Positions 1 to 64,000 of a stretch of 64,000 nucleotides of DNA are shown one piece after another. How positions within the stretch are numbered: the stretch's first letter is position 1; each line of letters starts with the position of its first letter. The translations under genes and the position numbers were made by a program. The stretch covers positions 1,824,001 to 1,888,000 of the forward strand of contig OZ244239.1 of the NCBI GenBank assembly GCA_965217115.1, in the 5' to 3' direction. The notes below the pieces were generated by a model that did no database searches, was not told where the DNA came from, and saw nothing but the letters and a program-made list of their open reading frames with translations. Source of the DNA: Bdellovibrionales bacterium (GTDB taxonomy: Bacteria; Bdellovibrionota; Bdellovibrionia; Bdellovibrionales; CAYMLA01).

Positions 1-191
1 TGGCATTGAGAGTTGATTTAAGAGGGGTTTTGTACAGTGGTCCCAATCCTCTCAAAGGACCTGCTTTTGGAGGTGAATCTAATAAGAGAAGGCCTCCACA
101 TAGGGGATCTAGTAACTTAAGTTCAGAAGATTTTGAATCCCAGTTAATTTTTTCAACTCTTCTCTCTGTGGGTATGGTTTATCGTTTTTAG
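1..191 (+). CDS. 3' end of an outer-membrane beta-barrel protein (GltA/GltB-like), truncated by the window edge
   Basis: Frame open from the window start. Ends in an amphipathic strand with terminal Phe (LSVGMVYRF), a BamA-type signal. Stops 7 nt before the next barrel gene. Confidence 0.6.
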   Translation, partial: ALRVDLRGVLYSGPNPLKGPAFGGESNKRRPPHRGSSNLSSEDFESQLIFSTLLSVGMVYRF

Positions 192-198
192 GTAGGTA

Positions 199-888
199 AT
201 GACAATGAAGATTTTGCTGAAAATATTTTTTTTACTGAGTCTATCAATTCTATTGAATGTCTCTGCGTTGGGAGCAGAACTGAAGAGATTGGGTGATTTG
301 GCTCCCTATGAAAACATTGCTGTTTTACAGAAAAAATATCTTCCCAAGACAGAGAGATTTGAACTTTTTGTTGGAGCTTCAAATTTAATGAATGACACAT
401 TCTTTTTGACGGCTGGGTTATCAGCAAGGATAGCCTATCATTTTTCAGAGCAATATGCCTTAGAGGGAAGTTTAGGGTTCTTTACGAGTGAGAATAGAGA
501 GGTTGTGGGTGATCTCACAGATGGTGGTGTAGAAACAATCGAATATGTAACAAGTCGTCAGTATTATGGATTGAATGGAAGATGGTCTCCCATATATGGA
601 AAAATAAGTTATTTAGGACGAAAAATAGTGCCCTATGAAATCTACTTCACAGGGGGGGGTGGGATAACAAAGACAAGCCGGGATTACAATGAGATTTCGG
701 CGAATATTGGAATAGGGCAGATGTTTGCGATATCCAAGAGATGGGCCATTAAATGGGATTTTAATTACACTGCATATAATGGGCGGTATATTAATGAGAA
801 AACTTTAGAAAAGAGGTCTCAACTTGTTAATAATGTTTTTCTCTCTGTCGGAGTGAGTGTGTTTTTTCCGGAGGCGACATACAGATGA
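199..888 (+). CDS. Outer-membrane beta-barrel protein, GltA/GltB-like gliding component
   Basis: Signal peptide, alternating beta strands, 'WSPIYGK' motif and C-terminal 'SVGVSVFFP'. Sits in a glt operon context. Confidence 0.75.
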   Translation: MTMKILLKIFFLLSLSILLNVSALGAELKRLGDLAPYENIAVLQKKYLPKTERFELFVGASNLMNDTFFLTAGLSARIAYHFSEQYALEGSLGFFTSENREVVGDLTDGGVETIEYVTSRQYYGLNGRWSPIYGKISYLGRKIVPYEIYFTGGGGITKTSRDYNEISANIGIGQMFAISKRWAIKWDFNYTAYNGRYINEKTLEKRSQLVNNVFLSVGVSVFFPEATYR

Positions 889-2552
889 TAAAAATAAATA
901 TTTTTCTTCTAATTTCATTGATGATTTTACCTTTACGGGCTGAAAAATCGACGTTGTTAGGTGATGATGTCTTTGGTACTAAGATCATCCAATGGGAGAA
1001 AGGTTACGAAGTCGCAAAGAAGAAAATACGTAAAAAGAAGCGCACCTCTCGATCAAAAAAAGTAAAGAGAGCAAGAAGCAGAAAGAAAGGAAAGAAATAC
1101 TCCCGTCTGTTCAGAGTGCATTTGGGAAAAGCTGTTAGATTTGCTAAAGCAGAAAATTACAGTTCGGCCTCTAAGATATTTTTTAGGCTAAGTCGAAATC
1201 CTCGCTATCGTTCTGAACGGATTCAGCTTAAGTACCTACTTGGTTTAATGTTCTATGAAATGGGTCTTAGGCAGACGGCGGCCTTTCAGTTTGTTGAGGT
1301 CGTAAAGGCTGGTGAGAGTAAATATTTAAAACAAAGTTTAGAAAAACTGTCTTTAGCGGCAGGCGCATTAGGTGATAGTACTCTTTTAAATTATGCGATA
1401 TCCAAAGTAAGGGTGAGAAACTTCCCTAAAGAGCATAGAGATATGCTGAATTTCCGTATTGGTGAATACAAAGAGAATGCTAAAAATCATTCGGATGCAG
1501 CCAAGTATTTCTCTAAAGTGAGTTCTAGGAGCCCTTTGTATTTTAAAGCTAAGTACAATCAAGCTTTGTCTTACGCAGAACAGGGCAAGATCAATCAAGC
1601 TATTAAGGTCTTTAATTATATGGGTAATACAAGAGTGAATAAAGGGGGTAATGATCCCATACGAACTCTGGCATTGTTATCTAAGGCACGGTTGTATTAT
1701 CAAGGTAAAAAATGGAATAAAGCTATAGAGGCATACAGAGAGGTGCCTCGTGATACGCCAGAGTGGCATAAAGCCATGTTTGAATCTTCTTGGGCAATGC
1801 TTAGAACAGCTCGTTTTCGTTCAGCTTTGAGTAATTTTCACACGCTCCACTCGCCTTACTACACAGACGTCTACCAACCAGAGTCGTTTCTTCTACGTGC
1901 AATTATCTATTTATATATTTGTAAATATGATGAGATGAAAAAAGTTTTAGTGCAATTTGATGAAATCTACGGTCCGATAAGAAAGAGCATTGCTCGTTTT
2001 TTCAATAATAACAAGATTTCTTCATCTTATTTAGATGAGTTAAAGAGAGCTTATAAAACCCATAAATATCAAAAACTTAAGAAAAATGGATTGCCCTACA
2101 TATTGGGAAAAAAGCTTCTACAAGAGCCTGATATTCAAAAATCTCTAGATTACTTAAATAAAATAGAAGGTGAGGGAGAAAAAATTAAATCCATGACGGC
2201 AAGTTGGGGAAAGTCTTCAGTAGGGGTTTATGCAAAGAAAATATTATCTTTGAGAATAGAAAATGCGAAGAAAAAATTAGGTAAGAAAGTCAGAGCTTAT
2301 CTTATTCGCTATAAGGTAGAGTTAAGGGATTTTGAAGAGCAAGCAGGTTTTATTCGCTATGAAATGATTAATGGCCGTAAAGATTCATTAAAGAAGAGGA
2401 TTGCGGGCAAGGGCATTGGAATCTCTATTGAAAAAGACAAGAAAAGAGATTTTTATGTTCAAAATGGTTATGAATTCTGGCCATTCCAGGGTGAATATTG
2501 GTTAGATGAAATTGGGAACTATCACTATGTAGGAACTCAGAGCTGTGAATAG
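885..2552 (+). CDS. gltC: TPR protein, GltC-like gliding motility protein
   Basis: Signal peptide and TPR repeats. C-terminal 'YEFWPFQGEYWLDEIGNY...C' is typical of GltC-like proteins. ATGA overlap with the upstream gene. Confidence 0.7.
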   Translation: MIKINIFLLISLMILPLRAEKSTLLGDDVFGTKIIQWEKGYEVAKKKIRKKKRTSRSKKVKRARSRKKGKKYSRLFRVHLGKAVRFAKAENYSSASKIFFRLSRNPRYRSERIQLKYLLGLMFYEMGLRQTAAFQFVEVVKAGESKYLKQSLEKLSLAAGALGDSTLLNYAISKVRVRNFPKEHRDMLNFRIGEYKENAKNHSDAAKYFSKVSSRSPLYFKAKYNQALSYAEQGKINQAIKVFNYMGNTRVNKGGNDPIRTLALLSKARLYYQGKKWNKAIEAYREVPRDTPEWHKAMFESSWAMLRTARFRSALSNFHTLHSPYYTDVYQPESFLLRAIIYLYICKYDEMKKVLVQFDEIYGPIRKSIARFFNNNKISSSYLDELKRAYKTHKYQKLKKNGLPYILGKKLLQEPDIQKSLDYLNKIEGEGEKIKSMTASWGKSSVGVYAKKILSLRIENAKKKLGKKVRAYLIRYKVELRDFEEQAGFIRYEMINGRKDSLKKRIAGKGIGISIEKDKKRDFYVQNGYEFWPFQGEYWLDEIGNYHYVGTQSCE

Positions 2553-5500
2553 CAGGGAGAACGCCTTTCTTATTAAAGGTTCCGTGATTATTTTGTCACT
2601 GATATGCTTTAAGACGACAGCTGCCGTGTCACAGCAAACCGTTGGGGACTTGCTCAGTGGAGTTGGTTATCGAGATAGAGGAGAGCGTTTTAACAAGAAA
2701 TCTGCACGTAAGAGTCGAACGTCAGTGCCAAAATTTCATATTCCTGTAAGAAAAGTGAAGAAATTTAATTTAAGAGCTATTAAGCCACCGAAAACAAATC
2801 ACTTGCGTTATTCGTCTAATAAAAACTTGTTTGAGTTAGAAAAAATTACAGACAGTGGAATCAAAGAATTATTTTTACTAGTGAGAAAGTTTAAGAACAG
2901 TCGTAATCGAGGGGAGTTATGGCTACGTTTAGCTGAGCTTTACAATGAAAAAGCGAAGCTTGTTGAGTTCCGTTTACAGGATGAATACGATCTTAAGTTA
3001 AAAGAGTTTTTTGCAAAAAAAAGGAAAAGAAAACCTCAATTAAATCTTAAATTTTCTAATCAATACTACAAGAAATCAATTAATTTATATGAGCTGCATT
3101 TGAGGGATTTTAAGAAGAGCAAGAAGCGAGATCAGGTTCTTTACTATTTGGGGACAAATTATTTCCAAATGAGTCAGTTTAAAAAGGGTTCTCAATATTA
3201 TAAGCAATTATCAAAAGAACACCCAAAAAGTCTCTATATCTCTGAAGCTCAATTTCATTTAGGAGAGTATCATTTTGAAAACGAAAGCTGGAAGAAGGCA
3301 CTTTATTATTTCAAGAAAGTTCTGAGAAGAAGAAGATCAAGGCTCTATTCCTTTTCTTTATATAAAGCCTCTTGGTGTTTGTTCCGGGAAGGACATATTA
3401 GTAAAGCATTAAAAGGGATGGAAGAGCTCGTTCTTCTCAAAGGACTAAGAAGATCAGTTAAAAAATTACGTTTGAGTAAGGAAGGGCTTAAAGATTTGAT
3501 TGTTTTTTATGCTGAAAGTGGTGATTATCGTCGGGCGATTGAATTTTACAAGATGCATGCAAAAGGGAGAGCGAATAAATATTTGGAGAGGCTGGCTTAT
3601 ATCTACGCAGATAAAGGTTCTAGAAAAGCGGCTCAAAAAGTCTTTAAAACTCTTATTAAGGACAATCCCAATAGCCACAAAGCCTTTGATTATCAGTATC
3701 AAATTGTTTTGGGGTACTCCAATTCATCTAAGTCTAGGCTGTTTCGCGAAGAGCTGTTTTCTTGGATAAAGACCTATGGAAAGAATGAAAGTTGGTATAG
3801 AGCTAATAATAATAATAAAAATAAGGAAATGCTCCAAAGAACAGAGGCACTCATTGAATTAACTTTGAGGAATTATGTTTTAAGGGAGCATCAAGCAGCG
3901 CAAAATTCTCGCACGAGTTTTTCGAAAAAACTTGCAGAAAGTGCTTACAAAAAATACCTGAACCATTATGGGAATTCTAAGTATGGACTTGAAATGTATT
4001 TTTTCTATGGTGAGTTACTTTATGACTCCAAAAAATACGAACAAGCAGCTGAGAAATATGAATATGTTGCTAAGTCTAAGGAGGGGAATAAGTATAACAA
4101 ACAAGCGGCTGACAATTATATTCTCTCTTTGGAGAGAGGACTTCCTTCTGACCAGAAGATTCAATCTAAAGTGGGAGAATCTCTAGAGCCAATAAAGTTT
4201 GATTCTCAAGGCGTGAAATTTGAAAAAGGTTCTAGGTGGTTTTTGAAGAATTATCCCCAGAGCAGAAAACATCAAGGTATTATGTTTCGACTGGGAAGGC
4301 TTTATTATTTACATAACCAGTTTAATCAAGCGATAAAGATGTTTAAACAGATTATAGAAAAATACCCCAAAACAAAATACACTGAGTATTCAGCTAATTT
4401 ATTATTAGATATATATAATTTACGTGGTGATTATAAGGGATTAGAAAAGGTCGGGAAAGAGTTATTGAAAAGCCCTTACCTGAAAAAATCCTCTGTTGGA
4501 GTGGTGGTAAAGCGGATTATTGAGAAAGCTTCTTTTAAAACAGCTCAAAGGTTAGAAGAATCCAAAGAGTATCTAAAGAGTGCGGAAATGTTTTCTAAGT
4601 TTGCACGTAATAATACTAAATCTTCGTTGTCTGTATTTGCTCGATTCAATGCCGGAATTAATTATACGAGAGCAGGTGCATTGCTAGAGGGCGTAGAGAT
4701 GTATCTATTGACCCTTAAAACATCGTCAAAGAAGAAGAATAAAAAGTTAAGACAGAAAGTTCGTCAAGAGTTGGCAATATTGTATTCTGATTTAGGTGAT
4801 TATGAAAGAGCGGCTATGAATTTTGAATACTTGGGAGAAATGATAGAGAAAGTTTCTAGAGACAAGGCCGTTGATTACTATTTTAATGCAGCTGTTATTT
4901 GGGACGGTTTTAAGTATTGGACAAAAGCTTTAAAGAACTATGATGCCTATTTACGCTTGTCTAGAAAAAGCGAGAAAAAACAGGCTTATTATCTCAAGGG
5001 AGAGATATATAGAAAGCGTAGGAGCTGGACTCTAGCTGCTCAGGCTTATGGGAAGTATTTGCGCGTAAAAGCAGAGGGTTTGCCTAAGGCTATGGAGGTT
5101 CAATACAAATTGATGCAAATCTATAAAAAATTAAAAAAAGAGCAAACATGGAAATATTGGAGAAGGCAAGTCGTACAGACACTGAAGGAATCTAATTCTC
5201 AGGCTGATATTGTTTGGGGAGTTAGATCAAAATTAGAAATCAGCAGTGAGAAATTAGCAAAATTAAAAAGTATTAAAATCCCAAGAGGCTCTCGACAGCA
5301 GAAGGTGGTTGGCAAGAAGCTTTCTTTGTTGTCCAGTTTGAACAAGGATTTAGAGCATATTGTGGGGTTGAATCATCCAGAGGGGATTGTTGGGGCATTA
5401 GGGATAGCGGGGGCTGCTCACCAACACATGGCTAAAGCTTTTCAATTGGCTCCGTTACCTAAGGGCTTGACCCGTAAAGAACAAAAACAATATCGTAAGG

Positions 5501-5709
5501 GAATCTATGGTAAATTTGTTCAACCTCAGTTGAATAAATCTATTCAGAGCTTTCGCTCGTCTGTAGATAAAGGGATCTCTTTGGATGAGTTTTCGGAATG
5601 GTATTATTTATCTAAGAGATCTTTGAGTAAATTGGTTCCAAAGGGCAATAGAGCAAATTTTTTAAAGCCTTATTATTTTCCTTTTAAAAAGGACAAGCTG
5701 AAATTATGA
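2545..5709 (+). CDS. gltD: Large TPR protein, GltD/AgmU-like
   Basis: 1054 aa with many TPRs ('LWLRLAELY', 'EAQFHLGEYHF', 'LYKASWC'). Lies between the gltC-like and gltE-like genes. Confidence 0.7.
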   Translation: MNSRENAFLIKGSVIILSLICFKTTAAVSQQTVGDLLSGVGYRDRGERFNKKSARKSRTSVPKFHIPVRKVKKFNLRAIKPPKTNHLRYSSNKNLFELEKITDSGIKELFLLVRKFKNSRNRGELWLRLAELYNEKAKLVEFRLQDEYDLKLKEFFAKKRKRKPQLNLKFSNQYYKKSINLYELHLRDFKKSKKRDQVLYYLGTNYFQMSQFKKGSQYYKQLSKEHPKSLYISEAQFHLGEYHFENESWKKALYYFKKVLRRRRSRLYSFSLYKASWCLFREGHISKALKGMEELVLLKGLRRSVKKLRLSKEGLKDLIVFYAESGDYRRAIEFYKMHAKGRANKYLERLAYIYADKGSRKAAQKVFKTLIKDNPNSHKAFDYQYQIVLGYSNSSKSRLFREELFSWIKTYGKNESWYRANNNNKNKEMLQRTEALIELTLRNYVLREHQAAQNSRTSFSKKLAESAYKKYLNHYGNSKYGLEMYFFYGELLYDSKKYEQAAEKYEYVAKSKEGNKYNKQAADNYILSLERGLPSDQKIQSKVGESLEPIKFDSQGVKFEKGSRWFLKNYPQSRKHQGIMFRLGRLYYLHNQFNQAIKMFKQIIEKYPKTKYTEYSANLLLDIYNLRGDYKGLEKVGKELLKSPYLKKSSVGVVVKRIIEKASFKTAQRLEESKEYLKSAEMFSKFARNNTKSSLSVFARFNAGINYTRAGALLEGVEMYLLTLKTSSKKKNKKLRQKVRQELAILYSDLGDYERAAMNFEYLGEMIEKVSRDKAVDYYFNAAVIWDGFKYWTKALKNYDAYLRLSRKSEKKQAYYLKGEIYRKRRSWTLAAQAYGKYLRVKAEGLPKAMEVQYKLMQIYKKLKKEQTWKYWRRQVVQTLKESNSQADIVWGVRSKLEISSEKLAKLKSIKIPRGSRQQKVVGKKLSLLSSLNKDLEHIVGLNHPEGIVGALGIAGAAHQHMAKAFQLAPLPKGLTRKEQKQYRKGIYGKFVQPQLNKSIQSFRSSVDKGISLDEFSEWYYLSKRSLSKLVPKGNRANFLKPYYFPFKKDKLKL

Positions 5710-6539
5710 AAAAGAAAGTATTTAGGGTTTATTTAAGTTTTTCTATACATTGTTTAGTCATTCTGGGCCTTGTTGGTTGCTCTGGGGTTAAGATTAAAAA
5801 AATCAAGATCGGATTTCAAAAGAGAGCGAAGGTAGTTAGGGATTCATATCAGAAAAAAAGTGGGCATGTTGAGAGAAGATACAAGAAGCTTTCAGAAGCC
5901 TACAATAAGAAAAGTGAAGCTGATTTTATAAAAGAAGTTAGGACTTCATTGAGTAAGAACAAGAAAGACCTGAAAGCACTTAATTTACTAGCAATATATC
6001 ATTTAAATAAAAGAAGGTTTGGACTGGCCAGAACTATTTTTGCCAGGGCTTTAGGGAGTCATCCCAGGTCTTCGGCAATTCACAATAATTTAGGAGTAAT
6101 TAATTTATTAGAAAAAAAACGCAAAAAAGCTATTAAGAGTTTTAAGAAAGCTATTAATGAGGATTCAAATAATTTTTCCGCGATCATGAATTTGGCGACT
6201 ATTTATATACAGAATGATTCCTACGAAAAAGCGGAGAAACTTTTGAAAAGAGCTTATAGAGAAAAACCAAAAAACTTAGAGGTTTTAACCTATTATAGTT
6301 TGGTTTTATCAGAGACCAAGGACTTTAGTCGAGCAAAGAAGATTTATAAAAAGGCTCTTAGTCTAGGAGCAGGTTTAGAAAATCATATTAATTATGCGAT
6401 TTTATTGGTTGATAGTATGTCTGATAGTAAGATGGGGTTAGTGGAGATTAAGAAAATTAAATTAAAAACTCTGAATTCTCGGCAGAGAAAATTATTAAGC
6501 AACTTGGAGAAAAGATCCTTAAGTGGATTGAAGAGGTAA
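5706..6539 (+). CDS. gltE: TPR lipoprotein, GltE/AglT-like
   Basis: Lipobox LVGC, TPRs ('IHNNLGV', 'AIMNLA') and operon position. Confidence 0.65.
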   Translation: MKKKVFRVYLSFSIHCLVILGLVGCSGVKIKKIKIGFQKRAKVVRDSYQKKSGHVERRYKKLSEAYNKKSEADFIKEVRTSLSKNKKDLKALNLLAIYHLNKRRFGLARTIFARALGSHPRSSAIHNNLGVINLLEKKRKKAIKSFKKAINEDSNNFSAIMNLATIYIQNDSYEKAEKLLKRAYREKPKNLEVLTYYSLVLSETKDFSRAKKIYKKALSLGAGLENHINYAILLVDSMSDSKMGLVEIKKIKLKTLNSRQRKLLSNLEKRSLSGLKR

Positions 6540-6545
6540 GGAATT

Positions 6546-6803
6546 ATGAAATTTATATTTTATTTAATTTTAATAATGCCCTTTTTTGCAACAGTGTCCT
6601 ATGGGCAAAGTGAGGGAGAGAATGAAGCTCGCAAAGAAGCCCTCTCTTTTGACGATGAATTGATCCAAGGTTCATCGCAAAAACCAGAGTTGTTTTATTT
6701 ATTACAGAAAAAGAGATTTAATTATAAGCGATTGATACGGCTTAGATCAAATTTTTTACCTGAGATGAGAAAAGCAACGGAGAGTGTGAATTTTAAAAAG
6801 TAA
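6546..6803 (+). CDS. gltF: Small secreted protein, GltF-like
   Basis: 85 aa with a signal peptide and 'SFDDELIQG...KPE...LIRLRSNFLPEM' motif. Lies between gltE-like and gltG-like genes. Confidence 0.65.
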   Translation: MKFIFYLILIMPFFATVSYGQSEGENEARKEALSFDDELIQGSSQKPELFYLLQKKRFNYKRLIRLRSNFLPEMRKATESVNFKK

Positions 6804-6854
6804 TGTGATTGAGAGGAACCAACAAAAGAGTGTGCATCTTAGAAGGAAGCGTGA

Positions 6855-8900
6855 TTGAAGAAACCTATTGTAATTAAGATTTTTGATGAAAAAGGTCATC
6901 TTGTCGAAGTTAGACAATTTGATAAGGATCAAATCGTTTTTGGTCATCAGGGTGAAGTTGATCTTGATTTAGAAAGCTCTGAAGTAGCTCCTATTCATGC
7001 GCTTATTGAAAAGAGGGAAGGCAGCTATTTTCTTTGTGATTTAGGGTCTCAGAGTGGAACTCTTCTTAATGGTAAAAATATTCTAGATGAAGCCATACAA
7101 GATGGGGATAAGATACAAATAGGCCCCTATCGGATGGAATTCTACATTGGTTTGTCTAAGAAAACAGAAGCCACGACGCAGAAAGACGATTCTGAAGCAC
7201 TTCCTCCTCCGATACCTCAGTCTGATAGTGAAGCTTATGGTTCTTCTAAAAAAGATTCAAAGGAGAATAAATATAAAGGGGCATTAAAGCTTCCCGGAAA
7301 ATGGGAAGAGCCCCCTAAGGTTGCTTCAGAGCCTCTTGAGAAAGGCCCGAAGTATAAAGAACAGAAACGACACACACCTGGAACTTTTGCTCCGCCGAGC
7401 GCTTACAAGAGTGTGAAAGATTTTATTCGAGGAGAAAAGGGGAGTGTCGTTGAAGTTCTTGTTGTTTGGCAGGAAAGAATCTTAGAGAGTTATCATTTTT
7501 CGAAGAGACAAGTAGTTAGAATAGGAACCTCAGAGAGTAATGATATCGTTGTTCCTTTGGGGAGTGGTAATAAGACACAGCCTTTTTTGAAAGTGAATAA
7601 TGGGGTTGTAGTGTGCTTAACTTCTGACATGAAAGGAGAGGTTGTTAGTGGGAATAAATCCCAGAGTTTACTTGAGTTATCTAAAAGTGAGAAGATAGAT
7701 AAAAGTGGGAAGTATTATCAATTAAATTTGCAGCAAGGGCAGATGGCATGTATTGAGGTTTCTGCAGGGGGAGTTTCTCTTTACGTACGTTACACTGCAG
7801 AAATGCCGACGCCTATTTTAGCTCCACCACTTGCAATGACTCTGAGTGAAATTACAGGAACTGTTTTATCCTTTGTTCTCGTTGGACTGTTGGCTCTCTA
7901 CATGTTGGTTTATAGCCCAGAGAAGATCATAGAAGAAGAAGATAAAAACCAAATTAGGATTGCTAAGTTTATTTATAAAGCACCTGAAAAGCCTCTGCCG
8001 AAGCTTGAAAAAGTTGTTTTAAAAAAGAAGGTAAGAAAAAAGGTTTTAAAAAAGGTACATGTAAAGAAAAGAGCTAAAAAAGTAAAAAGAAAGAAGAAAA
8101 AAATTAAAATATCAGGTCGTTCGAATTCAAAAAGGAAATTGAAGAAGGGCAAGGCCGCTAAAGTTAGGAAATTCAAAACGAAAAGAAAACGGCCTAAGAA
8201 GTTTACTTCATCTAAATCAGGTGGAGGAGTGAAGTTAGGAAAAAAAGCTGGTGCGGGAGCAAAGAGCCGCAAGAAGGATATAAGCAAGCTTGGGTTGTTT
8301 AGTGCTTTTGGTAATAAAGGAACAAGAGAAAAATTGGATAAGAGTTACTCAGGAGCAGGTGGATTATTAGGATTGGCAGATAAAGCAACGGGAGCATCAG
8401 GAAGCTCTGAATCGAGGGCAGGTCAAGATGTGGGGACAAAATTGAAATCAACTGGTGCTGCTGGTAAAGGCATTGCTGTACAGGGTATAGCCAAAGTTGG
8501 AACTAAAGGGCGCTCTAGTGGGCATTCAGGTTATGGCCGTGCATCATTAGGAAGTAAAAAATCGATGCAAATCACGCCTGGAGGACAGGAAGAGAGGTTT
8601 GTTGGTTCCATTGATCGAGAAGCTGTTCGTCGAGTGGTGCGTGCGGGATTGTCGGCGATTCGCTCTTGCTATGAAAGGGCTCTGAACAGAAAGAGTGGAT
8701 TGAGTGGAAAAATTGTTATGCAATGGTCAATTGTGGAGCATGGAAGAGCGACAAAAGCTATTATTAAATCGAGCACTTTGAACGATAAAAAGATGCAGAA
8801 ATGTATGAAGAATAGGCTTTTAACTTGGAAATTCCCATATCCTCCTCAGGGATCATATGCGGAAGTGACATACCCATTTGTGTTTAATAGCTCTAGGTAG
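6855..8900 (+). CDS. gltG: FHA domain + TM + TonB-like (AgmX/PglI) C-terminal domain protein, GltG-like
   Basis: N-terminal FHA ('HALIE...DLGSQSGTLLNG'), one TM helix, a Lys/Gly-rich linker and C-terminal 'IRSCYERAL...FPYP...VTYPFVF'. TTG start. Confidence 0.75.
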   Translation: MKKPIVIKIFDEKGHLVEVRQFDKDQIVFGHQGEVDLDLESSEVAPIHALIEKREGSYFLCDLGSQSGTLLNGKNILDEAIQDGDKIQIGPYRMEFYIGLSKKTEATTQKDDSEALPPPIPQSDSEAYGSSKKDSKENKYKGALKLPGKWEEPPKVASEPLEKGPKYKEQKRHTPGTFAPPSAYKSVKDFIRGEKGSVVEVLVVWQERILESYHFSKRQVVRIGTSESNDIVVPLGSGNKTQPFLKVNNGVVVCLTSDMKGEVVSGNKSQSLLELSKSEKIDKSGKYYQLNLQQGQMACIEVSAGGVSLYVRYTAEMPTPILAPPLAMTLSEITGTVLSFVLVGLLALYMLVYSPEKIIEEEDKNQIRIAKFIYKAPEKPLPKLEKVVLKKKVRKKVLKKVHVKKRAKKVKRKKKKIKISGRSNSKRKLKKGKAAKVRKFKTKRKRPKKFTSSKSGGGVKLGKKAGAGAKSRKKDISKLGLFSAFGNKGTREKLDKSYSGAGGLLGLADKATGASGSSESRAGQDVGTKLKSTGAAGKGIAVQGIAKVGTKGRSSGHSGYGRASLGSKKSMQITPGGQEERFVGSIDREAVRRVVRAGLSAIRSCYERALNRKSGLSGKIVMQWSIVEHGRATKAIIKSSTLNDKKMQKCMKNRLLTWKFPYPPQGSYAEVTYPFVFNSSR

Positions 8901-8943
8901 AGTTAAAATATATGAGTAGGCGTTAACAACAGGGAGAAAAACA

Positions 8944-9606
8944 GTGGAAGAAAATACTATAGAACAAACACATTGGATAGTGAGGTCTTTTGTTGAAGGG
9001 GGACCAGTCATGTATGCGATTGCTCTTTTTGGCATTCTGACGGTGATGCTGATTTTAGAGCGCTTTTTTAAATTGAGAAATTTAACAATTGATAAAGATG
9101 AGTTGAATAATAATATTTATTCGATGATTTTGCGTGGTGATGTTAGACAAGCGATTGCCTATTGTGATGGAAAGCCAGCTCCCCTGACTAATACACTAAA
9201 AGCAGGGATGGTAGCTTTACTTAACAAGCGCCCTGACGAAGAGATTCAGGTGGCTATGGACGCCTGTGTTTTGAGAGAGTCTCCTAAGTTTGAAGGGTGG
9301 TCAGGGTTTCTGGCTGTGTTTGGTAATGTCGCTGTTTTGTCAGGACTGTTAGGGACAATTATGGGTATGATCACTTCATTTAGAGCGGTGGCAACGGCTG
9401 ATCCAGCTCAAAAGGCGGAGGAATTATCAAGAGGTATCTCCCATGCTTTGAACTGTACGGCTTTTGGGTTGTTAGTGGCGATTTTGGCGATCGTTAGCTA
9501 CGGTTGGTTTCAAGTGCAGATATCACGTGGAGAAAATGATCTGCATGAAAGTAGTATGAGTTTAATGAACTTGGTTGCTTCTAATCGAGATAAAATTAAG
9601 GGTTAG
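8944..9606 (+). CDS. aglR: MotA/TolQ/ExbB proton channel, AglR-like
   Basis: Three TMs, 'GLLGTIMGMITSF' and 'GISHALNCTAFGL'. Confidence 0.85.
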   Translation: MEENTIEQTHWIVRSFVEGGPVMYAIALFGILTVMLILERFFKLRNLTIDKDELNNNIYSMILRGDVRQAIAYCDGKPAPLTNTLKAGMVALLNKRPDEEIQVAMDACVLRESPKFEGWSGFLAVFGNVAVLSGLLGTIMGMITSFRAVATADPAQKAEELSRGISHALNCTAFGLLVAILAIVSYGWFQVQISRGENDLHESSMSLMNLVASNRDKIKG

Positions 9607-9614
9607 TATTAACG

Positions 9615-10088
9615 ATGGGACAGAATGAAACTGGCGGCAGAGGTCGTCGTAAAGCTAATTTAGAACTTAATTTGATACCTATCATTGATTTAATGAGTGT
9701 GTTGATAACATTCTTGTTAATTACGGCGGTTTGGACACAGGTTTCGATGTTACAAATTGGAAGTTCTGTTTATGGCAAAAGATCAGATACTGAGAAAGTG
9801 AAGCCACCACCTGATGCAGGGATCGTTCTGAGACTAGATATTAAGCGTAAAAGCTATATTTTAACAGTGGGGAAGAAAAAATATTTTCTTGCAAAGGTGA
9901 GTGGCAAATATGATAGAGAGGGTCTAGCAAAAAAATTAGAAGGGGTTAAGAAGCGTTATCCTAAAAAAACTGACGTCGCATTGAGTATGTCTGATGATTT
10001 GGCCTATCATAATTTAATTAATGGAATGGATGTTTTACTGAATTCTGGTTTTGTGCAGATAGCAATTGCTACAGGGGGGCCTGAATAA
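9615..10088 (+). CDS. aglQ: ExbD/TolR family protein, AglQ-like
   Basis: 'LNLIPIIDLMSVLITFLL' TM with the conserved Asp. Confidence 0.75.
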   Translation: MGQNETGGRGRRKANLELNLIPIIDLMSVLITFLLITAVWTQVSMLQIGSSVYGKRSDTEKVKPPPDAGIVLRLDIKRKSYILTVGKKKYFLAKVSGKYDREGLAKKLEGVKKRYPKKTDVALSMSDDLAYHNLINGMDVLLNSGFVQIAIATGGPE

Positions 10089-10699
10089 TGCCAATTCATA
10101 ATCCTGGAATAAAGTTTCGTCGTCATCGGTTATTAAGCAAGAGAAACTCTAAGCGAGAGATGGTAGCCTTATTGTCTTTAACGGCGATGGTAGATATGTT
10201 TACAGTTTTAGTGATATTTCTTTTACAAAATTATAAAACGGACAATGTGATTTTGCATATTCCAAAAGAAGTTGTTTTACCCGTGGCCTCATCAACAAAG
10301 GAGTTAAAGCCATCTCATGTGGTGACAATTTCTCCTGACGGTATATTGCTTGGTAAGGATAAAATAATTTCATTTTTAGATGTAAAAGAACAAAAAGATT
10401 GGATGATCACACCGTTGTTTTTGGCTTTGAAAAGAAATATAAATAGGAAGAAAATTGAGTTAAGGCTGGGCTTAAGAAGATCGTTGAGAGAAGCTGTGCG
10501 TGATGACAATCGTCAAAAGGGGAGTAAATCAACGGAAAAACCTACTAGTCCTGAGTGGAGTAAAGTCACTGTTCAGGCTAGCAAGGATGTGGATTTTTTA
10601 ACAGTGAAAAAAATTATGTTTACAATCACAGAGGCGGGAGCATCGGAGATTAATTTTGCTGTTAGGAAAAAGTCTGAAACGAATACTGAAGGTGGTTAG
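10088..10699 (+). CDS. aglS: ExbD/TolR family protein, AglS-like
   Basis: 'LTAMVDMFTVLVIFLL' TM with Asp. Second ExbD/TolR gene after the TolQ-like gene. Confidence 0.75.
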   Translation: MPIHNPGIKFRRHRLLSKRNSKREMVALLSLTAMVDMFTVLVIFLLQNYKTDNVILHIPKEVVLPVASSTKELKPSHVVTISPDGILLGKDKIISFLDVKEQKDWMITPLFLALKRNINRKKIELRLGLRRSLREAVRDDNRQKGSKSTEKPTSPEWSKVTVQASKDVDFLTVKKIMFTITEAGASEINFAVRKKSETNTEGG

Positions 10700-10754
10700 G
10701 AAATATTTTTTTTGTAATCATTTAGCTTGTTCATTTCTGTATTAGGATACAAAA

Positions 10755-11732
10755 ATGATGGTTCTTATAGTTAGATTTTTATTGCCAGCTCTTAGTGTTT
10801 TCGCTGTTATATATTTTTTCATATTACCTCAAGATTTAGAGAACAAAAGTTCTTTTGTAGAAAAAAGTGAAGATTCCAATACAGAGGAACAGCTCATACA
10901 GAAAGTCCACTTAATTGAAAGTAAGGGCCATCGTAAAATTTGGGAATTATGGGCGGACAGGGCTTACGAGTATAAGGGAAAAGACACATGGGAGTTGGAG
11001 GGTGTGCGAGCACACTTTTTATCTGAAGAGGGCGGGAGTTTTAGAGTTCGTGGGGAGAGGGGAACTGTTGAGATAGAGTCAAAAAATATGGGCATTTCAG
11101 GGAAGGTGGTTATTTTATCAGAAAATGGCTATCAGTTTTCAACGAAGGCGATAAAGTATGAGGCAAGTGTTGGGCAGTTATTGTCCTCTAGCAGTGTGCA
11201 AATGCGTGGCCCTGAAGATTCAAAGAAAAAGGGGATGCTCTTAACAGGAGATCAAATGATAATAACAGTTAAGAATAGCTTAATGAGAATCTTAAAAAAT
11301 GTAAAAGCAGAAAAGAGGGTCAATGATAAATACGAAGTCCGTATTAGAAGTCAAGAGGCTGAGTTTAGTGGAAAAGCTCATTCTGCAGATTTTTTTAAGA
11401 AGGTGATTATTAACATTGAGAAGACACGGCTTATGGGTGAGAGAGCCACCTTTAAATATGGTATATTATCAAAAAATACGGGAATAAAAGGCTTGAAATC
11501 GATTCTAGTTTCAGGTGGTGTAAAGGCTGTAGGAACTGATAAATTTGTGACGGCAGGTGAGTTGGATTTTTCTTTTGCAGAGAATAAATTCACTTTCACA
11601 GGTCAGCCTAAGGTTGTAAAAGACAATGATGAATTACGAGGGAATAAAATTATTTTTCTTGATGGTGGTAAGAAGATAAGAGTGTATAAGGCAAGAGCGC
11701 GGGTAGATCGTAAAGTGGGTAGGCAACAGTGA
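10755..11732 (+). CDS. lptC: LPS export protein, LptC-LptA-like fusion (tandem beta-jellyroll)
   Basis: N-terminal TM, LptC-like 'WELWADRA' region and C-terminal OstA-like 'FTGQPKV...LRGNKI'. Directly upstream of lptB. Confidence 0.7.
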
Positions 11733-12451
11733 GTCAGTTAAAAATTGTTGAGATTAAAAAAAAGTACAAATCTAAGGAAGTGCTGAAGGGTGTCTCTCTA
11801 TCGGTGGAATCAGGGCAAGTGGTTGGTTTACTTGGGCCTAACGGAGCGGGTAAGACCACATGTTTTTATGGCGTGGTGGGGATTATCTCTTCTGATGAGG
11901 GTGAAATACTTATAGATGACCAGAGTGTAATTGATTTACCTGTCTATGAAAGGGCGCGTAATGGTCTGAGCTACTTACCTCAAGAGTCGAGTATTTTCCA
12001 TAAATTGACAGTGAGAGAGAATATTTTAGTGGCTTTAGAGGCAAATAAGGTTTCACTATTGCGTCGTGAATCAAAGTTGAAGCAATTATTACAGGACTTT
12101 CAAATTCAGGATATTGAAGACAATTATGGCTATAGCTTGTCTGGGGGGGAGAGACGTCGTGTGGAAATAGCTAGATCATTGGCTGGGTCTCCTAAGTTTT
12201 TATTGTTGGATGAACCTTTTGCAGGGATAGACCCTATCGCTGTGGGTGATATTCAGAGTATAATAAGAAAGTTGAAGGAGAAAAATATTGGAATCTTAAT
12301 TACAGATCATAACGTTCGTGAGACTTTGGGTATTTGTGATTATGCATATATTTTAAAAGATGGTAGAATTGAGGTAGAGGGGAGCCCAGAGCAGGTGGCG
12401 GAATCTGATGTGGCGCGTAAATTTTATTTAGGGGAAAACTTTAGTTTGTAG
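11729..12451 (+). CDS. lptB: LPS export ABC transporter ATP-binding protein
   Basis: [40 protein letters not shown] and [10 protein letters not shown] motifs. Confidence 0.97.
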
Positions 12452-12467
12452 GTATTAGGAACTTATT

Positions 12468-13910
12468 ATGGCTGGTTTAAAACAATCTTTATCTCTTAAA
12501 CAATCATTGCGTATGACACCGCAATTGCAGCAGGCGATTAAGCTGCTGCAATTGTCACGTATGGAATTGTCAGAGGCAGTTCTTAAGGAGTTAGAAGAAA
12601 ATCCTGTTCTAGAAGAAACCTTAGAAAAGAGTGAGGGCTTATCAGATAAGCAGGAGAATAATAGTGATGAAGGAGACACTTCACCCGATGTTCCAGATTC
12701 TATGGAAGGGACTGATCAGGACCCCCGTAAGCAGGATGAATTTGAGTGGGAGACTTATTTAGAGAGTAATTACAAGCCCCCTTCTTCGTCAGGAGGAGGT
12801 AGCGAAGAGATAATGAATTATGAAAATATTATCTCCAGTGAACAGACATTGAATGAACATTTGATGTGGCAAGTGAAGATGTCTGGCTTTAATGAAGAAG
12901 AGGAGTACTTGGCAGGGTTGCTTGTCTCTTATATTGATGATGATGGTTACTTAAAAAGCCCAATAACTCAAATCGCAGAGGAAGAGCAGATAGACCCAGA
13001 AGAGTTGGAGAGCATGGTTCCATTTATTCATGAGTTTGACCCTCCAGGGGTGGGGGCTAGAAATCTTAAAGAGTGTCTTTTGGTTCAGGCAAAGCATTTA
13101 GAAGAGGACACCCATGACCTTGTTTATTTACTTAAAAATCACCTAAAAGATTTGGAAAAGAAAAATTATCCAGCGATTGCCAAGGCGATGGAGGTGGCCG
13201 TTGAGGATGTTGTGGCTATGTGTCAGATCATTTACTCCATGGACCCTAAACCAGGTCGTCAGTTTGTAACTCATGATACACATTATGTAACCCCCGATGT
13301 GTATGTTTATAAGGTGGGAGATGAGTATGTGGTTTCTCTTAATGAGGATGGGCTTCCTCGGTTAAAAGTATCGAACTTTTACAAAAACATGCTTCAAGGT
13401 GAGGAGTCTAAGGGGGAGACGAAAGATTATATTCAAGAGAAATTAAAATCGGCAGTTTGGTTGATTAAGTCGATCCATCAGAGACAACGTACAATTTACA
13501 AAGTAACCGAGAGTATAGTAAAGAAGCAGAATGATTTTTTTGAAAAGGGTTCTGCTCACATTAAACCGATGATTTTACGTGATGTGGCCAGCGATATTGG
13601 TATGCATGAATCGACGGTGAGTCGAGTGACAACGGCGAAGTATGTTCATACTCCCCAGGGGATCTATGAATTAAAATACTTCTTTAATTCAGCAATTAGT
13701 AAAACAGATGGTGATTCTTTAGCGAGTGAATCTGTAAAATTAAAGATTAAGGATTTAATAGCCAAAGAAGACACTAAGCATCCATTGTCTGATCAGAAAA
13801 TTGTGGATTTGCTAAAAGAAGATGGGCTAAAAATTGCTCGTCGTACGGTGGCTAAGTATCGGGATGTTTTAAAAATACTCCCCTCTAGTAAGCGCAAAAG
13901 ATACCTCTAG
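12468..13910 (+). CDS. rpoN: RNA polymerase sigma-54 factor
   Basis: 'MTPQLQQAIKLLQL', 'HESTVSR' and RpoN box ARRTVAKYR. Confidence 0.98.
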   Translation: MAGLKQSLSLKQSLRMTPQLQQAIKLLQLSRMELSEAVLKELEENPVLEETLEKSEGLSDKQENNSDEGDTSPDVPDSMEGTDQDPRKQDEFEWETYLESNYKPPSSSGGGSEEIMNYENIISSEQTLNEHLMWQVKMSGFNEEEEYLAGLLVSYIDDDGYLKSPITQIAEEEQIDPEELESMVPFIHEFDPPGVGARNLKECLLVQAKHLEEDTHDLVYLLKNHLKDLEKKNYPAIAKAMEVAVEDVVAMCQIIYSMDPKPGRQFVTHDTHYVTPDVYVYKVGDEYVVSLNEDGLPRLKVSNFYKNMLQGEESKGETKDYIQEKLKSAVWLIKSIHQRQRTIYKVTESIVKKQNDFFEKGSAHIKPMILRDVASDIGMHESTVSRVTTAKYVHTPQGIYELKYFFNSAISKTDGDSLASESVKLKIKDLIAKEDTKHPLSDQKIVDLLKEDGLKIARRTVAKYRDVLKILPSSKRKRYL

Positions 13911-14129
13911 TGCGCAAGAAGAGTGACATCTTCTGAACTCTAAATGAAATTAATTAATGGGAATTCCTATGATGTGGTTCATAATGAGATATTTAATATG
14001 ATTTTAATTTTTTTTTAATGGACTGACATTTGAGCTGTTTTTTTTGAGTGTTTTGGGTGATTGGCCTATTCTTTTGTCTAGTTTCGACCGATAAGTTCAA
14101 CTGATAGAAACTTATATTAGGAGGGTTTT

Positions 14130-14474
14130 ATGGAAGTAAATATTCGGTTTAAAAATACGGATCACTGCGAGGTTGTCGCTGATTTTGTGAAGAGTAAGCT
14201 GAATAAACTAAAGCGTTTTGAATCGGAAAAACCACAAATTGTAGATGTTTGTTTCTTTCGCCGTAACCACTCTTATGCCGCGACGTTCCACTACAGTCAG
14301 GGTAAAATGATGTTGGATGCCCAGGCCTTGGGGGGAAGTTTTGCGATGGCTTCGGAGCAGGGAATTAAAAGGATTGTGTCTCAATTGCTCAAAAAGACAA
14401 AAATGTCAAAGTCTCATAAGAAGAAGAGAATCTCTAGTGATGTTCGAGCAAGGGAATTGAAGAAAACAGGATAG
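14130..14474 (+). CDS. hpf: Ribosome hibernation promoting factor (HPF/RaiA, S30AE family), divergent short form
   Basis: N-terminus 'MEVNIRFKNTD...FVKSKLNKLKRF', usual position after rpoN and AGGAGG SD. Confidence 0.65.
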   Translation: MEVNIRFKNTDHCEVVADFVKSKLNKLKRFESEKPQIVDVCFFRRNHSYAATFHYSQGKMMLDAQALGGSFAMASEQGIKRIVSQLLKKTKMSKSHKKKRISSDVRARELKKTG

Positions 14475-14559
14475 AGTTAATTAGTAGTAGGATATTTTGA
14501 CCTAGTGGCTCTGTTTTGCTAGAAAAGGCTTCTCATCTTTAATTTATGGAGCTTTTTTT

Positions 14560-15720
14560 ATGAATCAATTTCTTTTTACCAGTGAATCAGTTTCAGAAGG
14601 TCATCCTGATAAAATAGCGGATCAGATCAGTGATGCCGTTTTGGATGCAGCTTTAGCTGGGGATGAAAAAAGTCGAGTGGCCGCAGAGACGATGATAACG
14701 ACGGGTATGGCTATAGTTTCTGGTGAGATTACGACCAATGCCAAGGTTGATATTCAGGAGACTGTTCGTCGTGTGGTGAAAGATATTGGATATGACAGTA
14801 GTGAAAAGGGTTTTGATTATCAAACATGTGCAATCCTAGCTTCTATAGACAAGCAGAGTTCAGATATTGCGATGGGTGTGGATGACGGAATGAATAAAGA
14901 ACAAGGTGCCGGAGATCAAGGGTTGATGTTTGGTTATGCAACCAATGAGACTCAAGAGCAAATGCCTTTATCAATCTCTTTATCCCATGATTTAGTTAAG
15001 TTCATGGCTGAGCAAAGAAAAAAGGGTTCTCTAGATTTTTTGTGGCCAGATAGCAAAAGTCAGGTCACTGTTGAATATGAGGGCGATAAGCCTAAGCGTG
15101 TGGATACGGTGGTCGTCTCTTCTCAGCACAGTCCAGATGTTTCTCTAGAACAAATTCGCGAGGCGATTATTGAACAAGTGATTAAGAAGGTCATTCCTGA
15201 TTGTTGGGTTGATAGTAAGACAAAGTTTCATATTAATCCTACGGGAAGATTTGTGATTGGAGGTCCACAGGGTGATTGTGGCCTTACTGGTCGTAAAATT
15301 ATTGTGGACACCTACGGTGGACATGGGGCCCACGGTGGTGGGGCTTTTTCGGGAAAAGATGCTTCTAAGGTCGATCGTTCGGCAGCTTATGCGACAAGGC
15401 ATATTGCTAAAAATATTGTCGCCGCAGGTTTGGCTCAGAGATGTTTGGTGCAAGTGGCCTATGCCATTGGTGTTGCTGAGCCAGTGAGTATTAATGTGAA
15501 TCATTATGGAACTGGGCAAGTTGATGAAGCTGTTTTAGCAGAGGCCATTTCTGAGATATGGACGTTGAAGCCTGCAGATATCATCAGAGATTATGATTTA
15601 TTAAAACCTCGTTATAGAAAAACGGCGGCCTATGGTCATTTTGGTCGCAACGAGGAGGAATTCACTTGGGAAAAATTGGATAAAGTCGATGAGCTAAAAG
15701 ATGTTGTTAAAACTCTGTAG
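14560..15720 (+). CDS. metK: S-adenosylmethionine synthetase
   Basis: [19 protein letters not shown] and GGGAFSGKD motifs. Confidence 0.98.
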
Positions 15721-15725
15721 GATTT

Positions 15726-15750
15726 AGACTCTTCTCAAGGAGTCTTTTTT
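15726..15750 (+). terminator. Intrinsic terminator after metK
   Basis: AGACTC...GAGTCT stem followed by a T-run. Confidence 0.6.
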
Positions 15751-15887
15751 GTTATTATTTGAGAGACGGGCGTTGTGTTTCAAGTTATTGTCTTCGGTGA
15801 GTGTTCTTTTTGCCATAAAAAGGCCCTATTTTCCTGAAAGAGGCTTAAACATATTGCAGTATATGGCAGTTTAGGTTAGAAAGCTCT

Positions 15888-16106
15888 ATGCCTAAAAAAG
15901 TGATCACGACGATTTATATTACAGATGAACAACAGAAGCTGCTTAAAGAGCTCAATGGGCGGACGAAGGTGCCTATTGCCGAGTATATTCGCCAGGGAAT
16001 AGACCTTGTTTTGGGAAAGTACGGTGAACATTTACCAGGTCAGTTAGAGTTGGGGTTGTTGCCCGAGAACCAAGAAGACCCCTCAAAGAAAAAGGGACGG
16101 AACTGA
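15888..16106 (+). CDS. Ribbon-helix-helix DNA-binding protein (CdbA-like candidate)
   Basis: 'TTIYITDEQ...LKEL...TKVPIAEYIRQGIDLVL' fits the RHH pattern. Confidence 0.75.
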   Translation: MPKKVITTIYITDEQQKLLKELNGRTKVPIAEYIRQGIDLVLGKYGEHLPGQLELGLLPENQEDPSKKKGRN

Positions 16107-16109
16107 TAT

Positions 16110-17912
16110 ATGGAGCCTCGGTATATTCGTAACTTTTCTATTATTGCCCATATTGACCATGGGAAATCCACTTTAGCTGATGGTTTGATGAGCGCGTCGG
16201 GATCGTTGACGGCCCGTGAAGAGAAAGAGCAGTTTTTAGATAATATGGATATTGAACGGGAGCGTGGAATCACAATCAAGGCACAAACTGTGTGCTTAAA
16301 TTACGAGGCTGATGATGGTCACAGCTATTGTTTGAATTTGATAGACACTCCAGGGCATGTGGATTTTAGTTACGAGGTTTCCCGCTCTTTGAATGCTTGT
16401 GAGGGCGCTGTTCTTGTGGTGGATGCGGCTCAAGGTGTGGAGGCGCAGACTTTGGCCAATGTTTACTTGGCCCTTGAGAACGATTTGAAAATTATCCCTG
16501 TTCTCAATAAGATTGATCTTCCAGCGGCCGATCCTGAAGGGGTCAAGCAGCAGATAGAGGATGCGATTGGGCTTGATGCTTCAGATGCCGTGATGGCTAG
16601 TGCAAAGGAGAGAGTGGGAATTCGTGATATTCTGGAACGAGTGGTCAAAGATGTGCCCCCTCCTCAGGGAGATAGGACAGGGAAATTACGTGCATTGATT
16701 TTTGATTCTTGGTTTGATTCCTATCAAGGGGTTGTTATTCTTGTTCGTGTGGTGGACGGGATATTAAGCAAAGGAGACCGTATTCACTTTATGCAAGCTG
16801 GGACTGATTATGAAATTCTAAAGATGGGCGTGTATGCCCCTTTTCCTGATGAAAGAAAAACTTTGTCAGCTGGAGAAGTGGGTTTTGTCGTTTGTGGGAT
16901 CAAGGAAATTCGTGATGTGAATGTGGGAGACACGGTGACTCACTCTCACCCGAAAAAGGCCGATGAGCCTCTGACGGGTTTTCAAAAAATCAAACCCATG
17001 GTTTTCTCAGGTATCTTCCCCATTGAAGCACCTGATTACGAGGATCTCAAAGAGGCTTTAGGAAAATTATCACTCAATGATTCTAGTTTGAGTTTCGAAG
17101 TAGAGAGATCGGCAGCGTTGGGTTTTGGGCTTCGTTGTGGTTTTCTTGGTCTCTTGCATATGGAGATTGTACAAGAGAGGTTGGAGAGGGAATTTGGTTT
17201 AAATCTAATTACAACAGCTCCGACGGTGGTTTATAAAATAATTATGAATGATGGTCAGGAGAAGTTGATAGAGAACCCATCGGAGCTTCCAGATCCGACG
17301 CTGATTGATAAGATGTTTGAACCTTATGTGAAGATGATGATTCACGCTCCTTCGGATTACATTGGCGTTATTTTAAAACTCTGTGAAGAAAAGCGTGGGA
17401 TCCAGTTAAAAATGGAATATGTATCGGATAGTAAGGTGATTATAGAGTATAAATTACCTCTCAATGAGATGGTGATGGATTTCTATGACCGCTTGAAGTC
17501 TATATCTAAAGGGTATGCTTCTTTAGAGTATGAATTAATGGATTATGAAGAGTCTGACTTAGTTAAAATGGATATTTTAATCAATGGTGAACCTGTTGAT
17601 GCGCTATCGATCATTGCCCATCGTTCAAAGGCTCATCCCCGTGGTCGGGCTTTGACAAAGAAGATGAAAGAGTTAATTCCACGACAGCAATATCAAATTG
17701 CTTTGCAAGCGGCCATTGGTGGTAATATTATTTCCAGGGAAACGCTGGGAGCTCTGCGCAAGGATGTCACAGCAAAATGTTATGGGGGAGATATTTCCCG
17801 TAAGAGAAAACTTTTGGAAAAACAAAAAGCAGGAAAAAAGAGAATGAAGCAATTAGGAAAAGTCACAGTGCCACAGGAGGCTTTTTTGGCGGCATTGAGA
17901 ATAGATGAATAA
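16110..17912 (+). CDS. lepA: Elongation factor 4 (LepA)
   Basis: [21 protein letters not shown] and C-terminal '[18 protein letters not shown]'. Confidence 0.98.
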
Positions 17913-17944
17913 AAATATTTTAATTTAAATGGAGATGTTAAACA

Positions 17945-18721
17945 ATGAAAGATTTCTTAGGTATTAAAAGTTTATTAAAATTTAATGTTAAAGAAAAAGA
18001 GTTTTGGACAGATGGAAATGGGTCATTATTTTTAGCTGTGTTAGCAGCTTTATTTATTCGTTGGGCTTTTTTGGAAGCCTATGTGATCCCATCGGGGAGT
18101 ATGTTGCCATCGTTGTTAATCAACGATCATATTTTTGTGAATAAGGTCGTCTATGGTGTTCGAGTGCCTTTTAGTGAAAAGTGGTTGGTGAAATTCTCAG
18201 AGCCACAGAGAGGGGAGGTCATTGTGTTTAAGTACCCTCGGGATAAAAGCACGTTTTTTATTAAGCGTGTAGTGGGTCTTCCCGGGGACAAGATATTTTA
18301 CAACAAAGGTTCGATTTATGTGAACGGTCAAGAGGTGGAGAAATTTGAGCCTAAAACGGAGATGGATTTCTCTTGGTTAACAGAAAAAGATTTTTCTCGT
18401 TCAGGCTATTTTGACAGTAAGGGTAATTATACTTATTATCGAGAGAAGTTAGGAGACCATGAACATAGTGTCCTATTGCGTAAAGGAGATATTTACGACA
18501 AGTTTGGTCCAATCACAGTCCCAGAGGGAAATTTATTTGTGATGGGTGATAATCGTAATAACTCTAGTGACAGTCGAGTTTGGGGTTTTGTGCCTGATGA
18601 AAATATTTTGGGTCGTGCGATGTTTGTGTGGTTGAGTTGTAACGAAACTCTTCCAGTTGTTAATTTCCTCTGTAATCCGGCAACGACTCGTTGGAAAAGG
18701 TTCTTTCATTGGATTAATTAA
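17945..18721 (+). CDS. lepB: Signal peptidase I (copy 1)
   Basis: Catalytic Ser 'IPSGSMLP', Lys 'FIKRVVG' and 'GDNRNNSSDSR'. Confidence 0.95.
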   Translation: MKDFLGIKSLLKFNVKEKEFWTDGNGSLFLAVLAALFIRWAFLEAYVIPSGSMLPSLLINDHIFVNKVVYGVRVPFSEKWLVKFSEPQRGEVIVFKYPRDKSTFFIKRVVGLPGDKIFYNKGSIYVNGQEVEKFEPKTEMDFSWLTEKDFSRSGYFDSKGNYTYYREKLGDHEHSVLLRKGDIYDKFGPITVPEGNLFVMGDNRNNSSDSRVWGFVPDENILGRAMFVWLSCNETLPVVNFLCNPATTRWKRFFHWIN

Positions 18722-19461
18722 TGGGTAAAGATAAGAGAGGGACGTGGTGGCAGGCTTTTGGTGCTATTGCTCTGCCCTTATGTATTGTTCTGTCAGTGCG
18801 TTGGTGTTTGTTTGAGCCCTATGTAATTCCTTCGGAAAGCATGGTTCCAACGTTACTGAAAAATGATTTCATACTGGTAAACAAATGGATTTATGGTTTG
18901 AGATGGCCATTTACTCAGAAGTGGGTCTTTAATTGGCAGGCACCACAAGCCGGTGAAGTCGTGGTGTTTCGCTACCCTAAAGATCCAGACATTTTCTTTA
19001 TCAAGCGCGTGGTTGGAGTGCCTGGAGACAAGATATCTTATGAGAGAGATTCAATTTATGTAAATGATCAAGAGGTGGGAAAATTTAAGCCTGAGATGAA
19101 GATGAACTTTCCTTGGTTGCAGAAGAGTGAACCGTCCAATTTGAAACTTTTTGCGAATAGAAATAACTACATTCATTATCGAGAAAAATTACTAAATCGT
19201 GAGTATAGTGTGTTGGTTCGTAAAGGTGAGAGTCTTGATAAATTTGGGCCTGTCACAGTTCCAGAGGGAAATTTATTTGTGATGGGTGATAATCGTAATA
19301 ATTCGAGTGATAGTCGAGTTTGGGGCTTTGTTCCTATAAAGGCTTTGATTGGCCGTGCTGGGTTCATATGGTTGAGTTGTGGGGAGATTTTGCAGGGAAG
19401 TTCTCTCCTCTGTAATTGGAATACAATAAGGGGAAAACGTCTTTTTAAGAGGATTTTATAG
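18721..19461 (+). CDS. lepB: Signal peptidase I (copy 2)
   Basis: 'IPSESMVPTL', 'FIKRVVG' and 'GDNRNNSSDSR'. Confidence 0.93.
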   Translation: MGKDKRGTWWQAFGAIALPLCIVLSVRWCLFEPYVIPSESMVPTLLKNDFILVNKWIYGLRWPFTQKWVFNWQAPQAGEVVVFRYPKDPDIFFIKRVVGVPGDKISYERDSIYVNDQEVGKFKPEMKMNFPWLQKSEPSNLKLFANRNNYIHYREKLLNREYSVLVRKGESLDKFGPVTVPEGNLFVMGDNRNNSSDSRVWGFVPIKALIGRAGFIWLSCGEILQGSSLLCNWNTIRGKRLFKRIL

Positions 19462-19491
19462 GTTGCCTGAAGTGTGTCTTTCGATTAGGTT

Positions 19492-20418
19492 ATGTATTTA
19501 ATGTCCCATGAAAGCTCTGTTGTTTATTTTGAGGATTTGAAGAAGCTGGAGATTAGATCTCTGTTTCATCAAGCCTCCGAAATGCGTCGTCAGGATGAAG
19601 CTGGAAATAATATTACAGAGAACAGAAAAAAAGCATCCATTGCTTTAGTGTTTTTAGAAGCGAGCACAAGGACACAATGTAGTTTTGTGCAAGCAGCCCA
19701 TAAATTAGATTTTAAAACTGTTGTTTTGCAAGGAGATGCAAATTCTAGTTTGAGTAAGGGTGAGACTTTGGAAGACACAGTCTTGCAGCTGGCTTCAATG
19801 GCTGTAGATGGTTTGATCGTGAGAGCCCCTGGTGATTTTAAAATTGATGAAGTTTTGAGAAAAGTTTCCTGCCCTGTGATAAACGCAGGTTGGGGAAGTC
19901 ACAATCATCCGACCCAAGGGCTTTTGGATGCATTTACTATTTTTGATGAATTAGGTGAAATAAAGGGAAAGAAAATTCTTATTGTGGGAGATCTGAAACA
20001 CAGTCGTTGTGCTGTTTCACAGATGGAGATATTTCAACATTTAGGTGCTGACGTAGGTATCTCTTGCCCAGAAGAATTTTGTCCTGATGAAGAAAAAGTG
20101 TCCCACATTCAGCGACAGAGATTTTCAAACATGACTGAGGGGCTTGAGTGGGCAGATGTGGTGATCGCATTGCGTGTTCAGAGGGAGAGGCATGGCGGTG
20201 TTGATTGGAATTTGGAATCTTATCGTCAAAAATTTCAAATCTCTAAGGCGATGCTAAAAAATTTCAAACAAGAAGGTTTGATTATGGCTCCTGGGCCTGT
20301 GAATTGGGGAGTGGAGTTAAATTCAGATGTGCAAGAGGATGGGCGGAACCGTATTTTACGTCAGGTGTACAATGGTGTTTTTGTGAGAGCGGCACTTTTA
20401 GAAAGGTTGATAGGATGA
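19492..20418 (+). CDS. pyrB: Aspartate carbamoyltransferase catalytic subunit
   Basis: FLEASTRT, HPTQGLLD, GDLKHSR and RVQRER motifs. Confidence 0.92.
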   Translation: MYLMSHESSVVYFEDLKKLEIRSLFHQASEMRRQDEAGNNITENRKKASIALVFLEASTRTQCSFVQAAHKLDFKTVVLQGDANSSLSKGETLEDTVLQLASMAVDGLIVRAPGDFKIDEVLRKVSCPVINAGWGSHNHPTQGLLDAFTIFDELGEIKGKKILIVGDLKHSRCAVSQMEIFQHLGADVGISCPEEFCPDEEKVSHIQRQRFSNMTEGLEWADVVIALRVQRERHGGVDWNLESYRQKFQISKAMLKNFKQEGLIMAPGPVNWGVELNSDVQEDGRNRILRQVYNGVFVRAALLERLIG

Positions 20419-21485
20419 AGGGATTCTTAGTTTTAGAAACGGGTGAAGCTTATCAGGGGGATTGGAAATCTGGTCGAGATCGAGCCGGAGAGGTTGTCTT
20501 TAATACATCCCACTGCGGTTATGAGGAGATGGCGACAGATCCATCCTATTTTTCGCAAATATTATTAACAACGGCTCCGATGCAGGGGAATTACGGCGTG
20601 AATAAGGATTTTTGGGAATCTCGTCAGTTGTGGATCGAGGGATTTATTTGTACGGAGGTACAAAACACGAAAGGAAATTCGAGTTGGCTTAAGCGGTTAG
20701 ATGATTTTGGAGTGGGGTGTTTGGATAATTTGGATACTCGCTCGGTGGTCTTGCATTTACGAGAGAGGGGAGCTGCTTGGGGAGCCCTGGTGAAAGAAAG
20801 TAACGAGCAAGAGGCTAAGAAAAAAGCTTTTGCTCTTATTACGGAAAAGAAAAAGGAAGAAAAAGATTGGGTACATAGGGTTTCTATTCAGGAGAGAACC
20901 ACCGTTGCTGGAGATTGCTCTAACGGACCTAAAGTCGCAGTGATGGATTTTGGGTGTAAGGAGAATATATTAAGAAATCTTAAAAAATTCAGTTCAGAGA
21001 TAGCGATTTTTCCTAGTCGCTCGTCGTCTCAGGAGATATTGGATTGGTGTCCAGATGGAATAATGCTTTCTAATGGGCCTGGTGATCCTTCGGAAGTTCA
21101 GGAGGCTGTGGAGACGGTTAAAAATTTGCTAGGTAAGAAATTTATCTTTGGTATCTGTATGGGACATCAAATATTGTCTTTAGCTTTGGGCGCGAAGACG
21201 TTTAAGTTAAAATTTGGTCATCGTGGAGGCAATCATCCTGTGAGAGATAAAGTTCTCCATTTGATTTACATGACCAGTCAAAATCATGGTTATGCGGTGG
21301 AGATGAAATCACTCCCAGAGAGTGTGGAAGTGACCCATGTGAATTTAAATGATGAAACGGTATCGGGAATTCGTTGTCTGGATAAAAAATGTATGGGAGT
21401 GCAGTTTCATCCAGAGAGCCATCCGGGACCAAGGGATGCAGAGGGTTTGTTTGAGTATTTTATTGATCAGTTGCCGAAGCACTGA
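20415..21485 (+). CDS. carA: Carbamoyl-phosphate synthase small subunit
   Basis: GEVVFNT, SNGPGDP, GICMGHQ and QFHPE motifs. Start moved to ATG 20415 (ATGA overlap with the pyrB stop). Confidence 0.95.
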   Translation: MKGFLVLETGEAYQGDWKSGRDRAGEVVFNTSHCGYEEMATDPSYFSQILLTTAPMQGNYGVNKDFWESRQLWIEGFICTEVQNTKGNSSWLKRLDDFGVGCLDNLDTRSVVLHLRERGAAWGALVKESNEQEAKKKAFALITEKKKEEKDWVHRVSIQERTTVAGDCSNGPKVAVMDFGCKENILRNLKKFSSEIAIFPSRSSSQEILDWCPDGIMLSNGPGDPSEVQEAVETVKNLLGKKFIFGICMGHQILSLALGAKTFKLKFGHRGGNHPVRDKVLHLIYMTSQNHGYAVEMKSLPESVEVTHVNLNDETVSGIRCLDKKCMGVQFHPESHPGPRDAEGLFEYFIDQLPKH

Positions 21486-21495
21486 GAGGTTGTAA

Positions 21496-24400
21496 ATGCC
21501 ATTAAAGCAGAAATTAAAAAAAGTAGTGATTTTAGGAAGTGGCCCTATCGTTATTGGACAGGCCTGTGAGTTTGATTACTCAGGAACACAGGCTTGCAAG
21601 GCTTTAAGAAAAGAGGGCCTCAAAGTTATTCTGATCAATTCTAATCCAGCGACCATACAAACAGATCAGGATGTGGCAGATAAGGTTTACATAGAGCCCT
21701 TAAAGACTGAATTTGTGACTAAAATTCTAGAGAAAGAAAAACCCGATGGTATAATTCCGACTCTTGGTGGTCAAACAGCCCTTAACTTGGCTTTGGAATT
21801 AGATAGCTCGGGAGTTCTTGAGCGCTTGGGAGTTGAACTCTTGGGGACGAGACCAGATGTGATTCGTCGAGCCGAGGATAGGGAGGAGTTCTGTCGAGTT
21901 TTAGACAGCGTGGGCGCGCAGTACCCTAAGAATTTCATGGTGAAAACGATTAAGGATGGAAGAAGTGTGGCGAAGAAATTGGGTTTTCCCGTTGTGCTGC
22001 GGCCAAATTATACGTTGGGGGGAGGTGGCGGAGGGATCGCCTATTTCCAAGAAGAGTTTGAGATGATGATTGCCAAGGGGTTGCATGAGAGTCCGACCTC
22101 GGAGGTTTTGGTTGAAGAGAGTATTTTGGGCTGGAAAGAGTTTGAGTTGGAAGTGATGCGCGATTGCAAAGGGACTTTTGTGGTGGTTTGTGGCATTGAA
22201 AATTTTGATCCCTGTGGTGTTCACACGGGAGACAGTATTACGGTGGCTCCGATACAGACTCTCACGGAGCCTGAGTATCAGGAGATGCGTGCGGAAGGTT
22301 ATAGAATTATTAACGAAGTGGGTGTTGAGACGGGCGGAGCAAATATTCAGTTTGCCGTGTGTCCACAAACAGGAAAACGGGTTGTTATCGAGATGAATCC
22401 ACGGGTGAGTCGTTCGTCGGCTCTGGCGAGCAAGGCGACGGGTTTTCCCATTGCTAAGATAGCGGCGTTATTGTCAGTGGGTTATCAATTAGATGAGATC
22501 ACCAATGATATTACGAAGACGACATTGTCTTGTTATGAACCAGCGTTAGATTATGTGGTGACAAAGGTTCCACGGTTTTCATTTAAAAAATTCCCTGGGG
22601 CGAAAGATATTTTGACGACACAGATGAAAAGTGTGGGTGAGGTGATGGGAATAGGTCGGACTTTTAAAGAGTCGTTGATGAAGGCCCTCGTCTCTTTGGA
22701 AAAGAGTGACGAAGGAGCACCTGAGATTAATTACTTGGAAGAGAAGGTGGCTTATCCCAATAGTGAGAGGGTTTTCCACTTGTTTCAGGGATTGCGCAAC
22801 GGATTGTCTGTAGAGGTCTTGACTAAATTGACGGGTATCACGCCTTGGTTTTTGGAGCAGATGGAGCAGATAGTTCAAGAGGAGAGTGTCTTATCTGAAT
22901 TACCCCAGCTTGATGGGGGGAGTTTATTGCGAGCTAAAAAAGTGGGCTTAACAGACGCTTGCATTGCAAGATTGCGTGGGGTGGAGACGGCCGTGATACG
23001 TGATCATCGTTGGCGAGAGGGAGTGATCCCATCTTATGAGCAAGTAGACACTTGCGCGGGTGAGTTTGTTTCGCAAACGCCTTATTACTATTCGACTTAT
23101 TGGAGTGAGCGAAAAAATAAAAGTCATAGCCAGGGTGGTGAGACAGTTGTTGTTTTGGGCAGTGGCCCCAATCGCATTGGTCAGGGTATTGAGTTTGATT
23201 ATTGTTGTGTACGTGGAGTCAAAAAATTTCAGACAGAAGGTTACAGGGTTGCAATGATTAATTCTAATCCTGAAACGGTGTCGACAGATTACGATACGTC
23301 TAATTTTTTATTTTTTGAACCGTTGAGCTTAGAGTATGTGACAGAGGTTTTACGCTATTTAGAGTTTTCGGATTTTGGTTTTAAGGGTTTTGTATCGCAG
23401 CTGGGTGGGCAGACGCCGCTTAACTTATCCCATGATTTAGTGGCCCAGGGGTTTTCTCTTTTGGGGTCGTCTTTACAGTCCATTGATCTGGCGGAGGATC
23501 GTGGTCAGTTCACTCATATTTGTGAGGAGTTAGGTGTTCAGTTTCCCGCGGCAGGTATGGCGGGGAGTGTGGATCAAGCCAGAGATCTCTTTGCGGGTAT
23601 TGGTTTTCCAATTATATGTCGTCCCAGTTATGTTTTGGGAGGCAGGCGTATGGAGGTTGTGGAGAACGAAACCGAACTGATTTCTTATTTTGATCGACAC
23701 AGAGCTTTTATTTCTCAAGAGACTCCTTGTTTAATGGATCATTTTTTGAGTGGAGCTTTAGAGGTGGATGTTGATTTGGTTCGAGGTAAAGACTGGAATG
23801 TGATTGGAGGAATTGTCGAGCACATAGAAGCTGCGGGAGTTCACAGTGGTGATAGTATGGGAGTGTTGCCTCCCCAGAGATTAAAGCCAGAGACTTGTCG
23901 TCGTATTGAAAAAATGGCAACCCAGTTGGCAGATCGCATGGATGTGTTAGGGCACCTGAATTTACAATTGGCGATTAAGGATGATGAAATATTTATGATT
24001 GAGGCCAACCCCCGTTGTTCGAGATCGGTTCCTTTTGTCTCTAAGGCAACGTCCATTCCTCTTGTGGATTTGGGAGTGGAGGCTGTTTTGGGCGTGAAAA
24101 AAGCCAAGGCGTCTCTGCCTTTACGGCCTTGGCAAGAGGTGGATTTGGTGAGTGTTAAGGGTGTTGTTTTTCCTTTTAAAAAATTTCGTGAGGCAGACTC
24201 TATTTTGGGTCCAGAGATGAAGTCGACAGGGGAGTCTATGGGTCGTGGTGAGGAATATGCCGAGGCTCTTTTGAAGGCTTGTATTTCCAGTGGTTCAACC
24301 CTGCCTTTGGAGGGAGAGATTTTTCTCTCTCTGCGCGAGAAAGATAAGGAACCATTGCTGCCTTTGGTGAAAAAATTAAAAAAGATGGGTTACTCTTTTT

Positions 24401-24699
24401 CGGCAACGACAGGGACAGCGCTTTTTTTAAATGGCCATGGAATTGAGTGTGAGGCTTTGAATAAGGTTCATGAAGGGAGACCCCATTGCGTGGATCGTAT
24501 TCGCTCTCAACAGGTGGCTTTTGTTGTGAACACGACTTCAGGTAGATTATCTATTGAGGCGAGTTTTGGTATTCGTCGTAGCTGTATTGACTATCAAGTG
24601 CCTTGTTTGACGGAGAGTCAAGCGGCAGAGGCTTTTGTGTTGGCACTAGAGAAACACAGACAGGGGCAATTTATGGTTAATCCATTGAGCCAATTTTAG
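21496..24699 (+). CDS. carB: Carbamoyl-phosphate synthase large subunit
   Basis: [17 protein letters not shown], duplicated ATP-grasp domains and a C-terminal MGS domain. Confidence 0.98.
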
Positions 24700-24802
24700 T
24701 TTGAGCTAATAATACCCATGAAAACACTTGATTAAGACATGGTGTTTTGACAATTTGACAGTTTGAGAGTTAAGTGAGCATTGCCTTTAGGAGAGGAAAG
24801 AG

Positions 24803-26575
24803 ATGAAGTGGTCTAAGACACACTTATTTACTTTAAAAGAAGCACCTGCGGATGCGGAAATAGAGAGTCATGTTTTAATGATTCGTTCGGGGTTGATAAA
24901 AAAACACGCACCGGGAATTTATACTTATGGTGTGTTGGCATTGCGTTCCATTCGTAAGTTTGAGGCTATTATTCGTGAAGAGTTGAACGCAAAAAATTGT
25001 CAGGAGGTTTTGATGCCCATGGTGCAACCTGCAGGCTTGTGGCAAGAGTCAGAGCGTTGGGATCAAATGGGCGATATCATGTTGCGATTTAAGAATCGTG
25101 GAGATCAGGATTTTTGTTTGGGAGCGACCCATGAGGAAGTGGTAACAGATTACATCCGCCATGAAATTAAGAGTTATCGAAATTTACCGGTAAATATTTA
25201 TCAAATCCAAACAAAGTATAGAGATGAAATTCGTCCACGCTTTGGTTTGATGCGTGGAAGAGAGTTCATTATGAAGGATGCCTATTCTTTTGATCGAGAT
25301 CAAGAGGGAGCTTTGTCATCCTATGAGGATATGTATGTGGCTTATAAGGCTATTTTTGAAAGATTGGGCTTGGAATTTCGTATTGTTAAGGCGGATACAG
25401 GCGCGATGGGGGGAGATCAATCCCATGAGTTTCAAGTCTTGGCGGAGGCGGGTGAAGATCACTTGATGGTGAGTGATGGAGATGATGGCTTTGCGGCTAA
25501 CATCGAAGTCGCTGAGGCCATTGATTCGCAGCCGTTTGCTTACAATGGTGGTGGTGATGGAGCTGATGAATTGCCTTTGCAAGAGTTTGCCACACCTAAA
25601 CTGCGCACAATCTCTGACCTTGCAAAGTCTTTGTCTGTTGAAGAGAGGTGCCTGGTGAAGACGATGTTCTTTGATGGAAACTCTGGAGAGAATGAGAAGG
25701 ATAGGAGAGTAAAACCTGTGGTCGTCTTGTTGCGGGGAGATGACGAGGTGAACCCCCATAAACTAAAAACTCTCTTAAAACTATCGAACCTTCCGTTGAT
25801 GTTAAATGATAAAGAGGTTTTGAAGTTAACGAGCGCGAGCCCTGGAAGCTGTGGCCCTGTAGGCCTGTTGAAAGTTCCAATTTATATGGACAGAGGGATG
25901 GAGTCCTATAAAAATTATGTGGTTGGTGCGAATAAGGATGATGCCCATTTAAAGAATGTGAATCATGGCCGTGATTTTCAAGTGACGAAAGTGGCGGATT
26001 TGAGAATGGCGCGAGAGGGAGATTTGAGTCCAGACGGTAAGGGACAGTTAAAATCAATCCGAGGTATTGAAGTGGGCCATATTTTTTATTTGGGCAATAA
26101 GTACTCCCAGTCTATGGGAGCGAATTATCTTGATAAGAATGGTAAGCCCCAGTTAGTGGAGATGGGTTGCTATGGAATTGGGGTCACGCGGACGGTTCAG
26201 GCTGCGATTGAGCAGAGTCATGACAAGGATGGGATTGTTTGGCCAGTGTCTATTGCCCCATTTCATTTGCATATGTGTGTGTTGGACCCAGATGATCCTG
26301 ATGTGAGTGGTGTGGCTGAAAGATTTTATCAAGAGTTAAGTCAAAAAGGAGTGGAGGTTTTTATGGATGATCGTAAAGAGCGACCAGGGGTTAAATTTAA
26401 AGATGCTGATTTGTTAGGGTTTCCGTTGCGAGCCGTAATAGGTAAGAGGGGTTTGCAGGGAGATCAAATTGAATTGGTCGAGCGAGCTTCAAAAAATAAA
26501 ACTCTGTTGAATGTAGAGAACTTCGTCAATGGAGTGTCTTCTTGGTTAGAGAGTCGAGGTGGATTATGTCGATAA
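24803..26575 (+). CDS. proS: Proline--tRNA ligase (with editing insertion)
   Basis: 'RDEIRPRFGLMRGREFIMKDAYSF', 'GIEVGHIF' and 'MGCYGIG'. Confidence 0.97.
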   Translation: MKWSKTHLFTLKEAPADAEIESHVLMIRSGLIKKHAPGIYTYGVLALRSIRKFEAIIREELNAKNCQEVLMPMVQPAGLWQESERWDQMGDIMLRFKNRGDQDFCLGATHEEVVTDYIRHEIKSYRNLPVNIYQIQTKYRDEIRPRFGLMRGREFIMKDAYSFDRDQEGALSSYEDMYVAYKAIFERLGLEFRIVKADTGAMGGDQSHEFQVLAEAGEDHLMVSDGDDGFAANIEVAEAIDSQPFAYNGGGDGADELPLQEFATPKLRTISDLAKSLSVEERCLVKTMFFDGNSGENEKDRRVKPVVVLLRGDDEVNPHKLKTLLKLSNLPLMLNDKEVLKLTSASPGSCGPVGLLKVPIYMDRGMESYKNYVVGANKDDAHLKNVNHGRDFQVTKVADLRMAREGDLSPDGKGQLKSIRGIEVGHIFYLGNKYSQSMGANYLDKNGKPQLVEMGCYGIGVTRTVQAAIEQSHDKDGIVWPVSIAPFHLHMCVLDPDDPDVSGVAERFYQELSQKGVEVFMDDRKERPGVKFKDADLLGFPLRAVIGKRGLQGDQIELVERASKNKTLLNVENFVNGVSSWLESRGGLCR

Positions 26576-27288
26576 GAGATATTTCTCCCCTTAAGAATCC
26601 TTTAATTACCGCTCTGGATGTGGACAGTCGTGATGAGTGTTTGCGCATTGCTGGGTTAGTAGAGAAATTTGTCGGAGGTTTTAAGTTAGGCCCGAGATTG
26701 GTGGTTCGTTATGGGGCTGATATTATTAAAGAGGTGTCCTCTATAGCCCCGGTGTTTGTGGATCTGAAATTTTTGGATATTCCTAACACGATGGAAACTT
26801 CGGTGAGAGCGTCTTTTGAAGCTGGAGCGAGTTTGGTGACAGTCCATGCATGGGCGGGGATGGATGCCTTAAAGAGGTTGTCAGAAGTTGAGAGAGAGTT
26901 GAATGGGCAGAGGCCGTTTAGGATTTTGGTGGTGACCGTTTTGACGAGTTTCAATAAAGAGAACATGCCTCCGTCTATCTCTTCAAATGTGTCGTTGTTG
27001 GAGCAGGTGGTGAATTTGGCCGATTTTTCCTATGACTGTGGTTTAAAGGGAGTGGTGTGCTCAGCTTTGGAGTCGAGTTTGGTGAGACAGAGACATAATG
27101 ATGGTTTTATCGTGACCCCAGGAATTCGTTTTCCCAGTGAGGCTGTGGGAGATCAAAAACGTGTGGTGGACCCTTGTAAGGCGATTGAAAATGGAGCTTC
27201 GGCGATTGTGGTGGGGCGACCTATTGTGGAGGCGGCCGATCCTGCAGAGCAGGCGGAGCGTTTTTATAATGCGGTGATGGGAAAATGA
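26566..27288 (+). CDS. pyrF: Orotidine-5'-phosphate decarboxylase
   Basis: 'DLKFLDIPNT', 'VTPGIR', 'DQKRV' and 'VVGRPI'. Start moved to ATG 26566. Confidence 0.95.
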   Translation: MSIRDISPLKNPLITALDVDSRDECLRIAGLVEKFVGGFKLGPRLVVRYGADIIKEVSSIAPVFVDLKFLDIPNTMETSVRASFEAGASLVTVHAWAGMDALKRLSEVERELNGQRPFRILVVTVLTSFNKENMPPSISSNVSLLEQVVNLADFSYDCGLKGVVCSALESSLVRQRHNDGFIVTPGIRFPSEAVGDQKRVVDPCKAIENGASAIVVGRPIVEAADPAEQAERFYNAVMGK

Positions 27289-28079
27289 AAAAAAAAAGGC
27301 AAAGAGCTGAGGCGGGTTTTTCAGGAACGGCCCAGGCTGTTTTGGGGCTAGCAAAACGTCGCGGACTTCGCGTTGTGGTGGGAGTTCATGCTTGTCGAGA
27401 AGTTCTGAAGATGGGTTCAGGTGACGTTGCTGAAGCCTGGGTAAAGAAGGGTTGGGAACATTCGGATGTCTTAACTCACTTTTATGAAGATATGCGTCGT
27501 TTAAATATAGGAGTGGTTGAAAAGCTTGGAGGTTTTTTAGATAAGGCTGGTTTGGGTCATCAGGGCATTGCTCTACTTGTGAATGGAGCACCAGAGATTG
27601 ATTGGAGTCTTATTGGTCAGGAGGAATCAGAGGTTTTTTTGGGACTTGATGGTATTGAGGACCCCCATAATTTGGGGGCTATCTTACGCACGGCCTGGCT
27701 TTTGGGTGTCAAAGGAGCGGTGGTTCCGTCTGAAAGGAGTGTGGGATTGACGTCAACGGTTCACAAGGTGGCTTGCGGTGGAGTGGAGCATGTGCCAGTG
27801 GATAAGTGCACGAGGTTTTCCGTTCCTTTTGAAGAGTTTAAGGAGAAGGGCTTTTGGATTTACGGTCTGTCTGCCAACGGCGGAAGATCTATTTGGGAGA
27901 CGAAATTTTCAAGGAAAACAGTGCTAGTGGTTGGTTCAGAAGATAAGGGGTTGAGAATCACGACGGAAAATCAGTGTGATGAGCTGGTTCATATTCCCCA
28001 GGCCTGTGCTGAAGGAAGTTACAATGCTTCGGTGGCGACGGCTTTGGCGTTGGCAGAAGTTGTTCGCCAGCAGAGTTAG
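27285..28079 (+). CDS. rlmB: TrmH/SpoU family RNA 2'-O-methyltransferase (RlmB-like)
   Basis: 'LDGIEDPHNLGAILRTA', 'VGSEDKG' and 'SYNASVA'. Confidence 0.85.
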   Translation: MKKKRQRAEAGFSGTAQAVLGLAKRRGLRVVVGVHACREVLKMGSGDVAEAWVKKGWEHSDVLTHFYEDMRRLNIGVVEKLGGFLDKAGLGHQGIALLVNGAPEIDWSLIGQEESEVFLGLDGIEDPHNLGAILRTAWLLGVKGAVVPSERSVGLTSTVHKVACGGVEHVPVDKCTRFSVPFEEFKEKGFWIYGLSANGGRSIWETKFSRKTVLVVGSEDKGLRITTENQCDELVHIPQACAEGSYNASVATALALAEVVRQQS

Positions 28080-28234
28080 GGTTTGGATAGAAAACGGTCT
28101 ATTTTATTCAAATCCAAGTAAAAACCTTTGACTGAAATCCCTTAATTCAGTTACAAGATTTGGACGCATTATTTTGTTTGAGAAATGTTAAGGGCCTTTT
28201 AGAAGGTTTTTTTCTTCTCTTTGGGGTGATGTGG

Positions 28235-28310
28235 GCTGGTTTAGCTCAGTTGGTAGAGCAGCTGATTTGTAATCAGCAGGTCATCAGTTCGACTCTGGTA
28301 ACCAGCTCCA
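28235..28310 (+). tRNA. tRNA-Thr(TGT)
   Basis: Cloverleaf with GCTGGTT/AACCAGC acceptor stem, anticodon TGT, TTCG T-loop and encoded CCA. Confidence 0.96.
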
Positions 28311-28387
28311 ATTTTTTGCTCTTTGATATTTGATTGTTTTTTTAGGTTCATCTTTTGTTGGTTCTTGTTTGGCAAAAGATCCCCTGT

Positions 28388-28472
28388 GGAGGAGTGCCCG
28401 AGTGGTTAAAGGGGACGGACTGTAAATCCGTTGGCTCTGCCTACATAGGTTCAAATCCTATCTCCTCCACCA
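28388..28472 (+). tRNA. tRNA-Tyr(GTA)
   Basis: GGAGGAG/CTCCTCC acceptor stem, anticodon GTA, long variable arm and CCA. Confidence 0.96.
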
Positions 28473-28562
28473 TTTATTGAATTCATTATTTGGGTTGAGA
28501 ATTTTTTTTAGAGTGTCGGTTTTTAATTTTTTTAAGCGATGTTGTAAAAATAATTTTTTTGG

Positions 28563-28639
28563 GCGGGAGTAGCTCAATTGGCTAGAGTATTAGCCTTCCA
28601 AGCTGAGGGTTGCGAGTTCGAGTCTCGTCTCCCGCTCCA
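28563..28639 (+). tRNA. tRNA-Gly(TCC)
   Basis: GCGGGAG/CTCCCGC acceptor stem, anticodon TCC and CCA. Confidence 0.96.
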
Positions 28640-28674
28640 TTTTTTGGGTTGTCTGTAATAGTTAGTTTATAGAT

Positions 28675-28749
28675 GCCCATGTGGCTCAGTGGTAGAGCAC
28701 ACCCTTGGTAAGGGTGAGATCGCGGGTTCGATTCTCGCCATGGGCTCCA
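28675..28749 (+). tRNA. tRNA-Thr(GGT)
   Basis: GCCCATG/CATGGGC acceptor stem, anticodon GGT and CCA. Completes the classic Thr-Tyr-Gly-Thr-tuf arrangement. Confidence 0.96.
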
Positions 28750-28848
28750 TTGTTTGAGTTAGAGTTAGTTAAAGAAGAGTTTTAAATTTATTTTTTAATA
28801 TTAAAGTCCTCTAAAATTGAGGACAACATTTCAGAAGGAGTTTTAAGA

Positions 28849-30039
28849 ATGTCTAAAGAAAAGTTTAATCGAGAGAAGCCCCACGTTAACATCGGAACGA
28901 TTGGTCACGTTGATCATGGAAAGACGACTCTAACGGCAGCTATTTGTACGACTCTTGCTAAGTCAGGAGGGTCAGAGGCGATGGCTTATGATCAAATTGA
29001 TAAAGCGCCTGAAGAGCGTGAGCGTGGGATTACTATTTCAACAGCCCATGTTGAGTATGAAACGGCCAACCGCCATTATGCCCACGTTGATTGTCCAGGA
29101 CATGCGGATTATGTAAAAAACATGATCACTGGTGCGGCTCAAATGGATGGTGCTATTCTTGTTGTTTCGGCGGCAGATGGCCCTATGCCTCAAACCCGTG
29201 AGCATATTCTTTTGGCTCGTCAGGTGGGAGTTCCTGCAGTTGTTGTGTATATGAACAAGGCAGACCAAGTTGATGACGCAGAGCTTCTTGATCTTGTTGA
29301 GTTAGAGATTCGGGAGCTTCTCTCTAAGTATGAGTTTCCTGGCGACGATGTCCCTATTATTAAGGGTTCAGCATTGAAGGCCCTTGAGGGAGATGATTCT
29401 GATATTGGGATGAAGTCAGTTCACGCTTTGATGGCGTCAGTGGATGAGTATATCCCAACTCCTGAGCGTGATGTGGATAAGAAATTCTTGATGCCGATTG
29501 AGGATGTTTTCTCTATTTCTGGTCGTGGTACGGTTGTTACAGGTCGTGTTGAGCGTGGAATCGTGAAAGTCGGTGACGAGATTGAAATTGTTGGTATTCG
29601 CGACACAACCAAAACGATTGTGACGGGTATTGAAATGTTCCGTAAGCTTTTGGATGAGGGGCGCGCGGGGGATAACTGTGGTTGTCTGCTTCGTGGTACT
29701 AAGAAGGAAGAAGTGGAGCGTGGTCAAGTTTTGGCGATTCCAGGAACAATCAAGCCACATAAGAAGTTTAAGGCTGAAGCCTATATTTTGACCAAAGAAG
29801 AGGGTGGTCGTCACACGCCATTTTTTAATGGCTATCGTCCACAATTTTACTTTCGTACAACAGATGTAACTGGTGTTGTGACCCTCAAAGAAGGTGTCGA
29901 GATGGTGATGCCAGGTGACCGTATCGAGATGGAAGGTGATTTGATTGTTCCTATTGCCATGGAAAAAGAACTTCGCTTCGCTATCCGTGAAGGTGGTCGC
30001 ACAGTGGGAGCAGGTGTCGTGACGGAGATTGTTGGGTAA
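28849..30039 (+). CDS. tuf: Elongation factor Tu
   Basis: [20 protein letters not shown] and '[13 protein letters not shown]'. Confidence 0.99.
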
Positions 30040-30067
30040 TAGTCTCAATATTTCTTAAATTATAGAG

Positions 30068-30096
30068 TTGACCTTTATTTGAGGGAGCCTTATGTT
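30068..30096 (+). promoter_or_regulatory. Sigma70-type promoter for tRNA-Trp-secE-nusG
   Basis: TTGACC-17 nt-TATGTT. Confidence 0.55.
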
Positions 30097-30177
30097 AGGC
30101 CCCCTTAGTTACATGGGGTTGTTTTGGTGCGTTTTTTGCTCTGTTGCTGAAAAAAATGTTACCTATTTTTTTTTTGC

Positions 30178-30254
30178 AGGGTAGTAGCTCTAATTGGTAG
30201 AGCGAATGACTCCAAATCATTAGGTTGGGGGTTCGAATCCCTCCTGCCCTGCCA
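30178..30254 (+). tRNA. tRNA-Trp(CCA)
   Basis: AGGGTAG/CTGCCCT acceptor stem, anticodon CCA, GGTTCGAATCC T arm and CCA end. Upstream of secE. Confidence 0.95.
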
Positions 30255-30359
30255 TTTGTACTTTGCTTTGGCGTAGAGGCAGTGGGTATTTAGAGTTTGT
30301 TTAGTTTTAGTTAGTGATTTTAGTTAGTGATTAGAGTTATTTAGGTGAGGTGTCTTAAG

Positions 30360-30737
30360 ATGGATGATAGCAATAAAAAGATTCTCACAATAAGCTTTAT
30401 CATTGTGGCAGCTTTGACGGGCTTTGTGATTTCTGTGATTTTGGAGATTTTGTCGGCCACGTTTGGCATAGTGGTTAAAATGATGGACAGCGTGGCCCTT
30501 CGCCATGGAATACCTTGGACAGTGGCCTTTGTGACCTTTGCTGTTTTACAGTTTAACCCCAAGGTGATGACCTGGGGAGATCAGGTGGTCGGCGAGGTTA
30601 AAAAAGTAGTTTGGCCTTCTAAAAATGACACGACAGCAATGACAGTGGTGGTTTGTTTTGTATTGTTGTTATCGGGTTTGATTTTAGGCTCTTTTGATTT
30701 TATTTCTAGTTACCTTATCAATATAATGGTGAAGTAA
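30360..30737 (+). CDS. secE: Preprotein translocase SecE (3-TM form)
   Basis: 'EVKKVVWPSK' motif and three hydrophobic segments. Start moved to ATG 30360 behind GAGG. Confidence 0.92.
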   Translation: MDDSNKKILTISFIIVAALTGFVISVILEILSATFGIVVKMMDSVALRHGIPWTVAFVTFAVLQFNPKVMTWGDQVVGEVKKVVWPSKNDTTAMTVVVCFVLLLSGLILGSFDFISSYLINIMVK

Positions 30738-30739
30738 AG

Positions 30740-31276
30740 ATGTCAGACGATAAAAAATGGTACATAGTAAATGTTCAGACGAGTTGTGAGGCAATCGCAA
30801 AGACGTCTATTGAAAATAATGCTATTCGCAATGGAGTCGGAGATCAGATTGGCGATGTTTTAATTCCTAGTGAGTCAGTGATCGAGATGGTAAAAGGTCA
30901 AAAGAAAACCCGGTCACGCAAGTTTTTCCCAGGATATGTTTTTGTCAAAATGAATATGAGTGATGAGACTTGGCACTCGGTGAGAGGGTCGAATAAGGTC
31001 ACAGGTTTTGTGGGGTCAAAGATTCCTCCAATGGCAGTTCCAGAAGAAGAAGTGATGCGCGTGACAAAACAAATGGAAGAAGGGGCTGAGAAGCCCCGTC
31101 CTCGGATTAATTTTGAAGTTGGTGAGGATGTCATGGTGATTGATGGTCCGTTTAGTAACTTCACTGGTTCAGTGGAAAATATTAATGAGGATAAGGCGAA
31201 GGTGAAGGTTTTAGTGAGTATTTTTGGCCGCCCGACGCCCGTTGAATTGGATTTTACTCAGGTGAGAAAAGATTAG
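30740..31276 (+). CDS. nusG: Transcription antitermination factor NusG
   Basis: 'FFPGYVFV', KOW 'DGPFSNF' and 'IFGRPTPVEL'. Confidence 0.98.
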   Translation: MSDDKKWYIVNVQTSCEAIAKTSIENNAIRNGVGDQIGDVLIPSESVIEMVKGQKKTRSRKFFPGYVFVKMNMSDETWHSVRGSNKVTGFVGSKIPPMAVPEEEVMRVTKQMEEGAEKPRPRINFEVGEDVMVIDGPFSNFTGSVENINEDKAKVKVLVSIFGRPTPVELDFTQVRKD

Positions 31277-31349
31277 AATTTAAAAATAAGAGAAGTTTAA
31301 AGCGTAGAAGTTTTTAAATCTTTTGCGCCCTAAGTGATAGGAGTGGGAA

Positions 31350-31778
31350 ATGGTAAAAAAGGTAGCTGGAATGATTAAGCTACAGATACCGGCAGGGAAG
31401 GCAAATCCAGCGCCTCCCGTTGGACCGGCGCTCGGTCAGCATGGGGTCAACATAATGGATTTCTGTAAGCAGTTCAACGCCAAGACCCAGAAGATGGGCA
31501 ATACGGTTGTACCCGTGGTGATCACTGTTTATGCGGATCGGTCATTTGGCTTTATCACCAAGACGCCCCCGGCATCTGTTTTGTTGCAACAAGCGGCAAA
31601 GTTGAAAAAAGGATCTTCGATGCCCCAGAAGGACAAAGTGGGAAAAATCTCTCTGGCTGAAGTGACGAAGATTGCGGAGACAAAATTGCCTGATTTGAAT
31701 TGTCTCACTCTTGAGAGTGCCGTTTCTCAAGTGATAGGTACGGCTAAGAGTATGGGCCTCGAAGTTGAGGGAGTGTAG
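31350..31778 (+). CDS. rplK: 50S ribosomal protein L11
   Basis: '[24 protein letters not shown]'. Confidence 0.98.
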
Positions 31779-31782
31779 AGTT

Positions 31783-32487
31783 ATGGCGAGAGAAGCGAAG
31801 AGATTAAAAGATGCTCGATCTAAAATTGATAAACACACGAAGTACAGTGTAAGTGAAGCTTTTAAGTTGGTTGTCGAAGGTGCGACGGCGAAGTTTGATG
31901 AGTCTGTAGAGGTGGCGATGAATTTAGGTGTCGATCCTAAACAGTCAGATCAGCAGGTTCGTGGAGCGGTGTCTCTGCCCCATGGCTTGGGTAAAAAAAT
32001 ACGTGTATTGGTTTTTGCCAAGGGGCCTAAAGAGAGTGAGGCTAAAGAGGCGGGAGCTGATTTTATTGGTGGCGATGATTTGGTTGAGAAGATCAAAGGC
32101 GGTTGGCTTGATTTCGATAAAGCGATTGCAACTCCTGATATGATGGCGACGGTGGCTAAGGTGGCAAAGATATTAGGCCCCCGTGGAATGATGCCGAACC
32201 CCAAGGTGGGAACAGTGACGATGAATGTAAAGTCGGCTGTGGAAGCTGAGAAAAAGGGTAAGTTGAGTTATCGGGTGGACAAGGCGGGAATTATTCATGC
32301 GAGTGTCGGTCGTAAAGAGATGGGAGCCGATAAGTTGAAGGATAATTTTTTGGTTCTTTTAGGTGCAGTGGTGAAGGCGAAACCTTCGGCGAGTAAAGGG
32401 GTGTACATTAAGGCGGTGAGTTTATCGTCGACGATGGGCCTTGGAGTGAAATTAGATGTGACTCAGGCTCAGGGACAGTTGTCTTAA
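31783..32487 (+). CDS. rplA: 50S ribosomal protein L1
   Basis: 'AKFDESVE', '[11 protein letters not shown]' and 'SSTMG'. Start at ATG 31783. Confidence 0.97.
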
Positions 32488-32513
32488 AGATGCAGGAGTT
32501 TTTATTAACTTTG

Positions 32514-32631
32514 CGGTCAGAGAAAGTAGGTACTGGTAACAGTTTAAAATACGCCTATCGAGATGGTAGAGGTTGGAATATTTTTTTTAAAGAGATTAAA
32601 AAAAGTTCTTTCTCCTCAAACATTCTGAACG
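32514..32631 (+). promoter_or_regulatory. L10 leader (rplJL autoregulatory RNA)
   Basis: In the rplA-rplJ gap. Core 'AGAAAGTAGG...TTAA...CCTATCGAG' resembles the L10-leader kink-turn mimic, closed by CGGTCAGA/TCTGAACG. Confidence 0.6.
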
Positions 32632-32656
32632 TAAGAAAAAGTAGAAGGAGTGGCCT

Positions 32657-33181
32657 ATGATGACTCGAGCAAAAAAAGCCGAGGTTATTGCTGGTCTTTC
32701 CGAGCGTTTTGGTAAAGCCAATGCTGCTTTTTTGGCAGATTTTAGAGGAATGGATGTGGATCAGGTCACAAACTTGAGAAAGCAGTTATCTCCTTTGAAA
32801 TCTGAAATAAAAGTTGTGCGTAATACTTTAGCTAAGTTGGCTTTATCGGAACATCCGGAAACGAAAGAGGCACTTGAGGATGAATTTGTCGGCAATAATG
32901 CTGTCATTTTCGCTTTTGAAGATGTGCCATCAGCAGCAAAGGCGTTGTCTGAATTTAGCAAGACTGTTGAGCATTTTAAAATAAAGTCAGGCTATATGGA
33001 CGGTCAAAAACTTGATCAGAAAGAGATTAAGTATTTGGCAACATTGCCGTCAAAGGACGAATTACGAGGAATGCTATTGGGAACATTGGCAGCACCAGCA
33101 TCTCAGTTTGTGCGTTTGCTTAGTGCAGTACCGAGTGGATTTGTTCGTGTTCTTGCGGCAAAGAAAGAGAGTGAGGAATAA
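32657..33181 (+). CDS. rplJ: 50S ribosomal protein L10
   Basis: 'VVRNTLAKLA' and 'LATLPSKDEL'. Confidence 0.97.
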   Translation: MMTRAKKAEVIAGLSERFGKANAAFLADFRGMDVDQVTNLRKQLSPLKSEIKVVRNTLAKLALSEHPETKEALEDEFVGNNAVIFAFEDVPSAAKALSEFSKTVEHFKIKSGYMDGQKLDQKEIKYLATLPSKDELRGMLLGTLAAPASQFVRLLSAVPSGFVRVLAAKKESEE

Positions 33182-33239
33182 GTTGAGAGTTAATTTGAGA
33201 AGACTAATTTTAATTTTTTAAAAAAAATGGAGAGGAAAA

Positions 33240-33617
33240 ATGGCAGATTTAAATAAAGAGCAAGTAGTAGAATTTTTATCAGCAATGCCCGTAATGGATT
33301 TAGCTAATTTGATTGGTGAATTAGAGGAAAAATGGGGTGTGAGTGCGGCGGCTCCTGTGGCTGCAGCGGCAGGGCCAGCAGCAGGTGGAGAGGCAGCCGA
33401 GGCTAAAACTGAGTTTGATGTGATTTTGGCTGAAATTGGTGGCAATAAAATCTCAGTGATTAAAGAGGTTCGTGCGATCACAGGTTTGGGTTTGAAAGAG
33501 GCCAAAGATCTTGTTGAGGGTGCTCCGAAGACAGTTAAAGAGGCAGCTCCTAAAGAAGAGTGTGACAAAATCAAGGAAGCTCTAGAAAAAGCGGGAGCAA
33601 AAGTAGAGATTAAGTAA
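33240..33617 (+). CDS. rplL: 50S ribosomal protein L7/L12
   Basis: Ala-rich hinge and '[13 protein letters not shown]'. Confidence 0.98.
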
Positions 33618-33649
33618 TTTTAAAAATAGACCGTATTAGCTCAAGTGGT

Positions 33650-33685
33650 GGTGAGACTTTTTAGAGTCTCATCGTTGATTTTTTT
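33650..33685 (+). terminator. Terminator/attenuator between rplL and rpoB
   Basis: GGTGAGACT/AGTCTCATC stem followed by a T-run. Confidence 0.5.
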
Positions 33686-33730
33686 ATCCGTGTTTTTTTT
33701 TATTGAGAGATAACTTTGTAAGGAGAGAGA

Positions 33731-36700
33731 ATGCAAACTCCGGTGACAGCCTCAAATAAGCGTATTCGTTTGAACTACGCTCATACACAGAACTCTATTG
33801 AGATACCTAATTTAATTGCTTTGCAGAAAAAGTCCTATGAAAGGTTTTTGCAGAGAGACGTTGATCCTGATCGTCGTCTAGAAGAGGGAATCCAATCGGT
33901 TTTTAAAGCGGTTTTTCCTATTCATGATTTCAATCAGACGGCAAGTTTAGAGTTTGTGAGTTACATGATGGAATCTCCTAAGTATGACGTGGATGAATGT
34001 CGTCAACGAGGGGTGACTTATGCGGCTCCCGTGAAAGTCACTTTGCGTTTGATTGTTTTTGAAGTGGATGAGGAGACAGATGCTAAAAACATTCGTGATG
34101 TGAAGGAGCAGGAGGTTTATCTTGGTGAAGTTCCTTTGATGACGGCCAATGGGTCTTTTATCGTTAACGGAACTGAGCGTGTGGTTGTGAGTCAATTGCA
34201 TCGTTCTCCAGGTATTTTCTTTGACCATGATAAGGGTAAAAATAACGCCAGTGGTAAGTTGATTTATTCAGCCCGAATGATTCCCTACCGTGGGTCGTGG
34301 TTGGATTTAGAGTTTGATCAGAAAGATATTTTACATATTCGTATTGATCGAAGAAGAAAGTTTCCAGCGACGATTTTATTAAAAGCTCTTGGTTATGATA
34401 GTGAAAAGATTTTAGATTACTATTATGATCTGGATGATGTTAATTACCGAAAAGGAAAATTTTTCCGATCATTGAATATTGATCGTATTGCGGGACAGAG
34501 AGCACCGAGTGATATTGTAAACCCTAAGACGGGTGATGTTTTAGTGAATATTGGTCGCCGCGTGACTCGTTCGATGGTGCAGAAAGTAAAAGATGCTAAA
34601 TTAAAAGAAGTGGAAGTCTCCATCGAAGAGCTAGAGGGTAAGGTTATTGCTCGTCCTCTTATCGATGAGACGACAGGTGAGATCATTGCTGATTGTAACT
34701 CCGAGCTGACTGCTGAAATTTTAGAGCAAGTGGTTGCAGTGGGGATAGATCATTTTAAAATCATCTTCTTTGATGGACTCACTGTTGGTCCGTTTTTGCG
34801 TAACACCCTTTTAGTGGATAAAATTAACACAAAAGACGAAGCTCTTTTGGAAATTTATAAACGCCTGCGTCCAGGTGAACCGCCAACGGTTGAAGCGGCT
34901 GAGAAGTTTTTTGGACGCTTGTTTTTTGATCCTGAAGCTTATGATTTGAGTGAAGTGGGTCGTATTAAAATCAATCATCGCTTTGGTATCTCTATGGAGG
35001 AGTGTCCTCCTGAGCATCGCACACTGACTCACCATGATATTTTATCAACGGTGAAGACGTTGGTGGATTTGAAAAATGGTCAGGGCAAGGTTGATGATAT
35101 TGACCATCTTGGCAATCGTCGTGTGCGTTCGGTGGGCGAATTATTGGAAAATCAATATCGTATTGGTTTAGTGAGAATGGAAAGAGCCATTCGTGAAAGA
35201 ATGAGTTTACAAGATCTTGAGACGATGATGCCCCATGATTTGGTGAATGCAAAACCAGTGAGTGCGGTGGTGAAAGAATTTTTCGGTTCGAGTCAGTTAT
35301 CCCAGTTTATGGATCAGACGAATCCTCTGTCGGAAATCACCCATAAGCGTCGATTGTCGGCATTGGGACCAGGTGGGTTGACACGTGACCGTGCGGGTTT
35401 TGAAGTTCGTGATGTGCATCCGACCCATTATGGGAGAATCTGTCCCATTGAAACTCCTGAGGGACCGAACATTGGGTTGATTGCTTCGTTGGCTACTTAT
35501 GCGCGCATTAATGATTATGGTTTCATTGAAACTCCCTATCAAAATGTGAAAGGTGGTAAAATCTCCAAGGATGTTCGTTATATGTCAGCTCTAGAGGAGC
35601 AGGGTCATTCCATTGCTCAAGCTGGTGATCAGTATGTGACTAAGGGTAAGATCAATCGTGAGACGATGATTTGTCGCATGGATGGAGAGTATCAGATTAC
35701 GGAGACAGAGAAGGTGAGTTTAATGGATGTGTCTCCGAGTCAGTTGGTATCGATTGCAGCGTCGCTGATTCCTTTTCTTGAACACGATGATGCGAACCGT
35801 GCTTTGATGGGATCGAATATGCAGAGACAGGCGGTGCCATTGCTCCGTTCCCGTGCTCCATTAGTGGGGACAGGAGTTGAACGTTTGGTGGCTAAAGACT
35901 CTGGAACGAGTGTTGTTTGTACCAATGATGGTGTGGTTGAGGAAGTGGATGCTTCACGTATAGTGGTTCGTCGTCTAGCTAAGGCTGGTCAATTGGGTGC
36001 GAACGTGGATATTTATAATTTAACAAAATATCAAAGAACGAATCAGAACACTTGTTTTAATCAAAAGCCGATTGTGTCTAAAGGTGATATAATTCATCGC
36101 CACGACGTGATTGCAGATGGCCCCTCTACAGAGTTGGGCGAGTTGGCTTTGGGGCAGAATATTGTGGTCGCCTTTACACCTTGGATGGGCTTCAACTACG
36201 AGGATTCTATTCTGATTTCTGAGCGTTTGATTCGCGATGATGTTTACACTTCTATTCATGTGGAAGAGTTTGAATGTGTGTCTCGTGATACGAAGCTGGG
36301 TAAAGAAGAGGTGTCCCGTGATATAGCTAATGTGGGTGAGGAAGCCTTGAGCGATTTGGACGCATCGGGTGTTATTCGTGTTGGTGCGGAAGTGAATCCA
36401 GGTGAAATTCTTGTAGGTAAAGTAACTCCTAAAGGAGAGACGCAGTTATCTCCTGAGGAAAAACTTTTACGGGCTATTTTTGGTGAAAAAGCTGGAGATG
36501 TGCGTGATACATCTTTGCGCGTGCCATCAGGTGTTTATGGAACAGTGATTGATGCCCAGGTTTACAGTCGTGAAGGTGCTGATCGCGATGAGCGTTTGCA
36601 GGCGATCATTGAAGAGAAAAAACAAAAATTAGAGAAAGATTTAGGAGTCGAAAAGAACGTTATTAGAAACAACGCTGTTGAGAAACTCAAAGGTATTCTT

Positions 36701-38032
36701 GTGGGTAAGGAGACAACGGGTGTTCTTTTGAACGAAGATGGTTCAAAGAAGCTTCTGGATAAAGGACAAACACTGACAGAGGCGGATTTAGAGGCTGTTC
36801 CTTTTGACCTGTTGATGTATGTTCCCGTGTCTTCGGAGCTTGAGAGTTTGGTGTCTAAGGGCATGGACAGTGCGAGAAATCAACTCGAAGCGGTGGATCT
36901 TGTTTTTAACGAGAAGATTGATCGTCTTTACAAGGGTGATGAATTACCTCCTGGTGTGATTAAGATGGTGAAAGTTTACGTGGCTATTAAACGTAAATTG
37001 CAAGTGGGTGATAAATTTGCTGGTCGCCATGGAAACAAGGGTGTGATTTCAAAAGTGTTAGCCCAGGCAGATATGCCTTACCTTGATGATGGCACGCCCG
37101 TAGACATGGTTTTGAATCCTCTGGGTGTTCCTTCACGGATGAACATTGGGCAAATCTTGGAAACTCACTTGGGCTGGGCGGCTTATAATTTAGGGAAACA
37201 ATTGTCTGAGTACATTGATAACTACAAGGAAGAGTCGGTGAGGAAGGCGTTGAAAGCAGCCTATAATTCTCCTGAAATCAGCACTAAAATTGATGGAGCT
37301 GATGATAACTCTCTTCGGAGTATGTTGAATTATGTGAAGCATGGAATCCATGTGGCAACTCCAGTGTTTGATGGGGCCAAAGAATTGGATGTGAAAGAGC
37401 TTCTCTCTCGTGCGGCAGTTTCTGAAAATGGTCGTTCGATTGTTCATGATGGTCGTACGGGTGAACCATTTGGAAACCCTGTGACTGTCGGTGTGATGTA
37501 CATGTTGAAACTTCATCATTTGGTGGAGGAGAAAATTCATGCCCGTTCTATTGGGCCTTACTCTTTGGTTTCTCAGCAACCTCTTGGCGGTAAAGCTCAG
37601 TTTGGTGGACAGAGACTCGGAGAGATGGAAGTTTGGGCTATTGAAGCTTATGGTGCCGCCTATGCTTTGCAAGAGTTCCTAACAGTCAAATCAGATGATG
37701 TGGCTGGAAGAACGAGAATGTATGAGAGCATTGTTAAAGGTGAGAACGTACTTGAACCGGGGCTTCCAGAGTCTTTCAATGTTTTAGTTAAGGAGCTGCA
37801 GGCTCTGGGCTTGAATGTGGAATTGCTGGAATCAGGAGCCTTGGCTCAAGATGATGACGAGCATGCTTCAGGAATTCATGTTGAGGATGAAACGGGGATT
37901 GCAGAAGCTGAGTTTTCAGGGGAGATATCTCTGATTGGTGATGCTAAAAAAACTGCTGCCAACGAGAATTCGAGCGATGAAGAGTCACCTGATGAAAAGT
38001 TATCTAATGATGATAGTGAGACACAACATTAA
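33731..38032 (+). CDS. rpoB: RNA polymerase beta subunit
   Basis: '[11 protein letters not shown]', '[12 protein letters not shown]' and 'GGQRLGEME'. Confidence 0.99.
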
Positions 38033-38072
38033 TGCAGATTAAATTTTTTTACTTAACTAGTAGGAGCCAATC

Positions 38073-41000
38073 TTGAGAGACTTGTTGAATTTTTTCGATA
38101 AACCGAAGGATCCTTTGTCATTTAATGCAGTACGAGTTTCGTTAGCTTCACCGGGTATGATCAGAGATTGGTCTTTTGGTGAAGTGAAGAAGCCAGAAAC
38201 GATTAATTATCGAACATTTAAGCCAGAAAAAGACGGACTTTTTTGCGCTAAAATTTTTGGTCCGATTAAAGATTACGAATGTCTGTGTGGTAAGTACAAA
38301 AGGATGAAGTATCGCGGAGTGATTTGTGAGAAGTGTGGAGTCGAGGTGACTCAATCCAAGGTTCGTCGTGAGCGTCTGGGACATATTGAATTGGCCGCTC
38401 CTGTGGCACATATTTGGTTCCTACGTTCTCTACCGAGTCGTATCGGAAATCTTTTAAACTTGGCTCTTAAGGATGTTGAGAGGATTCTCTATTGTGAATC
38501 CTATGTGGTTTGGGACCCGATGGAAACGAGTTTGGAAGAGGGACAGATATTAACTGAAACTGCCTATCAAGAGGCGTTGAGTGAGCATGGTCCAAATTTT
38601 AAAGCGGGAATTGGTGGAGACGCCATTCGTGAGTTGTTAAAGAAGATTGATACAGAGTTTTTGGCTCGTCAGTTACGCGTAGAAATTCGTGAGACAAAAT
38701 CAGAGACTCAGACAAAAAAATTGACAAAACGTTTGAAGGTGGTTGAGGCGTTTAGAGGTTCGATCAATAATCCTGACTGGATGATGTTAGATATTTTACC
38801 AGTGTTGCCCCCTGATCTTCGTCCGTTGGTTCCTTTAGATGGTGGACGTTTTGCGACGTCTGATTTGAATGATCTCTATCGTCGTGTGATCAATCGTAAT
38901 AATCGTTTGAAACGTCTTCAGGAGTTAAATGCTCCAGGAATTATTATTCGTAATGAGAAGAGAATGTTGCAAGAGGCAGTGGATGCTCTCTTGGATAATG
39001 GTCGTCGTGGTAAGACTTTTACGGGTCCTAATAAACGTCCTCTACGTTCATTGAGTGATATGTTGAAAGGGAAGCAAGGCCGTTTTCGTCAAAACCTCTT
39101 GGGGAAACGTGTGGATTATTCAGGCCGTTCAGTTATTACGGTGGGTCCGACGTTGAAACTCCATCAGTGTGGTTTGCCTAAGCAGATGGCGTTGGAATTG
39201 TTTAAACCTTTTGTTTATAACAAACTAGAAGAGGGTGGATTTGCCACAACGATCAAACAAGCCAAGCGTTTGGTGGATCAGAAGAGTGTTGAAATTTGGG
39301 ATATTCTCTCGGATGTGGTGAAAGAGCATCCAGTGATGTTGAACCGTGCGCCGACGCTTCATCGTCTTGGTATTCAGGCGTTTGAACCAGTTTTGCATGA
39401 AGGGAAGGCGATTCAGTTGCACCCTCTTGTCTGTACAGCTTTCAATGCCGATTTTGATGGCGATCAGATGGCTGTGCACGTGCCATTATCAGTAGAGGCT
39501 CAAGTTGAGGCCCGTGTATTGATGATGTCGACCAATAATATTTTAAGTCCAGCCAATGGTAAGCCTATTATTAATCCCACTCAGGATATTGTTTTGGGAA
39601 TGTACTGGATGACTCGTATTCGTCCTGGGGCTGAGGGTTCAGGCCGGGTTTTTTCTAATGTGGAAGAGGCTCTCTATGCCTATGAGACGGGAAAAATTCA
39701 TTTACAGGCTAAGTGCAAGGTTCGCATTCAGGGGAAATTAATTGAGACGAGTATAGGCCGTTCTATTTTGTCTGATATTGTTCCAGAAGAAGTGCCTTTT
39801 GATCATATCAATCGCGTGATGACGAAAAAGGAATTGGCCAATTTAATTGATATTTCTTTTCGTGTTGCGGGGGCGAAGGCAACTTGTATCCTTGCTGATC
39901 GAATTAAGGATTATGGATTTAAATACTCAACAACGGCAGGTATCTCTATTTGTTTAGATGATATGATCATCCCTGAGAGTAAAGGAAAACTTCTCGCCGA
40001 TTCTAAAAGTCAGGTTAAAGAGATTCAAGATCAGTACGATGAAGGTCTGATCACTGATGGTGAACGTTACAATAAAGTTGTGGATATTTGGGCACAAACG
40101 GCTGACAAACTCTCTAAAGAGATGATGGCCGGGTTGGAGACAGAGGAATTTGACCTTGGTGATGGTAAGAGAGAAAAGGCTGATAGTTTTAACTCAGTTT
40201 TTATCATGGCGGATTCGGGAGCGAGGGGTTCGGCGGCGCAGATTCGTCAGTTGGCGGCGATGCGTGGTTTGATGGCGAAACCTTCTGGAGAAATTATTGA
40301 AAATCCGATCATAGCAAACTTTCGGGAAGGCTTGTCGGTTCTTGAGTATTTTATTTCCACCCATGGTGCGCGTAAAGGTTTGGCGGATACGGCTTTGAAA
40401 ACGGCGAACTCGGGTTACTTGACCCGTCGTTTGGTGGATGTGGCTCAGGATGTGGTTGTTTCGGAACTTGATTGTGGAACGGGCAGTGGAATTGAGATCA
40501 CTTCATTGGTAGAAGGGGGAGATATTATTCAATCTCTTGGTGATCGTATTTTAGGTCGAACGCTTCTTGAGGATGTCATAGATCCTTATAGTAAAACGTT
40601 ATTACTTGAGGCAGGAACTGAGATTACAGAAAAACATTTACCGATCATTGACAATGCGGCTATTGATTCTGCTCGTATACGCACGGCTCTGACTTGTGAG
40701 TCTCGTCGTGGTGTTTGTGTGAAGTGTTACGGTCGAGATTTAGCTCGGGGGAACACTGTGAATTTAGGGGAGACTGTGGGAATTATCGCAGCTCAATCTA
40801 TTGGTGAGCCGGGAACACAGTTGACAATGAGAACCTTCCATCTAGGTGGAACAGCTTCTCGTTCGGTGGAGAGTTCAGTTCACTCCACTCGCTTTGATGG
40901 AACAGTGAAATTTGAAAACATTATGTTTGTTAAGAACAAGAACGGCAAGTTGACGGTGATGAATCGTAATGGTGACGTTATGATTCTGGACGAGAGTGGT

Positions 41001-42218
41001 CGTGAGCGTGAGAGATTCAAAATGGTTTATGGTGCTATTTTGATGTTTGAAGAAGGGACTAAGGTTTCAAGGGGTGATACGATTGCTGAGTGGGACCCTT
41101 ATACGAATCCGATTGTGACTGAGGTTTCTGGTCGGGTTAAATATGAGGATATCACTGAGGGTGTGACGATGCAGCGTCAGGTGGATCCAGTGACAGGATT
41201 TTCCACGGCAGTCATCATAGAGTCAAAATCAGCCGATATCAAACCAACTCTCTGGTTGGTGGATGAAAAAGGTGAACCGATTAAGTTACCAGGGCGTGAT
41301 ATTCCGGCTCGTTATATTATTCCTGTGGGCTCGCAATTGTTGCCACAAGATGGGGATGATATTCACTCGGGTGATGTCATCGTGAAGATTCATAAAGAGG
41401 CGAGTAAAACTCGTGATATTACGGGTGGTTTGCCCCGTGTGGCTGAGTTGTTTGAGGCGAGAAAGCCAAAAGACGGCGCGATTATTACTGAGATTGATGG
41501 TTATGTGACTTTTGGTAAAGATGTAAAAGGGAAACAGCGTGTTCTGGTGACACCTGAACTCGGTGAACAGCGTGAGTATTTGATTCCCAAGGGGAAGCAT
41601 GTGGCTGTGAGAGAAGGGGAATTCGTTCGTTCTGGTGAGGCGTTAATGGATGGACCGACGAACCCCCATGATGTGTTAAAAGTTTTGGGTGACGAGGCTC
41701 TGGCGGCTTATATGGTGAATGAGGTTCAGGAAGTTTATCGTCTTCAAGGTGTTGGAATAAATGACAAACACATTGAGGTGATTGTTCGTCAAATGATGAG
41801 AAAGGTGGAGGTTCTGGACCCAGGTGATACGACTTTTCTGGCTGGTGAGCATGTGGAAAAAACGACGTTTGCCGATCAGAATGGGAAGGTCATGGGAGAT
41901 GGAGGTCAGGTGGCCACGTCATATCCCCTTCTCTTGGGTATTACAAAGGTCTCTTTAAGTACGGAATCGTGGATTTCGGCGGCCTCTTTCCAGGAGACGA
42001 CAAAGGTGTTAACTGAGGCGGCGATCAACTCTAAGACGGATTCCCTTCGGGGGCTCAAAGAGAACGTAATTATGGGACGTTTGATTCCTGCGGGAACGGG
42101 TGTTCCGTCCTATAAGAGATGGGATATAAATGTGAAAAACCAGGATCAGGAGGCGCCGTCGAGGGCGTTGCCAGGTATGGGCGGGTCGGCAACAGTGAAT
42201 CCAGCGACTTACCCTTAA
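38073..42218 (+). CDS. rpoC: RNA polymerase beta' subunit
   Basis: NADFDGDQM catalytic motif and Zn fingers. TTG start behind AGGAG. Confidence 0.99.
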
Positions 42219-42239
42219 AAAGGGGTGGGTTTCTTTTTT
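42207..42239 (+). terminator. Intrinsic terminator overlapping the rpoC stop
   Basis: ACTTACCC...GGGTGGGT stem (with G-U pairs) followed by a T-run. Confidence 0.5.
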
Positions 42240-42269
42240 GAGTGTGTCTTCCCATTTTGAGGGAGTTCC

Positions 42270-42298
42270 TTGACGAAATGTGCTTTTTTGTATAGTTT
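42270..42298 (+). promoter_or_regulatory. Sigma70-type promoter for rpsL-rpsG
   Basis: TTGACG with TAGTTT at 17 nt (TATAGT at 15 nt). Confidence 0.45.
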
Positions 42299-42378
42299 GT
42301 GGAACTCTTTGTTTTTGAGGGATTTTTAGAGTAAATAGGAACTAATTTTATTGAGGATGATTTATATGAGAGGAATGA

Positions 42379-42753
42379 ATGCCAACGATTAACCAATTAA
42401 TCAGACAGGGAAGAGACGTTAAAAAGAGAGCGAACAACTCTGCCGCTTTGAAAGCTTGCCCACAAAAGAGAGGGGTTTGTACCCGTGTTTATACAACAAC
42501 ACCTAAGAAGCCAAATTCAGCTTTGCGTAAGGTCGCCCGTGTGCGTTTGTCCAATGGACTTGAAGTGACGTCTTATATTCCAGGTATTGGTCATAACTTG
42601 CAGGAGCACAGTGTTGTTCTGGTTCGTGGTGGTCGGGTGAAAGATTTACCAGGTGTGCGTTTTCACATAGTGCGTGGTGTTCTTGATCTTCAGGGAGTGA
42701 GTGGTCGTCTTCGTGGACGTTCTAAATATGGTGCTAAGAAGCCTAAAAAATAA
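42379..42753 (+). CDS. rpsL: 30S ribosomal protein S12
   Basis: 'MPTINQL', '[10 protein letters not shown]' and 'RVKDLPGVR'. Confidence 0.99.
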
Positions 42754-42773
42754 AAAGGAATAAGGGATAAACA

Positions 42774-43247
42774 ATGTCTAGACGCAGTGGTGCTTTTAAA
42801 AGAGAAATTACCCCAGACCCTGTTTACAATGATGTAACAGTGTCTAAGTTTATTAATAAAATTATGTTAAGTGGCAAGAAGAGTGTTGCTCAAAGTGTTT
42901 TTTATGACGCTCTAGAGGTCATTCGTGAAAAAACCGCCGATGAAGAACCTTTGGAGGTTTTCAAAAAGGCCGTTGATAACTGTAAACCTTCTTTAGAAGT
43001 TCGTTCCCGTCGTGTAGGTGGTTCCACCTATCAAGTTCCAGTGGATGTTCGTCCCACCCGTCGTTTGACATTGTCCATGCGTTGGTTGGTTGATTTCTCC
43101 CGCAAGCGTGGTGAGAGTGGTATGGCCCAGCGTTTGGCAGGAGAGTTGTTGGATGCGTCTAATAATCGTGGGAATGCGATTAAGAAGAAAGAGGACATTC
43201 ATCGGATGGCTGATGCGAATAAGGCATTCGCCCACTACAACTGGTAA
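42774..43247 (+). CDS. rpsG: 30S ribosomal protein S7
   Basis: '[11 protein letters not shown]' and '[13 protein letters not shown]'. Confidence 0.99.
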
Positions 43248-43352
43248 TTTTTCTGCAGATAACCTTCGCATTTCTTCGTTGTTGCGTCGGCGCTGTACGC
43301 TTGTACAGCTTTCTCCTTACGCCTTGAACTGCTCGGTTCTCTTTGAAAAAAA
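43248..43352. repeat. REP/MITE-like long imperfect hairpin directly after rpsG
   Basis: Apical GCTGTAC-gctt-GTACAGC palindrome with outer pairings AACC/GGTT and TTTTC/GAAAA. Only one copy in this window. Confidence 0.5.
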
Positions 43353-43566
43353 CATTATTGTATTGGTTAGTCATTAAATACCTCCTAGGATTATTTTTTA
43401 TGAAAAAAACCATAGCTGGGTCATGACCCAGAAGTTAAAGGGGGATTTGTGAGAGGGGATATATTCACGCTTGGGTGATTCAATTTTGGTTTATAGAATT
43501 GAGATATGAAGCTGAAGGTGTAGAACTCTGGTAGATAATTATATTATTTCTAGAGATATTTTTAAA

Positions 43567-44361
43567 TTAGGACATGCTGCTAAAGATCCATGAAAATAGA
43601 ATGGAAAATTTAACAAAAAGGATACTAATCACAAGTATAATTACCCCAGATGAATAAAGAGTTATAGAGATTAGAGATTTTCCCAAGCTTTTTAGTGCCT
43701 CTAAAATCTTGTTGTCTTTGTCGTCATTATTCTCATTTGTCTCTTCTTCATCTAATTTTAATGCAGCAACTGGAATTATATAGGAGAGATCTATATTTTC
43801 AATATTAAAATTACTGTTATTTTTATCTTTATTCATACTCTGTAAAGCCATAAGAATTATTTGAGAGATATTTTTTCTACTATCGTCATCAATGACTCTA
43901 GTATTTCCCCCCATATAATTAGAATGCTTTTTCAGTTCTTCCACGACCTCTTTACCTATGCTGGTATTTTCAAATTTTAGGAATAAAGAATTTAAAAATA
44001 AGTTTTTATTTTTTTCAAAGAGTTCTTGAGTGTGTTGATTATAAAGTTTTTGCATCTCTTCCAGATTTCTTTCGATTCCCAAGACCGAATAAGCATTCAA
44101 AAAAACGAAAAATTCACTGATGATAGCTGACAGGGTAAAGCAGAACATCCAAAGAATAGGGCCTTATCCCGAGATGCTTGAGATAGAATTATAATTGATT
44201 AGAAATAGCACCAATGATGTTGAGTAAATTAGTAAGGAATTTTTTGAAAGAGAATAAGATGATTTCGTTATTAAATGGCTAAAGTGGGTTATTATTTCTA
44301 ATGTAAAGATATCTGCATTTATATCAGCAAGGGCAGTGTTAAGGTCGCTCTTTAGGCTCAT
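43567..44361 (-). pseudogene. About 264-codon, 3-TM membrane protein gene interrupted by an in-frame TAA at 44164-44166 (possible retron-linked effector)
   Basis: ORFs 44164..44361 and 43567..44148 share a frame and are separated by one stop (...ISSISG*GPILWMF...). ATG lies 4 nt after the RT stop with a GAGG SD. Confidence 0.7.
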
Positions 44362-44365
44362 GCTT

Positions 44366-45313
44366 TCAAACCTCGTTATTGCTTATAAGTTGTATAGCCC
44401 TGTTTTTTAATTCATTAGAGATATTTTTTTTAAGATTAATATATTTTTCTTTCCCTTCAATTTCTCGTGCCACTTGTACTTTCCCCTGTATAGACTTTAA
44501 ACAAGTAGAAGAGAGTTTAGTTAAGTCCTTATTGACAGCCCTTAGGGGGCTAAAAATTTCTTTTTTTAAGCTATGCTTTGTTGAGTGTTTTCCATTGTGA
44601 ATAACATTACCTGTTACAACTTTAGGACTGTTTTCATCAAAGTATCTTGTTTTCTTCTTTTTCACCTTAATCTCATGCTTTTTGAGCACTGTTCGGATTA
44701 AAGAATCAAGTTTTCTATCAATCCGATAACTTTTGGAGAAGGTCATGTCATCGACATAGAGAGTAAACTTCATTCCTTCCTGTTTTGATAAAGATTGTAT
44801 TTCATCGAAAATAGGTTTATGCATCCAAAAAGCCAGTACAGGGCTTACTGGGCTTCCAGTTGGTAGATAGCCATCTTTAAATATCAAGTCACAAAGAAAC
44901 CAAGATGTATCGGCATTAATTTTTAGGTAATGGTGGAAGAACCTGAAGCCGTACTCAGTCTTACAAGTTGGGAAAAAATTATCAATATCCATGTTTATTA
45001 GGTGTTTGGCTTCAAGGTGAAACTGTGCATTTTTTATATAACTTTCCCCTTTACATGATTTCAGGTAATTAGGTGGTTGAATCTGAGAAAGCAAACTTGC
45101 TAGAATATCATGAAGTTTTCTTAACTTTCCTATTGGTACAGTCGTTAGGCGCACTTTGCCTTTTTTGTCCTTGATGGTCCCATTTTTGAAAAGTTTATTT
45201 CTATCTTTCCAAATAGATTCAAGCTCTTTTCTACTCATGCTAAAAATCTTAGCAAGAAGTCCTTTTCCTTTTAAACAGTATAGTCTATGCTTTTCTTTCT
45301 GTACTAGAGTCAT
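44366..45313 (-). CDS. Retron reverse transcriptase (type VI-like)
   Basis: Retron region X NAQFH, 'DIDNFFP', 'LPTGSPVSP', catalytic YVDD and region Y VTG. 315 aa with no maturase or nuclease domain. Confidence 0.92.
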   Translation of the reverse strand: MTLVQKEKHRLYCLKGKGLLAKIFSMSRKELESIWKDRNKLFKNGTIKDKKGKVRLTTVPIGKLRKLHDILASLLSQIQPPNYLKSCKGESYIKNAQFHLEAKHLINMDIDNFFPTCKTEYGFRFFHHYLKINADTSWFLCDLIFKDGYLPTGSPVSPVLAFWMHKPIFDEIQSLSKQEGMKFTLYVDDMTFSKSYRIDRKLDSLIRTVLKKHEIKVKKKKTRYFDENSPKVVTGNVIHNGKHSTKHSLKKEIFSPLRAVNKDLTKLSSTCLKSIQGKVQVAREIEGKEKYINLKKNISNELKNRAIQLISNNEV

Positions 45314-45599
45314 TAGAGACCTTTTCTACGAATTGGAGAAATTTAAGTATAGATTTACGGAAGAACTCAGGAGTTTTAAATTTTGGATCAGCACTATCAA
45401 GTTGTTCATTAAAAAACATGATAGATGACACCTCGAGGTTAAATATGTTTGCATATTTTTCAATAAGCTTAAGATTTGGCCTTCTTTTATTCGTTTCCAC
45501 TTCAGACAGAAAACCTGGTGAGATTTTTAGTTCTCTGGCCAAGTGGGTTAATTTCTTATCATGATAAACACGAATCAGTCGTAAAGCTTCTCCAATCAT
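45285..45599 (-). CDS. XRE/Cro-type HTH protein of the retron
   Basis: 'GEALRLIR...LARELKISPGFLSEVETNKRRP' HTH. AGGAGAGG SD. Overlaps the RT start by 29 nt. Confidence 0.9.
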   Translation of the reverse strand: MIGEALRLIRVYHDKKLTHLARELKISPGFLSEVETNKRRPNLKLIEKYANIFNLEVSSIMFFNEQLDSADPKFKTPEFFRKSILKFLQFVEKVSNDSSTERKA

Positions 45600-45627
45600 T
45601 TTCCTCTCCTAAAAAAATTAGACTTGG

Positions 45628-45774
45628 TTAGTCACCTCGACTCCCCCAGAAAAGGTCTATAACGAAAAAAACAACTCTAAGGATTAACTTTCGATACTTC
45701 CTTAAAAATTGTCGTCCTTTCTGGTAGGCACTCGGGGTAACACAAAACTGCGGTATTCTTCTTCTTATCTTCAT
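45628..45774 (-). CDS. Unannotated 48-aa small protein, candidate retron toxin: MKIRRRIPQFCVTPSAYQKGRQFLRKYRKLILRVVFFVIDLFWGSRGD
   Basis: Hand-translated: ATG at 45774, TAA at 45628-45630, SD GAGAGG just upstream, ends 28 nt before the HTH start. Below the ORF-track length cut-off. Confidence 0.75.
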   Translation of the reverse strand: MKIRRRIPQFCVTPSAYQKGRQFLRKYRKLILRVVFFVIDLFWGSRGD

Positions 45775-45783
45775 AAAAAGACC

Positions 45784-45832
45784 TCTCTTTGTTATGAAGA
45801 GCTTTATTGCTCTCCTCCCTTGAACAAAGAGA
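45784..45832 (-). promoter_or_regulatory. Hairpin sequestering the small-protein ribosome-binding site
   Basis: Perfect 10-bp arms TCTCTTTGTT/AACAAAGAGA plus an inner GAGAGC/GCTCTT stem. The 3' arm overlaps the SD. Confidence 0.65.
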
Positions 45833-45867
45833 TCGTTCGCAAATTTGCATCACCAAGTCTACTTTAA

Positions 45868-46030
45868 GCACGAGAATTCCCTTTCTCGTGCGGCCTTGGG
45901 GAGTATAATGTCTAAGTAGCTTAGTTAATAAATTACTTAGTCACAATAGGTTTGGCCCCAAGAAGCCTAGTGTTTCCACTAGTCACAGGTACACTTTTTG
46001 TGTACCCCCTTTAATAAGGGAATCCCTATT
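45868..46030 (-). ncRNA. Retron ncRNA (msr-msd) candidate
   Basis: Two short msr-like hairpins (45988-46006; 45967-45982 with a GAAA loop), a long msd-like stem (45895-45962) and a1/a2-like pairing of 46016-46026 with 45873-45883. TATAAT lies at 46040-46045 on the minus strand. Confidence 0.75.
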
Positions 46031-46371
46031 GAATACATCATTATAATTGCAGGTTTTTATCTAAGCTTCAAGAATAAAATTCACCTATAGAAGAATAATG
46101 CGTTAAGTTATGGGAGAATGGTAATATTGCCTTCTTAATATTCTAAAAGAAGAAATATAATTGGAGTTTTTTTTGGGCGAGGCTTGTTCGGGATAACCCA
46201 AATGATAGTCTCATTTAGAAAATAGATTTTTTTCTTTATAGATTTAATCAAACTTCAAGGAGTCGTTTTAAGTTGGCATTTAGGGCTTAGGCTAATCTTT
46301 CAGCAACAGCCCTGGTGATTTTTCTTGCGCTACTTTCGTATTTAGAGCCTCTCTACCTGTTCTTACTTTTT

Positions 46372-49080
46372 TTAAAATTTGGTAACAAATGACTTAAAAT
46401 GATCAATATTCCGAGAGTCTGTGATTTCATCATGAGGAATTAGAAGGTATGCCCAAGGCTTCTTACCATGCTTTTTAGCAAAATCACTTGCTGCACTACA
46501 ATATTCTTGAGCTGCCCTTGCTTTTTCTATTACGTCAGGGCTTTTAAGTTCATTCTTTGCTTTAATTTCCACGAGATAATGATGGGCTTCCGTTTCAACA
46601 ACAAAATCAGGTTCATACAGCCTTGAGTGGTGATCCCAATAAATATTAAATTGCTTAATTGAGGGTCTAAGCCATTTTAAAACTTTCTCATCTTCATCAA
46701 GAAGTGAAGCAAATGCTTTCTCTGGTAAAGAATCAAATTTATAAATAGTATGGCATGATTTCTTATAAAAATCGAAAACCCTTTTTGTTAGTTCCGCTTT
46801 TGTCGCAACATGATCTCTAGAGTCATAAATTTTATCCTCTTTGAACTTGCTATAGTTATGGTTTTCAATTCTTGTAAATGGCTTAATCTGCGCGTCCTCA
46901 AACTTACCAGTCTTACAATAAAATTTTTCCATCATCTGAGCATAGATAAATTCAGCTATCTTAACTCTATAATACTGAATGACATTATCTATTTCAGAGT
47001 CTTTTGAAAGATAAGATTTAAAATGTGCCAAGGCTTCGTCACTAAGTTGGTAAAGTAAATCTCCATGCTCATCATAATCAATTTCATCATAATTCAATAA
47101 CTCTGACACGATTGTCTTAAGCCAACTTTGCTCACCAGAGGAGCTATCGTTTGTCATAGAGTGGGTAAGTGTCTTTTTTTGATCTTGTAGATAACGCACA
47201 AAAATCTCTTCTTCAATAGGCGGAAACTTTGCCATTGTACTGGTATCGAGGTTGAATTTTTTAAAGCCAAATTCAGTGTCATTTTTTAGTTGAATAGTGA
47301 TTCTTGGTATCTCTATTGTATTTTCAATAATTGATTCAATTATTTTTTTATATTTCTCCTCAAAGACTTCATCTACCTGAACATCTTCGAGGTTAATAGA
47401 TAAAACTCCCTGAGATATTTTCTTTTTTATAGCTTTTTTTAATTTATCTTTAACTTCTGCTTTTGATAAATCTTCAATATTGGTTACATTATCGCTATTG
47501 AAGCAGCTTTCAAATAATTCCTTCTCCACTAAAAGCTTATCTGTTTCAACTTTCTTTTCTAATTCATCGTCGATAGTCTCAATTTCAACGGCTCTTTGAA
47601 TAAATTTCTCCTCTACTGGAGTAACAGCTGGAACAACCTCTTGATTCTTCTTGAAAATGTCATCATCAGAATCAATAAAGTATTGTTTCATTACTATAGA
47701 GTTAGGGTCATTAGCTTTTTTAATCAAGTCTTCAAAACTTTCATGGGCCATAACAGTTAAGGTATCAACCTCTGGAACTCCTGTAATTTCACCATATGGA
47801 AGCCGCAATCCCCTCCCCAGTGTTTGCTCTGTGAGAATATTGGCCGCGAATGAACGAAGAGGAACAATTGTGTAAAGGTTAGTCACGTCCCAGCCTTCTT
47901 TTAGCATATTACAATGAATTACTATTTCAAATTCATTCTTAGGGTCTTCTAGCTCTAAAAGCTTTTGAATATTTTCTTCTTTTTCAGTTCCCCTTTGATT
48001 AGAGTGAATCTCAAAGACCTTAGCCGCATATTGTCCATTACAAAAAGATTCAGATTGAATCAGTGAACGAAGTTCCTCAGCATGCTTAGTATCTTGAGCC
48101 ACAACTAAAACAAAAGGGCGAACTAATGGTTTTTTATGATTTCGAGCGTATATTTCAAGATTTGTTTTTGTTATCTCATGCACATGCATAGCATCTGATA
48201 ACTTCATTTTATCAAGCCCCTCGGGTGACAAATCTTTAAGCTGTTTTTTTGTGAGATTTTTCCTCGTTGCCGCTGCGGGCTCTTTAACAAAGCCATCTTT
48301 AATTGCATGGGCCAGTGTGTACTCATATACAATGTTTTTAAAGGGGACACCTTTGGTTGATGTAGGAGTTGCTGTTAGTTCTAAGCCCAAGATCGGTTTC
48401 AACTCATTTAGAACTTCCATGGCCCTAGATGCTCTATAGTGATGAGACTCATCCATTAACAAAACAAGGTCTTCAGTATTTTGTAAAAATTGAAAATAAG
48501 ACTCTCCAAAGTATTCAGAAATTCTTCTAATCTTTGGAGATTTCCCTCCTCTTGCTTCAGAATTTATTTTTGAGATATTAAAAATATTTATGATGACCTC
48601 ATCTGAAAAAAGGGGGGTTTGACCAAAGCGATCTAGAGAAGTTTTTTTTACCGTATTAGTTCTTAAATAATTATCACCAGTGATAACTTTTGGTTCAATC
48701 TGTATCCCCTTAAAAACATATTTAGGATGGGTGTTTCTACTAAAATCAATAATCAATTTATTATAAATGGTTAAGTTAGGAGCCAAAACTAAAAAATTTC
48801 TCAAGCCTTTTTCTTTATAAAGATAGCTGATAAAAGCTCCCATAAGCCTAGTCTTTCCTACTCCTGTTGCTAGAGCAAAAGCTACTGAAGGAAAGCCACG
48901 TTCAAAATTAATTAGCTTGTCAAACTCTCCACACCTTTTAAATGTTAATAAAGCGTCATCTAATTTTATATTTTTATTTAATTCAATACTTGAAATGAGT
49001 TTTGATAATATTTCAAGACTCTCCCTTTGTGGCTTTCTCAAGCTTAATCTTTGGTTTACATAATTGATATTTGAACTCAT
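46372..49080 (-). CDS. res: Type III restriction endonuclease subunit (Res)
   Basis: Walker A ATGVGKT, DESHH, 'LTATP', 'EGWDV', 'QTLGRGLR' and C-terminal PD-(D/E)xK 'EPDFVV...VEIK'. Confidence 0.9.
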   Translation of the reverse strand: MSSNINYVNQRLSLRKPQRESLEILSKLISSIELNKNIKLDDALLTFKRCGEFDKLINFERGFPSVAFALATGVGKTRLMGAFISYLYKEKGLRNFLVLAPNLTIYNKLIIDFSRNTHPKYVFKGIQIEPKVITGDNYLRTNTVKKTSLDRFGQTPLFSDEVIINIFNISKINSEARGGKSPKIRRISEYFGESYFQFLQNTEDLVLLMDESHHYRASRAMEVLNELKPILGLELTATPTSTKGVPFKNIVYEYTLAHAIKDGFVKEPAAATRKNLTKKQLKDLSPEGLDKMKLSDAMHVHEITKTNLEIYARNHKKPLVRPFVLVVAQDTKHAEELRSLIQSESFCNGQYAAKVFEIHSNQRGTEKEENIQKLLELEDPKNEFEIVIHCNMLKEGWDVTNLYTIVPLRSFAANILTEQTLGRGLRLPYGEITGVPEVDTLTVMAHESFEDLIKKANDPNSIVMKQYFIDSDDDIFKKNQEVVPAVTPVEEKFIQRAVEIETIDDELEKKVETDKLLVEKELFESCFNSDNVTNIEDLSKAEVKDKLKKAIKKKISQGVLSINLEDVQVDEVFEEKYKKIIESIIENTIEIPRITIQLKNDTEFGFKKFNLDTSTMAKFPPIEEEIFVRYLQDQKKTLTHSMTNDSSSGEQSWLKTIVSELLNYDEIDYDEHGDLLYQLSDEALAHFKSYLSKDSEIDNVIQYYRVKIAEFIYAQMMEKFYCKTGKFEDAQIKPFTRIENHNYSKFKEDKIYDSRDHVATKAELTKRVFDFYKKSCHTIYKFDSLPEKAFASLLDEDEKVLKWLRPSIKQFNIYWDHHSRLYEPDFVVETEAHHYLVEIKAKNELKSPDVIEKARAAQEYCSAASDFAKKHGKKPWAYLLIPHDEITDSRNIDHFKSFVTKF

Positions 49081-49107
49081 AATTTACCCTTAAACTTCCG
49101 TCCCCAT

Positions 49108-50766
49108 TTATAAGTCTTCTTGAATTGGCTCTATGATATTGAGGCTATAATCATCTTTTCCAAACTCACAACGACCAAGTAACATTTGTGGAATTTTCTT
49201 AAGAGTTATATTTGGATATTTGTCTTTTTTAACTCTAAAAGCCTTTGCACATATTAAAAGAAATTCATTTTCTGACATTTGGCTATAAATTCTATCTAAA
49301 TGTTCAGAGGTTAAAAATTGAGTAGTAACAAAGATAAAATCTTTTTCAGATGAAAATCCTTGTTTCCAGTAAACAGTTTCATTTGGATAAAACTTAAATT
49401 TTTCATGCTTACATACTGCCTCTGACAACTGTATTGCATTATATTCTTTATTAATAACCCAATTTCCTCGATCATCTTTTTGCAATAAGCTTGGAGCAAG
49501 ATCATAAAATGTAAAACCACTCCCCCCATTCCAGTTCATAATTTTGGTAATTCCACTCGCATCCTTTCCTTTTACAACATTAGACAATCTTTTATGACAA
49601 TGTGAAAATGAATGATCTCTTAATTCTATACCAATCCACTTTCGATTCATCTTGTGAGCAACACTAGCAGTAGTTCCTGATCCTAAAAATGAATCAAGAA
49701 CCCAATCCCCTTCTTCCGTGCTCATATCCAGGCAACGCTTAATTAATAATTCAGGTTTTTTTCCATTAGGAAAGCTAACATCACCTTCTTTGTGTAAATT
49801 GTTTGATAATAAATCATCCCAAATTGTTGATAAAGCTTGTCCTGTTACGTACCTATTATTTATGAACTTAATTTTGCTGCTATAGAAAAGAAGTTGCTCG
49901 CCATTTAAAAAATAGTGATCAGGCTTTCCATCTCGTTCACATCTATAAACCTTATCAGCATTTTTTCTTGATAAGTCTAAAAATTCCCGAGCATCTGAAC
50001 TTACATCCTTATCTTTAATTCTAGCGGTACGAACAACGCGCTGAGGCTCCTTCAACACAAAGTCATTAAACTTATTCTCAAGTTCATCTTCATATTTTTT
50101 CTTAAGCTCTTTCTGTTTGCAGTGTAAATTTTTTGCCAATGCGGATCTTAAAGTGACTAGATTCCAATTTTCAAAGGACTCATCATAATTTTCAATATAC
50201 TTGGAGTAGCGACTGTCCCTATCAGTTTCAGTAAATGTTTTGAATGACTTCCATTTACTTTTATCTTTTGCGTAGACAAGGATATAATTCGCTGTAGATA
50301 CTAGTCCCGGGTTTACTGCTTTTGGCCCAGAAACCGAACTTTGTTTAAAAGTTACCATCGAAACTCTATTTGAACGGCCAAATATTTCATCAGTTAGTAC
50401 ACATAAATATGCAAATTCATTATCATCTATGTGAATAAAGAGAGTCCCTGATTCATGCATTAGGGAATGAATAATCTCCAGACGGGACTTCATCATTGAG
50501 AGCCAAATTGAGTGCTCAACTCCATCATCGTAATGCTCAAAAGCTTGTTGTGTATTAAAAGGAGGGTCTATATACACACATTGAATTTTTTCTTTAAAAC
50601 CGCTCTCTAAAGCTTTCAATGCGAGTAGGTTATCTCCATGAATTAACATATTTTCACTTTTTGTGCCCTCTGATTTCTCATCAATTGGCATAAGTATTCT
50701 TGGCTCCAGAATGGAAGTATCATCTTTCCCAACCCAATCTAACTCTAATCTTTGCTTATAGCTCAT
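49108..50766 (-). CDS. mod: Type III DNA adenine methyltransferase (Mod)
   Basis: 'IHGDNLLAL', catalytic DPPF, 'KKPE' and SAM motif 'DSFLGSGTT' in beta-class order. Confidence 0.9.
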   Translation of the reverse strand: MSYKQRLELDWVGKDDTSILEPRILMPIDEKSEGTKSENMLIHGDNLLALKALESGFKEKIQCVYIDPPFNTQQAFEHYDDGVEHSIWLSMMKSRLEIIHSLMHESGTLFIHIDDNEFAYLCVLTDEIFGRSNRVSMVTFKQSSVSGPKAVNPGLVSTANYILVYAKDKSKWKSFKTFTETDRDSRYSKYIENYDESFENWNLVTLRSALAKNLHCKQKELKKKYEDELENKFNDFVLKEPQRVVRTARIKDKDVSSDAREFLDLSRKNADKVYRCERDGKPDHYFLNGEQLLFYSSKIKFINNRYVTGQALSTIWDDLLSNNLHKEGDVSFPNGKKPELLIKRCLDMSTEEGDWVLDSFLGSGTTASVAHKMNRKWIGIELRDHSFSHCHKRLSNVVKGKDASGITKIMNWNGGSGFTFYDLAPSLLQKDDRGNWVINKEYNAIQLSEAVCKHEKFKFYPNETVYWKQGFSSEKDFIFVTTQFLTSEHLDRIYSQMSENEFLLICAKAFRVKKDKYPNITLKKIPQMLLGRCEFGKDDYSLNIIEPIQEDL

Positions 50767-50775
50767 AATATCCCC

Positions 50776-53763
50776 TTAAATGATTTTCCACTTTATTTTT
50801 ATTATATTCTTTTCTTTATGTTCTAATTTCATTCGTTTTTCAATATCTTCAATTAAATGTTCTTTTTCTTTTTCAATACGATCTTGTTCTTCAAAAAGCT
50901 TTCTTCTCATGTTATTTCTCTTCTTCTCAAGATTTTTTGCTACTCTCTGCGCCTTAACTTTTTTATCTAAAAGGCTGATATTTTTTGAATCTTTCTTTAT
51001 TTTCTTAATCTCCTTATCAAGTTCTTTAATCTCGATCTCAAGACCCTCTTTAATGTCTTCGCTCCATTTATCTAATTTTTCAGACTCCTCGATAAAGAAT
51101 GAATGATTGCGTTTTTCAATTTCCTTTAAATACAAAGACGTTGTCTGATCTTTAATTTTAAAAAGACTTTGTTCTACCTGTTTAGAAGTTTCGTCATTAC
51201 AAGATGAGACAGAAGCATTAATGTTGAACATTTTTCGAATTACTTCTGCTGGCACGTCATCTCCATCTTTAGTTATACCAACGTATACCATCTCTTCACT
51301 ATGATCTAATGAATTAACATTAAGCAAGCAGATTTCTAGCCAGCCAGATTGACCAATATATTCCTCTAAAGCTGTTATTTTATTTTCATAAGAAGATAAA
51401 TCAAACGTCAGGCTAGCTAATTCGAGCTGGGAAGATTTTGCGTTCTCGATAACTCTCTGGCCAAGCGGATGGTTTAACCTATAGCTATGTGAATCACCCT
51501 CTCTTTCTTGGCCTTTAGAGATCATTTTATATGCCCCAAGCTTGTATTGACCGGGAGAAATCTCTGAAAATGGGGATTTTTTTAACTCAAAAGAATAATT
51601 TGAATCGTCGAAATCAGCATATTCATTTAGCGTGTTCTTTGTCAGGTTCCAAAACATATTAGAGACATTATCCACCCTTTTTTCTGCTTCATCTAACTGC
51701 ATTTTTAATTTTGAATGAACATCTTCATCAAATTTCTTTAAAACAATATTCTTTGTTTTGCTTAATTTTTCTGAAATTTGTTTAGAAGAAGATATTTGTA
51801 GGTTCTCAAAGGCCTCACTAATTTCCTCTTCAGTTCGACAGGACATATATATCTTTAAAATTCTCTTTTCAATATCGTGACCGTCTATAATATCACCAAG
51901 TACTTCGTCACTTGCACCAAATGCTCCACGAAATAAATTGAACTTTTCCTGCAAGAGTTCTAAAATTCTCAAGTCAGCAATGTTTTTGGTATTTACAAAA
52001 TTAACCACTATTACGTCTAATTTTTGACCATACCTATGACAACGACCTATTCGTTGTTCAATCCGTTGTGGGTTCCATGGCAAATCATAGTTAATTAAAA
52101 GGTTACAAAATTGTAAATTAAGCCCTTCCGAGCCAGCTTCAGTTGTGAGAAAAATTTTTTTGACCTCTTTAAACTGCTTAACGAGAAACCTTCTTTCTTC
52201 TGCTCCTCCTGAATCACCATTAAATATTACGACTTCATTCTCTACATCTATTCCCATCTCTGACAGCCTTCTCATAATGTAGCCCTGGGTTGATCTAAAT
52301 TCAGTAAAGATAACGGCTTTTTCTGGCCAACCTTCATGTCGTGCCTTTTCAAATTGTTGGGTTAAAGCATTTACCAAGGCATCGGCTTTTTTATTTTGCT
52401 TGATTTCCAAACTCAGAACAATCATTTTCAAAATAATTTCTGATTCTTCCTGAATCTCTTCAGAACTGAACAGCGTTGTTGCTTCTTCAGGATTCTGAGA
52501 GTTTTCTATATCTTGATCTGAATAATTCTCTTTAACCTCACCTTCTTCTTCAGAAACCTCCTCAACAGGAGTGTTACTTTTAAAAGATTTTTTCAAGCCT
52601 TCATAATTTTTTGAAATAAGGTCAGCAAAGAGTTTTTTCTCAAATTTCTCTAGTGCTTCTGATTTTCTCCCATCATCAAGAGTTAAGCTTTGAGTAATAC
52701 TGTCTAATAAACTATTAAATAGGGTCTCATTGTCAATAGAAACGGTTGCCAAAAGAAGCCTTTTATATAAATTTAAAAGGCTGTTTTTTATCGCAAAGGT
52801 TGAGCTTGCAATAAGTTTTAAGTAAACAAGTGTTAACAATGGAAGGGCCGAGGCAGGAATAGAGATAAGAGTTTCTCTTCTTAGGAAGATTTCAAAGCTG
52901 ATCCTCAGTTCTTCTTCATAGTCTGTAGGGTCATAGGTAAAAGTAACGGTCTTTCTGTTGGTATAATTAATATATTCAAGAACATTTTTTCTAAGTTCTC
53001 TTCTAAAGAAATTTTTCATTCGACTTTGTAGCTCTATCATTTGACCCTCACGAACAGAGTCAGACAAATTACAAAAAAGACTTTGAAAGCTTTCTCTTGT
53101 TCCTAAAATGTATTCATCAACAAAGCTTGTGAGTCCATAAAGCTCCATTAGGTGATTTTGCATAGGAGTCGCGGTTAAAAGTAATTTTTTAAATGGCTGA
53201 AGAGTGTCTTTGATACGTTTAGCACGCTTTGCTTCCTTTTTTCCTTTTTTCCATACATTTCTCAATTTATGAGCTTCATCTATAACAATTAAATCCCATG
53301 CTTCCTTTTTAATAATTTCATGATAGCTATCTACAGAATGTTCATTTGTAATAATTATTTTTTCTTCTCTATTTAGTGGGGTTTCTTTTTCTGGATTATT
53401 TATTTTCTTAAAATCTTGCCCTGCCATGATTTCACTGTCTAAAAAGAAGAGATTTGATAATTCATCTTTCCATTGATGGCGAAGTGACTTAGGAGCGATG
53501 ATTAAAAATGATCTCTTCCCCTCAGCCCATAGCTGTGAAAGAACAAGACCTGCCTCAATTGTTTTTCCAAGGCCAACTTCGTCAGCTAAAATACATCCTT
53601 TACTCAAAGGGTTCTTCAAAGCAAATATTGCTGCATTTATTTGATGAGGATTTAGGTCAATACAGGCATCAAACATTGCCTGAGAAAGACGATTAACTGA
53701 ATCTCCAGCTTGAAGCAGTGATAATTCATGTGCGAATAATTTAGCGTGGTAGTTAGTGTTCAA
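50776..53763 (-). CDS. SNF2-family helicase/ATPase associated with the type III R-M operon
   Basis: LADEVGLGKT, DEAH, LLTATPMQN, EGLNLQ, WNPQRIEQRIGR and a coiled-coil C-terminus. TTG start. Confidence 0.9.
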   Translation of the reverse strand: MNTNYHAKLFAHELSLLQAGDSVNRLSQAMFDACIDLNPHQINAAIFALKNPLSKGCILADEVGLGKTIEAGLVLSQLWAEGKRSFLIIAPKSLRHQWKDELSNLFFLDSEIMAGQDFKKINNPEKETPLNREEKIIITNEHSVDSYHEIIKKEAWDLIVIDEAHKLRNVWKKGKKEAKRAKRIKDTLQPFKKLLLTATPMQNHLMELYGLTSFVDEYILGTRESFQSLFCNLSDSVREGQMIELQSRMKNFFRRELRKNVLEYINYTNRKTVTFTYDPTDYEEELRISFEIFLRRETLISIPASALPLLTLVYLKLIASSTFAIKNSLLNLYKRLLLATVSIDNETLFNSLLDSITQSLTLDDGRKSEALEKFEKKLFADLISKNYEGLKKSFKSNTPVEEVSEEEGEVKENYSDQDIENSQNPEEATTLFSSEEIQEESEIILKMIVLSLEIKQNKKADALVNALTQQFEKARHEGWPEKAVIFTEFRSTQGYIMRRLSEMGIDVENEVVIFNGDSGGAEERRFLVKQFKEVKKIFLTTEAGSEGLNLQFCNLLINYDLPWNPQRIEQRIGRCHRYGQKLDVIVVNFVNTKNIADLRILELLQEKFNLFRGAFGASDEVLGDIIDGHDIEKRILKIYMSCRTEEEISEAFENLQISSSKQISEKLSKTKNIVLKKFDEDVHSKLKMQLDEAEKRVDNVSNMFWNLTKNTLNEYADFDDSNYSFELKKSPFSEISPGQYKLGAYKMISKGQEREGDSHSYRLNHPLGQRVIENAKSSQLELASLTFDLSSYENKITALEEYIGQSGWLEICLLNVNSLDHSEEMVYVGITKDGDDVPAEVIRKMFNINASVSSCNDETSKQVEQSLFKIKDQTTSLYLKEIEKRNHSFFIEESEKLDKWSEDIKEGLEIEIKELDKEIKKIKKDSKNISLLDKKVKAQRVAKNLEKKRNNMRRKLFEEQDRIEKEKEHLIEDIEKRMKLEHKEKNIIKIKWKII

Positions 53764-54148
53764 CCTTTACTACCTCGCTCATCGAACTTTCTCCCCTTAA
53801 TTAATTAAATAAAACTTATGCGAATATTCAAACACTGATTGTCTTTTTTGACAAACTATTGCTAAGATAAAAAAATCATTCTCTTGACTAGACGAATTTT
53901 TTAGTGCCAAGACATAAGTTCCCCTCAGATTGCAAGTAACTGAAGTCTTGGCTGCAAAATTTTTGGTATTGGATGTCTTACTCCGAGGCTTGAGTGAGGT
54001 CTAGCGGTGTTATAGTGAACTCCTCAACGTTCAATTAATTTTGTTATCTGAGCGTCTGTGCTTTGGTGTTTCTCTCTCTAAGAAAAAACCTGTTAAGACC
54101 AAAAAATCAAAAAAAACCAAAGAAAAACATAGAGGATTTGGGGTGGGG

Positions 54149-55750
54149 TTATTTTTTGGTGAGGTGGTGGGTGAGGGCTTTTCGGTTGATGCGCCAGTTG
54201 TGGCGGGGGTCTAGGGGGAGGTGGGGGAGTTCTTGTATTTGTAGGTTGGGGAGGTTGAAGGGGAGGTTGTTGGGGTTGAGATTGAGATTGAGATTTTTGG
54301 AGTTGGGGGAATTGGTAGAGGGGTTTTCGATGGTGAGGAGGGGGGTGTTTGTTTGGGGGTGCATGATGAGGGCGACGCGGGTGGGGGGGGATTGGTTTTC
54401 GACTTGGTGTTCAAAGGGGAAGGTTGGGTGGAGGGTGCCGTCGATGTTGATTTGATCTTTGATTCTGCCGACGAGCCAGAGGCGGTCTCTTTGGTCAAAG
54501 AAACCTAAGTCGCCTGTGCGATGCCAGGTTTTGCCTTGGAGATCTTTGGGTTTGGTCTGTCGTGTGGCTTCTGGGTTGGCGATGTAATTTTTTATGACGT
54601 GGGGGCCGCTTAAGAGAATCTCTCCCGTCTGTCCCTGGGGGAGGGGGGTTTCTAGTAATTTGTCTTCGGGGGAGAATAGTTTTATTTTAATTCCCTCAAT
54701 GGGTTTTCCGACGAGGTATCCATGGTCTTTTTCTCCAAGAAATTCTTTTATATTTATTCCCGATATGGGTTCGGCCTCTGTTGAGCCGTAGACAATGTAG
54801 TTTTCTGATTGTTGAAATAGATTTTGAATCCTACAGGCTAACCACTGGGGGACGGCTGCTCCACCAGTGACTGAGCTTTGGAAACTTTTCGGAATACAAT
54901 CAGGAGTGATCTGATTGTTAGTGAGATTATTAAAAACAGCAGGGGAGGCTGACATGCGTGTGACTTGCCAACGGTTGAGCTGTTGAACAAGTTTTTGCGG
55001 ACAGGCCTGGGAGGGATAACGCAAATCCATATCGGGGAGAACCGTGGTGATTCCCCAATTGAGATTCATAAGGACGACGAGGGGAAAACCACAGAGGTCC
55101 ACTTCACTGTCATTTTTAGGCCAGCTTCTATGACTGAAAAATCTTTGGTGGGCAATGATCTGATGTTGCCGATCGGCTCCCTTGGGACGACCTGTTGTGC
55201 CTGTTGTGAAGGAGATAAGGGAGGTGTCCCCAGGGGAGATCGAAACCGTGGGTCTCAATAGATCGGCGGTCTCTCTGTCATTGGAGTTATGAATTAAATC
55301 CTGCCAATTTTTTAGAAACAACCCACTGCCGTCGGTGGAGAAAAGTTTTTTATTCCACAGGGCGGGGAGGTAGAAACGATGGCGCAATAATGTCTCTGTG
55401 CTGATAAGCGCCTTTGCTTTTGATAACCTGATGGAGTGTATTAATTGGGTTGGGGAGAGGGTGGTATCGATGAACACGGGAACAATCCCATTGGAAAAGA
55501 GAGCTGCTAAAAAAGCGTAGAAACTCACCGAGACAGGCATAATGACAAGAAAACGATCCCCGGGCTGCAAGTGGTGGTGATCCAACCCCCGACGGAAACC
55601 CTGGACAAGGCTCGCAAACTCGCCATAGGTCCAGACACGCTCTTCTCCCCCTGTCTTTGGTTCGATAAGAGCGACTTTATCGGGGTGTGCCTTTGCATTT
55701 GCAAAAAAATCATCGGCGAGGTTTAGGGGGATTGAAAATTCATGGGACAT
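54149..55750 (-). CDS. AMP-dependent acyl-activating enzyme (ANL family, OleC-like)
   Basis: P-loop 'FTTGTTGRPKG', 'YGSTEAEP', 'HRTGD' and 'GR'. Confidence 0.88.
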   Translation of the reverse strand: MSHEFSIPLNLADDFFANAKAHPDKVALIEPKTGGEERVWTYGEFASLVQGFRRGLDHHHLQPGDRFLVIMPVSVSFYAFLAALFSNGIVPVFIDTTLSPTQLIHSIRLSKAKALISTETLLRHRFYLPALWNKKLFSTDGSGLFLKNWQDLIHNSNDRETADLLRPTVSISPGDTSLISFTTGTTGRPKGADRQHQIIAHQRFFSHRSWPKNDSEVDLCGFPLVVLMNLNWGITTVLPDMDLRYPSQACPQKLVQQLNRWQVTRMSASPAVFNNLTNNQITPDCIPKSFQSSVTGGAAVPQWLACRIQNLFQQSENYIVYGSTEAEPISGINIKEFLGEKDHGYLVGKPIEGIKIKLFSPEDKLLETPLPQGQTGEILLSGPHVIKNYIANPEATRQTKPKDLQGKTWHRTGDLGFFDQRDRLWLVGRIKDQINIDGTLHPTFPFEHQVENQSPPTRVALIMHPQTNTPLLTIENPSTNSPNSKNLNLNLNPNNLPFNLPNLQIQELPHLPLDPRHNWRINRKALTHHLTKK

Positions 55751-55900
55751 GTTTTCATCCTACGAAAGGCAGTCATTTTTTGCTAGAAAATAAGCGGTTT
55801 TTGATAGATTATGAGTGATTTAAGATGAAGTCCTCGCCGGACTTATGAACTCCTTGGGAATTCATAGCAGATTGAACGGAAAATAAAAAAGGATGTTTTA

Positions 55901-56800
55901 ATGGGATCTATGATGGGTGGTTTTTTAGAGTGGTTTAAAGAACGTTTTCCACTGGCAGCTGTGTTCTCTGCTTTTCTGATTTACACATTGGTGGCCTCGC
56001 TGTCCAAGTCTATAGATCAAGTGCTGACTTTGCGGGATGTCATCTCTGCAGTAGCCGTGACCTGTCTTTTTCTCTTACTGAGAATATTAGATGAGCACAA
56101 GGACGATGCCTATGATCAGAGAGTTCATCCTGAACGGGTTTTACAGAGAGGGCTCATAAAACTCTCTGATCTAAGGAAGATGGGATATTTTTCGCTCTTG
56201 TTTATGTTAGCTGTCTCTTGGAACACAGGTCTACCGTCTCTATTGTCTTTGCTTATAATGTTGGTATGGGTGTGGTTGATGTATAAAGAATTTTTTGTTG
56301 AAGATTGGTTAAAAGAACATCTTTTGATTTACGGAATAAGTCATTCTCTGGTTTTATTTTTTTTGAGTTTATGGATTGTGACGTTGTCTGTGCCAGTAGT
56401 GATTTTGAATAATCAATTATTTGCGCTGATGGTCTTTATTTTCCTCTTTGCAATGGGCTATGAACTGACCCGCAAAGCGAAGGGGAGGGATGAAGTGAAG
56501 GCGGGGGAGCAGAGTTATACAGAAGTCATGTCCCCTTCAACAGTGGCGGTGATGATTTTCAGTGTCGCCCTCACGGCTCTGATGTTACATATTTATTTAA
56601 TGCTCGGTCTACAAGGGGAGTACCCTCTCTACGCTTGGGTGATGTCAGGAGCTAACGGAGTGTTTTTATTATTCTCTCTTTTCAAGTACATTCAAAAGAC
56701 GGATTGCAAATCCCGAAAGCTCAATGAGATAGCCATGGCCTCGTTGACTTTTTGGAGTTACGCGACTTTGATTTTTGCAACACATGGTTTGACGCTATAG
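55901..56800 (+). CDS. UbiA-like prenyltransferase family membrane protein
   Basis: About 8 TMs, Asp-rich 'RILDEHKDDAYD...PERVLQRG' and a second 'YELTRK...SYT' motif. Confidence 0.75.
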   Translation: MGSMMGGFLEWFKERFPLAAVFSAFLIYTLVASLSKSIDQVLTLRDVISAVAVTCLFLLLRILDEHKDDAYDQRVHPERVLQRGLIKLSDLRKMGYFSLLFMLAVSWNTGLPSLLSLLIMLVWVWLMYKEFFVEDWLKEHLLIYGISHSLVLFFLSLWIVTLSVPVVILNNQLFALMVFIFLFAMGYELTRKAKGRDEVKAGEQSYTEVMSPSTVAVMIFSVALTALMLHIYLMLGLQGEYPLYAWVMSGANGVFLLFSLFKYIQKTDCKSRKLNEIAMASLTFWSYATLIFATHGLTL

Positions 56801-57862
56801 ATGACTTTGATTGAAAGATCACTCTCTCTACTTAAAGTCTTTATCCCTGAGATCCCTGTCTCAGAGGATTTTGTGTCGTTTCGTCATCGGCTTGCTGAGA
56901 GAGAATCTGGCCTCAATAGGGAAGATCAAGACATAACGAGGTTTGTCTTTTCACGGGAAAACCTTATGCGCTGGAGAGTAGAGGTTTTTTGGAGTTGTGA
57001 GAGAGATAAAATACGTCTGGCTGGGTTTGTTCATAAAGGTCTGAAGATAGATGGTTTGCGGGTGGCGTTCTTTGGTTTTTGGGACACCGTGGATGACACT
57101 GAAGTCAACCGTCTCAAATTCGCTGAGTTTGAGAGCTGGGCAAAGTCCTGTAAAGCTCAGGTGATCTATGGTCCGATTAATTTTTCGACAGCCTTTGAGT
57201 ATCGTTTGCAGACGGACTCTTTTGAGAAACCTGTTTTCTGGGGTGAGCCTAAGAACCCCAAGTACTACAATCAGATTTTATCAGATCTCGGTTATGGGCC
57301 GGGGGAGAGTTATGTCTCTTATTTTTGTAAGGACATTGGCGAACTGAGGGAGGAGATCAAAAAAAACGTAGCCCCTTTTATGGGTTCTTTAAGGGAAAAG
57401 TATGGAATTGTGCCCATTGAAAAATCCTCTTGGGAAGAGAGGAAGAATGAGATTTTCAAATTGACTGAAAATATTTTCATGGAAAACTTTGCTTACACCC
57501 GTTTTAGTAAAACAGTGTTCAAGTCTTTTTATGGGCAGAGATTTTTAAATCTAATTTGTCCTAGAACGTCTCTCTTCCTACAAGATAAAAGCACGGGAGA
57601 GTTAGTCGGAATGGCGGTTAATTTTAATGACGGAAACCTCTCATCAGGACGGACGTTGTTATTGAAAACGATCGGAGTTGAAAAAAAACATCGACACATG
57701 GGAGCGACATTCCTACTTATTCTTGATGAGGTTTTAAAACGGGCAACGGATTATGAATCTGCGATGTTTTGTCTGATGAAGGAGGGGAATTTCCCAAGTT
57801 TAATCTCAGAAGAGATGGTGATTCAAAAGAGACAGTACGCTCTTTTTAAAAAAGTTCTCTAG
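56801..57862 (+). CDS. Tandem GNAT-fold (YghO-like) putative acyltransferase
   Basis: 'AFFGFWD...IYGPINFST...Y', 'NPKYY...GY' and 'IGVEKKHR' patterns. Confidence 0.6.
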   Translation: MTLIERSLSLLKVFIPEIPVSEDFVSFRHRLAERESGLNREDQDITRFVFSRENLMRWRVEVFWSCERDKIRLAGFVHKGLKIDGLRVAFFGFWDTVDDTEVNRLKFAEFESWAKSCKAQVIYGPINFSTAFEYRLQTDSFEKPVFWGEPKNPKYYNQILSDLGYGPGESYVSYFCKDIGELREEIKKNVAPFMGSLREKYGIVPIEKSSWEERKNEIFKLTENIFMENFAYTRFSKTVFKSFYGQRFLNLICPRTSLFLQDKSTGELVGMAVNFNDGNLSSGRTLLLKTIGVEKKHRHMGATFLLILDEVLKRATDYESAMFCLMKEGNFPSLISEEMVIQKRQYALFKKVL

Positions 57863-57910
57863 ATGCTGGAAAAATTGAGAGTCGGTTCTTCTAGAGAGCC
57901 CAATCTCTTG

Positions 57911-60148
57911 TTAGAGAGAGTTTTTAGTTTTGAGTAACCCCTTTAAGAGCCATATATCTCCGAAGGCAGAGAGAAAAACACCTAACATCATGAGTAAACC
58001 CAGAGTTCTCATGGGGTCAAAATAACCAAAGAAGAAAACACCTGTCGCCAAAACAGTCCCGCAAGTCACAAGGAGGGAGGCCGTCCCTATTTTATTAACA
58101 CTGTGGTTGAGAGTGGTGTTTTTTTTGAAGAAGAGTAAAAATTGAATGGCATTATCTCCAGTTAACCCAACTAGGATGGATGCAACCATGCTTAGAATGT
58201 AATAAATAGGGATATTAAAAAAATAAAAGACACACAGAAGAGCGGCAGGGCCCCACATAGCTGAAATAAATAGGGGAAAGAAGCTACTTTTATTAAATGC
58301 TAAACACAGGAAGAGAAGGACCAGGGAGACCAAAACAAGGCTTCCCCCTAAGCTCTTATAGAGGGAGCTTAAAACCCGTTCTCCCAGTTCTCCGTAGGAG
58401 ACAACACTGCCCGCAAGCCAACATTTTTGATTGGGACAGAGGTCGGCGATTTTTTTTCTCATGGGATTGATATTGGAGATATCCAGATCACGCAGGTAGA
58501 GCAAAGAGCGAGAGACACCTCGATCATCAGGGCCGAGGCGATGGCCGAGTGTGTTGTCTTTTATGAGTTCAGTAAAATAAGCTCCCATGCTGGGACTGAG
58601 ATCATTTGTGAGGTAGCTGTTAATAGTGTAGGGGTCTTCAATTTGACTGACAAGGGGCCACGTCTCAACTGTTTTAAGAACTGATTGATTGAACTCTTTG
58701 TTTTCGTGGTCGCTAAACACGAGGCTTGCAGTTCCCTGCCAACCCCTGGTTTTTTTAATCTCTCTGGCTGCTTGCCGCGCGGGATGGTCGGAGCGGAATA
58801 AGCGGATGGGGGAGTCAGAGACGTAGAGTTTTTGTGTTGCCCATAAACCTATGGGAAAAGCCAACAGAGCTAGCCAAGTGACAAGCCTCGGAGCTTTGCG
58901 GTGGTTGAGGTTGAAAAACTTAAAGTGCACAGCTTTTTCAGGTCGTGTCCACTTTTGCAGTCTGGGAATTGCCTTCAGTAATGCGGGTAGAGCAACAAGC
59001 ATAAAAACCCATTCTAATGCCGCCGAAGCTGCTGCCCATAATCCAAAACGCCGTATCATATCAAGATCAGCAAAAGCAAGGGAGCCAAAGCCAATAACAG
59101 TGGTCAGGGAGGTGAAAAAACTGGGGAGAATTAATCTTCTAAACCCCTTGCGCCAGCCGTATTTCTGGGAAAAATACGATAGAAATATAAAGTCCTCTAG
59201 AGAGGAGATAAAAATCATAAGGGATAGAGAGCTAGAGAGAACATCGATGGGGTGATTAGCCAGAGCCATGCCTGCATAGATGGGCAGAGTGATACAAGTG
59301 ACAACAGATAAAAACAAGCCACCACTTAGGAGAGTGCCTAGAAATAAACGGAGAAAAATAATTAAGAGAAAGCCCATGAGCATATTCAGTCCAGGCATCG
59401 TTTCGTAGCCTTTATGGAGGTGGTATTGGAAAATACCATCACCGATCCAGATGGCTTTGAGATGGGGGTGTTTTTGTAGAACAATTTCCTGGAAACTTTT
59501 TTGCAGTTCTTCAACAAGGAGAGGGTTGAAAGTTCCAAGAATGGAGGCTTGCTTCCTAGCATCTGGATAGATGAGAATGGCAAGGTCTGTGCCCTTTTGA
59601 GAAGTGAGTGTTCCTCTCCAAGGAGATTTAGTGATTTGAGCCATTCCAGCAGTGATGACTTCAGATTCAGGCAGGGTGTTCGTGCAATCAATATTGAGCA
59701 TGGGGAGTGTGCGGAATTTTGCATGGGTCTCTGTGGGCCAGCTTAGTCCGAGGGTGGAGACAATGGCATTGAGGTCTGATCGAGTATCAGCTTGTTTTTG
59801 TATCCAATGGAGGAGGCCACACATTTCACTTTTATTGGGGATGAGTCCATCTTTGCGGCTTATGATAATACCTATTTCATCTTGGGAGAGAAAGCGATCT
59901 TTAAGCTCATTTAATTGTTCGTATGTGTGGAAATCAGGGTCAATCAAATCATCGATACTGATGAGCATTTTTAAACTCTTTAGAGGGACAAAAGATGAGA
60001 GCAAGAAGAGACTTAAAAAGATCAGAGTTGTCTTTGGTTTTTTTATGGAAAATCGATGGATCTTAAGCAGGGTAAGATGAAGTCGACGAACTAGACCTAA
60101 AGCTAGGTTTCTCTCTAATATGGGGGGCGATACACGTTTCATTTGCAT
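57911..60148 (-). CDS. MMPL/RND-family lipid exporter
   Basis: Two repeats of a periplasmic domain plus TM bundle. 'TSLTTVIGFGSL' and 'GLTGDNAIQF'. Confidence 0.8.
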   Translation of the reverse strand: MQMKRVSPPILERNLALGLVRRLHLTLLKIHRFSIKKPKTTLIFLSLFLLSSFVPLKSLKMLISIDDLIDPDFHTYEQLNELKDRFLSQDEIGIIISRKDGLIPNKSEMCGLLHWIQKQADTRSDLNAIVSTLGLSWPTETHAKFRTLPMLNIDCTNTLPESEVITAGMAQITKSPWRGTLTSQKGTDLAILIYPDARKQASILGTFNPLLVEELQKSFQEIVLQKHPHLKAIWIGDGIFQYHLHKGYETMPGLNMLMGFLLIIFLRLFLGTLLSGGLFLSVVTCITLPIYAGMALANHPIDVLSSSLSLMIFISSLEDFIFLSYFSQKYGWRKGFRRLILPSFFTSLTTVIGFGSLAFADLDMIRRFGLWAAASAALEWVFMLVALPALLKAIPRLQKWTRPEKAVHFKFFNLNHRKAPRLVTWLALLAFPIGLWATQKLYVSDSPIRLFRSDHPARQAAREIKKTRGWQGTASLVFSDHENKEFNQSVLKTVETWPLVSQIEDPYTINSYLTNDLSPSMGAYFTELIKDNTLGHRLGPDDRGVSRSLLYLRDLDISNINPMRKKIADLCPNQKCWLAGSVVSYGELGERVLSSLYKSLGGSLVLVSLVLLFLCLAFNKSSFFPLFISAMWGPAALLCVFYFFNIPIYYILSMVASILVGLTGDNAIQFLLFFKKNTTLNHSVNKIGTASLLVTCGTVLATGVFFFGYFDPMRTLGLLMMLGVFLSAFGDIWLLKGLLKTKNSL

Positions 60149-60232
60149 ATGAGAATATGTGGGCTTGTAAAAGAGTGCAATTGAAATATTCTTTTGGAGT
60201 TTGTTTCTATTAATAATTAAGGAGAATCTAGC

Positions 60233-61834
60233 ATGAAAAGAATGGGAATCTTTATCTGGCTCTGTGTGATGTTGTCTTCATCAATGGGGTTTTCAAAGAA
60301 AATGATTATCTACAAAACGCGACCTCTGACTTTGAAAAATGACACCCTCTCATCAGAGGATTTTAAGGAAAAACTAGAGGGGATTCAAAAATTAAAGCGA
60401 CGAAAGATCGCTGCAACGGACACCTTTGACGAGAGTACAGCCTTGTCTGTCTCCTTTAGAAATATCCGGAACCATTTAATTGGTGGGGAGGTTATTTTTG
60501 ATAATGGAAAGAGAGAAACTGTGCCAGGAGCTAAATCGGCTGCCGATATCAATGGACTCCTTTTGAGTTTAGAGAATAATCTTCAAAAGGGTAAATATGA
60601 TCAGCACCCAGATGCAAGACTCTTAGCAGCACAGCTTCTTATGCTAAGGCCTCTAAGGGGATTTATTGCAAGGTCCAAGGGTATTTTTAGTACAAAAGAT
60701 GGTAATGCTCGTACAGCACGTGGCTTAGCGATCACTCTATTAAGATTAACAGCGGCGGGGATTGATACTTATTTACCGACAGAGCAGTGGTCTGCTGCTT
60801 TTGATTATGTGACTCAACCCTTTTACAGAAAAAAGCGATCTGAAAGGTTATGTCAAAAAAAATGGCATGACCAATGTGACATGACAGATGGCCCAGCTTT
60901 ACAGGCATTTTTGATAAATGAAATCTTCCCTAGATTAGAAAATATTAAAGGCGTTCTTGCTGAATTAACGAGTGAGAAATATGAGAAGAGAGTGATCTAT
61001 TGGGACAATAAACTTCTCTTTGGAAGTGCCAATTTTGTATCCCACAAAGATCGTTATTTACGCTTAGGTCAGGCAGAGCGTCTATTGATGTTGTCCGCAA
61101 CCCAAGCAACTCAAAGCTCGATCTTGGGTATGAATGCCTATCATATAAATGGGTTCTTTGAAACTTTTGATACCATAGGTAAGAAATACGGGATAGGAAG
61201 TGTCTTTCAATCTCAATCGGCAACGGCCCAGGGAAGATTTGAAGCATTTAAAAAACCAGCGGATCTCTTCCGCTTTAAGACAGAAAAACTCACTTTATCT
61301 AAATCTTATATGAAAGCGAGTTATGACAGACTTAAAGCATCCATGCAGAATGCCTATTTGGCTTGGCAGATATTGGATGCTGGAGAAAGTAGCCGAAGGT
61401 TACAGAATAATCTTATTGATCCCCGTTTGGTTGTGCCTTTTCGAAGGGTTATGAACAATGCTTGGCCAAATGCATTGGCTTCAGTGGGAATGAATTTAGA
61501 TTTTGAAGAAGTGGAAAAAGGGGAAGTGGTTAGTTCTGTCGTTAATGGAGAGAAGGTCGTGGTGAGTTTAAAGAAATTTTTTGATGACCCCCCAAAATCA
61601 TTAAAAGTTTTTATGCCAACAGGGTTTATACAGGGAGATGAATTTTTGCATAATAACTTTGGTAAGTATCGAAATTATAGAAGAGGCAATCCTAAGCAAT
61701 GGAATGTAGATACCTATGGAAAATACTTTGAGGGAGTGAGAAGCTCTCAGGATGTTAAGCGAATAGCTCGGGTTCTCTCTCAATCTTGGGGTGGTTTCCT
61801 ATTGGGCTTACCGTTAGGCGTTGTTATGATGTAA
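60233..61834 (+). CDS. Hypothetical secreted protein
   Basis: 533-aa ORF with AGGAG SD and signal peptide. No family recognised. Confidence 0.7.
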   Translation: MKRMGIFIWLCVMLSSSMGFSKKMIIYKTRPLTLKNDTLSSEDFKEKLEGIQKLKRRKIAATDTFDESTALSVSFRNIRNHLIGGEVIFDNGKRETVPGAKSAADINGLLLSLENNLQKGKYDQHPDARLLAAQLLMLRPLRGFIARSKGIFSTKDGNARTARGLAITLLRLTAAGIDTYLPTEQWSAAFDYVTQPFYRKKRSERLCQKKWHDQCDMTDGPALQAFLINEIFPRLENIKGVLAELTSEKYEKRVIYWDNKLLFGSANFVSHKDRYLRLGQAERLLMLSATQATQSSILGMNAYHINGFFETFDTIGKKYGIGSVFQSQSATAQGRFEAFKKPADLFRFKTEKLTLSKSYMKASYDRLKASMQNAYLAWQILDAGESSRRLQNNLIDPRLVVPFRRVMNNAWPNALASVGMNLDFEEVEKGEVVSSVVNGEKVVVSLKKFFDDPPKSLKVFMPTGFIQGDEFLHNNFGKYRNYRRGNPKQWNVDTYGKYFEGVRSSQDVKRIARVLSQSWGGFLLGLPLGVVMM

Positions 61835-61837
61835 TAT

Positions 61838-62950
61838 TTATTTTTCTAAGACAGTGAAGTTAGAATAGAGCCAAAGTCGATCTTGTTGAGAGAGACTTTG
61901 GCTTTTTCCATTGTTTTTCTTCCATGATTCTCCAGAGTATTCCCGTGGAACAAGAAGAGACCAATAGGCTAATTGACTGTTGGGATGAGATTTCTGTGCG
62001 AGGGATGAGAAGGTTTTTTGGCAGTGTTCTTCCGACATGTACTCGAAGATGTCGGAGAGGTTAAAAAAATCAAAAGCCGGAGTGCCTTCATCAGATAAAT
62101 AGCTTTCCAGATCTGCTTTAAGTGGTTGAAGATTTTGAATTTTACCTTTTATGACCCCATAGGTTTCAGGATTTCTCTCGGGTATATCAAACTGATTAAG
62201 CAAGAAATCTCCTGTGATAAAGTGATAGAGAAAGGGGTTTTGACTAATGAGTTGAGTTTCAATAAGTTTTTCAAATTTCTGCACAAATTTTTGACCAATG
62301 TTTATTTTTTGAACATAAGCAAATTGGGCTGAGTCCCTGGCGACGCCCTCCATTGCCGCTTGACTGAAGAATTCCGCTGCAGAGGTTCGCACTGTTTCAA
62401 TGTGTGAATGCTGCCAGAGATTTATTTGCTCTTCTAAACGTGTGGTGTGACACATTTTTTGGAGATTCTCAGAAGTCCAGAGCTTGTTGAAAACACCCTG
62501 TCTAAATTTTTGAAAATAACTTTCGAGACGACCGTTGTGGGCGATGCCGTTCATAAGAATGTCTCTGTTTTGCCCCCAAAAATCACGGGAGTCACTGTTT
62601 AACGATGCTTGTAGGCCCTGGTAAAGAGTTTGTCTGCGTGAGCTGTGTTGGTAGCCCATGAGTTCACAGTGTTCACTGAAGCTGTGACTTTCAATGGAGG
62701 CTTTCTTGAGTTCAACAAGAGAGATTTGTGCGGGGCTGAGGTCAATAGCGACGACTTTATCAAAGTGAGTGAGCAAGGCTAAGGCGTTATCTCCCGAGCT
62801 AGCGATGGAGAGTGCAATGGACGGTGTTGGAGATTTTTCTTTTTTGGATTGAAGAGAGTTTGACGTGTTCAAGAGAAGTCGTGGGTCCTCCCAAACTAAG
62901 GAGTAACGAATATGATCAAAGGTCATTTTATTTTTTAAATTTGATTCCAT
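61838..62950 (-). CDS. DUF3419 / BtaA-like SAM-dependent transferase
   Basis: 'RYSLVWED', 'SIASSGDNAL', 'AIDLSPAQ...ELK', 'LSDIFEYM' and 'DR...Y'. Confidence 0.85.
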   Translation of the reverse strand: MESNLKNKMTFDHIRYSLVWEDPRLLLNTSNSLQSKKEKSPTPSIALSIASSGDNALALLTHFDKVVAIDLSPAQISLVELKKASIESHSFSEHCELMGYQHSSRRQTLYQGLQASLNSDSRDFWGQNRDILMNGIAHNGRLESYFQKFRQGVFNKLWTSENLQKMCHTTRLEEQINLWQHSHIETVRTSAAEFFSQAAMEGVARDSAQFAYVQKINIGQKFVQKFEKLIETQLISQNPFLYHFITGDFLLNQFDIPERNPETYGVIKGKIQNLQPLKADLESYLSDEGTPAFDFFNLSDIFEYMSEEHCQKTFSSLAQKSHPNSQLAYWSLLVPREYSGESWKKNNGKSQSLSQQDRLWLYSNFTVLEK

Positions 62951-62995
62951 AAAATCGGCCTAGGTTTTAAGTGAAGAAGTTCTAATAGTCAGATT

Positions 62996-63715
62996 CTAAT
63001 AGTCAGATAAGAATGAAGGGCAATAAAAGTTTTCCACATTGCAATATTTCCTGTAGGGGTGAACAGGGTGATTAGAAACCCCTTTCTCTATGATGTGTTT
63101 GATGTTTTCCAGGTTTTTTTTAAAAATTTCACGGGTGTTCTCTTTGGCCAACAGTGTAAAGGATCTCTCCCAAAAGTAATAGGTCAGCCTGGCGAGATGA
63201 TCAGAGGGGTTTTTACTTTGGTTCACACTGAGATCTTTGTATTTAACAGGTGTTGCACGAAACGTGACCATTGTTTTTTTGGGGGAGAGGTATTTGTATT
63301 CCCGTTCGACTTTAATTTCCCAGGATTTCTGGTATCCATCTCCAAGGTATCCATGGAAATTAGAGGCTCGAATGTGTTTGTAATAGAGGTCTTTTTCTTT
63401 TCTTACAGAAATGATCTCTTCATCCCAAAATATGCCAGTTTCATCGGCATTGCGAAAGCCTCTACTTGTATAACCAATATCAACAGCTGACTTTCCTTCG
63501 TTTTGCGGGCAATCAGTCACAGGACATTTTACAATTTTAGAAAAAAACACGGACCAAGAGGCTGCATTTTCGTTGTTACCAATGAAATTCCAAACATCGT
63601 CAATGGAGCTGTTAATGACAATCGAAGCTTCAGCAACCTCTGCGTTATGGCAAAATGCCGGAAATGGAGTTATGGCAATGAGATTAAAGAGAGAAATAAA
63701 TAAGAGAGATTTCAT
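62996..63715 (-). CDS. Secreted SRPBCC/START-fold ligand-binding protein
   Basis: Signal peptide, 'ASIVINSSIDDVWNFI...WS' N-terminus and a C-terminal helix 'LENIKHIIE'. Start at ATG 63715 behind GGAG. Confidence 0.7.
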   Translation of the reverse strand: MKSLLFISLFNLIAITPFPAFCHNAEVAEASIVINSSIDDVWNFIGNNENAASWSVFFSKIVKCPVTDCPQNEGKSAVDIGYTSRGFRNADETGIFWDEEIISVRKEKDLYYKHIRASNFHGYLGDGYQKSWEIKVEREYKYLSPKKTMVTFRATPVKYKDLSVNQSKNPSDHLARLTYYFWERSFTLLAKENTREIFKKNLENIKHIIEKGVSNHPVHPYRKYCNVENFYCPSFLSDY

Positions 63716-63820
63716 AAATAACACTCCAAAATGGGGTCTGGCTCTATCTCCCCAGGAGATCGATGGCTCATCACTTTATGGCCGTTGGTAAAACCAGCCT
63801 TTTAGAATATATCCTCTGTG

Positions 63821-64000
63821 TCATTGAGGAGACAACTTAAATATTAAATGATCCCTCTTCGGGGGGGCGAGGTGTCTCTGAGGCTCTGGGTGAATAAGTG
63901 TTTGGAGAGGTTTTTTCGAAGAGGGTTTACCTAGACCTTTGTCTGTAATATAAGAATTGAACTCACCTTTTTGAGAGTGATCAGGGTAGACTTTTGTGTG
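63821..64000 (-). CDS. Possible 3' end of a gene cut by the window edge
   Basis: One minus-strand frame is open from 64000 to TGA at 63821-63823. No family recognised. Confidence 0.3.
   Translation of the reverse strand, partial: HTKVYPDHSQKGEFNSYITDKGLGKPSSKKPLQTLIHPEPQRHLAPPKRDHLIFKLSPQ

Follow-up and report, generated by a model that had tools for sequence, protein, structure and literature searches.

The locus lies on the minus strand of a 64,000-nucleotide stretch of DNA (the window), where a structured non-coding RNA (ncRNA) leader is followed in turn by genes for a small protein (SP), a helix-turn-helix (HTH) protein and a reverse transcriptase (RT). On the evidence of its open reading frames (ORFs), RNA folding and profile matches, this arrangement is almost certainly a complete Type VI retron. 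The features from the leader to the RT are as follows.

46070..46098, minus strand: TTATTCTT present twice, the starts 21 bp apart, just upstream of a -35-like hexamer and touching it
46040..46045, minus strand: TATAAT, putative -10 box for transcription of the retron, read from the sequence
45866..46034, minus strand: structured 5' leader, msr-msd-like part of a putative hybrid RNA (MFE folds)
46030..46013, minus strand: leader hairpin A (MFE fold)
46007..45987, minus strand: leader hairpin B (MFE fold)
45981..45968, minus strand: leader hairpin C (MFE fold)
45967..45892, minus strand: leader hairpin D, long, imperfect, 76 nt, candidate template for reverse transcription (MFE fold)
45891..45868, minus strand: leader hairpin E, perfect, 9 bp (MFE fold; 0 of 200 shuffles as good)
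45852..45865, minus strand: IR1, 5' arm of a clamp, 14 nt, 93% complementary to 45615-45628, with GA directly after it
45775..45851, minus strand: riboregulator-like segment (complementarity and fold)
45628..45774, minus strand: SP, predicted toxin, 48 aa (profile from relatives' small ORFs)
45615..45628, minus strand: IR2, 3' arm of the clamp and inverted repeat of IR1, beginning on the final base of the SP stop codon
45285..45599, minus strand: Cro/C1-type HTH protein, 104 aa (PADLOC HTH_VI 6.9e-28; Pfam HTH_3 1.4e-06)
44366..45313, minus strand: retron RT with a YVDD active site, 315 aa (PADLOC RT_VI 1e-71; Pfam RVT_1 2.6e-12)

The RT aligns with positions 3-276 of the 279 in PADLOC model RT_VI, which is near full length, at 239.5 bits, followed by RT_III-A as runner-up (142 bits). 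Matches 2-25 of the 25 listed are all other retron RT types, and the Type IV model is absent among these best 25. The top NCBIfam match is the retron St85 family (6.9e-38), and RT_VI is matched by each of the 30 members of the aligned family. Motifs were read from the translation and from the alignment of these 30 sequences (A1). The hallmarks of retron RTs given in the available text of PMC7736814, region X NAxxH and the region Y VTG triplet, occur here as NAQFH and VVTG, with N95, H99, T234 and G235 invariant in 30/30. Also invariant in A1 are D109 and F113 of the motif MDIDNFF, P151, T152, G153 and S154 of LPTGSP, and the intact YxDD active site (YVDD, residues 186-189). The retron-specific NAxxH and VTG, and the YVDD, that the earlier note had read in this protein are thus all present and invariant. 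The TG that it had singled out in place of QG is real, but all 30 aligned relatives carry it, which makes it a family-wide trait rather than a peculiarity of this copy. The RT is at most 37% identical to anything found. In the RT tree its branch is long (1.65 changes per column), nothing groups closely with it, and it takes no firm place within a 23-row diderm group. Types IV, V and VI have no reference sequences in this tree, so the type assignment comes from the HMM scores.

The HTH protein matches PADLOC HTH_VI over its full length (residues 1-91 on profile positions 1-91 of 92), and in alignment A3 it has the conserved residue in each of the six invariant columns. It has the character expected of a Type VI HTH, being of the Cro/C1 type, within the 91-110 aa range (cluster 2_1) and placed upstream of and overlapping the RT. 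Its stop codon lies 29 nt inside the RT ORF, and in 73 of 79 related loci an HTH ORF precedes the RT start by no more than 100 nt, in most cases with an overlap. The overlap behind the earlier claim of translational coupling is therefore seen, and the two genes may well be coupled. A prediction of the complex of HTH and SP from alignments A3 and A2 gave a score of 0.29, with the mark at 0.32.

Searched with a profile of nine relatives' small ORFs from which the window sequence had been left out, the SP ORF ranked first of the 572 ORFs in the window (E 1.3e-4, the next at 0.47), and homologous small ORFs occupy the same place in related loci. The protein has 12 K+R residues, a basic N-terminal part and a hydrophobic segment at residues 29-45. 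It gave no match in NCBIfam and PHROGs, and two matches at 0.75-0.76, below lead level, in a protein-atlas look-up. An alternative 64-aa GTG ORF in another frame (45677..45871) is unsupported by the SP profile. By analogy with the SPs of Retron-Vpa2 and Retron-Sen3, the protein is predicted to be a toxin. The named clusters of Type VI SPs are cl2075, cl2760, cl3272 and cl3897. In the published text available, the Vpa2 SP has 55 aa and those of cl2075, cl2760 and cl3272 have 75-79 aa (PMC7736814; 10.64898/2026.04.27.721009); the 48 aa found here would argue against these three clusters and fit the heterogeneous 'Large' lineage, on a comparison of lengths rather than sequences.

The small ORF and the structured ncRNA that the earlier note had proposed are real and conserved in relatives. 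The 446 nt from 46045 to 45600 fold at -148.5 kcal/mol, compared with -107.2 +/- 6.1 kcal/mol for dinucleotide shuffles (z -6.79; 0/100 as good). The description of about 430 nt of dense stem-loops behind TATAAT accordingly stands as regards folding, but the stretch takes in the SP ORF and the non-coding leader upstream of SP amounts to ~270 nt. An Rfam scan of 43000-47000 with E up to 10 returned no matching family and two chance-level snoRNA matches (E 7-8).

Conservation of the RNA was followed in nine loci, the window among them, chosen by eye for a shared SP motif. A strong hairpin lies just upstream of IR1 in 9/9, equalled by 0-1 in 200 shuffles in six of them. The stop-codon-anchored IR1/IR2 clamp of the window is equalled by 1/100 shuffles; across the nine loci, 0-2 of 100 shuffles are as good in five (window included) and 7 of 100 in two, and the clamp is not significant in the remaining two. 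In a laxer test over all loci the window repeat has p = 0.095, with p <= 0.05 in 15 of 52 distinct loci. The GA after IR1 stands at +1 in seven of the nine and at +2 in two. The sequences of the arms differ completely between the distant loci, and the arrangement is the same: the window and its eight distant relatives have in common a strong hairpin, then an inverted-repeat arm with GA, then an SP ORF with its stop codon set against the second arm. The stems are out of register in the MAFFT alignments of the hairpin-IR1 segment (A4, A5), and statements on covariation rest on scripts comparing loci. A structure descriptor derived from the relatives matched the retron and one other site in the window, with 0-2 sites per shuffled window (minimum settings).

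The SP ribosome-binding site (RBS), AGAGAGG, lies in a perfect 10-bp stem of the riboregulator-like segment (45832..45823 paired with 45793..45784, 100% complementary), and a second hairpin (45781..45760) holds the SP start codon. The pairing probability of the RBS in the window is 0.78 for SP vs 0.45 for HTH, and the SP site is the more paired of the two in 8/9 loci, marginally in L042 and L022. These modelled probabilities mildly favour sequestration of SP. Leader and SP coding region, inverted repeats flanking SP, and a paired RBS and start codon together make up what is expected of a hybrid RNA, a single transcript being assumed. Exact direct repeats of at least 7 nt between leader and riboregulator are absent from the window. 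They occur in seven of the eight relatives, and in six of these 20-50 nt separate the second copy from the SP start; by our own estimate ~1.3 such 7-mer repeats per locus are expected by chance, and only two 9-mers (L022, L005) stand out. The window carries the 8-mer GTGACTAA in the long hairpin and again at the SP stop codon, and L020 carries GATGGCTA at the two corresponding places. Duplexes of a hypothetical msDNA (the complement of the whole leader) with the riboregulator gave z between -0.43 and +0.97 in the nine loci.

Upstream of the leader, the only -35-like hexamer is TTGAAG (46071..46066), 20 nt from TATAAT; owing to this distance, the TATAAT at 46045..46040 was not called in a consensus promoter scan. 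The pair of TTATTCTT copies is the single match to its pattern in the window, with any match in 0/100 shuffles, and might, speculatively, be an operator.

Our results bear out the Type VI reading of the earlier note: the PADLOC check that it had proposed assigns the RT to RT_VI and the HTH protein to HTH_VI, a homologous small ORF is in place and the structured leader is conserved. A complete Type VI retron, with a mechanism inferred by homology, is very probably the best explanation overall. Transcription would start near 46035 and yield first ~170 nt of msr-msd-like hairpins, including the 76-nt long hairpin, which by analogy with Retron-Vpa2 may be the msd. IR1 (45865..45852) and IR2 (45628..45615) would close a clamp around the riboregulator-like segment and the SP gene, with the HTH gene and the overlapping RT gene downstream of it. 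RT and HTH protein would form a complex with the hybrid RNA, and RT-dependent single-stranded DNA (msDNA) is predicted to be made from the ncRNA. In the resting cell the toxic SP would be held off, its RBS and start codon being paired and the domain shut by the clamp. Phage recombination or RecBCD-inhibiting proteins may then cause the RT-made ssDNA to build up, whereupon SP would be made or released and the infected cell would stop growing (abortive infection). Control of SP in this Vpa2-like manner is the model that we favour, at roughly even confidence.

The strongest competitor, a realistic though less probable one, concerns the same Type VI retron operating as Retron-Sen3 does. SP would then be produced constitutively and neutralized post-translationally by the HTH protein as antitoxin; the ssDNA would also be constitutive and loss of RecBCD activity would free the toxin. 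This is the published mechanism of another Type VI retron, as far as the accessible part of the preprint goes (10.64898/2026.04.27.721009), and it is consistent with SP and HTH being adjacent and conserved together in relatives and with the mildness of the support for RBS sequestration. However, the SP of 48 aa is near the 55-aa SP of Vpa2 and lacks the N-terminal extension of ~25 residues described, in the same available text, for the 79-aa Sen3-type SPs, its RBS lies within a perfect 10-bp stem, and the Sen3 lineage is given there as mainly Beta- and Gammaproteobacteria (10.64898/2026.04.27.721009).

The region downstream of the RT contains two further ORFs and a terminator-like site.

44164..44361, minus strand: 65-aa ORF, doubtful gene, starting 4 nt after the RT stop
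43567..44148, minus strand: orphan protein of 193 aa, with a hydrophobic segment at each terminus, encoded before the terminator-like site
43416..43431, minus strand: palindrome plus T run resembling a terminator; past the RT, no earlier site of this kind lies outside a coding frame

It is conceivable, if unlikely, that the retron operon is longer in this lineage: the RT transcript would also take in the gene of the 193-aa membrane protein, and perhaps the 65-aa ORF, to supply an additional effector or a component of immunity. Both ORFs are on the RT strand, and the larger one is followed by the sole terminator-like site not within a coding frame. This larger ORF is open by chance at ~1e-7, has a gene-like GC1 > GC2 and is probably a real gene. 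Against such an extended operon, neither ORF has a homologue in 80 related retron loci. The 193-aa ORF has one weak relative among 1.84 billion representatives (HMMER; P0203, E 3.7e-4, end-to-end at 23% identity); a word-indexed homologue search returned only the ORF itself, NCBIfam and PHROGs a single chance-level NCBIfam match (E 0.023), and the protein-atlas look-up no usable match. The 65-aa ORF has GC1 < GC2, unlike real genes here, an open-frame chance of 0.004 per start and no family match in Pfam, PADLOC, NCBIfam or PHROGs. Promoter-like sites are also present inside this AT-rich stretch, and these too count against co-transcription.

A long shot is that IR1 and IR2 form a true priming stem of the a1/a2 type, with the G after IR1 as branching G. 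IR2 starts on the SP stop codon or directly after it, so the RT would in that case begin at the stop codon and copy the toxin coding sequence. The resulting retron DNA would be antisense to the toxin mRNA, whereas a standard product would copy a non-coding hairpin. In a milder variant, included in the same low estimate, DNA made from hairpin D would be complementary to the 8-mer repeated at the SP stop codon and so pry the clamp open.

The retron lies in a 10.7-kb low-GC, foreign-looking stretch beside a Type III restriction-modification (R-M) system and a DrmD-like SNF2 helicase; no flanking direct repeats, tRNA or integrase were found for this stretch. The R-M module that had been noted next to the locus is real.

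46372..49080: Type III Res (profile 5.7e-172)
49108..50766: Type III Mod (profile 1.2e-157)

A role of the locus in anti-phage defence, with abortive infection via SP, is predicted, and is supported by the neighbouring Type III R-M system and DrmD-like helicase. The adjoining ribosomal protein S7 is 71-76% identical to proteins named in their sources as Bdellovibrio, Bdellovibrionaceae or Bdellovibrionales MAG, which suggests a Bdellovibrionota-like host genome; the host may be predatory. The foreign-looking, low-GC DNA, together with the long RT branch and the want of a close relative, could be taken to mean that the locus no longer functions and is a relic, silent or in decay. This is very improbable, and slightly more so than the priming-stem reading, given that the three ORFs are intact, the RT keeps every catalytic and family-invariant residue, the HTH protein retains the six invariant A3 columns, and the RNA clamp and hairpins are undamaged. 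A non-retron RT of the DRT/UG, Abi or group II intron class, with a coincidental HTH neighbour, can be dismissed with near certainty, as the weak secondary matches in its favour (Pfam Abi_2 0.026, group II intron RT 1e-06, Drt2 8.7e-05) fall short of the retron models (RT_VI 1e-71) by tens of orders of magnitude, and as NAxxH and VTG as well as the Type VI-specific HTH and SP are present.

As Type VI retrons go, the locus is ordinary; what is new is its distant host lineage. The suggestion that it was likely an uncharacterized complete example holds for the host lineage only, since the ncRNA-SP-HTH-RT architecture and two mechanisms are already described in preprints on Retron-Vpa2 (2025; 10.1101/2025.10.22.683967) and Retron-Sen3 (2026; 10.64898/2026.04.27.721009), in the portions available; it is thus a new, very divergent example of a described layout, from a Bdellovibrionota-like genome. 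No mention of a Type VI retron in Bdellovibrionota was found among the titles listed from the literature on retrons and Bdellovibrio or in the accessible part of the SPIRE survey (PMC13712802). The persistence of hairpin, IR1-GA arm and stop-abutting IR2 arm across nine distant loci despite complete sequence change extends an observation made for one narrow lineage in the available Sen3 text (10.64898/2026.04.27.721009), and gives natural covariation for clamp mutants. The locus opens no new question; at most it provides a compact, distant test case between two published mechanisms.

Mestre et al. are said to have placed Types IV and V, in 2020, as sister groups of Type VI. Their RTs are related to the one described here, but the accessory genes of both types are absent from the locus and the RT reaches 81 bits with RT_V vs 239.5 bits with RT_VI. 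Canonical retrons of the Ec86/Eco1 type, as presented in the accessible text of PMC7736814, share with the locus NAxxH and VTG in the RT, a structured RNA upstream, and an inverted repeat with a G directly after its 5' arm, comparable to the a1/a2 stem and branching G. They differ in that here the toxin gene lies inside the retron RNA, with no separate large effector, and in that msDNA is no constitutive antitoxin in the Type VI systems characterized in the sources available.

Retron-Sen3 and its cl2075 relatives, to judge from the part of the preprint at hand, have the same SP-HTH-RT order with HTH overlapping RT, an SP flanked by IR1 and IR2, a conserved stem-loop immediately before the inverted-repeat arm and a paired SP RBS (10.64898/2026.04.27.721009). 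However, the Sen3 SP has 79 aa with an N-terminal extension, as opposed to 48 aa here, and in the window the perfect hairpin that precedes IR1 is a separate one, and pairing of the RBS is local. For the cl2075 IR1-IR2 the available text gives no significant covariation (10.64898/2026.04.27.721009), whereas the arms studied here differ completely across distant loci.

Retron-Vpa2, a Type VI retron of the 'Large' lineage from Vibrio parahaemolyticus, is described in the accessible text of its preprint as having a ~470-nt hybrid RNA, a toxic SP, a complex of RT, HTH and RNA, and msDNA-dependent translation of SP (10.1101/2025.10.22.683967). The model for it relies on a 7-nt direct repeat between leader and riboregulator, in place of which the window has the 8-mer shared by the long hairpin and the SP stop codon; the host phylum is another one and two orphan ORFs follow the RT here. 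Compared by description rather than by sequence, the two nevertheless agree in the order of leader, SP, HTH and RT, in the size of the hybrid RNA (predicted at ~420-430 nt here vs ~470 nt), in a long leader hairpin, in an SP RBS and start codon held in stem-loops, in a 3' end that pairs back through an inverted repeat, and in the shortness of SP (48 vs 55 aa) and the hydrophobicity of its C-terminal part.

The minus-strand locus is almost certainly a Type VI retron, an assignment that rests on HMM scores because our tree of reverse transcriptases (RTs) held no reference retrons. Its promoter-like box and three genes, the small protein (SP) being a predicted toxin, are arranged as follows.

46045..46040, minus strand: TATAAT, read from the sequence
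45628..45774, minus strand: SP ORF, 48 aa (ORF list)
45285..45599, minus strand: HTH ORF, 104 aa (ORF list; Pfam HTH_3 1.4e-06; PADLOC HTH_VI 6.9e-28)
44366..45313, minus strand: RT ORF, 315 aa (ORF list; Pfam RVT_1 2.6e-12; PADLOC RT_VI 1e-71)

The final 29 nt of the HTH ORF overlap the start of the RT ORF, and a non-coding leader of about 270 nt extends upstream of SP to the TATAAT. For both proteins the PADLOC models are far more specific than those of Pfam. The RT matches positions 3-276 of the 279 in RT_VI (239.5 bits), with RT_III-A second at 142 bits and RT_V at 81 bits, and the HTH protein covers positions 1-91 of 92 in the Type VI HTH model; these two matches (1e-71 and 6.9e-28) support the Type VI reading of an earlier note on this DNA. 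Membership of the DRT/UG, group II or Abi classes, the alternative raised in that note, is not supported, as the RT fits retron models instead: besides RT_VI, its top NCBIfam match is the retron St85 family (6.9e-38, under the curated cut-off of that family), with negligible matches to group II intron RT (1e-06) and Drt2 (8.7e-05).

A search of 5.8 billion proteins returned 81 RT homologues, the closest non-identical one at 37% identity. In alignment A1, which combines 29 of the matches with the window RT, N95 and H99 (NAxxH), D109, F113, P151-T152-G153-S154, Y186-V187-D188-D189 and T234-G235 (VTG) are among the invariant columns, and all 30 sequences match RT_VI. The NAxxH, VTG and YVDD motifs recognised previously are thus present and invariant; the replacement of QG by TG is real as well but, TG being invariant in A1, all 30 sequences have it and it is not peculiar to the window copy. 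Scanning species-representative genomes with A1 gave 80 loci, a set from which the window's own genome is absent, with identities of at most 38% throughout. An identical RT sequence (P0001) is recorded on a separate 3667-bp contig from another source. A quick maximum-likelihood tree, calculated from 77 RTs, places the window RT on a long branch (1.65) inside a 23-row diderm group (SH-aLRT 94) that includes three Bdellovibrionota MAGs (L006, L020 and L031), its position within the group being poorly supported and flagged by the tree program for long-branch effects.

The operon recurs in these relatives. By phmmer within the loci, the RT ORF is matched in 79 of the 80, and in 73 of the 79 the start of RT is preceded by an HTH homologue at a distance of at most 100 nt, mostly with an overlap of 1-62 nt; a small ORF ending just 5' of HTH is present in many of the 80. 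From nine such loci (L002, L005, L008, L011, L020, L022, L031, L038 and L042), chosen by eye for a shared basic stretch, W(K/R)HRK-like motif and hydrophobic helix, an SP profile was built with the window sequence excluded. Searched against all 572 window ORFs of at least 25 aa, it ranks the 48-aa ORF first (E 1.3e-4, 16.8 bits), with the second-ranked ORF only at E 0.47, in agreement with the earlier recognition of a small ORF. The product has 12 Lys+Arg among its 48 residues and is hydrophobic over residues 29-45. Judged by the profile from relatives and the small ORFs shared with them, the 48-aa ORF is a real, conserved component.

The RNA reaching from the TATAAT (46045 to 45600, 446 nt) folds at -148.5 kcal/mol against a shuffle mean of -107.2 (z -6.79; 0/100 shuffles as good), which bears out the structured RNA predicted behind this box. 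No Rfam family was found for the retron RNA. Its principal predicted elements are listed below.

45967..45892, minus strand: long imperfect hairpin, 76 nt, candidate reverse-transcription template (fold)
45891..45868, minus strand: perfect 9-bp hairpin (fold)
45865..45852 with 45628..45615, minus strand: IR1 and IR2, 5' and 3' arms of a predicted long-range clamp, 14 nt, 93% complementary (repeat finder)
45832..45823 with 45793..45784, minus strand: perfect 10-bp stem containing the SP ribosome-binding site (RBS) AGAGAGG (repeat finder and fold)

Upstream of IR1 the fold consists of three short hairpins, the long hairpin and the 9-bp hairpin. The IR1/IR2 pair encloses the SP RBS and the entire SP ORF, IR2 beginning at the final stop-codon base, and the SP start codon lies within another hairpin. 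Sequestration of the SP RBS is only mildly favoured by the computed pairing probabilities (0.78, versus 0.65 for the overall mean and 0.45 for the HTH RBS in the window).

The same arrangement was compared across nine loci, an author-chosen subgroup of the window and eight of the nine picked loci, L038 being omitted because its SP overlaps HTH. The clamp helix is anchored on the SP stop codon, its 3' arm beginning 0-1 nt away from the codon's third base in 7/9 loci, and the arm sequences show no relation from locus to locus. The observed clamp score was reached by 1 (window), 1, 0, 1 and 2 of 100 shuffles in five loci, by 7 in two, and by 55 and 64 in L011 and L031. GA follows IR1 at +1 in seven loci and at +2 in two. 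All nine have a strong hairpin whose end lies 0-10 nt upstream of IR1; its energy is reached by 0-1 of 200 shuffles in six loci and by 8, 13 and 19 in the remaining three. A laxer test on 52 distinct loci (from 67 with a candidate small ORF, de-duplicated by SP C-terminus) found a repeat of at least 8 nt in 32, with p <= 0.05 in only 15 and p = 0.095 for the window. A descriptor derived from the relatives matches the retron (10-nt repeat) and one unrelated window site at minimum length, with 0-2 matches per shuffled window. MAFFT placed the stem segments out of register, and no covariance model was therefore built. Eleven loci of a Bacillota branch (L004, L012, L026, L028, L033, L057, L058, L060, L065, L073 and L079) carry a 12-16-nt inverted repeat, one arm 62-91 nt ahead of the small ORF and the other 20-30 nt past its stop, with a common TTAGAT-like core. 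Since both sides of this repeat vary between loci, the clamp seems to be general in Type VI retrons. Taken together, the comparisons suggest that the design of an RNA clamped around a toxin reaches past the lineages studied so far.

Short motifs recur in and beside the retron. GTGACTA (GUGACUA in RNA) occurs seven times on both strands of the window (expected 3.4), and three of the copies fall within 360 nt on the strand of the retron.

45986..45980, minus strand: GTGACTA, copy 1 (motif count)
45944..45938, minus strand: GTGACTA, copy 2, in the long hairpin (motif count)
45635..45629, minus strand: GTGACTA, copy 3, at the SP stop codon and adjoining IR2 (motif count)

The 8-mer GTGACTAA is common to the long hairpin and the SP stop codon (8/500 shuffles). 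In L020 a different 8-mer occupies both matching places (about 1945-1952 and 2270-2279; 9/500 shuffles), and no such sharing was found in the other seven of the nine compared loci. We speculate that any DNA made on the hairpin template would be the complement of the copy near the stop codon. Further upstream, TTATTCTT occurs twice, 21 bp apart (46070-46098, minus strand), upstream of and touching the retron -35-like hexamer; it is the sole such pair in the window (0/100 shuffles) and is possibly a binding site for the HTH protein.

Two further ORFs follow the RT stop and precede a terminator-like palindrome.

44164-44361, minus strand: 65-aa ORF, beginning 4 nt past the RT stop
43567-44148, minus strand: 193-aa ORF, downstream of RT
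43431..43416, minus strand: terminator-like palindrome

Neither ORF is matched in the 80 related loci or scores meaningfully in Pfam, PADLOC, NCBIfam or PHROGs. The 193-aa ORF has a chance of remaining open of about 1e-7, gene-like codon-position GC and hydrophobic N- and C-terminal segments; its one weak relative among 1.84 billion representatives (P0203, 248 aa, E 3.7e-4) aligns end to end at 23% identity and has the C-terminal hydrophobic segment in common. The 65-aa ORF, with atypical codon-position GC and without relatives, is doubtful and may not be a gene.

The retron lies within a low-GC stretch (about 43300-54000; 0.32-0.37 GC against about 0.40-0.47 for the window) that contains only defence genes and two orphan ORFs. 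The restriction-modification module previously noted beside the retron is confirmed as Type III and forms a three-gene block with an SNF2 helicase gene.

46372..49080, minus strand: Type III restriction enzyme, Res (5.7e-172)
49108..50766, minus strand: Type III methyltransferase, Mod (1.2e-157)
50776..53763, minus strand: SNF2 helicase, 995 aa, matching the DISARM protein DrmD (1.1e-160)

Neither DrmA nor DrmB was noticed in the ORFs of the stretch, and neither a tRNA or integrase nor direct repeats on its flanks were found. On its left it directly adjoins rpsG (S7 confirmed), preceded by genes whose size and sequence suggest rpoB, rpoC and rpsL; on its right lies an AMP-binding enzyme gene on the opposite strand. 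In many bacteria fusA follows rpsG; here no fusA-like ORF does, and the low-GC stretch starts directly there. The closest named relatives of S7 are proteins of Bdellovibrio, Bdellovibrionaceae or Bdellovibrionales MAGs (71-76% identity). Plus-strand GC skew is strongly positive (0.11-0.39 per kb) throughout 1-43000 and 54000-64000, and about zero or negative only within the low-GC stretch, where the genes run on the opposite strand.

The analysis shows which genes are present, their order and overlaps, the conserved motifs and the predicted RNA structure. Mestre et al. 2020 (PMC7736814) defined Type VI by clade-3 RTs accompanied by a Cro/C1 HTH protein of 91-110 aa and, in some cases, a small protein of 75-79 aa; an ncRNA was not found there. 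According to Zhang et al. (10.1101/2025.10.22.683967), Retron-Vpa2 forms a complex of RT, HTH and a hybrid RNA of ~470 nt that joins an msr-msd part to the coding sequence of SP, the toxin; the RBS and the start codon of SP lie in stem-loops, the 3' end back-pairs via inverted repeats, HTH represses reverse transcription, and SP translation requires accumulated msDNA. Retron-Sen3, as described by Garcia-Rodriguez et al. (10.64898/2026.04.27.721009), makes ssDNA constitutively, has HTH and SP as a toxin-antitoxin pair, and carries IR1-IR2 flanking SP with a conserved stem-loop adjoining an inverted-repeat arm; the 55-aa Vpa2 SP is placed there in a heterogeneous 'Large' clade. The locus is thus another instance of a published architecture. 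The earlier expectation that it is likely uncharacterised accordingly fails for the architecture and holds for the lineage, as no report of a Type VI retron from Bdellovibrionota was found among the papers searched on retrons and Bdellovibrio or in the SPIRE survey (PMC13712802).

Drawing on the two preprints, an RT-HTH-RNA complex would keep SP off at rest, phage recombination or anti-RecBCD functions would act as a trigger via RT-made DNA, and SP would then arrest growth. Given the Type VI identification, the chances are about even that SP is under translational control as in Vpa2. Post-translational control as in Sen3 is the less probable alternative; by the published descriptions the 48-aa SP and local RBS stem of the window are closer to Vpa2 than to Sen3. 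The novelty is modest, the locus adding a very divergent member to the known Type VI retrons.

Follow-up and report, generated by a model that had tools for sequence, protein, structure and literature searches.

The minus strand of the window, by which we mean the whole 64-kb stretch of DNA that was analysed, carries between 46.03 and 44.37 kb a leader without long open reading frames, followed by ORFs of 48, 104 and 315 aa. The question raised by this locus is whether the smallest of these ORFs is a gene at all and, if so, whether it encodes a toxic protein whose translation is controlled by the RNA in which it is embedded. We consider that the best explanation of the locus as a whole, with a probability of roughly 0.6, is a retron with the order leader-SP-HTH-RT, in which the 48-aa basic small protein (SP) is the effector and is subject to control of the kind reported for Retron-Vpa2.

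Two preprints describe Type VI retrons with these components. Retron-Vpa2 of Vibrio parahaemolyticus is reported by Zhang et al. 2025 (10.1101/2025.10.22.683967) to produce a hybrid RNA (hyRNA) of ~470 nt, which comprises msr-msd and the SP ORF. According to this preprint SP is toxic and translationally repressed, with its ribosome-binding site (RBS) and AUG located within stem-loops, and is derepressed by msDNA, without which SP is not translated and which suffices when supplied in trans; the HTH protein represses reverse transcription, and an HTH R7D mutant is toxic. The original prediction had pointed to such a precedent for type VI Retron-Vpa2, and its model, in which reverse transcription or its product releases toxin translation, agrees with the toxic, repressed SP that the preprint describes as derepressed by msDNA. 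Retron-Sen3 of Salmonella enterica, which belongs to the cl2075 lineage, is described by Garcia-Rodriguez et al. 2026 (10.64898/2026.04.27.721009) as having a leader-SP-HTH-RT architecture, the inverted repeats IR1 and IR2, and a predicted sequestered SP RBS. In the account given there, both ssDNA and SP are constitutive, tagged SP being detected without phage, and SP is toxic, with HTH acting as an antitoxin that neutralises SP without ncRNA or RT.

A small gene at a Type VI retron locus

Type VI retrons were recognised by the classes of Mestre et al. 2020 as implemented in PADLOC. The 315-aa ORF (44366..45313, minus strand) is identified by PADLOC and Pfam as a Type VI retron reverse transcriptase (RT), matching RT_VI at 1e-71 (239.5 bits, profile positions 3-276 of 279) with RT_III-A as the second-best class (4.7e-42), and containing an RVT_1 match. 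The catalytic YVDD motif is intact, and Y186, V187, D188 and D189 are invariant across 36 aligned RTs. The closest RT relative in the collections searched shares only 37% identity. Immediately upstream, the 104-aa ORF (45285..45599, minus strand) encodes the Type VI retron HTH protein, which matches HTH_VI in PADLOC at 6.9e-28 (profile positions 1-91 of 92) and HTH_3 in Pfam at 1.4e-6. Its residue R7 is invariant in 15 sequences, its gene is preceded by the Shine-Dalgarno (SD) sequence AGGAGAGG (45610..45603, minus strand), and the end of this gene overlaps the start of the RT gene by 29 nt. Judged on its sequence, this is a Type VI retron locus, having an RT of the appropriate class and a Cro/C1-type HTH gene that overlaps it. 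A consensus scan for sigma-70-like promoters passed no candidate on the minus strand.

The alignment of 36 RTs was used for profile retrieval of 80 related loci from genome contigs. Two ORFs of 65 and 193 aa located 3' of the RT gene have no relatives in these 80 loci at E<=0.1, and are therefore placed outside the conserved system. HTH, on the other hand, is encoded directly before RT in 74 of the 80 loci at E<=1e-3 (75 at E<=10), and a small ORF ends just before HTH in 72 of these 74, the remaining two being cut by contig ends. Syntenic small ORFs before the HTH gene, which the original prediction had proposed to look for in homologous loci, are thus present. They end 26-117 nt before HTH and are mostly 40-69 aa in length with a good SD, the automatic picks being partly doubtful (those at L023 and L037 are without an SD, and several ORFs were started too early).

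The ORF in the window occupies 45628..45774 of the minus strand (stop included), with an ATG at 45774..45772 and a TAA stop at 45630..45628; there is no earlier in-frame start in its frame, which runs from stop to stop over 45849..45631, and the encoded peptide is exactly as first quoted. SP has no Pfam or PADLOC family match, a word-based search with the 48-aa peptide returned zero homologues, and the best score in the ESM Atlas was 0.76, which provided no lead. A phmmer search against 1.84 billion representatives returned two matches only, both of them long repeat proteins with repeat-inflated scores, and these were rejected as homologues. Such results would be expected if the ORF were untranslated, and both it and the hairpin preceding it were by-products of a structured non-coding RNA. 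Nevertheless, after direct searches had found nothing, synteny together with profile homology identified the ORF as a gene.

Eight of the related loci (L020, L011, L022, L031, L002, L005, L008 and L042) encode peptides that resemble that of the window. These share the motif F-L-W-K-H-R-K, represented in the window by F-L-R-K-Y-R-K, which continues L-I-L-R-V-V-F-F-V-I, and in each case a hydrophobic helix follows. When a hidden Markov model was built from the eight syntenic ORFs, with the window excluded, the SP frame ranked first among the 1307 stop-to-stop ORFs (25 aa or longer) of the 64-kb window (E 7e-4, runner-up 0.26), and a 14-sequence profile, from which the window was likewise excluded, again placed it first of 1307 (E 7.4e-5, runner-up 0.15). 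An overlapping 64-aa GTG frame (45871..45677) scored E 96 with the eight-ORF profile, and was rejected as showing no conservation. Applied to the 10300 ORFs of the 80 loci, the 14-sequence profile matched 30, of which 28 were scored as syntenic; the other two (at L068 and L069) stop shortly before the RT match, and at L068 an HTH match is found right after the small ORF in the run at E<=10. A profile search of a large protein collection recovered 133 small proteins (E<=0.01). The 120 matches that were listed all lack a Pfam domain and are mostly unnamed, a few having been entered as “hypothetical protein”. MAGs in which relatives of the window SP occur belong to Pseudobdellovibrionaceae, Bacteriovoracaceae, Ignavibacteriota, Fibrobacteria, Terriglobia and Oceanispirochaeta, among others. 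The remaining loci have other small-protein families in the same slot before HTH, which fits the several SP clusters described in 10.64898/2026.04.27.721009.

It is extremely unlikely, then, that the ORF is untranslated: the profile homology is to syntenic ORFs that have been kept open across several phyla, a well-spaced SD is present at most loci, the family can be recovered from the protein collection, and SP is a proven toxin in Retron-Vpa2 and Retron-Sen3 as described in the two preprints. We are highly confident that the 48-aa ORF is the SP gene of a Type VI retron and that its RBS is structured.

The protein itself contains 12 K+R against 2 D+E (pI 11.6), with ten K/R and no acidic residue in positions 1-29, and its hydrophobicity peaks at residues 30-40 (LILRVVFFVID, KD 2.44). 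It is accordingly basic with a hydrophobic C-terminal segment, as originally described. The further suggestion that it resembles a membrane-active toxin is not supported, since the hydrophobic stretch (residues 30-43) is too short and is broken by the charged residues R33 and D40. The best 19-residue window has a mean KD of 1.21, and no hydrophobic helix of transmembrane length (~19 or more uncharged residues) was found in SP. An AlphaFold2 model, based on an alignment of 15 sequences, predicts helices at 14-26 and 28-47 with a mean pLDDT of 72.6, and of 91 for residues 31-40. The layout is that of an effector of this type, namely a small helical protein encoded between the ncRNA and HTH with a hydrophobic C-terminal core, and we refer to SP as a putative toxic effector.

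The structured leader and the SP ribosome-binding site

The minimum free energy (MFE) fold of 46035..45596 (minus strand) resolves the leader and the SP coding region into a series of elements, which are, from 5' to 3', three stem-loops, the msd candidate, a GC hairpin, IR1, the SD hairpin, the AUG hairpin, the folded SP arm and IR2. The three short 5' stem-loops (46030-46013, 46007-45987 and 45981-45968, together 45968..46030) are msr-like. They are followed by a long imperfect stem-loop (45892..45967) with helices 45962-45956/45901-45895 and 45940-45934/45918-45912, which is the candidate msd and which, by analogy with the stem-loop covered by msDNA in Retron-Vpa2, may serve as the template for reverse transcription. 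A GC-rich hairpin of 9 bp (45868..45891) lies directly 5' of IR1. The 5' arm of a long-range inverted repeat, IR1 (TAGACTTGGT, 45852..45861), is complementary at 10 of 10 bp to the 3' arm, IR2 (45619..45628), the first base of which is also the final base of the stop codon of SP; all of these elements are on the minus strand. An exact match of the arms was reached in 0 of 200 shuffles, and the IR1-IR2 duplex (-22.2 kcal/mol, p = 0.005) brackets the riboregulator and the SP ORF in the MFE fold. A stretch of 491 nt has a predicted folding energy of -157 kcal/mol (z = -6.5), none of 100 shuffles being as stable.

Within the region bracketed by the inverted repeat, the riboregulator hairpin (45784..45832, minus strand) is evident from both the sequence and the predicted fold. 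As first proposed, its anti-SD arm (45832-45823) and SD-side arm (45793-45784) are perfectly complementary over 10 bp, and the first four of the six bases of the SP SD (GAGAGG, 45782..45787, 7 nt before the ATG) lie inside the 3' arm. The loop contains an inner helix of 7 bp (45815-45809/45802-45796), and a second stem-loop of 9 bp (45760..45781, likewise on the minus strand) contains the AU of the AUG. The SD hairpin alone has a predicted energy of -18.8 kcal/mol, and in a context of 81 nt this becomes -23.6 kcal/mol (z = -3.37), a stability that none of 200 shuffles attains. The AUG stem-loop alone is weaker (-6.0 kcal/mol), with a probability of 0.64 that the AUG is paired.

Perfect 10-bp hairpins with loops of 3-40 nt occur at four sites in the 64-kb window, compared with 2.5 +/- 1.6 in block shuffles. 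The 10-bp hairpin alone is therefore within chance; what exceeds chance is that it falls on the SD of a conserved gene and recurs in relatives. Mean pairing probability over positions -15..-5 is 0.79 for the SP SD of the window, whereas 33 long ORFs of the window have a median of 0.55 and only two of them reach 0.79. We extended this comparison to 52 non-redundant loci, the window included, to which the 72 loci with enough upstream sequence had been reduced. The median pairing of the SP SD is 0.78 in this set, with values of at least 0.7 in 38 of the 52, whereas the HTH SDs at these loci have a median of 0.52 and reach 0.7 in only 13. In 30 of the 52 loci the IR1-IR2 duplex exceeds 95% of shuffles in strength (p<=0.05).

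MFE folding gives the same order of elements for the window and for most of its eight nearest SP relatives, with unrelated sequences in the IR arms; in L008 the SP SD pairs with a downstream segment instead. Across 17 relatives we followed 27 named pairs, drawn from the GC hairpin, the anti-SD:SD helix and the inner helix. These are paired in 82% of cases, compared with 39-55% when the partners are slid, none of 500 shuffles coming up to the observed values, with the proviso that the two riboregulator helices were named from the fold of one member, a choice that favours structure. Double changes are found at 23 of the 27 named pairs, and the equivalent of the GC hairpin shows compensatory changes, both sides being altered at 10 of 10 pairs in the 17 loci.

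Alignment-wide methods recovered less of this structure. RNAalifold found no consensus structure in a MAFFT alignment of 43 sequences, which was too gappy, and only the GC hairpin in the 17 closer relatives. A covariance model (R1), built from 17 distant relatives with the window excluded, missed the region with default filters; with filters off, 45905..45769 ranks first of all matches over both strands and is matched at full length, though only marginally, at 13.2 bits and E about 0.1. The reach of this model is poor, and it recovers only two of the eight nearest SP relatives at the expected places with E<1 (L042 at 0.001 and L002 at 0.17). Comparison of 45200-46400 with Rfam at a permissive threshold produced only chance-level matches (E 0.6-9).

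A hairpin in this position might act as a terminator or attenuator that ends a non-coding retron RNA before SP, with SP, HTH and RT being expressed by read-through. The sequence UCUUUUUAU (45781..45773) begins 2 nt after the stem, and the relative L002 also has a T-run between SD and ATG, both of which speak for such a role. Most relatives lack such a T-run, however, a terminator scan made no call at the hairpin, and the downstream HTH and RT genes must be expressed; furthermore, the RNA-seq coverage of Retron-Vpa2 continues through SP (10.1101/2025.10.22.683967). We regard it as very unlikely that the hairpin works mainly as a terminator or attenuator.

Whether the gene is “silent by default”, as the original prediction had it, is a separate matter. 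The structural half of this statement is upheld, in that both the SD and the AUG lie in predicted stem-loops. The functional half is weakened by the precedent of Retron-Sen3, for which SP is described as being made constitutively from an RBS that is also predicted to be sequestered, so that the hairpin is no proof of silence.

Paired loop repeats and the proposed control of SP

In Retron-Vpa2, direct repeats of 7 nt are reported in the msd loop and the riboregulator loop, such that a cDNA copied from the former would base-pair with the latter (10.1101/2025.10.22.683967). A similar pair is present in the window, where one copy of AAGGGA (45883..45878, minus strand) lies in the loop of the GC hairpin and the other (45821..45816, minus strand) lies in the riboregulator loop, directly 3' of the anti-SD arm. 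The copies are offset by 62 nt and the second is at -47 from the start codon. This 6-nt repeat is not significant alone (p = 0.85, shuffles), and the comparative signal resides in the set of 52 loci. In 42 of them a repeat of 6 nt or longer is found at an offset of 55-80, with the second copy in the riboregulator, against 6-14 of 52 in other offset bins (four of equal width and one narrower) and 12.0 +/- 2.7 in shuffles (maximum 19). With the length raised to at least 7 nt, 29 of the 52 loci retain a repeat at this offset, compared with 2-5 in the other bins and 3.4 +/- 2.0 in shuffles. The repeat varies in sequence by lineage, and the two copies are identical within a locus; for example TGGATGG, CCGGGAG, TGTGAGAG, AGAGTGA, CAAAGTGA and GCGAGA occur in relatives in place of the AAGGGA of the window.

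We infer the limits of the transcript, reverse transcription of 45967-45868, the toxicity of SP and the derepression step, the last by analogy with Retron-Vpa2 and from the comparative signals described above. The leader and the SP coding region would form one structured hybrid RNA. In the resting state the SP SD would be paired to the upstream anti-SD arm and the AUG would be held in the second small hairpin, the 10-bp IR1/IR2 repeat would close the domain containing the riboregulator and the ORF, and little SP would be made. The HTH protein would restrain reverse transcription. Upon phage infection msDNA would accumulate, and cDNA of the GC-hairpin loop, carrying the complement of AAGGGA, may pair with the AAGGGA of the riboregulator loop beside the anti-SD arm. 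We consider it somewhat better than an even chance that such msDNA-triggered translation, proposed here by analogy, is the operative control at this locus. The mechanism is here transferred over a long distance, the closest RT relative having no more than 37% identity.

The principal alternative is that the locus operates in the manner of Retron-Sen3, in which case SP would be made constitutively, at least at a low level, and held inactive by the HTH antitoxin until phage interference (e.g. with RecBCD) releases it, the RNA serving as a scaffold for RT and HTH and not as a switch of translation. Retron-Sen3 shares the gene order and the predicted sequestered RBS, yet SP is reported there in the absence of phage, and its HTH is described as neutralising SP independently of ncRNA and RT. 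The toxicity of the R7D mutant of the Vpa2 HTH is also compatible with an antitoxin, and the window HTH keeps R7. Three features point the other way. At 48 aa the window SP is nearer in length to that of Vpa2 (55 aa, as quoted in 10.64898/2026.04.27.721009) than to that of Sen3, which the same preprint gives as 79 aa, extended by ~25 residues at the N-terminus and by an amphipathic segment at the C-terminus, the latter being the predicted main HTH interface. The window has the loop repeat pair of the Vpa2 model, and the term “direct repeat” is absent from the main text of 10.64898/2026.04.27.721009. Finally, cl2075 retrons are described there as occurring mainly in Beta- and Gammaproteobacteria, whereas relatives of the window SP are found in other lineages (Pseudobdellovibrionaceae, Bacteriovoracaceae, Ignavibacteriota, Fibrobacteria and others). 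Constitutive synthesis restrained by HTH is on this evidence the less likely explanation. The short SP and the loop repeats, as far as sequence features can indicate, favour the Vpa2 mode over the Sen3 mode.

A broader proposal, which we put forward tentatively as possible rather than probable, is that each Type VI msDNA may be “addressed” to the riboregulator loop of its own RNA, that the SP family characterised by F-L-[WR]-K-[HY]-R-K may be one that is not named in the available text of the two preprints, and that in this family the template may lie outside the IR1/IR2 duplex, so that the canonical a1-msr-msd-a2 order would be permuted. If this were true, co-variation of the repeat copies would constitute comparative support for a DNA-triggered toehold switch.

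Relation to known retrons and riboregulators

The mechanism of a toxin with a structured RBS is not new, being already present in the two preprints, and for this reason the locus opens no new question. It does extend to a distant, AT-rich lineage the Type VI design described in the preprints, in which a toxin gene resides in the retron RNA and both RNA structure and reverse-transcribed DNA gate its translation. At the level of sequence, the comparison of 52 loci independently supports three published features, namely occlusion of the RBS, bracketing of the ORF by an inverted repeat, and matching repeats in the two loops. It also shows that routine annotation overlooks small effector genes of the SP kind or gives them no name.

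Retron-Vpa2, as described, resembles the window locus in its leader-SP-HTH-RT order and conserved HTH R7, and in having a short SP with a hydrophobic C-terminal helix, the proteins being compared here by description. The predicted placement of the RBS and start codon in two stem-loops is also shared, as is an inverted repeat that ties the sequence following the SP stop codon to the region next to the msd arm. The candidate template in the window consists of a long stem-loop and a hairpin of ~24 nt, comparable to the 63 + 23 nt of Vpa2 msDNA, and in both retrons a short direct repeat (6 nt here and 7 nt in Vpa2) connects a loop on the msd side with the riboregulator loop. The host lineages are apparently different.

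Retron-Sen3, again as described, has the same gene order and predicted sequestered SP RBS, and its SP coding region is likewise part of a structured RNA. An IR1 located just after the long stem-loop pairs with an IR2 just after the SP stop codon, and HTH overlaps or adjoins RT. In contrast to the 79-aa Sen3 protein with its extensions, the predicted C-terminal helix of the window SP ends at residue 47 of 48, a comparison made by description only. Control in Retron-Sen3 is post-translational and exerted via HTH, with SP and ssDNA constitutive, and differs in this respect from the mode that we propose for the window.

In canonical retrons such as Retron-Eco1 and Retron-Sen2, abundant msDNA serves as the antitoxin and the effector is encoded by a separate gene outside the ncRNA. 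The locus in the window has in common with these systems an RT and a structured ncRNA template, an abortive-infection logic and a toxic effector, which is putative in this case. It differs in that the structured RNA itself contains the effector ORF, for which msDNA is the proposed on-switch. Toehold-type riboregulators and type I toxin mRNAs such as hok, in which the SD of a small toxic ORF is locked in a stem until a trans-acting nucleic acid or refolding releases it, provide a further parallel. Whereas such switches may respond to antisense RNA, the trigger proposed for the window is an ssDNA that would be reverse-transcribed from the same RNA that it controls.

Genomic surroundings of the retron

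The retron lies within a region of low GC content (0.32-0.37 across 43300-53900, compared with 0.41-0.47 in the flanks) that is located directly after rpsG and in which all genes are encoded on the minus strand. This island also carries genes for a 995-aa SNF2-family helicase (53763..50776), an N6/N4 DNA methylase (50766..49108) and the res subunit of a Type III restriction system (49080..46372; REase_III, 5.7e-172), and because these are found together with the retron it looks like a defence island. The usual gene order is rpsL-rpsG-fusA; the window departs from this arrangement, as no gene on the same strand follows rpsG. Elsewhere in the window, a cluster of tRNA genes (Thr, Tyr, Gly, Thr, then Trp; 28235-30254) is located upstream of the ribosomal protein and rpoB-rpoC block and represents ordinary housekeeping surroundings.

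Two further open reading frames, encoding 65 and 193 aa, are located downstream of the RT gene on the minus strand (43567-44361). Neither product has a match in Pfam or PADLOC, and no relative of either was found among the 80 related retron loci that were collected by searching genome contigs with an RT profile. The 193-aa protein has hydrophobic ends.

Leader motifs and SP starts in related loci

In four of the related loci (L039, L034, L076 and L026) the covariance model, which was built from 17 relatives excluding the window, places the riboregulator hairpin upstream of the small protein (SP) further downstream than do the automatic ORF picks. The SP start is therefore also placed further downstream, which makes the SPs shorter; for example, the SP of L039 comprises approximately 63 aa according to the covariance-model placement versus 96 aa according to the automatic pick.

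A second SD-like sequence, AAGGGAGGAG, is formed on the minus strand (45812-45821) by repeat copy 2, located in the loop of the riboregulator hairpin, and its 3' neighbours. The counterpart of this region reads CGGGAGGG or CAGGAGGG in many relatives, and neither in the window nor in the relatives is a start codon present at SD distance from it. A short motif, G-T-G-A-[CT], is observed just 3' of IR1, the 5' arm of the long-range inverted repeat, in the window (45845-45851) and in loci L002, L022, L031 and L042.

The HTH gene and its ribosome-binding site

Two RT-bearing loci with enough upstream sequence, L006 and L080, gave no match in the HTH search and may represent Type VI-like RTs that lack an HTH partner. 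L006 is located on a Bacteriovoracaceae chromosome and its RT is 36% identical to that of the window. The Retron-Sen3 preprint (bioRxiv 10.64898/2026.04.27.721009) puts the share of Type VI entries with an HTH gene at about 78%.

In the window, the SD of the HTH gene (AGGAGAGG, 45610-45603, minus strand) and its start codon are predicted to be paired as well (45598-45618; pairing probability 0.97 in a local fold), with the MFE fold containing an 8-bp stem at this position (45618-45611/45605-45598). A stem over the RBS of the HTH gene is likewise predicted for Retron-Sen3 in that preprint (bioRxiv 10.64898/2026.04.27.721009).

Follow-up and report, generated by a model that had tools for sequence, protein, structure and literature searches.

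The window, the 64,000-nucleotide stretch of DNA that we analyzed, contains on its minus strand, to which all coordinates below refer, a structured RNA followed by an open reading frame for a 48-aa small protein (SP), a helix-turn-helix (HTH) gene and a retron reverse transcriptase (RT) gene. The RT (44366..45313, 315 aa) matches Pfam RVT_1 (2.6e-12) and, over residues 11-290 of its 315, the PADLOC profile RT_VI (1e-71), with RT_III-A as the runner-up PADLOC type (4.7e-42); it belongs to the Type VI RT clade and its YVDD, NAxxH and TG motifs are invariant. The best relative that a search of 5.8 billion proteins turned up has 37% identity. As is typical of Type VI retrons, an HTH gene stands immediately upstream of the RT gene, the two overlapping by 29 nt; it encodes a Cro/C1-type protein of 104 aa (45285..45599; HTH_3, 1.4e-6; PADLOC HTH_VI, 6.9e-28). 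The SP reading frame (45628..45774) lies between the RNA and the HTH gene, where a Type VI retron would carry it, and its product, the presumed toxic effector, has a basic N-terminus and a hydrophobic C-terminal helix.

Although SP has no family match in Pfam, NCBIfam, PHROGs or PADLOC, a phmmer search of 1891 small reading frames linked it to seven that occupy the same position in other loci (E 0.0011-0.0073), and a profile built from those seven found further ones. The 65-aa and 193-aa reading frames downstream of the RT gene are likewise without a match in these four collections. A 64-aa reading frame overlying SP in another frame (45871-45677) was rejected as spurious, having no family match and being unlike any SP candidate. 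Upstream of the RNA, we identified by eye a putative promoter (46040..46071), with TTGAAG at 46071-46066 and TG-n-AATTAT or TATAAT ending at 46040, from which transcription would start near 46036-46031. A promoter scan returned no minus-strand site at 46040..46071; related loci have stronger sigma-70-like promoters at the equivalent place.

An initial annotation, made from the sequence, had read this RNA as a retron noncoding RNA, and the Type VI RT and HTH genes directly downstream agree with that reading. The RNA opens with a 5' element, GGGAUUCCCUU (46016..46026), designated a1 by that annotation, whose core AUUCCCUU is complementary to a repeat motif found further along the transcript ('anti-DR'). 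The 5' element can fold with its own flanks into a weak local hairpin, H1 (AAUAGGGAUUCCCUUAUU, 46013..46030; 7 bp, -4.7 kcal/mol), which masks it. Two small msr-type hairpins follow, H2 (45987..46008) and H3 (45967..45982, with a GAAA loop), showing compensatory changes in 7/8 and 6/6 pairs, respectively, in one alignment of related loci (A8). A run of five Gs (46005..46009) lies just 5' of H2 and enters it; by analogy it would contain the candidate priming G, and an 18-locus alignment (A4) shows the G immediately preceding H2 to be invariant. Next comes a long msd stem-loop (45895..45962), the presumed template for reverse transcription, with an outer stem of CUUGGGG (45962-45956) and CCCCAAG (45901-45895) and an inner stem of CUAAGUA and UACUUAG; folded as DNA, it also scores well (z -4.7). 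The 5' domain ends in a conserved perfect 9-bp hairpin, GCH (45868..45891), formed by GCACGAGAA and UUCUCGUGC around the loop AGGGAA and carrying there the first copy of the repeat, DR1 (AAGGGAA, 45883-45877). A perfect hairpin of this length was reached by 14 of 2000 shuffled sequences. The hairpins and stems described in the initial annotation were thus all recovered.

Beyond GCH the RNA continues into coding sequence. IR1, GACUUGGU (45852..45859), pairs with a second inverted repeat, IR2, past the SP stop codon. An anti-RBS strand, CUCUUUGUU (45823..45831), pairs with the SP ribosome-binding site (RBS) in the minimum-energy fold. Within the hairpin that hides the RBS of the toxin, the motif AAGGGA of the GCH loop recurs as DR2 (AAGGGAG, 45815..45821), 46 nt past GCH and in an internal loop. 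The RBS-hiding structure (45760..45817) consists of an apical hairpin (45817-45794), the RBS region AACAAAGAGAGG (45793-45782) and a hairpin holding the AUG (45781-45760), so that minimum-energy folds predict both the SP RBS and the start codon to be sequestered in stem-loops. IR2, ACCAAGUC (45628-45621), is followed by a run of seven Us (45617-45611), the two together spanning 45611..45628, and the hybrid RNA may have its 3' end here. As a general terminator the U-run after IR2 was rejected, being found in 28/58 clusters compared with 21/58 in a control window, an enrichment that is not significant. A 181-nt stretch of the region folds better than 200/200 shuffles (z -4.6) and a 471-nt stretch better than 100/100 (z -7.4). 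No Rfam family reaches its gathering score in the region, where relaxing the threshold to E values up to 10 yields only a 12.1-bit match at chance level. We interpret the 5' part of this RNA as the msr-msd domain of a hybrid RNA belonging to a Type VI retron, an abortive-infection system directed against phages, with a probability of about 0.7 that applies jointly to the whole of the explanation we favor.

The initial annotation also proposed that the two ends of this domain pair, and that both partners have competing local folds. The segments GGGAUUCCCUU (46026-46016) and AAGGGAAUUCU (45883-45873) can indeed form 11 contiguous pairs, of which 9 are Watson-Crick and 2 are G-U. The minimum-energy fold contains the two local hairpins in place of the long-range helix, and forcing the 11-bp helix costs only +4.6 kcal/mol in a 172-nt domain and +3.9 kcal/mol in a 437-nt transcript. 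The two folds are therefore mutually exclusive and close in energy, about 4 kcal/mol apart, as had been suggested, and in these models alternative folding of the 5' domain is plausible. Judged from the window sequence by itself, the long-range helix carries little evidential weight: 74/2000 dinucleotide shuffles contain an end-to-end helix of 11 bp or more. As no RT closer than 37% identity was found, there is no close relative with which to compare the 11-bp pairing of the window itself. Pairing of the 5' element with DR2 costs +13.9 kcal/mol when scored as a nested pair; the true pairing would be a pseudoknot, a structure that lies outside the scoring of the folding programs.

We then compared the RNA with those of related Type VI loci. 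Minimum-energy folds place the same elements in the same order in 9 loci and in 5 further loci. GCH was annotated after the msd stem in 85 related loci, with stem sequences that vary: in 39/49 clusters of a first set, where 37 automatic picks were kept by eye, 2 were added by hand and 10 clusters were omitted as uncertain (L026, L035/L044, L063, L065/L070, L068, L077, L080, L096, L102 and L103), and in 46/58 loci of a second set, from which 12 were dropped for want of a hairpin with the repeat. Automatic picking of hairpins that did not use the repeat signature was wrong in roughly 20/73 loci. In an 18-locus family, compensatory changes affect 11/11 pairs of GCH, 5/6 of H2 and 5/7 of H3; with the window included, 9/9 GCH pairs are compensatory in alignment A8, which was fitted to the structure. 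RNAalifold on the same family paired a CCC of the 5' element with a GGG at the msd base, a solution that we rejected since it shows 0 compensatory changes.

A model built from the window alone gave full-length matches ending at the independently annotated GCH in 7/20 loci (E 4e-4 to 0.038). That this single-sequence model recovers the equivalent RNA elsewhere among Type VI loci supports the retron noncoding RNA reading. In the opposite direction, a covariance model (R1) built from 18 loci of the best-sampled subfamily gave only a 3.1-bit local match to the window's hairpin; it also misses 11/11 loci of the window's own subfamily, and so reaches only near kin. A scan of genome contigs using the RT as a single protein produced 119 pattern matches and 0 relatives, and was replaced by an alignment-based scan.

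The repeat pair is the most strongly supported feature of these RNAs. An exact repeat of at least 6 nt is present 39-60 nt past GCH in 32/35 clusters, and the observed sum was reached by 0/50,000 permutations. In the available text describing Retron-Vpa2 of Vibrio parahaemolyticus (Zhang et al., bioRxiv 10.1101/2025.10.22.683967), a hybrid RNA carries 7-nt direct repeats, and a 23-nt 5'-terminal stem-loop of the multicopy single-stranded DNA (msDNA) is needed for translation of SP. The AAGGGA repeats are the counterparts of these published direct repeats, one copy (AAGGGAA) lying in the msd-side loop and the other (AAGGGAG) in the RBS-hiding structure.

To these two copies the 5' element adds a third, complementary sequence. 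Across 58 clusters, the summed length of the complement was 319, compared with a permuted mean of 262.3 (sd 6.5), and 0/50,000 permutations reached 319; a complement of at least 6 nt was present in 23/58 clusters compared with 11.3% of cross-locus pairs, and a sense-strand control gave no excess (263 compared with 265.1). A broader first test, which took an apex of 13-14 nt and a window of 200 nt and allowed G-U pairs, was not significant (2509/20,000 permutations reached the observed value), and a longest-match version over 260 nt gave no clear call (own mean 5.72, cross mean 5.07). The narrower window and query were picked after the positions of the matches were known, and only a set of 23 clusters fetched after the parameters had been fixed is free of that choice; in this set the sum was 128 compared with 105.7 (sd 4.1), reached by 0/50,000 permutations.

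Where the loci can be aligned, a 5-mer of the 5' element is Watson-Crick complementary to DR2 in 84/90 cells (0/20,000 permutations), and a single position of this pairing is occupied by three different Watson-Crick pair types. By the tool's own count, the 5' element is 97.2% paired with 2/4 pairs compensatory. Matched motifs from individual loci include UCCAUCCA with UGGAUGGA, CUCACGA with UCGUGAG, AUCACUC with GAGUGAU, CGUCCCAA with UUGGGACG, and GUCCC with GGGAC. The match in relatives is 5-8 nt long and centered on the loop, and DR2 fits equally well: the better fit is to the hairpin copy in 7 cases and to the downstream copy in 13, with 16 ties. In the window itself, 8 Watson-Crick nucleotides match the hairpin copy and 6 the downstream copy. 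The comparison across loci shows, at the level of sequence, a three-way match of 5' element, DR1 and DR2 that changes together from locus to locus. The 5'/3' complementarity noted in the initial annotation is thus conserved by covariation, and it is this comparison with related loci, not the window sequence alone, that places it beyond chance. The three matched motifs probably control the small toxin gene. The available text of the two Type VI preprints makes no mention of a 5' element as a partner of the repeats.

What the 5' element pairs with in the cell, and to what end, can be read in several ways. In the initial annotation, the 5' element and the loop and 3' arm of the hairpin formed an a1/a2 duplex; this would place the priming G at the start of the template, with the local hairpins gating reverse transcription. 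The 11 contiguous pairs have a duplex energy of -15.5 kcal/mol and form at the small cost given above, like an a1, the 5' element occupies the extreme 5' end of the likely transcript, the complementarity of leader and hairpin apex is conserved, and the hairpin copy is the better fit in several loci and in the window. Moreover, HTH represses reverse transcription in Vpa2 according to the available text (Zhang et al.), so some form of gating exists. Yet the hairpin that would have to open is itself conserved, with compensatory changes in every pair. In canonical retrons a2 is not known to be copied. GCH corresponds in size and position to the msDNA 5' stem-loop that bears the repeat in Vpa2, as far as that preprint's text describes it, and would therefore be copied template rather than a2. 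Furthermore, the 5' element is followed by AUUAAAG, placing the next G 7 nt away, and three loci have an entire hairpin between it and the conserved G. The short, loop-centered match in relatives also argues against a priming duplex, as do five loci of the alignable family in which, at positions that distinguish the two copies, the element tracks the downstream one, and the frequency with which shuffled sequences reach the helix alone. Hence the complementarity proposed in the initial annotation stands, whereas a canonical a1/a2 priming duplex is not supported, its 3' strand lying within a conserved hairpin and no G adjoining the 5' element; we consider a gate on priming unlikely.

The explanation that we prefer draws on the available text of the Vpa2 preprint and of one on Retron-Sen3/cl2075 (Garcia-Rodriguez et al., bioRxiv 10.64898/2026.04.27.721009). 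From these, the RT would copy the msd stem together with GCH, and the resulting DNA would carry a 5' hairpin with a loop resembling the 5' element in sequence; its pairing at DR2 would free the toxin RBS, and the infected cell would arrest. We suggest that the 5' element of the RNA may be a third player. At rest it would be held either by H1 or by the GCH loop, the latter being the state that the initial annotation called a1/a2, and it would move to DR2 once GCH has been copied or is covered by msDNA. If the 5' element has this role, the two alternative folds would more probably be states of a relay controlling translation than a gate on priming. That the 5' element duplicates the msDNA loop in RNA form, rests on the hairpin loop or, in the window, partly in its own weak hairpin, is freed when GCH is reverse transcribed or covered by fully complementary msDNA, and then pairs with the downstream site to open the RBS, is a tentative proposal that we hold as possible rather than probable. 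If it is true, the mode of action of msDNA would be strand displacement on the template from which it was copied, instead of or in addition to a 7-nt contact with the RBS-hiding structure, and contact between the 5' element and the hairpin loop could also set where reverse transcription starts.

Another account is that the published Vpa2 model suffices: only the two direct repeats would matter, through pairing of the msDNA loop with DR2, and the 5' complementarity would be a by-product devoid of function. It fits the finding, in the available text, that msDNA supplied in trans from another retron turns on SP translation in Vpa2 (Zhang et al.), and also the strength of the repeat pair, the strongest signal in our data, and the lack of significance in the broad test of the 5' element. 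We nevertheless regard it as quite improbable: covariation of the 5' element and the repeats extends over many independent motif types, no excess is seen in the sense-strand control, and in Sen3, as the accessible part of that preprint reports, defence is abolished by deleting or unpairing the stem-loop beside the 5' inverted repeat (Garcia-Rodriguez et al.). It is very unlikely that the 5' element instead acts as an anti-Shine-Dalgarno sequence controlling translation of HTH. When the RNA is folded from the presumed transcript start, UUCCCUU does pair at the HTH RBS, with the AGGAGAGGAA region, and in the Sen3 text at hand a short stem is predicted to join the HTH RBS to sequence just past the 5' stem-loop (Garcia-Rodriguez et al.). 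However, across the 58 clusters no locus-specific copy of the motif was detected near the HTH start (own sum 233 compared with a permuted mean of 239.4, reached by 17,083/20,000 permutations), and in many loci the repeat motifs do not resemble a Shine-Dalgarno sequence.

To our knowledge, Type VI is the only type of retron in which the reverse-transcribed DNA switches the toxin on rather than holding it off. How the 7-nt repeat acts and how the RTs prime are left open in the available text of both preprints (10.1101/2025.10.22.683967; 10.64898/2026.04.27.721009). The window provides a distant Type VI member that keeps the full RNA layout despite an RT at most 37% identical to any relative found, and it indicates that the two published repeats have a third partner, complementary and covarying, at the 5' end of the RNA. 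Hybrid RNAs of the Type VI kind are candidate programmable switches and may matter for engineering.

Canonical retrons are defined by RT motifs of the YVDD, NAxxH and VTG type, and in Retron-Eco1 (Ec86) a long msd stem comes after the msr hairpins. The window shares with this canonical msr-msd organization the RT motifs, complementary segments toward the 5' and 3' ends, and the succession of msr hairpins and long msd stem. It differs in lacking a terminal a1/a2 with a G next to it and in having an RNA that runs on into coding sequence.

The likeness to Type VI retrons is closer. As described in the available text on Vpa2 (Zhang et al.), that retron and the window have the same order of structured RNA, SP, HTH and RT, and in both, stem-loops containing the SP RBS and AUG come after an msr-msd arm, with inverted repeats flanking the SP region. 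Both have a short direct repeat in the msd-side loop and in the RBS-hiding structure, and a stem-loop of about 23-24 nt at the 3' end of the template, which we equate by size, position and the text of the preprint. The RTs are only remotely related, and the window's repeat is AAGGGA(A/G), with 6 identical nucleotides. A 5' element complementary to the repeat is a feature of the window that the Vpa2 preprint text does not include; there, complementarity concerns msDNA with DR2 or methods. The window's SP resembles the SPs of other, non-proteobacterial loci. In Sen3, going by the preprint text to hand (Garcia-Rodriguez et al.), ssDNA is made constitutively, control of SP is post-translational, and the SP RBS itself forms part of the 3' inverted repeat in the basal stem. 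The window hides the RBS with a local anti-RBS strand instead, and its 5' element is matched to the repeat motifs, not to the RBS. Sen3 and the window nevertheless have in common a 5'-terminal stem-loop beside the 5' inverted repeat, a long msd-type stem, IR1-IR2 pairing around SP and predicted alternative conformations.

The structured RNA is followed on the same strand by a gene for a 104-aa Cro/C1 HTH protein (45599-45285, minus strand; PADLOC HTH_VI, 6.9e-28) and, overlapping it, a gene for a 315-aa RT (45313-44366, minus strand; PADLOC RT_VI, 1e-71; Pfam and NCBIfam were also run). These scores identify the locus as a Type VI retron and bear out its initial annotation as a retron ncRNA. 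A search of 5.8 billion proteins gave no RT closer than 37% identity, which leaves the window without a near relative. For comparison we used 80 loci from genome contigs, found by RT-alignment search, a few from kin genomes and 80 from metagenome contigs (L-numbers below); in 77 of the 85 loci of a first set, the HTH gene precedes the RT. Because genes for a Type III restriction enzyme (46372-49080; PADLOC REase_III, 5.7e-172), a Type III methyltransferase (49108-50766; MTase_III, 1.2e-157) and a DrmD-like SNF2 helicase (50776-53763; DrmD, 1.1e-160), all on the minus strand, adjoin the retron on its upstream side (46372-53763), the retron lies within a defence island. Also beside it are rpsL and rpsG (42379-43247, plus strand), and five tRNA genes cluster at 28235-30251 (plus strand). 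Two minus-strand ORFs just downstream of the RT, of 65 aa (44164-44361) and 193 aa (43567-44148), had no match in Pfam, PADLOC, NCBIfam or PHROGs.

Each part of the RNA described in the initial annotation lies where it had been placed: the 5' segment GGGAUUCCCUU (46026-46016, minus strand; the 5' element, there called a1), its 11-bp partner AAGGGAAUUCU (45883-45873; 9 Watson-Crick and 2 G-U pairs), small hairpins at 46008-45987 (H2) and 45982-45967 (H3), a long stem at 45962-45895 (msd) and a perfect 9-bp, G+C-rich hairpin at 45891-45868 (GCH). The local hairpin around the 5' segment (H1, 46030-46013) is weak, at -4.7 kcal/mol. The RNA folds much more stably than its shuffles, with z -4.6 over 181 nt and z -7.4 over 471 nt. 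In the minimum-energy fold it is the local hairpins that form, and imposing the 11-bp helix raises the energy by only 4.6 kcal/mol (172-nt domain) or 3.9 kcal/mol (437-nt transcript), so that the two folds are mutually exclusive, as proposed, and near in energy. Of 2000 dinucleotide shuffles, 74 yielded an end-to-end helix of the window's length or more, so that such a helix is by itself not rare; a perfect 9-bp hairpin was reached in 14 of 2000. The DNA complement of 45964-45866 folds into a 5' hairpin and a long stem (z -4.7). The 7-mer GUGACUA occurs three times on the minus strand, in the H2-H3 gap (45980-45987), inside the msd stem (45938-45945) and across the SP stop (45628-45635; SP is the small-protein ORF discussed below), and L182, like the window, has GUGA between its msr hairpins.

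The 9-bp hairpin that had been taken for a local alternative fold is a conserved element. Annotation of the first set placed it in 39 of 49 clusters (37 by an energy-based picker and retained by eye, 2 added by hand, with 10 uncertain clusters excluded), and that of a second set in 46 of 58 loci. Its stem sequences all differ between loci, and in an alignable family of 18 loci all 11 stem pairs have changes on both sides. Covariance modelling, which the initial annotation had proposed as a check, was applied to the window stretch alone: of 20 further Type VI loci, 7 have matches to the model over its full length (L033, E = 4e-4; L107, 1.4e-3; L050, 4e-3; L079, 9e-3; L153, 0.013; L182, 0.014; L034, 0.038), all ending at the independently annotated GCH. 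The resulting alignment has 93.9% paired cells, with compensatory changes in all nine GCH pairs, figures that lean towards the structure to which the alignment was fitted. No Rfam family matches the RNA. A covariance model of the best-sampled subfamily did not match the window; it finds five sister-group loci but none of the 11 from the subfamily to which the window belongs. Loci with a window-like SP fold with the window's order of parts: 5' hairpin or leader, two hairpins, long stem, GCH, A-rich linker, inverted repeat IR1 and RBS-hiding structure.

In 32 of 35 clusters, an exact copy of at least 6 nt of the GCH apex lies 39-60 nt further downstream, as against 10.3% of cross-locus pairs, and none of 50,000 permutations reached the observed sum. 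The motif varies by locus: AAGGGA in the window and CGUGAG, UGUGAGAG, AGAGUGA, CAAAGUGA, UGGAUGG and CCGGGAG elsewhere. In the window, the second copy (DR2, 45821-45815; the copy in the GCH loop is DR1) lies in an internal loop beside a strand predicted to pair with the SP RBS.

The 5' element varies along with these repeats. Leaders of the alignable family read CUGGUC-NN-(5-mer)-CUAAAUUGGAG, and the 5-mer tracks the repeat (CUCCC/GGGAG, GUCCC/GGGAC, GCCCC/GGGGC, CUCCU/AGGAG, AUCCC/GGGAU). Paired with the downstream copy, the 5-mer gives 84 Watson-Crick cells of 90, a value reached in 0 of 20,000 permutations; two poorly scoring loci reflect a one-column shift and pair fully when in register. 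With the GCH copy, four 5-mer pairs are 97.2% paired, and two of them show compensatory changes. Across 58 clusters we took the 11-12-nt GCH apex and scored its longest Watson-Crick complement at -215 to -85 nt. The summed length was 319, compared with a permuted mean of 262.3 (sd 6.5; 0 of 50,000 permutations); complements of at least 6 nt occurred in 23 of 58 clusters (11.3% of cross-locus pairs) and of at least 7 nt in 11 of 58 (2.7%). A sense-strand control gave no excess (263 versus 265.1). Because search range and query were set after the match positions were known, and an earlier, looser complementarity test had failed (2509 of 20,000 permutations reached the observed value), the fair test is that on 23 clusters fetched afterwards, which gave 128 versus 105.7 (sd 4.1; 0 of 50,000 permutations). 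The window has the longest 5' match of all loci, at 8 Watson-Crick nt, or 11 with G-U. On this sequence evidence, the former a1 is a third conserved element, matched to both repeats.

Since the two copies of the repeat resemble each other, the 5' element matches either. Where they differ, it tracks the downstream copy in L051, L073, L090, L104 and L058 of the alignable family, and the GCH copy in L027, L047, L030, L114 and the window (8 versus 6 Watson-Crick nt). Among the 58 clusters, 13 favour the downstream copy, 7 the GCH copy and 16 tie; the other 22 have differing best sites or fewer than 5 nt, and include the window, whose downstream copy was wrongly assigned by the scoring script. With scores thus split, both contacts may be used. 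That the 5' element and the GCH strand form a canonical a1/a2 priming duplex is unlikely: the 3' strand is part of a conserved hairpin that probably serves as template, the first G comes 7 nt after the 5' element, with a whole hairpin intervening in three relatives, and the relatives' match is short and loop-centred. By analogy with canonical retrons, the best candidate for the priming G would be that at 46009-46005, equivalent to a G directly before the first msr hairpin that is invariant in the 18-locus alignment. We consider it somewhat less probable still that the 5' match is a by-product. The transcript fold and the text of the Sen3 preprint (10.64898/2026.04.27.721009) suggest that the 5' element might instead be an anti-Shine-Dalgarno sequence acting at the HTH RBS, but no locus-specific motif copy occurs at that site, and we regard this as very improbable. 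The initial proposal of a retron ncRNA with competing folds therefore holds, whereas its canonical a1/a2 priming switch is less likely than control of toxin translation.

The candidate toxin, SP, is a 48-aa ORF (45774-45628) that follows the structured RNA and precedes the HTH gene; shorter than the length limit of our first ORF list, it was found afterwards. Its N-terminus is basic and its C-terminal helix hydrophobic, and other Type VI loci have similar small ORFs in the equivalent position. Against 1891 small ORFs (phmmer), it matched seven same-position ORFs (E 0.0011-0.0073), a profile of which finds further ones. In predicted folds an upstream anti-RBS strand (45831-45823) pairs with the SP RBS (45793-45782), the AUG lies within a hairpin (45781-45760) and a helix of IR1 (45859-45852) with a second inverted repeat, IR2 (45628-45621), encloses the entire coding part. 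Within SP, 22 nt (45716-45737) are 73% identical, AGAAAGG included, to 45880-45901 (msd stem end, GCH 5' arm and loop start), a likeness that may be fortuitous or mark another decoy copy. A U7 run (45611-45617) lies three bases after IR2, as in L067, L047, L060, L123 and L161. The predicted long-range helix and U-run might form the 3' end of a hybrid RNA; enrichment of the run is unconvincing (28 of 58 clusters versus 21 of 58 in the control). A promoter scan found none on the minus strand at this place, and the putative promoter was read only by eye; a look-up of sequencing runs yielded no RNA run. Just upstream of the promoter, 34 of 58 Type VI clusters (for example L064, L107 and L123) have a palindrome, TCGC-N5-GCGA, about 180-280 nt upstream of GCH in related loci, possibly the HTH protein's operator; it is absent from the window, which has a different imperfect palindrome, ATTCACCTATAGAAGAAT, at the equivalent place (46079-46096).

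According to the main text of Zhang et al. (10.1101/2025.10.22.683967), retron Vpa2 makes a hybrid RNA of ~470 nt comprising the msr-msd and a toxic small-protein coding sequence, with stem-loops holding the SP RBS and AUG. Its full-length msDNA of 86 nt has a 63-nt long stem and 23 nt at the 5' end, whose stem-loop is required, also in trans, to switch on SP translation; a 7-nt direct repeat lies in an msd loop and in a loop of the RBS-hiding structure. The window repeats are these published direct repeats, and in position and size GCH (24 nt, directly 3' of the long stem) would be the counterpart of the 23-nt Vpa2 stem-loop. By the Vpa2 precedent, the RT would copy 45962-45868, and the loop of the DNA 5' hairpin, TTCCCT, would match DR2 and by pairing free the RBS of the presumed toxic SP. 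The RNA 5' element reads the same as this DNA loop; we propose that H1 and the GCH loop keep it off DR2, and that it would be released once GCH is copied or covered by msDNA. Such release would explain the joint change of all three sites, which a two-site model does not require, and would be compatible with msDNA activation in trans and the need for the 5' stem-loop.

In the main text of Garcia-Rodriguez et al. (10.64898/2026.04.27.721009), Sen3 has a conserved stem-loop just upstream of its 5' inverted repeat, essential for defence, and an SP flanked by IR1-IR2 pairing, with alternative conformations predicted; its ssDNA is constitutive and toxin control is post-translational, a caution that some Type VI lineages may control the toxin after translation. 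The text of neither preprint mentions a 5' element complementary to the repeats, and this conserved third element makes the open question of Type VI control directly testable. The window fits the known Type VI kind described for Vpa2 and Sen3, which the locus joins as a new and distant member.
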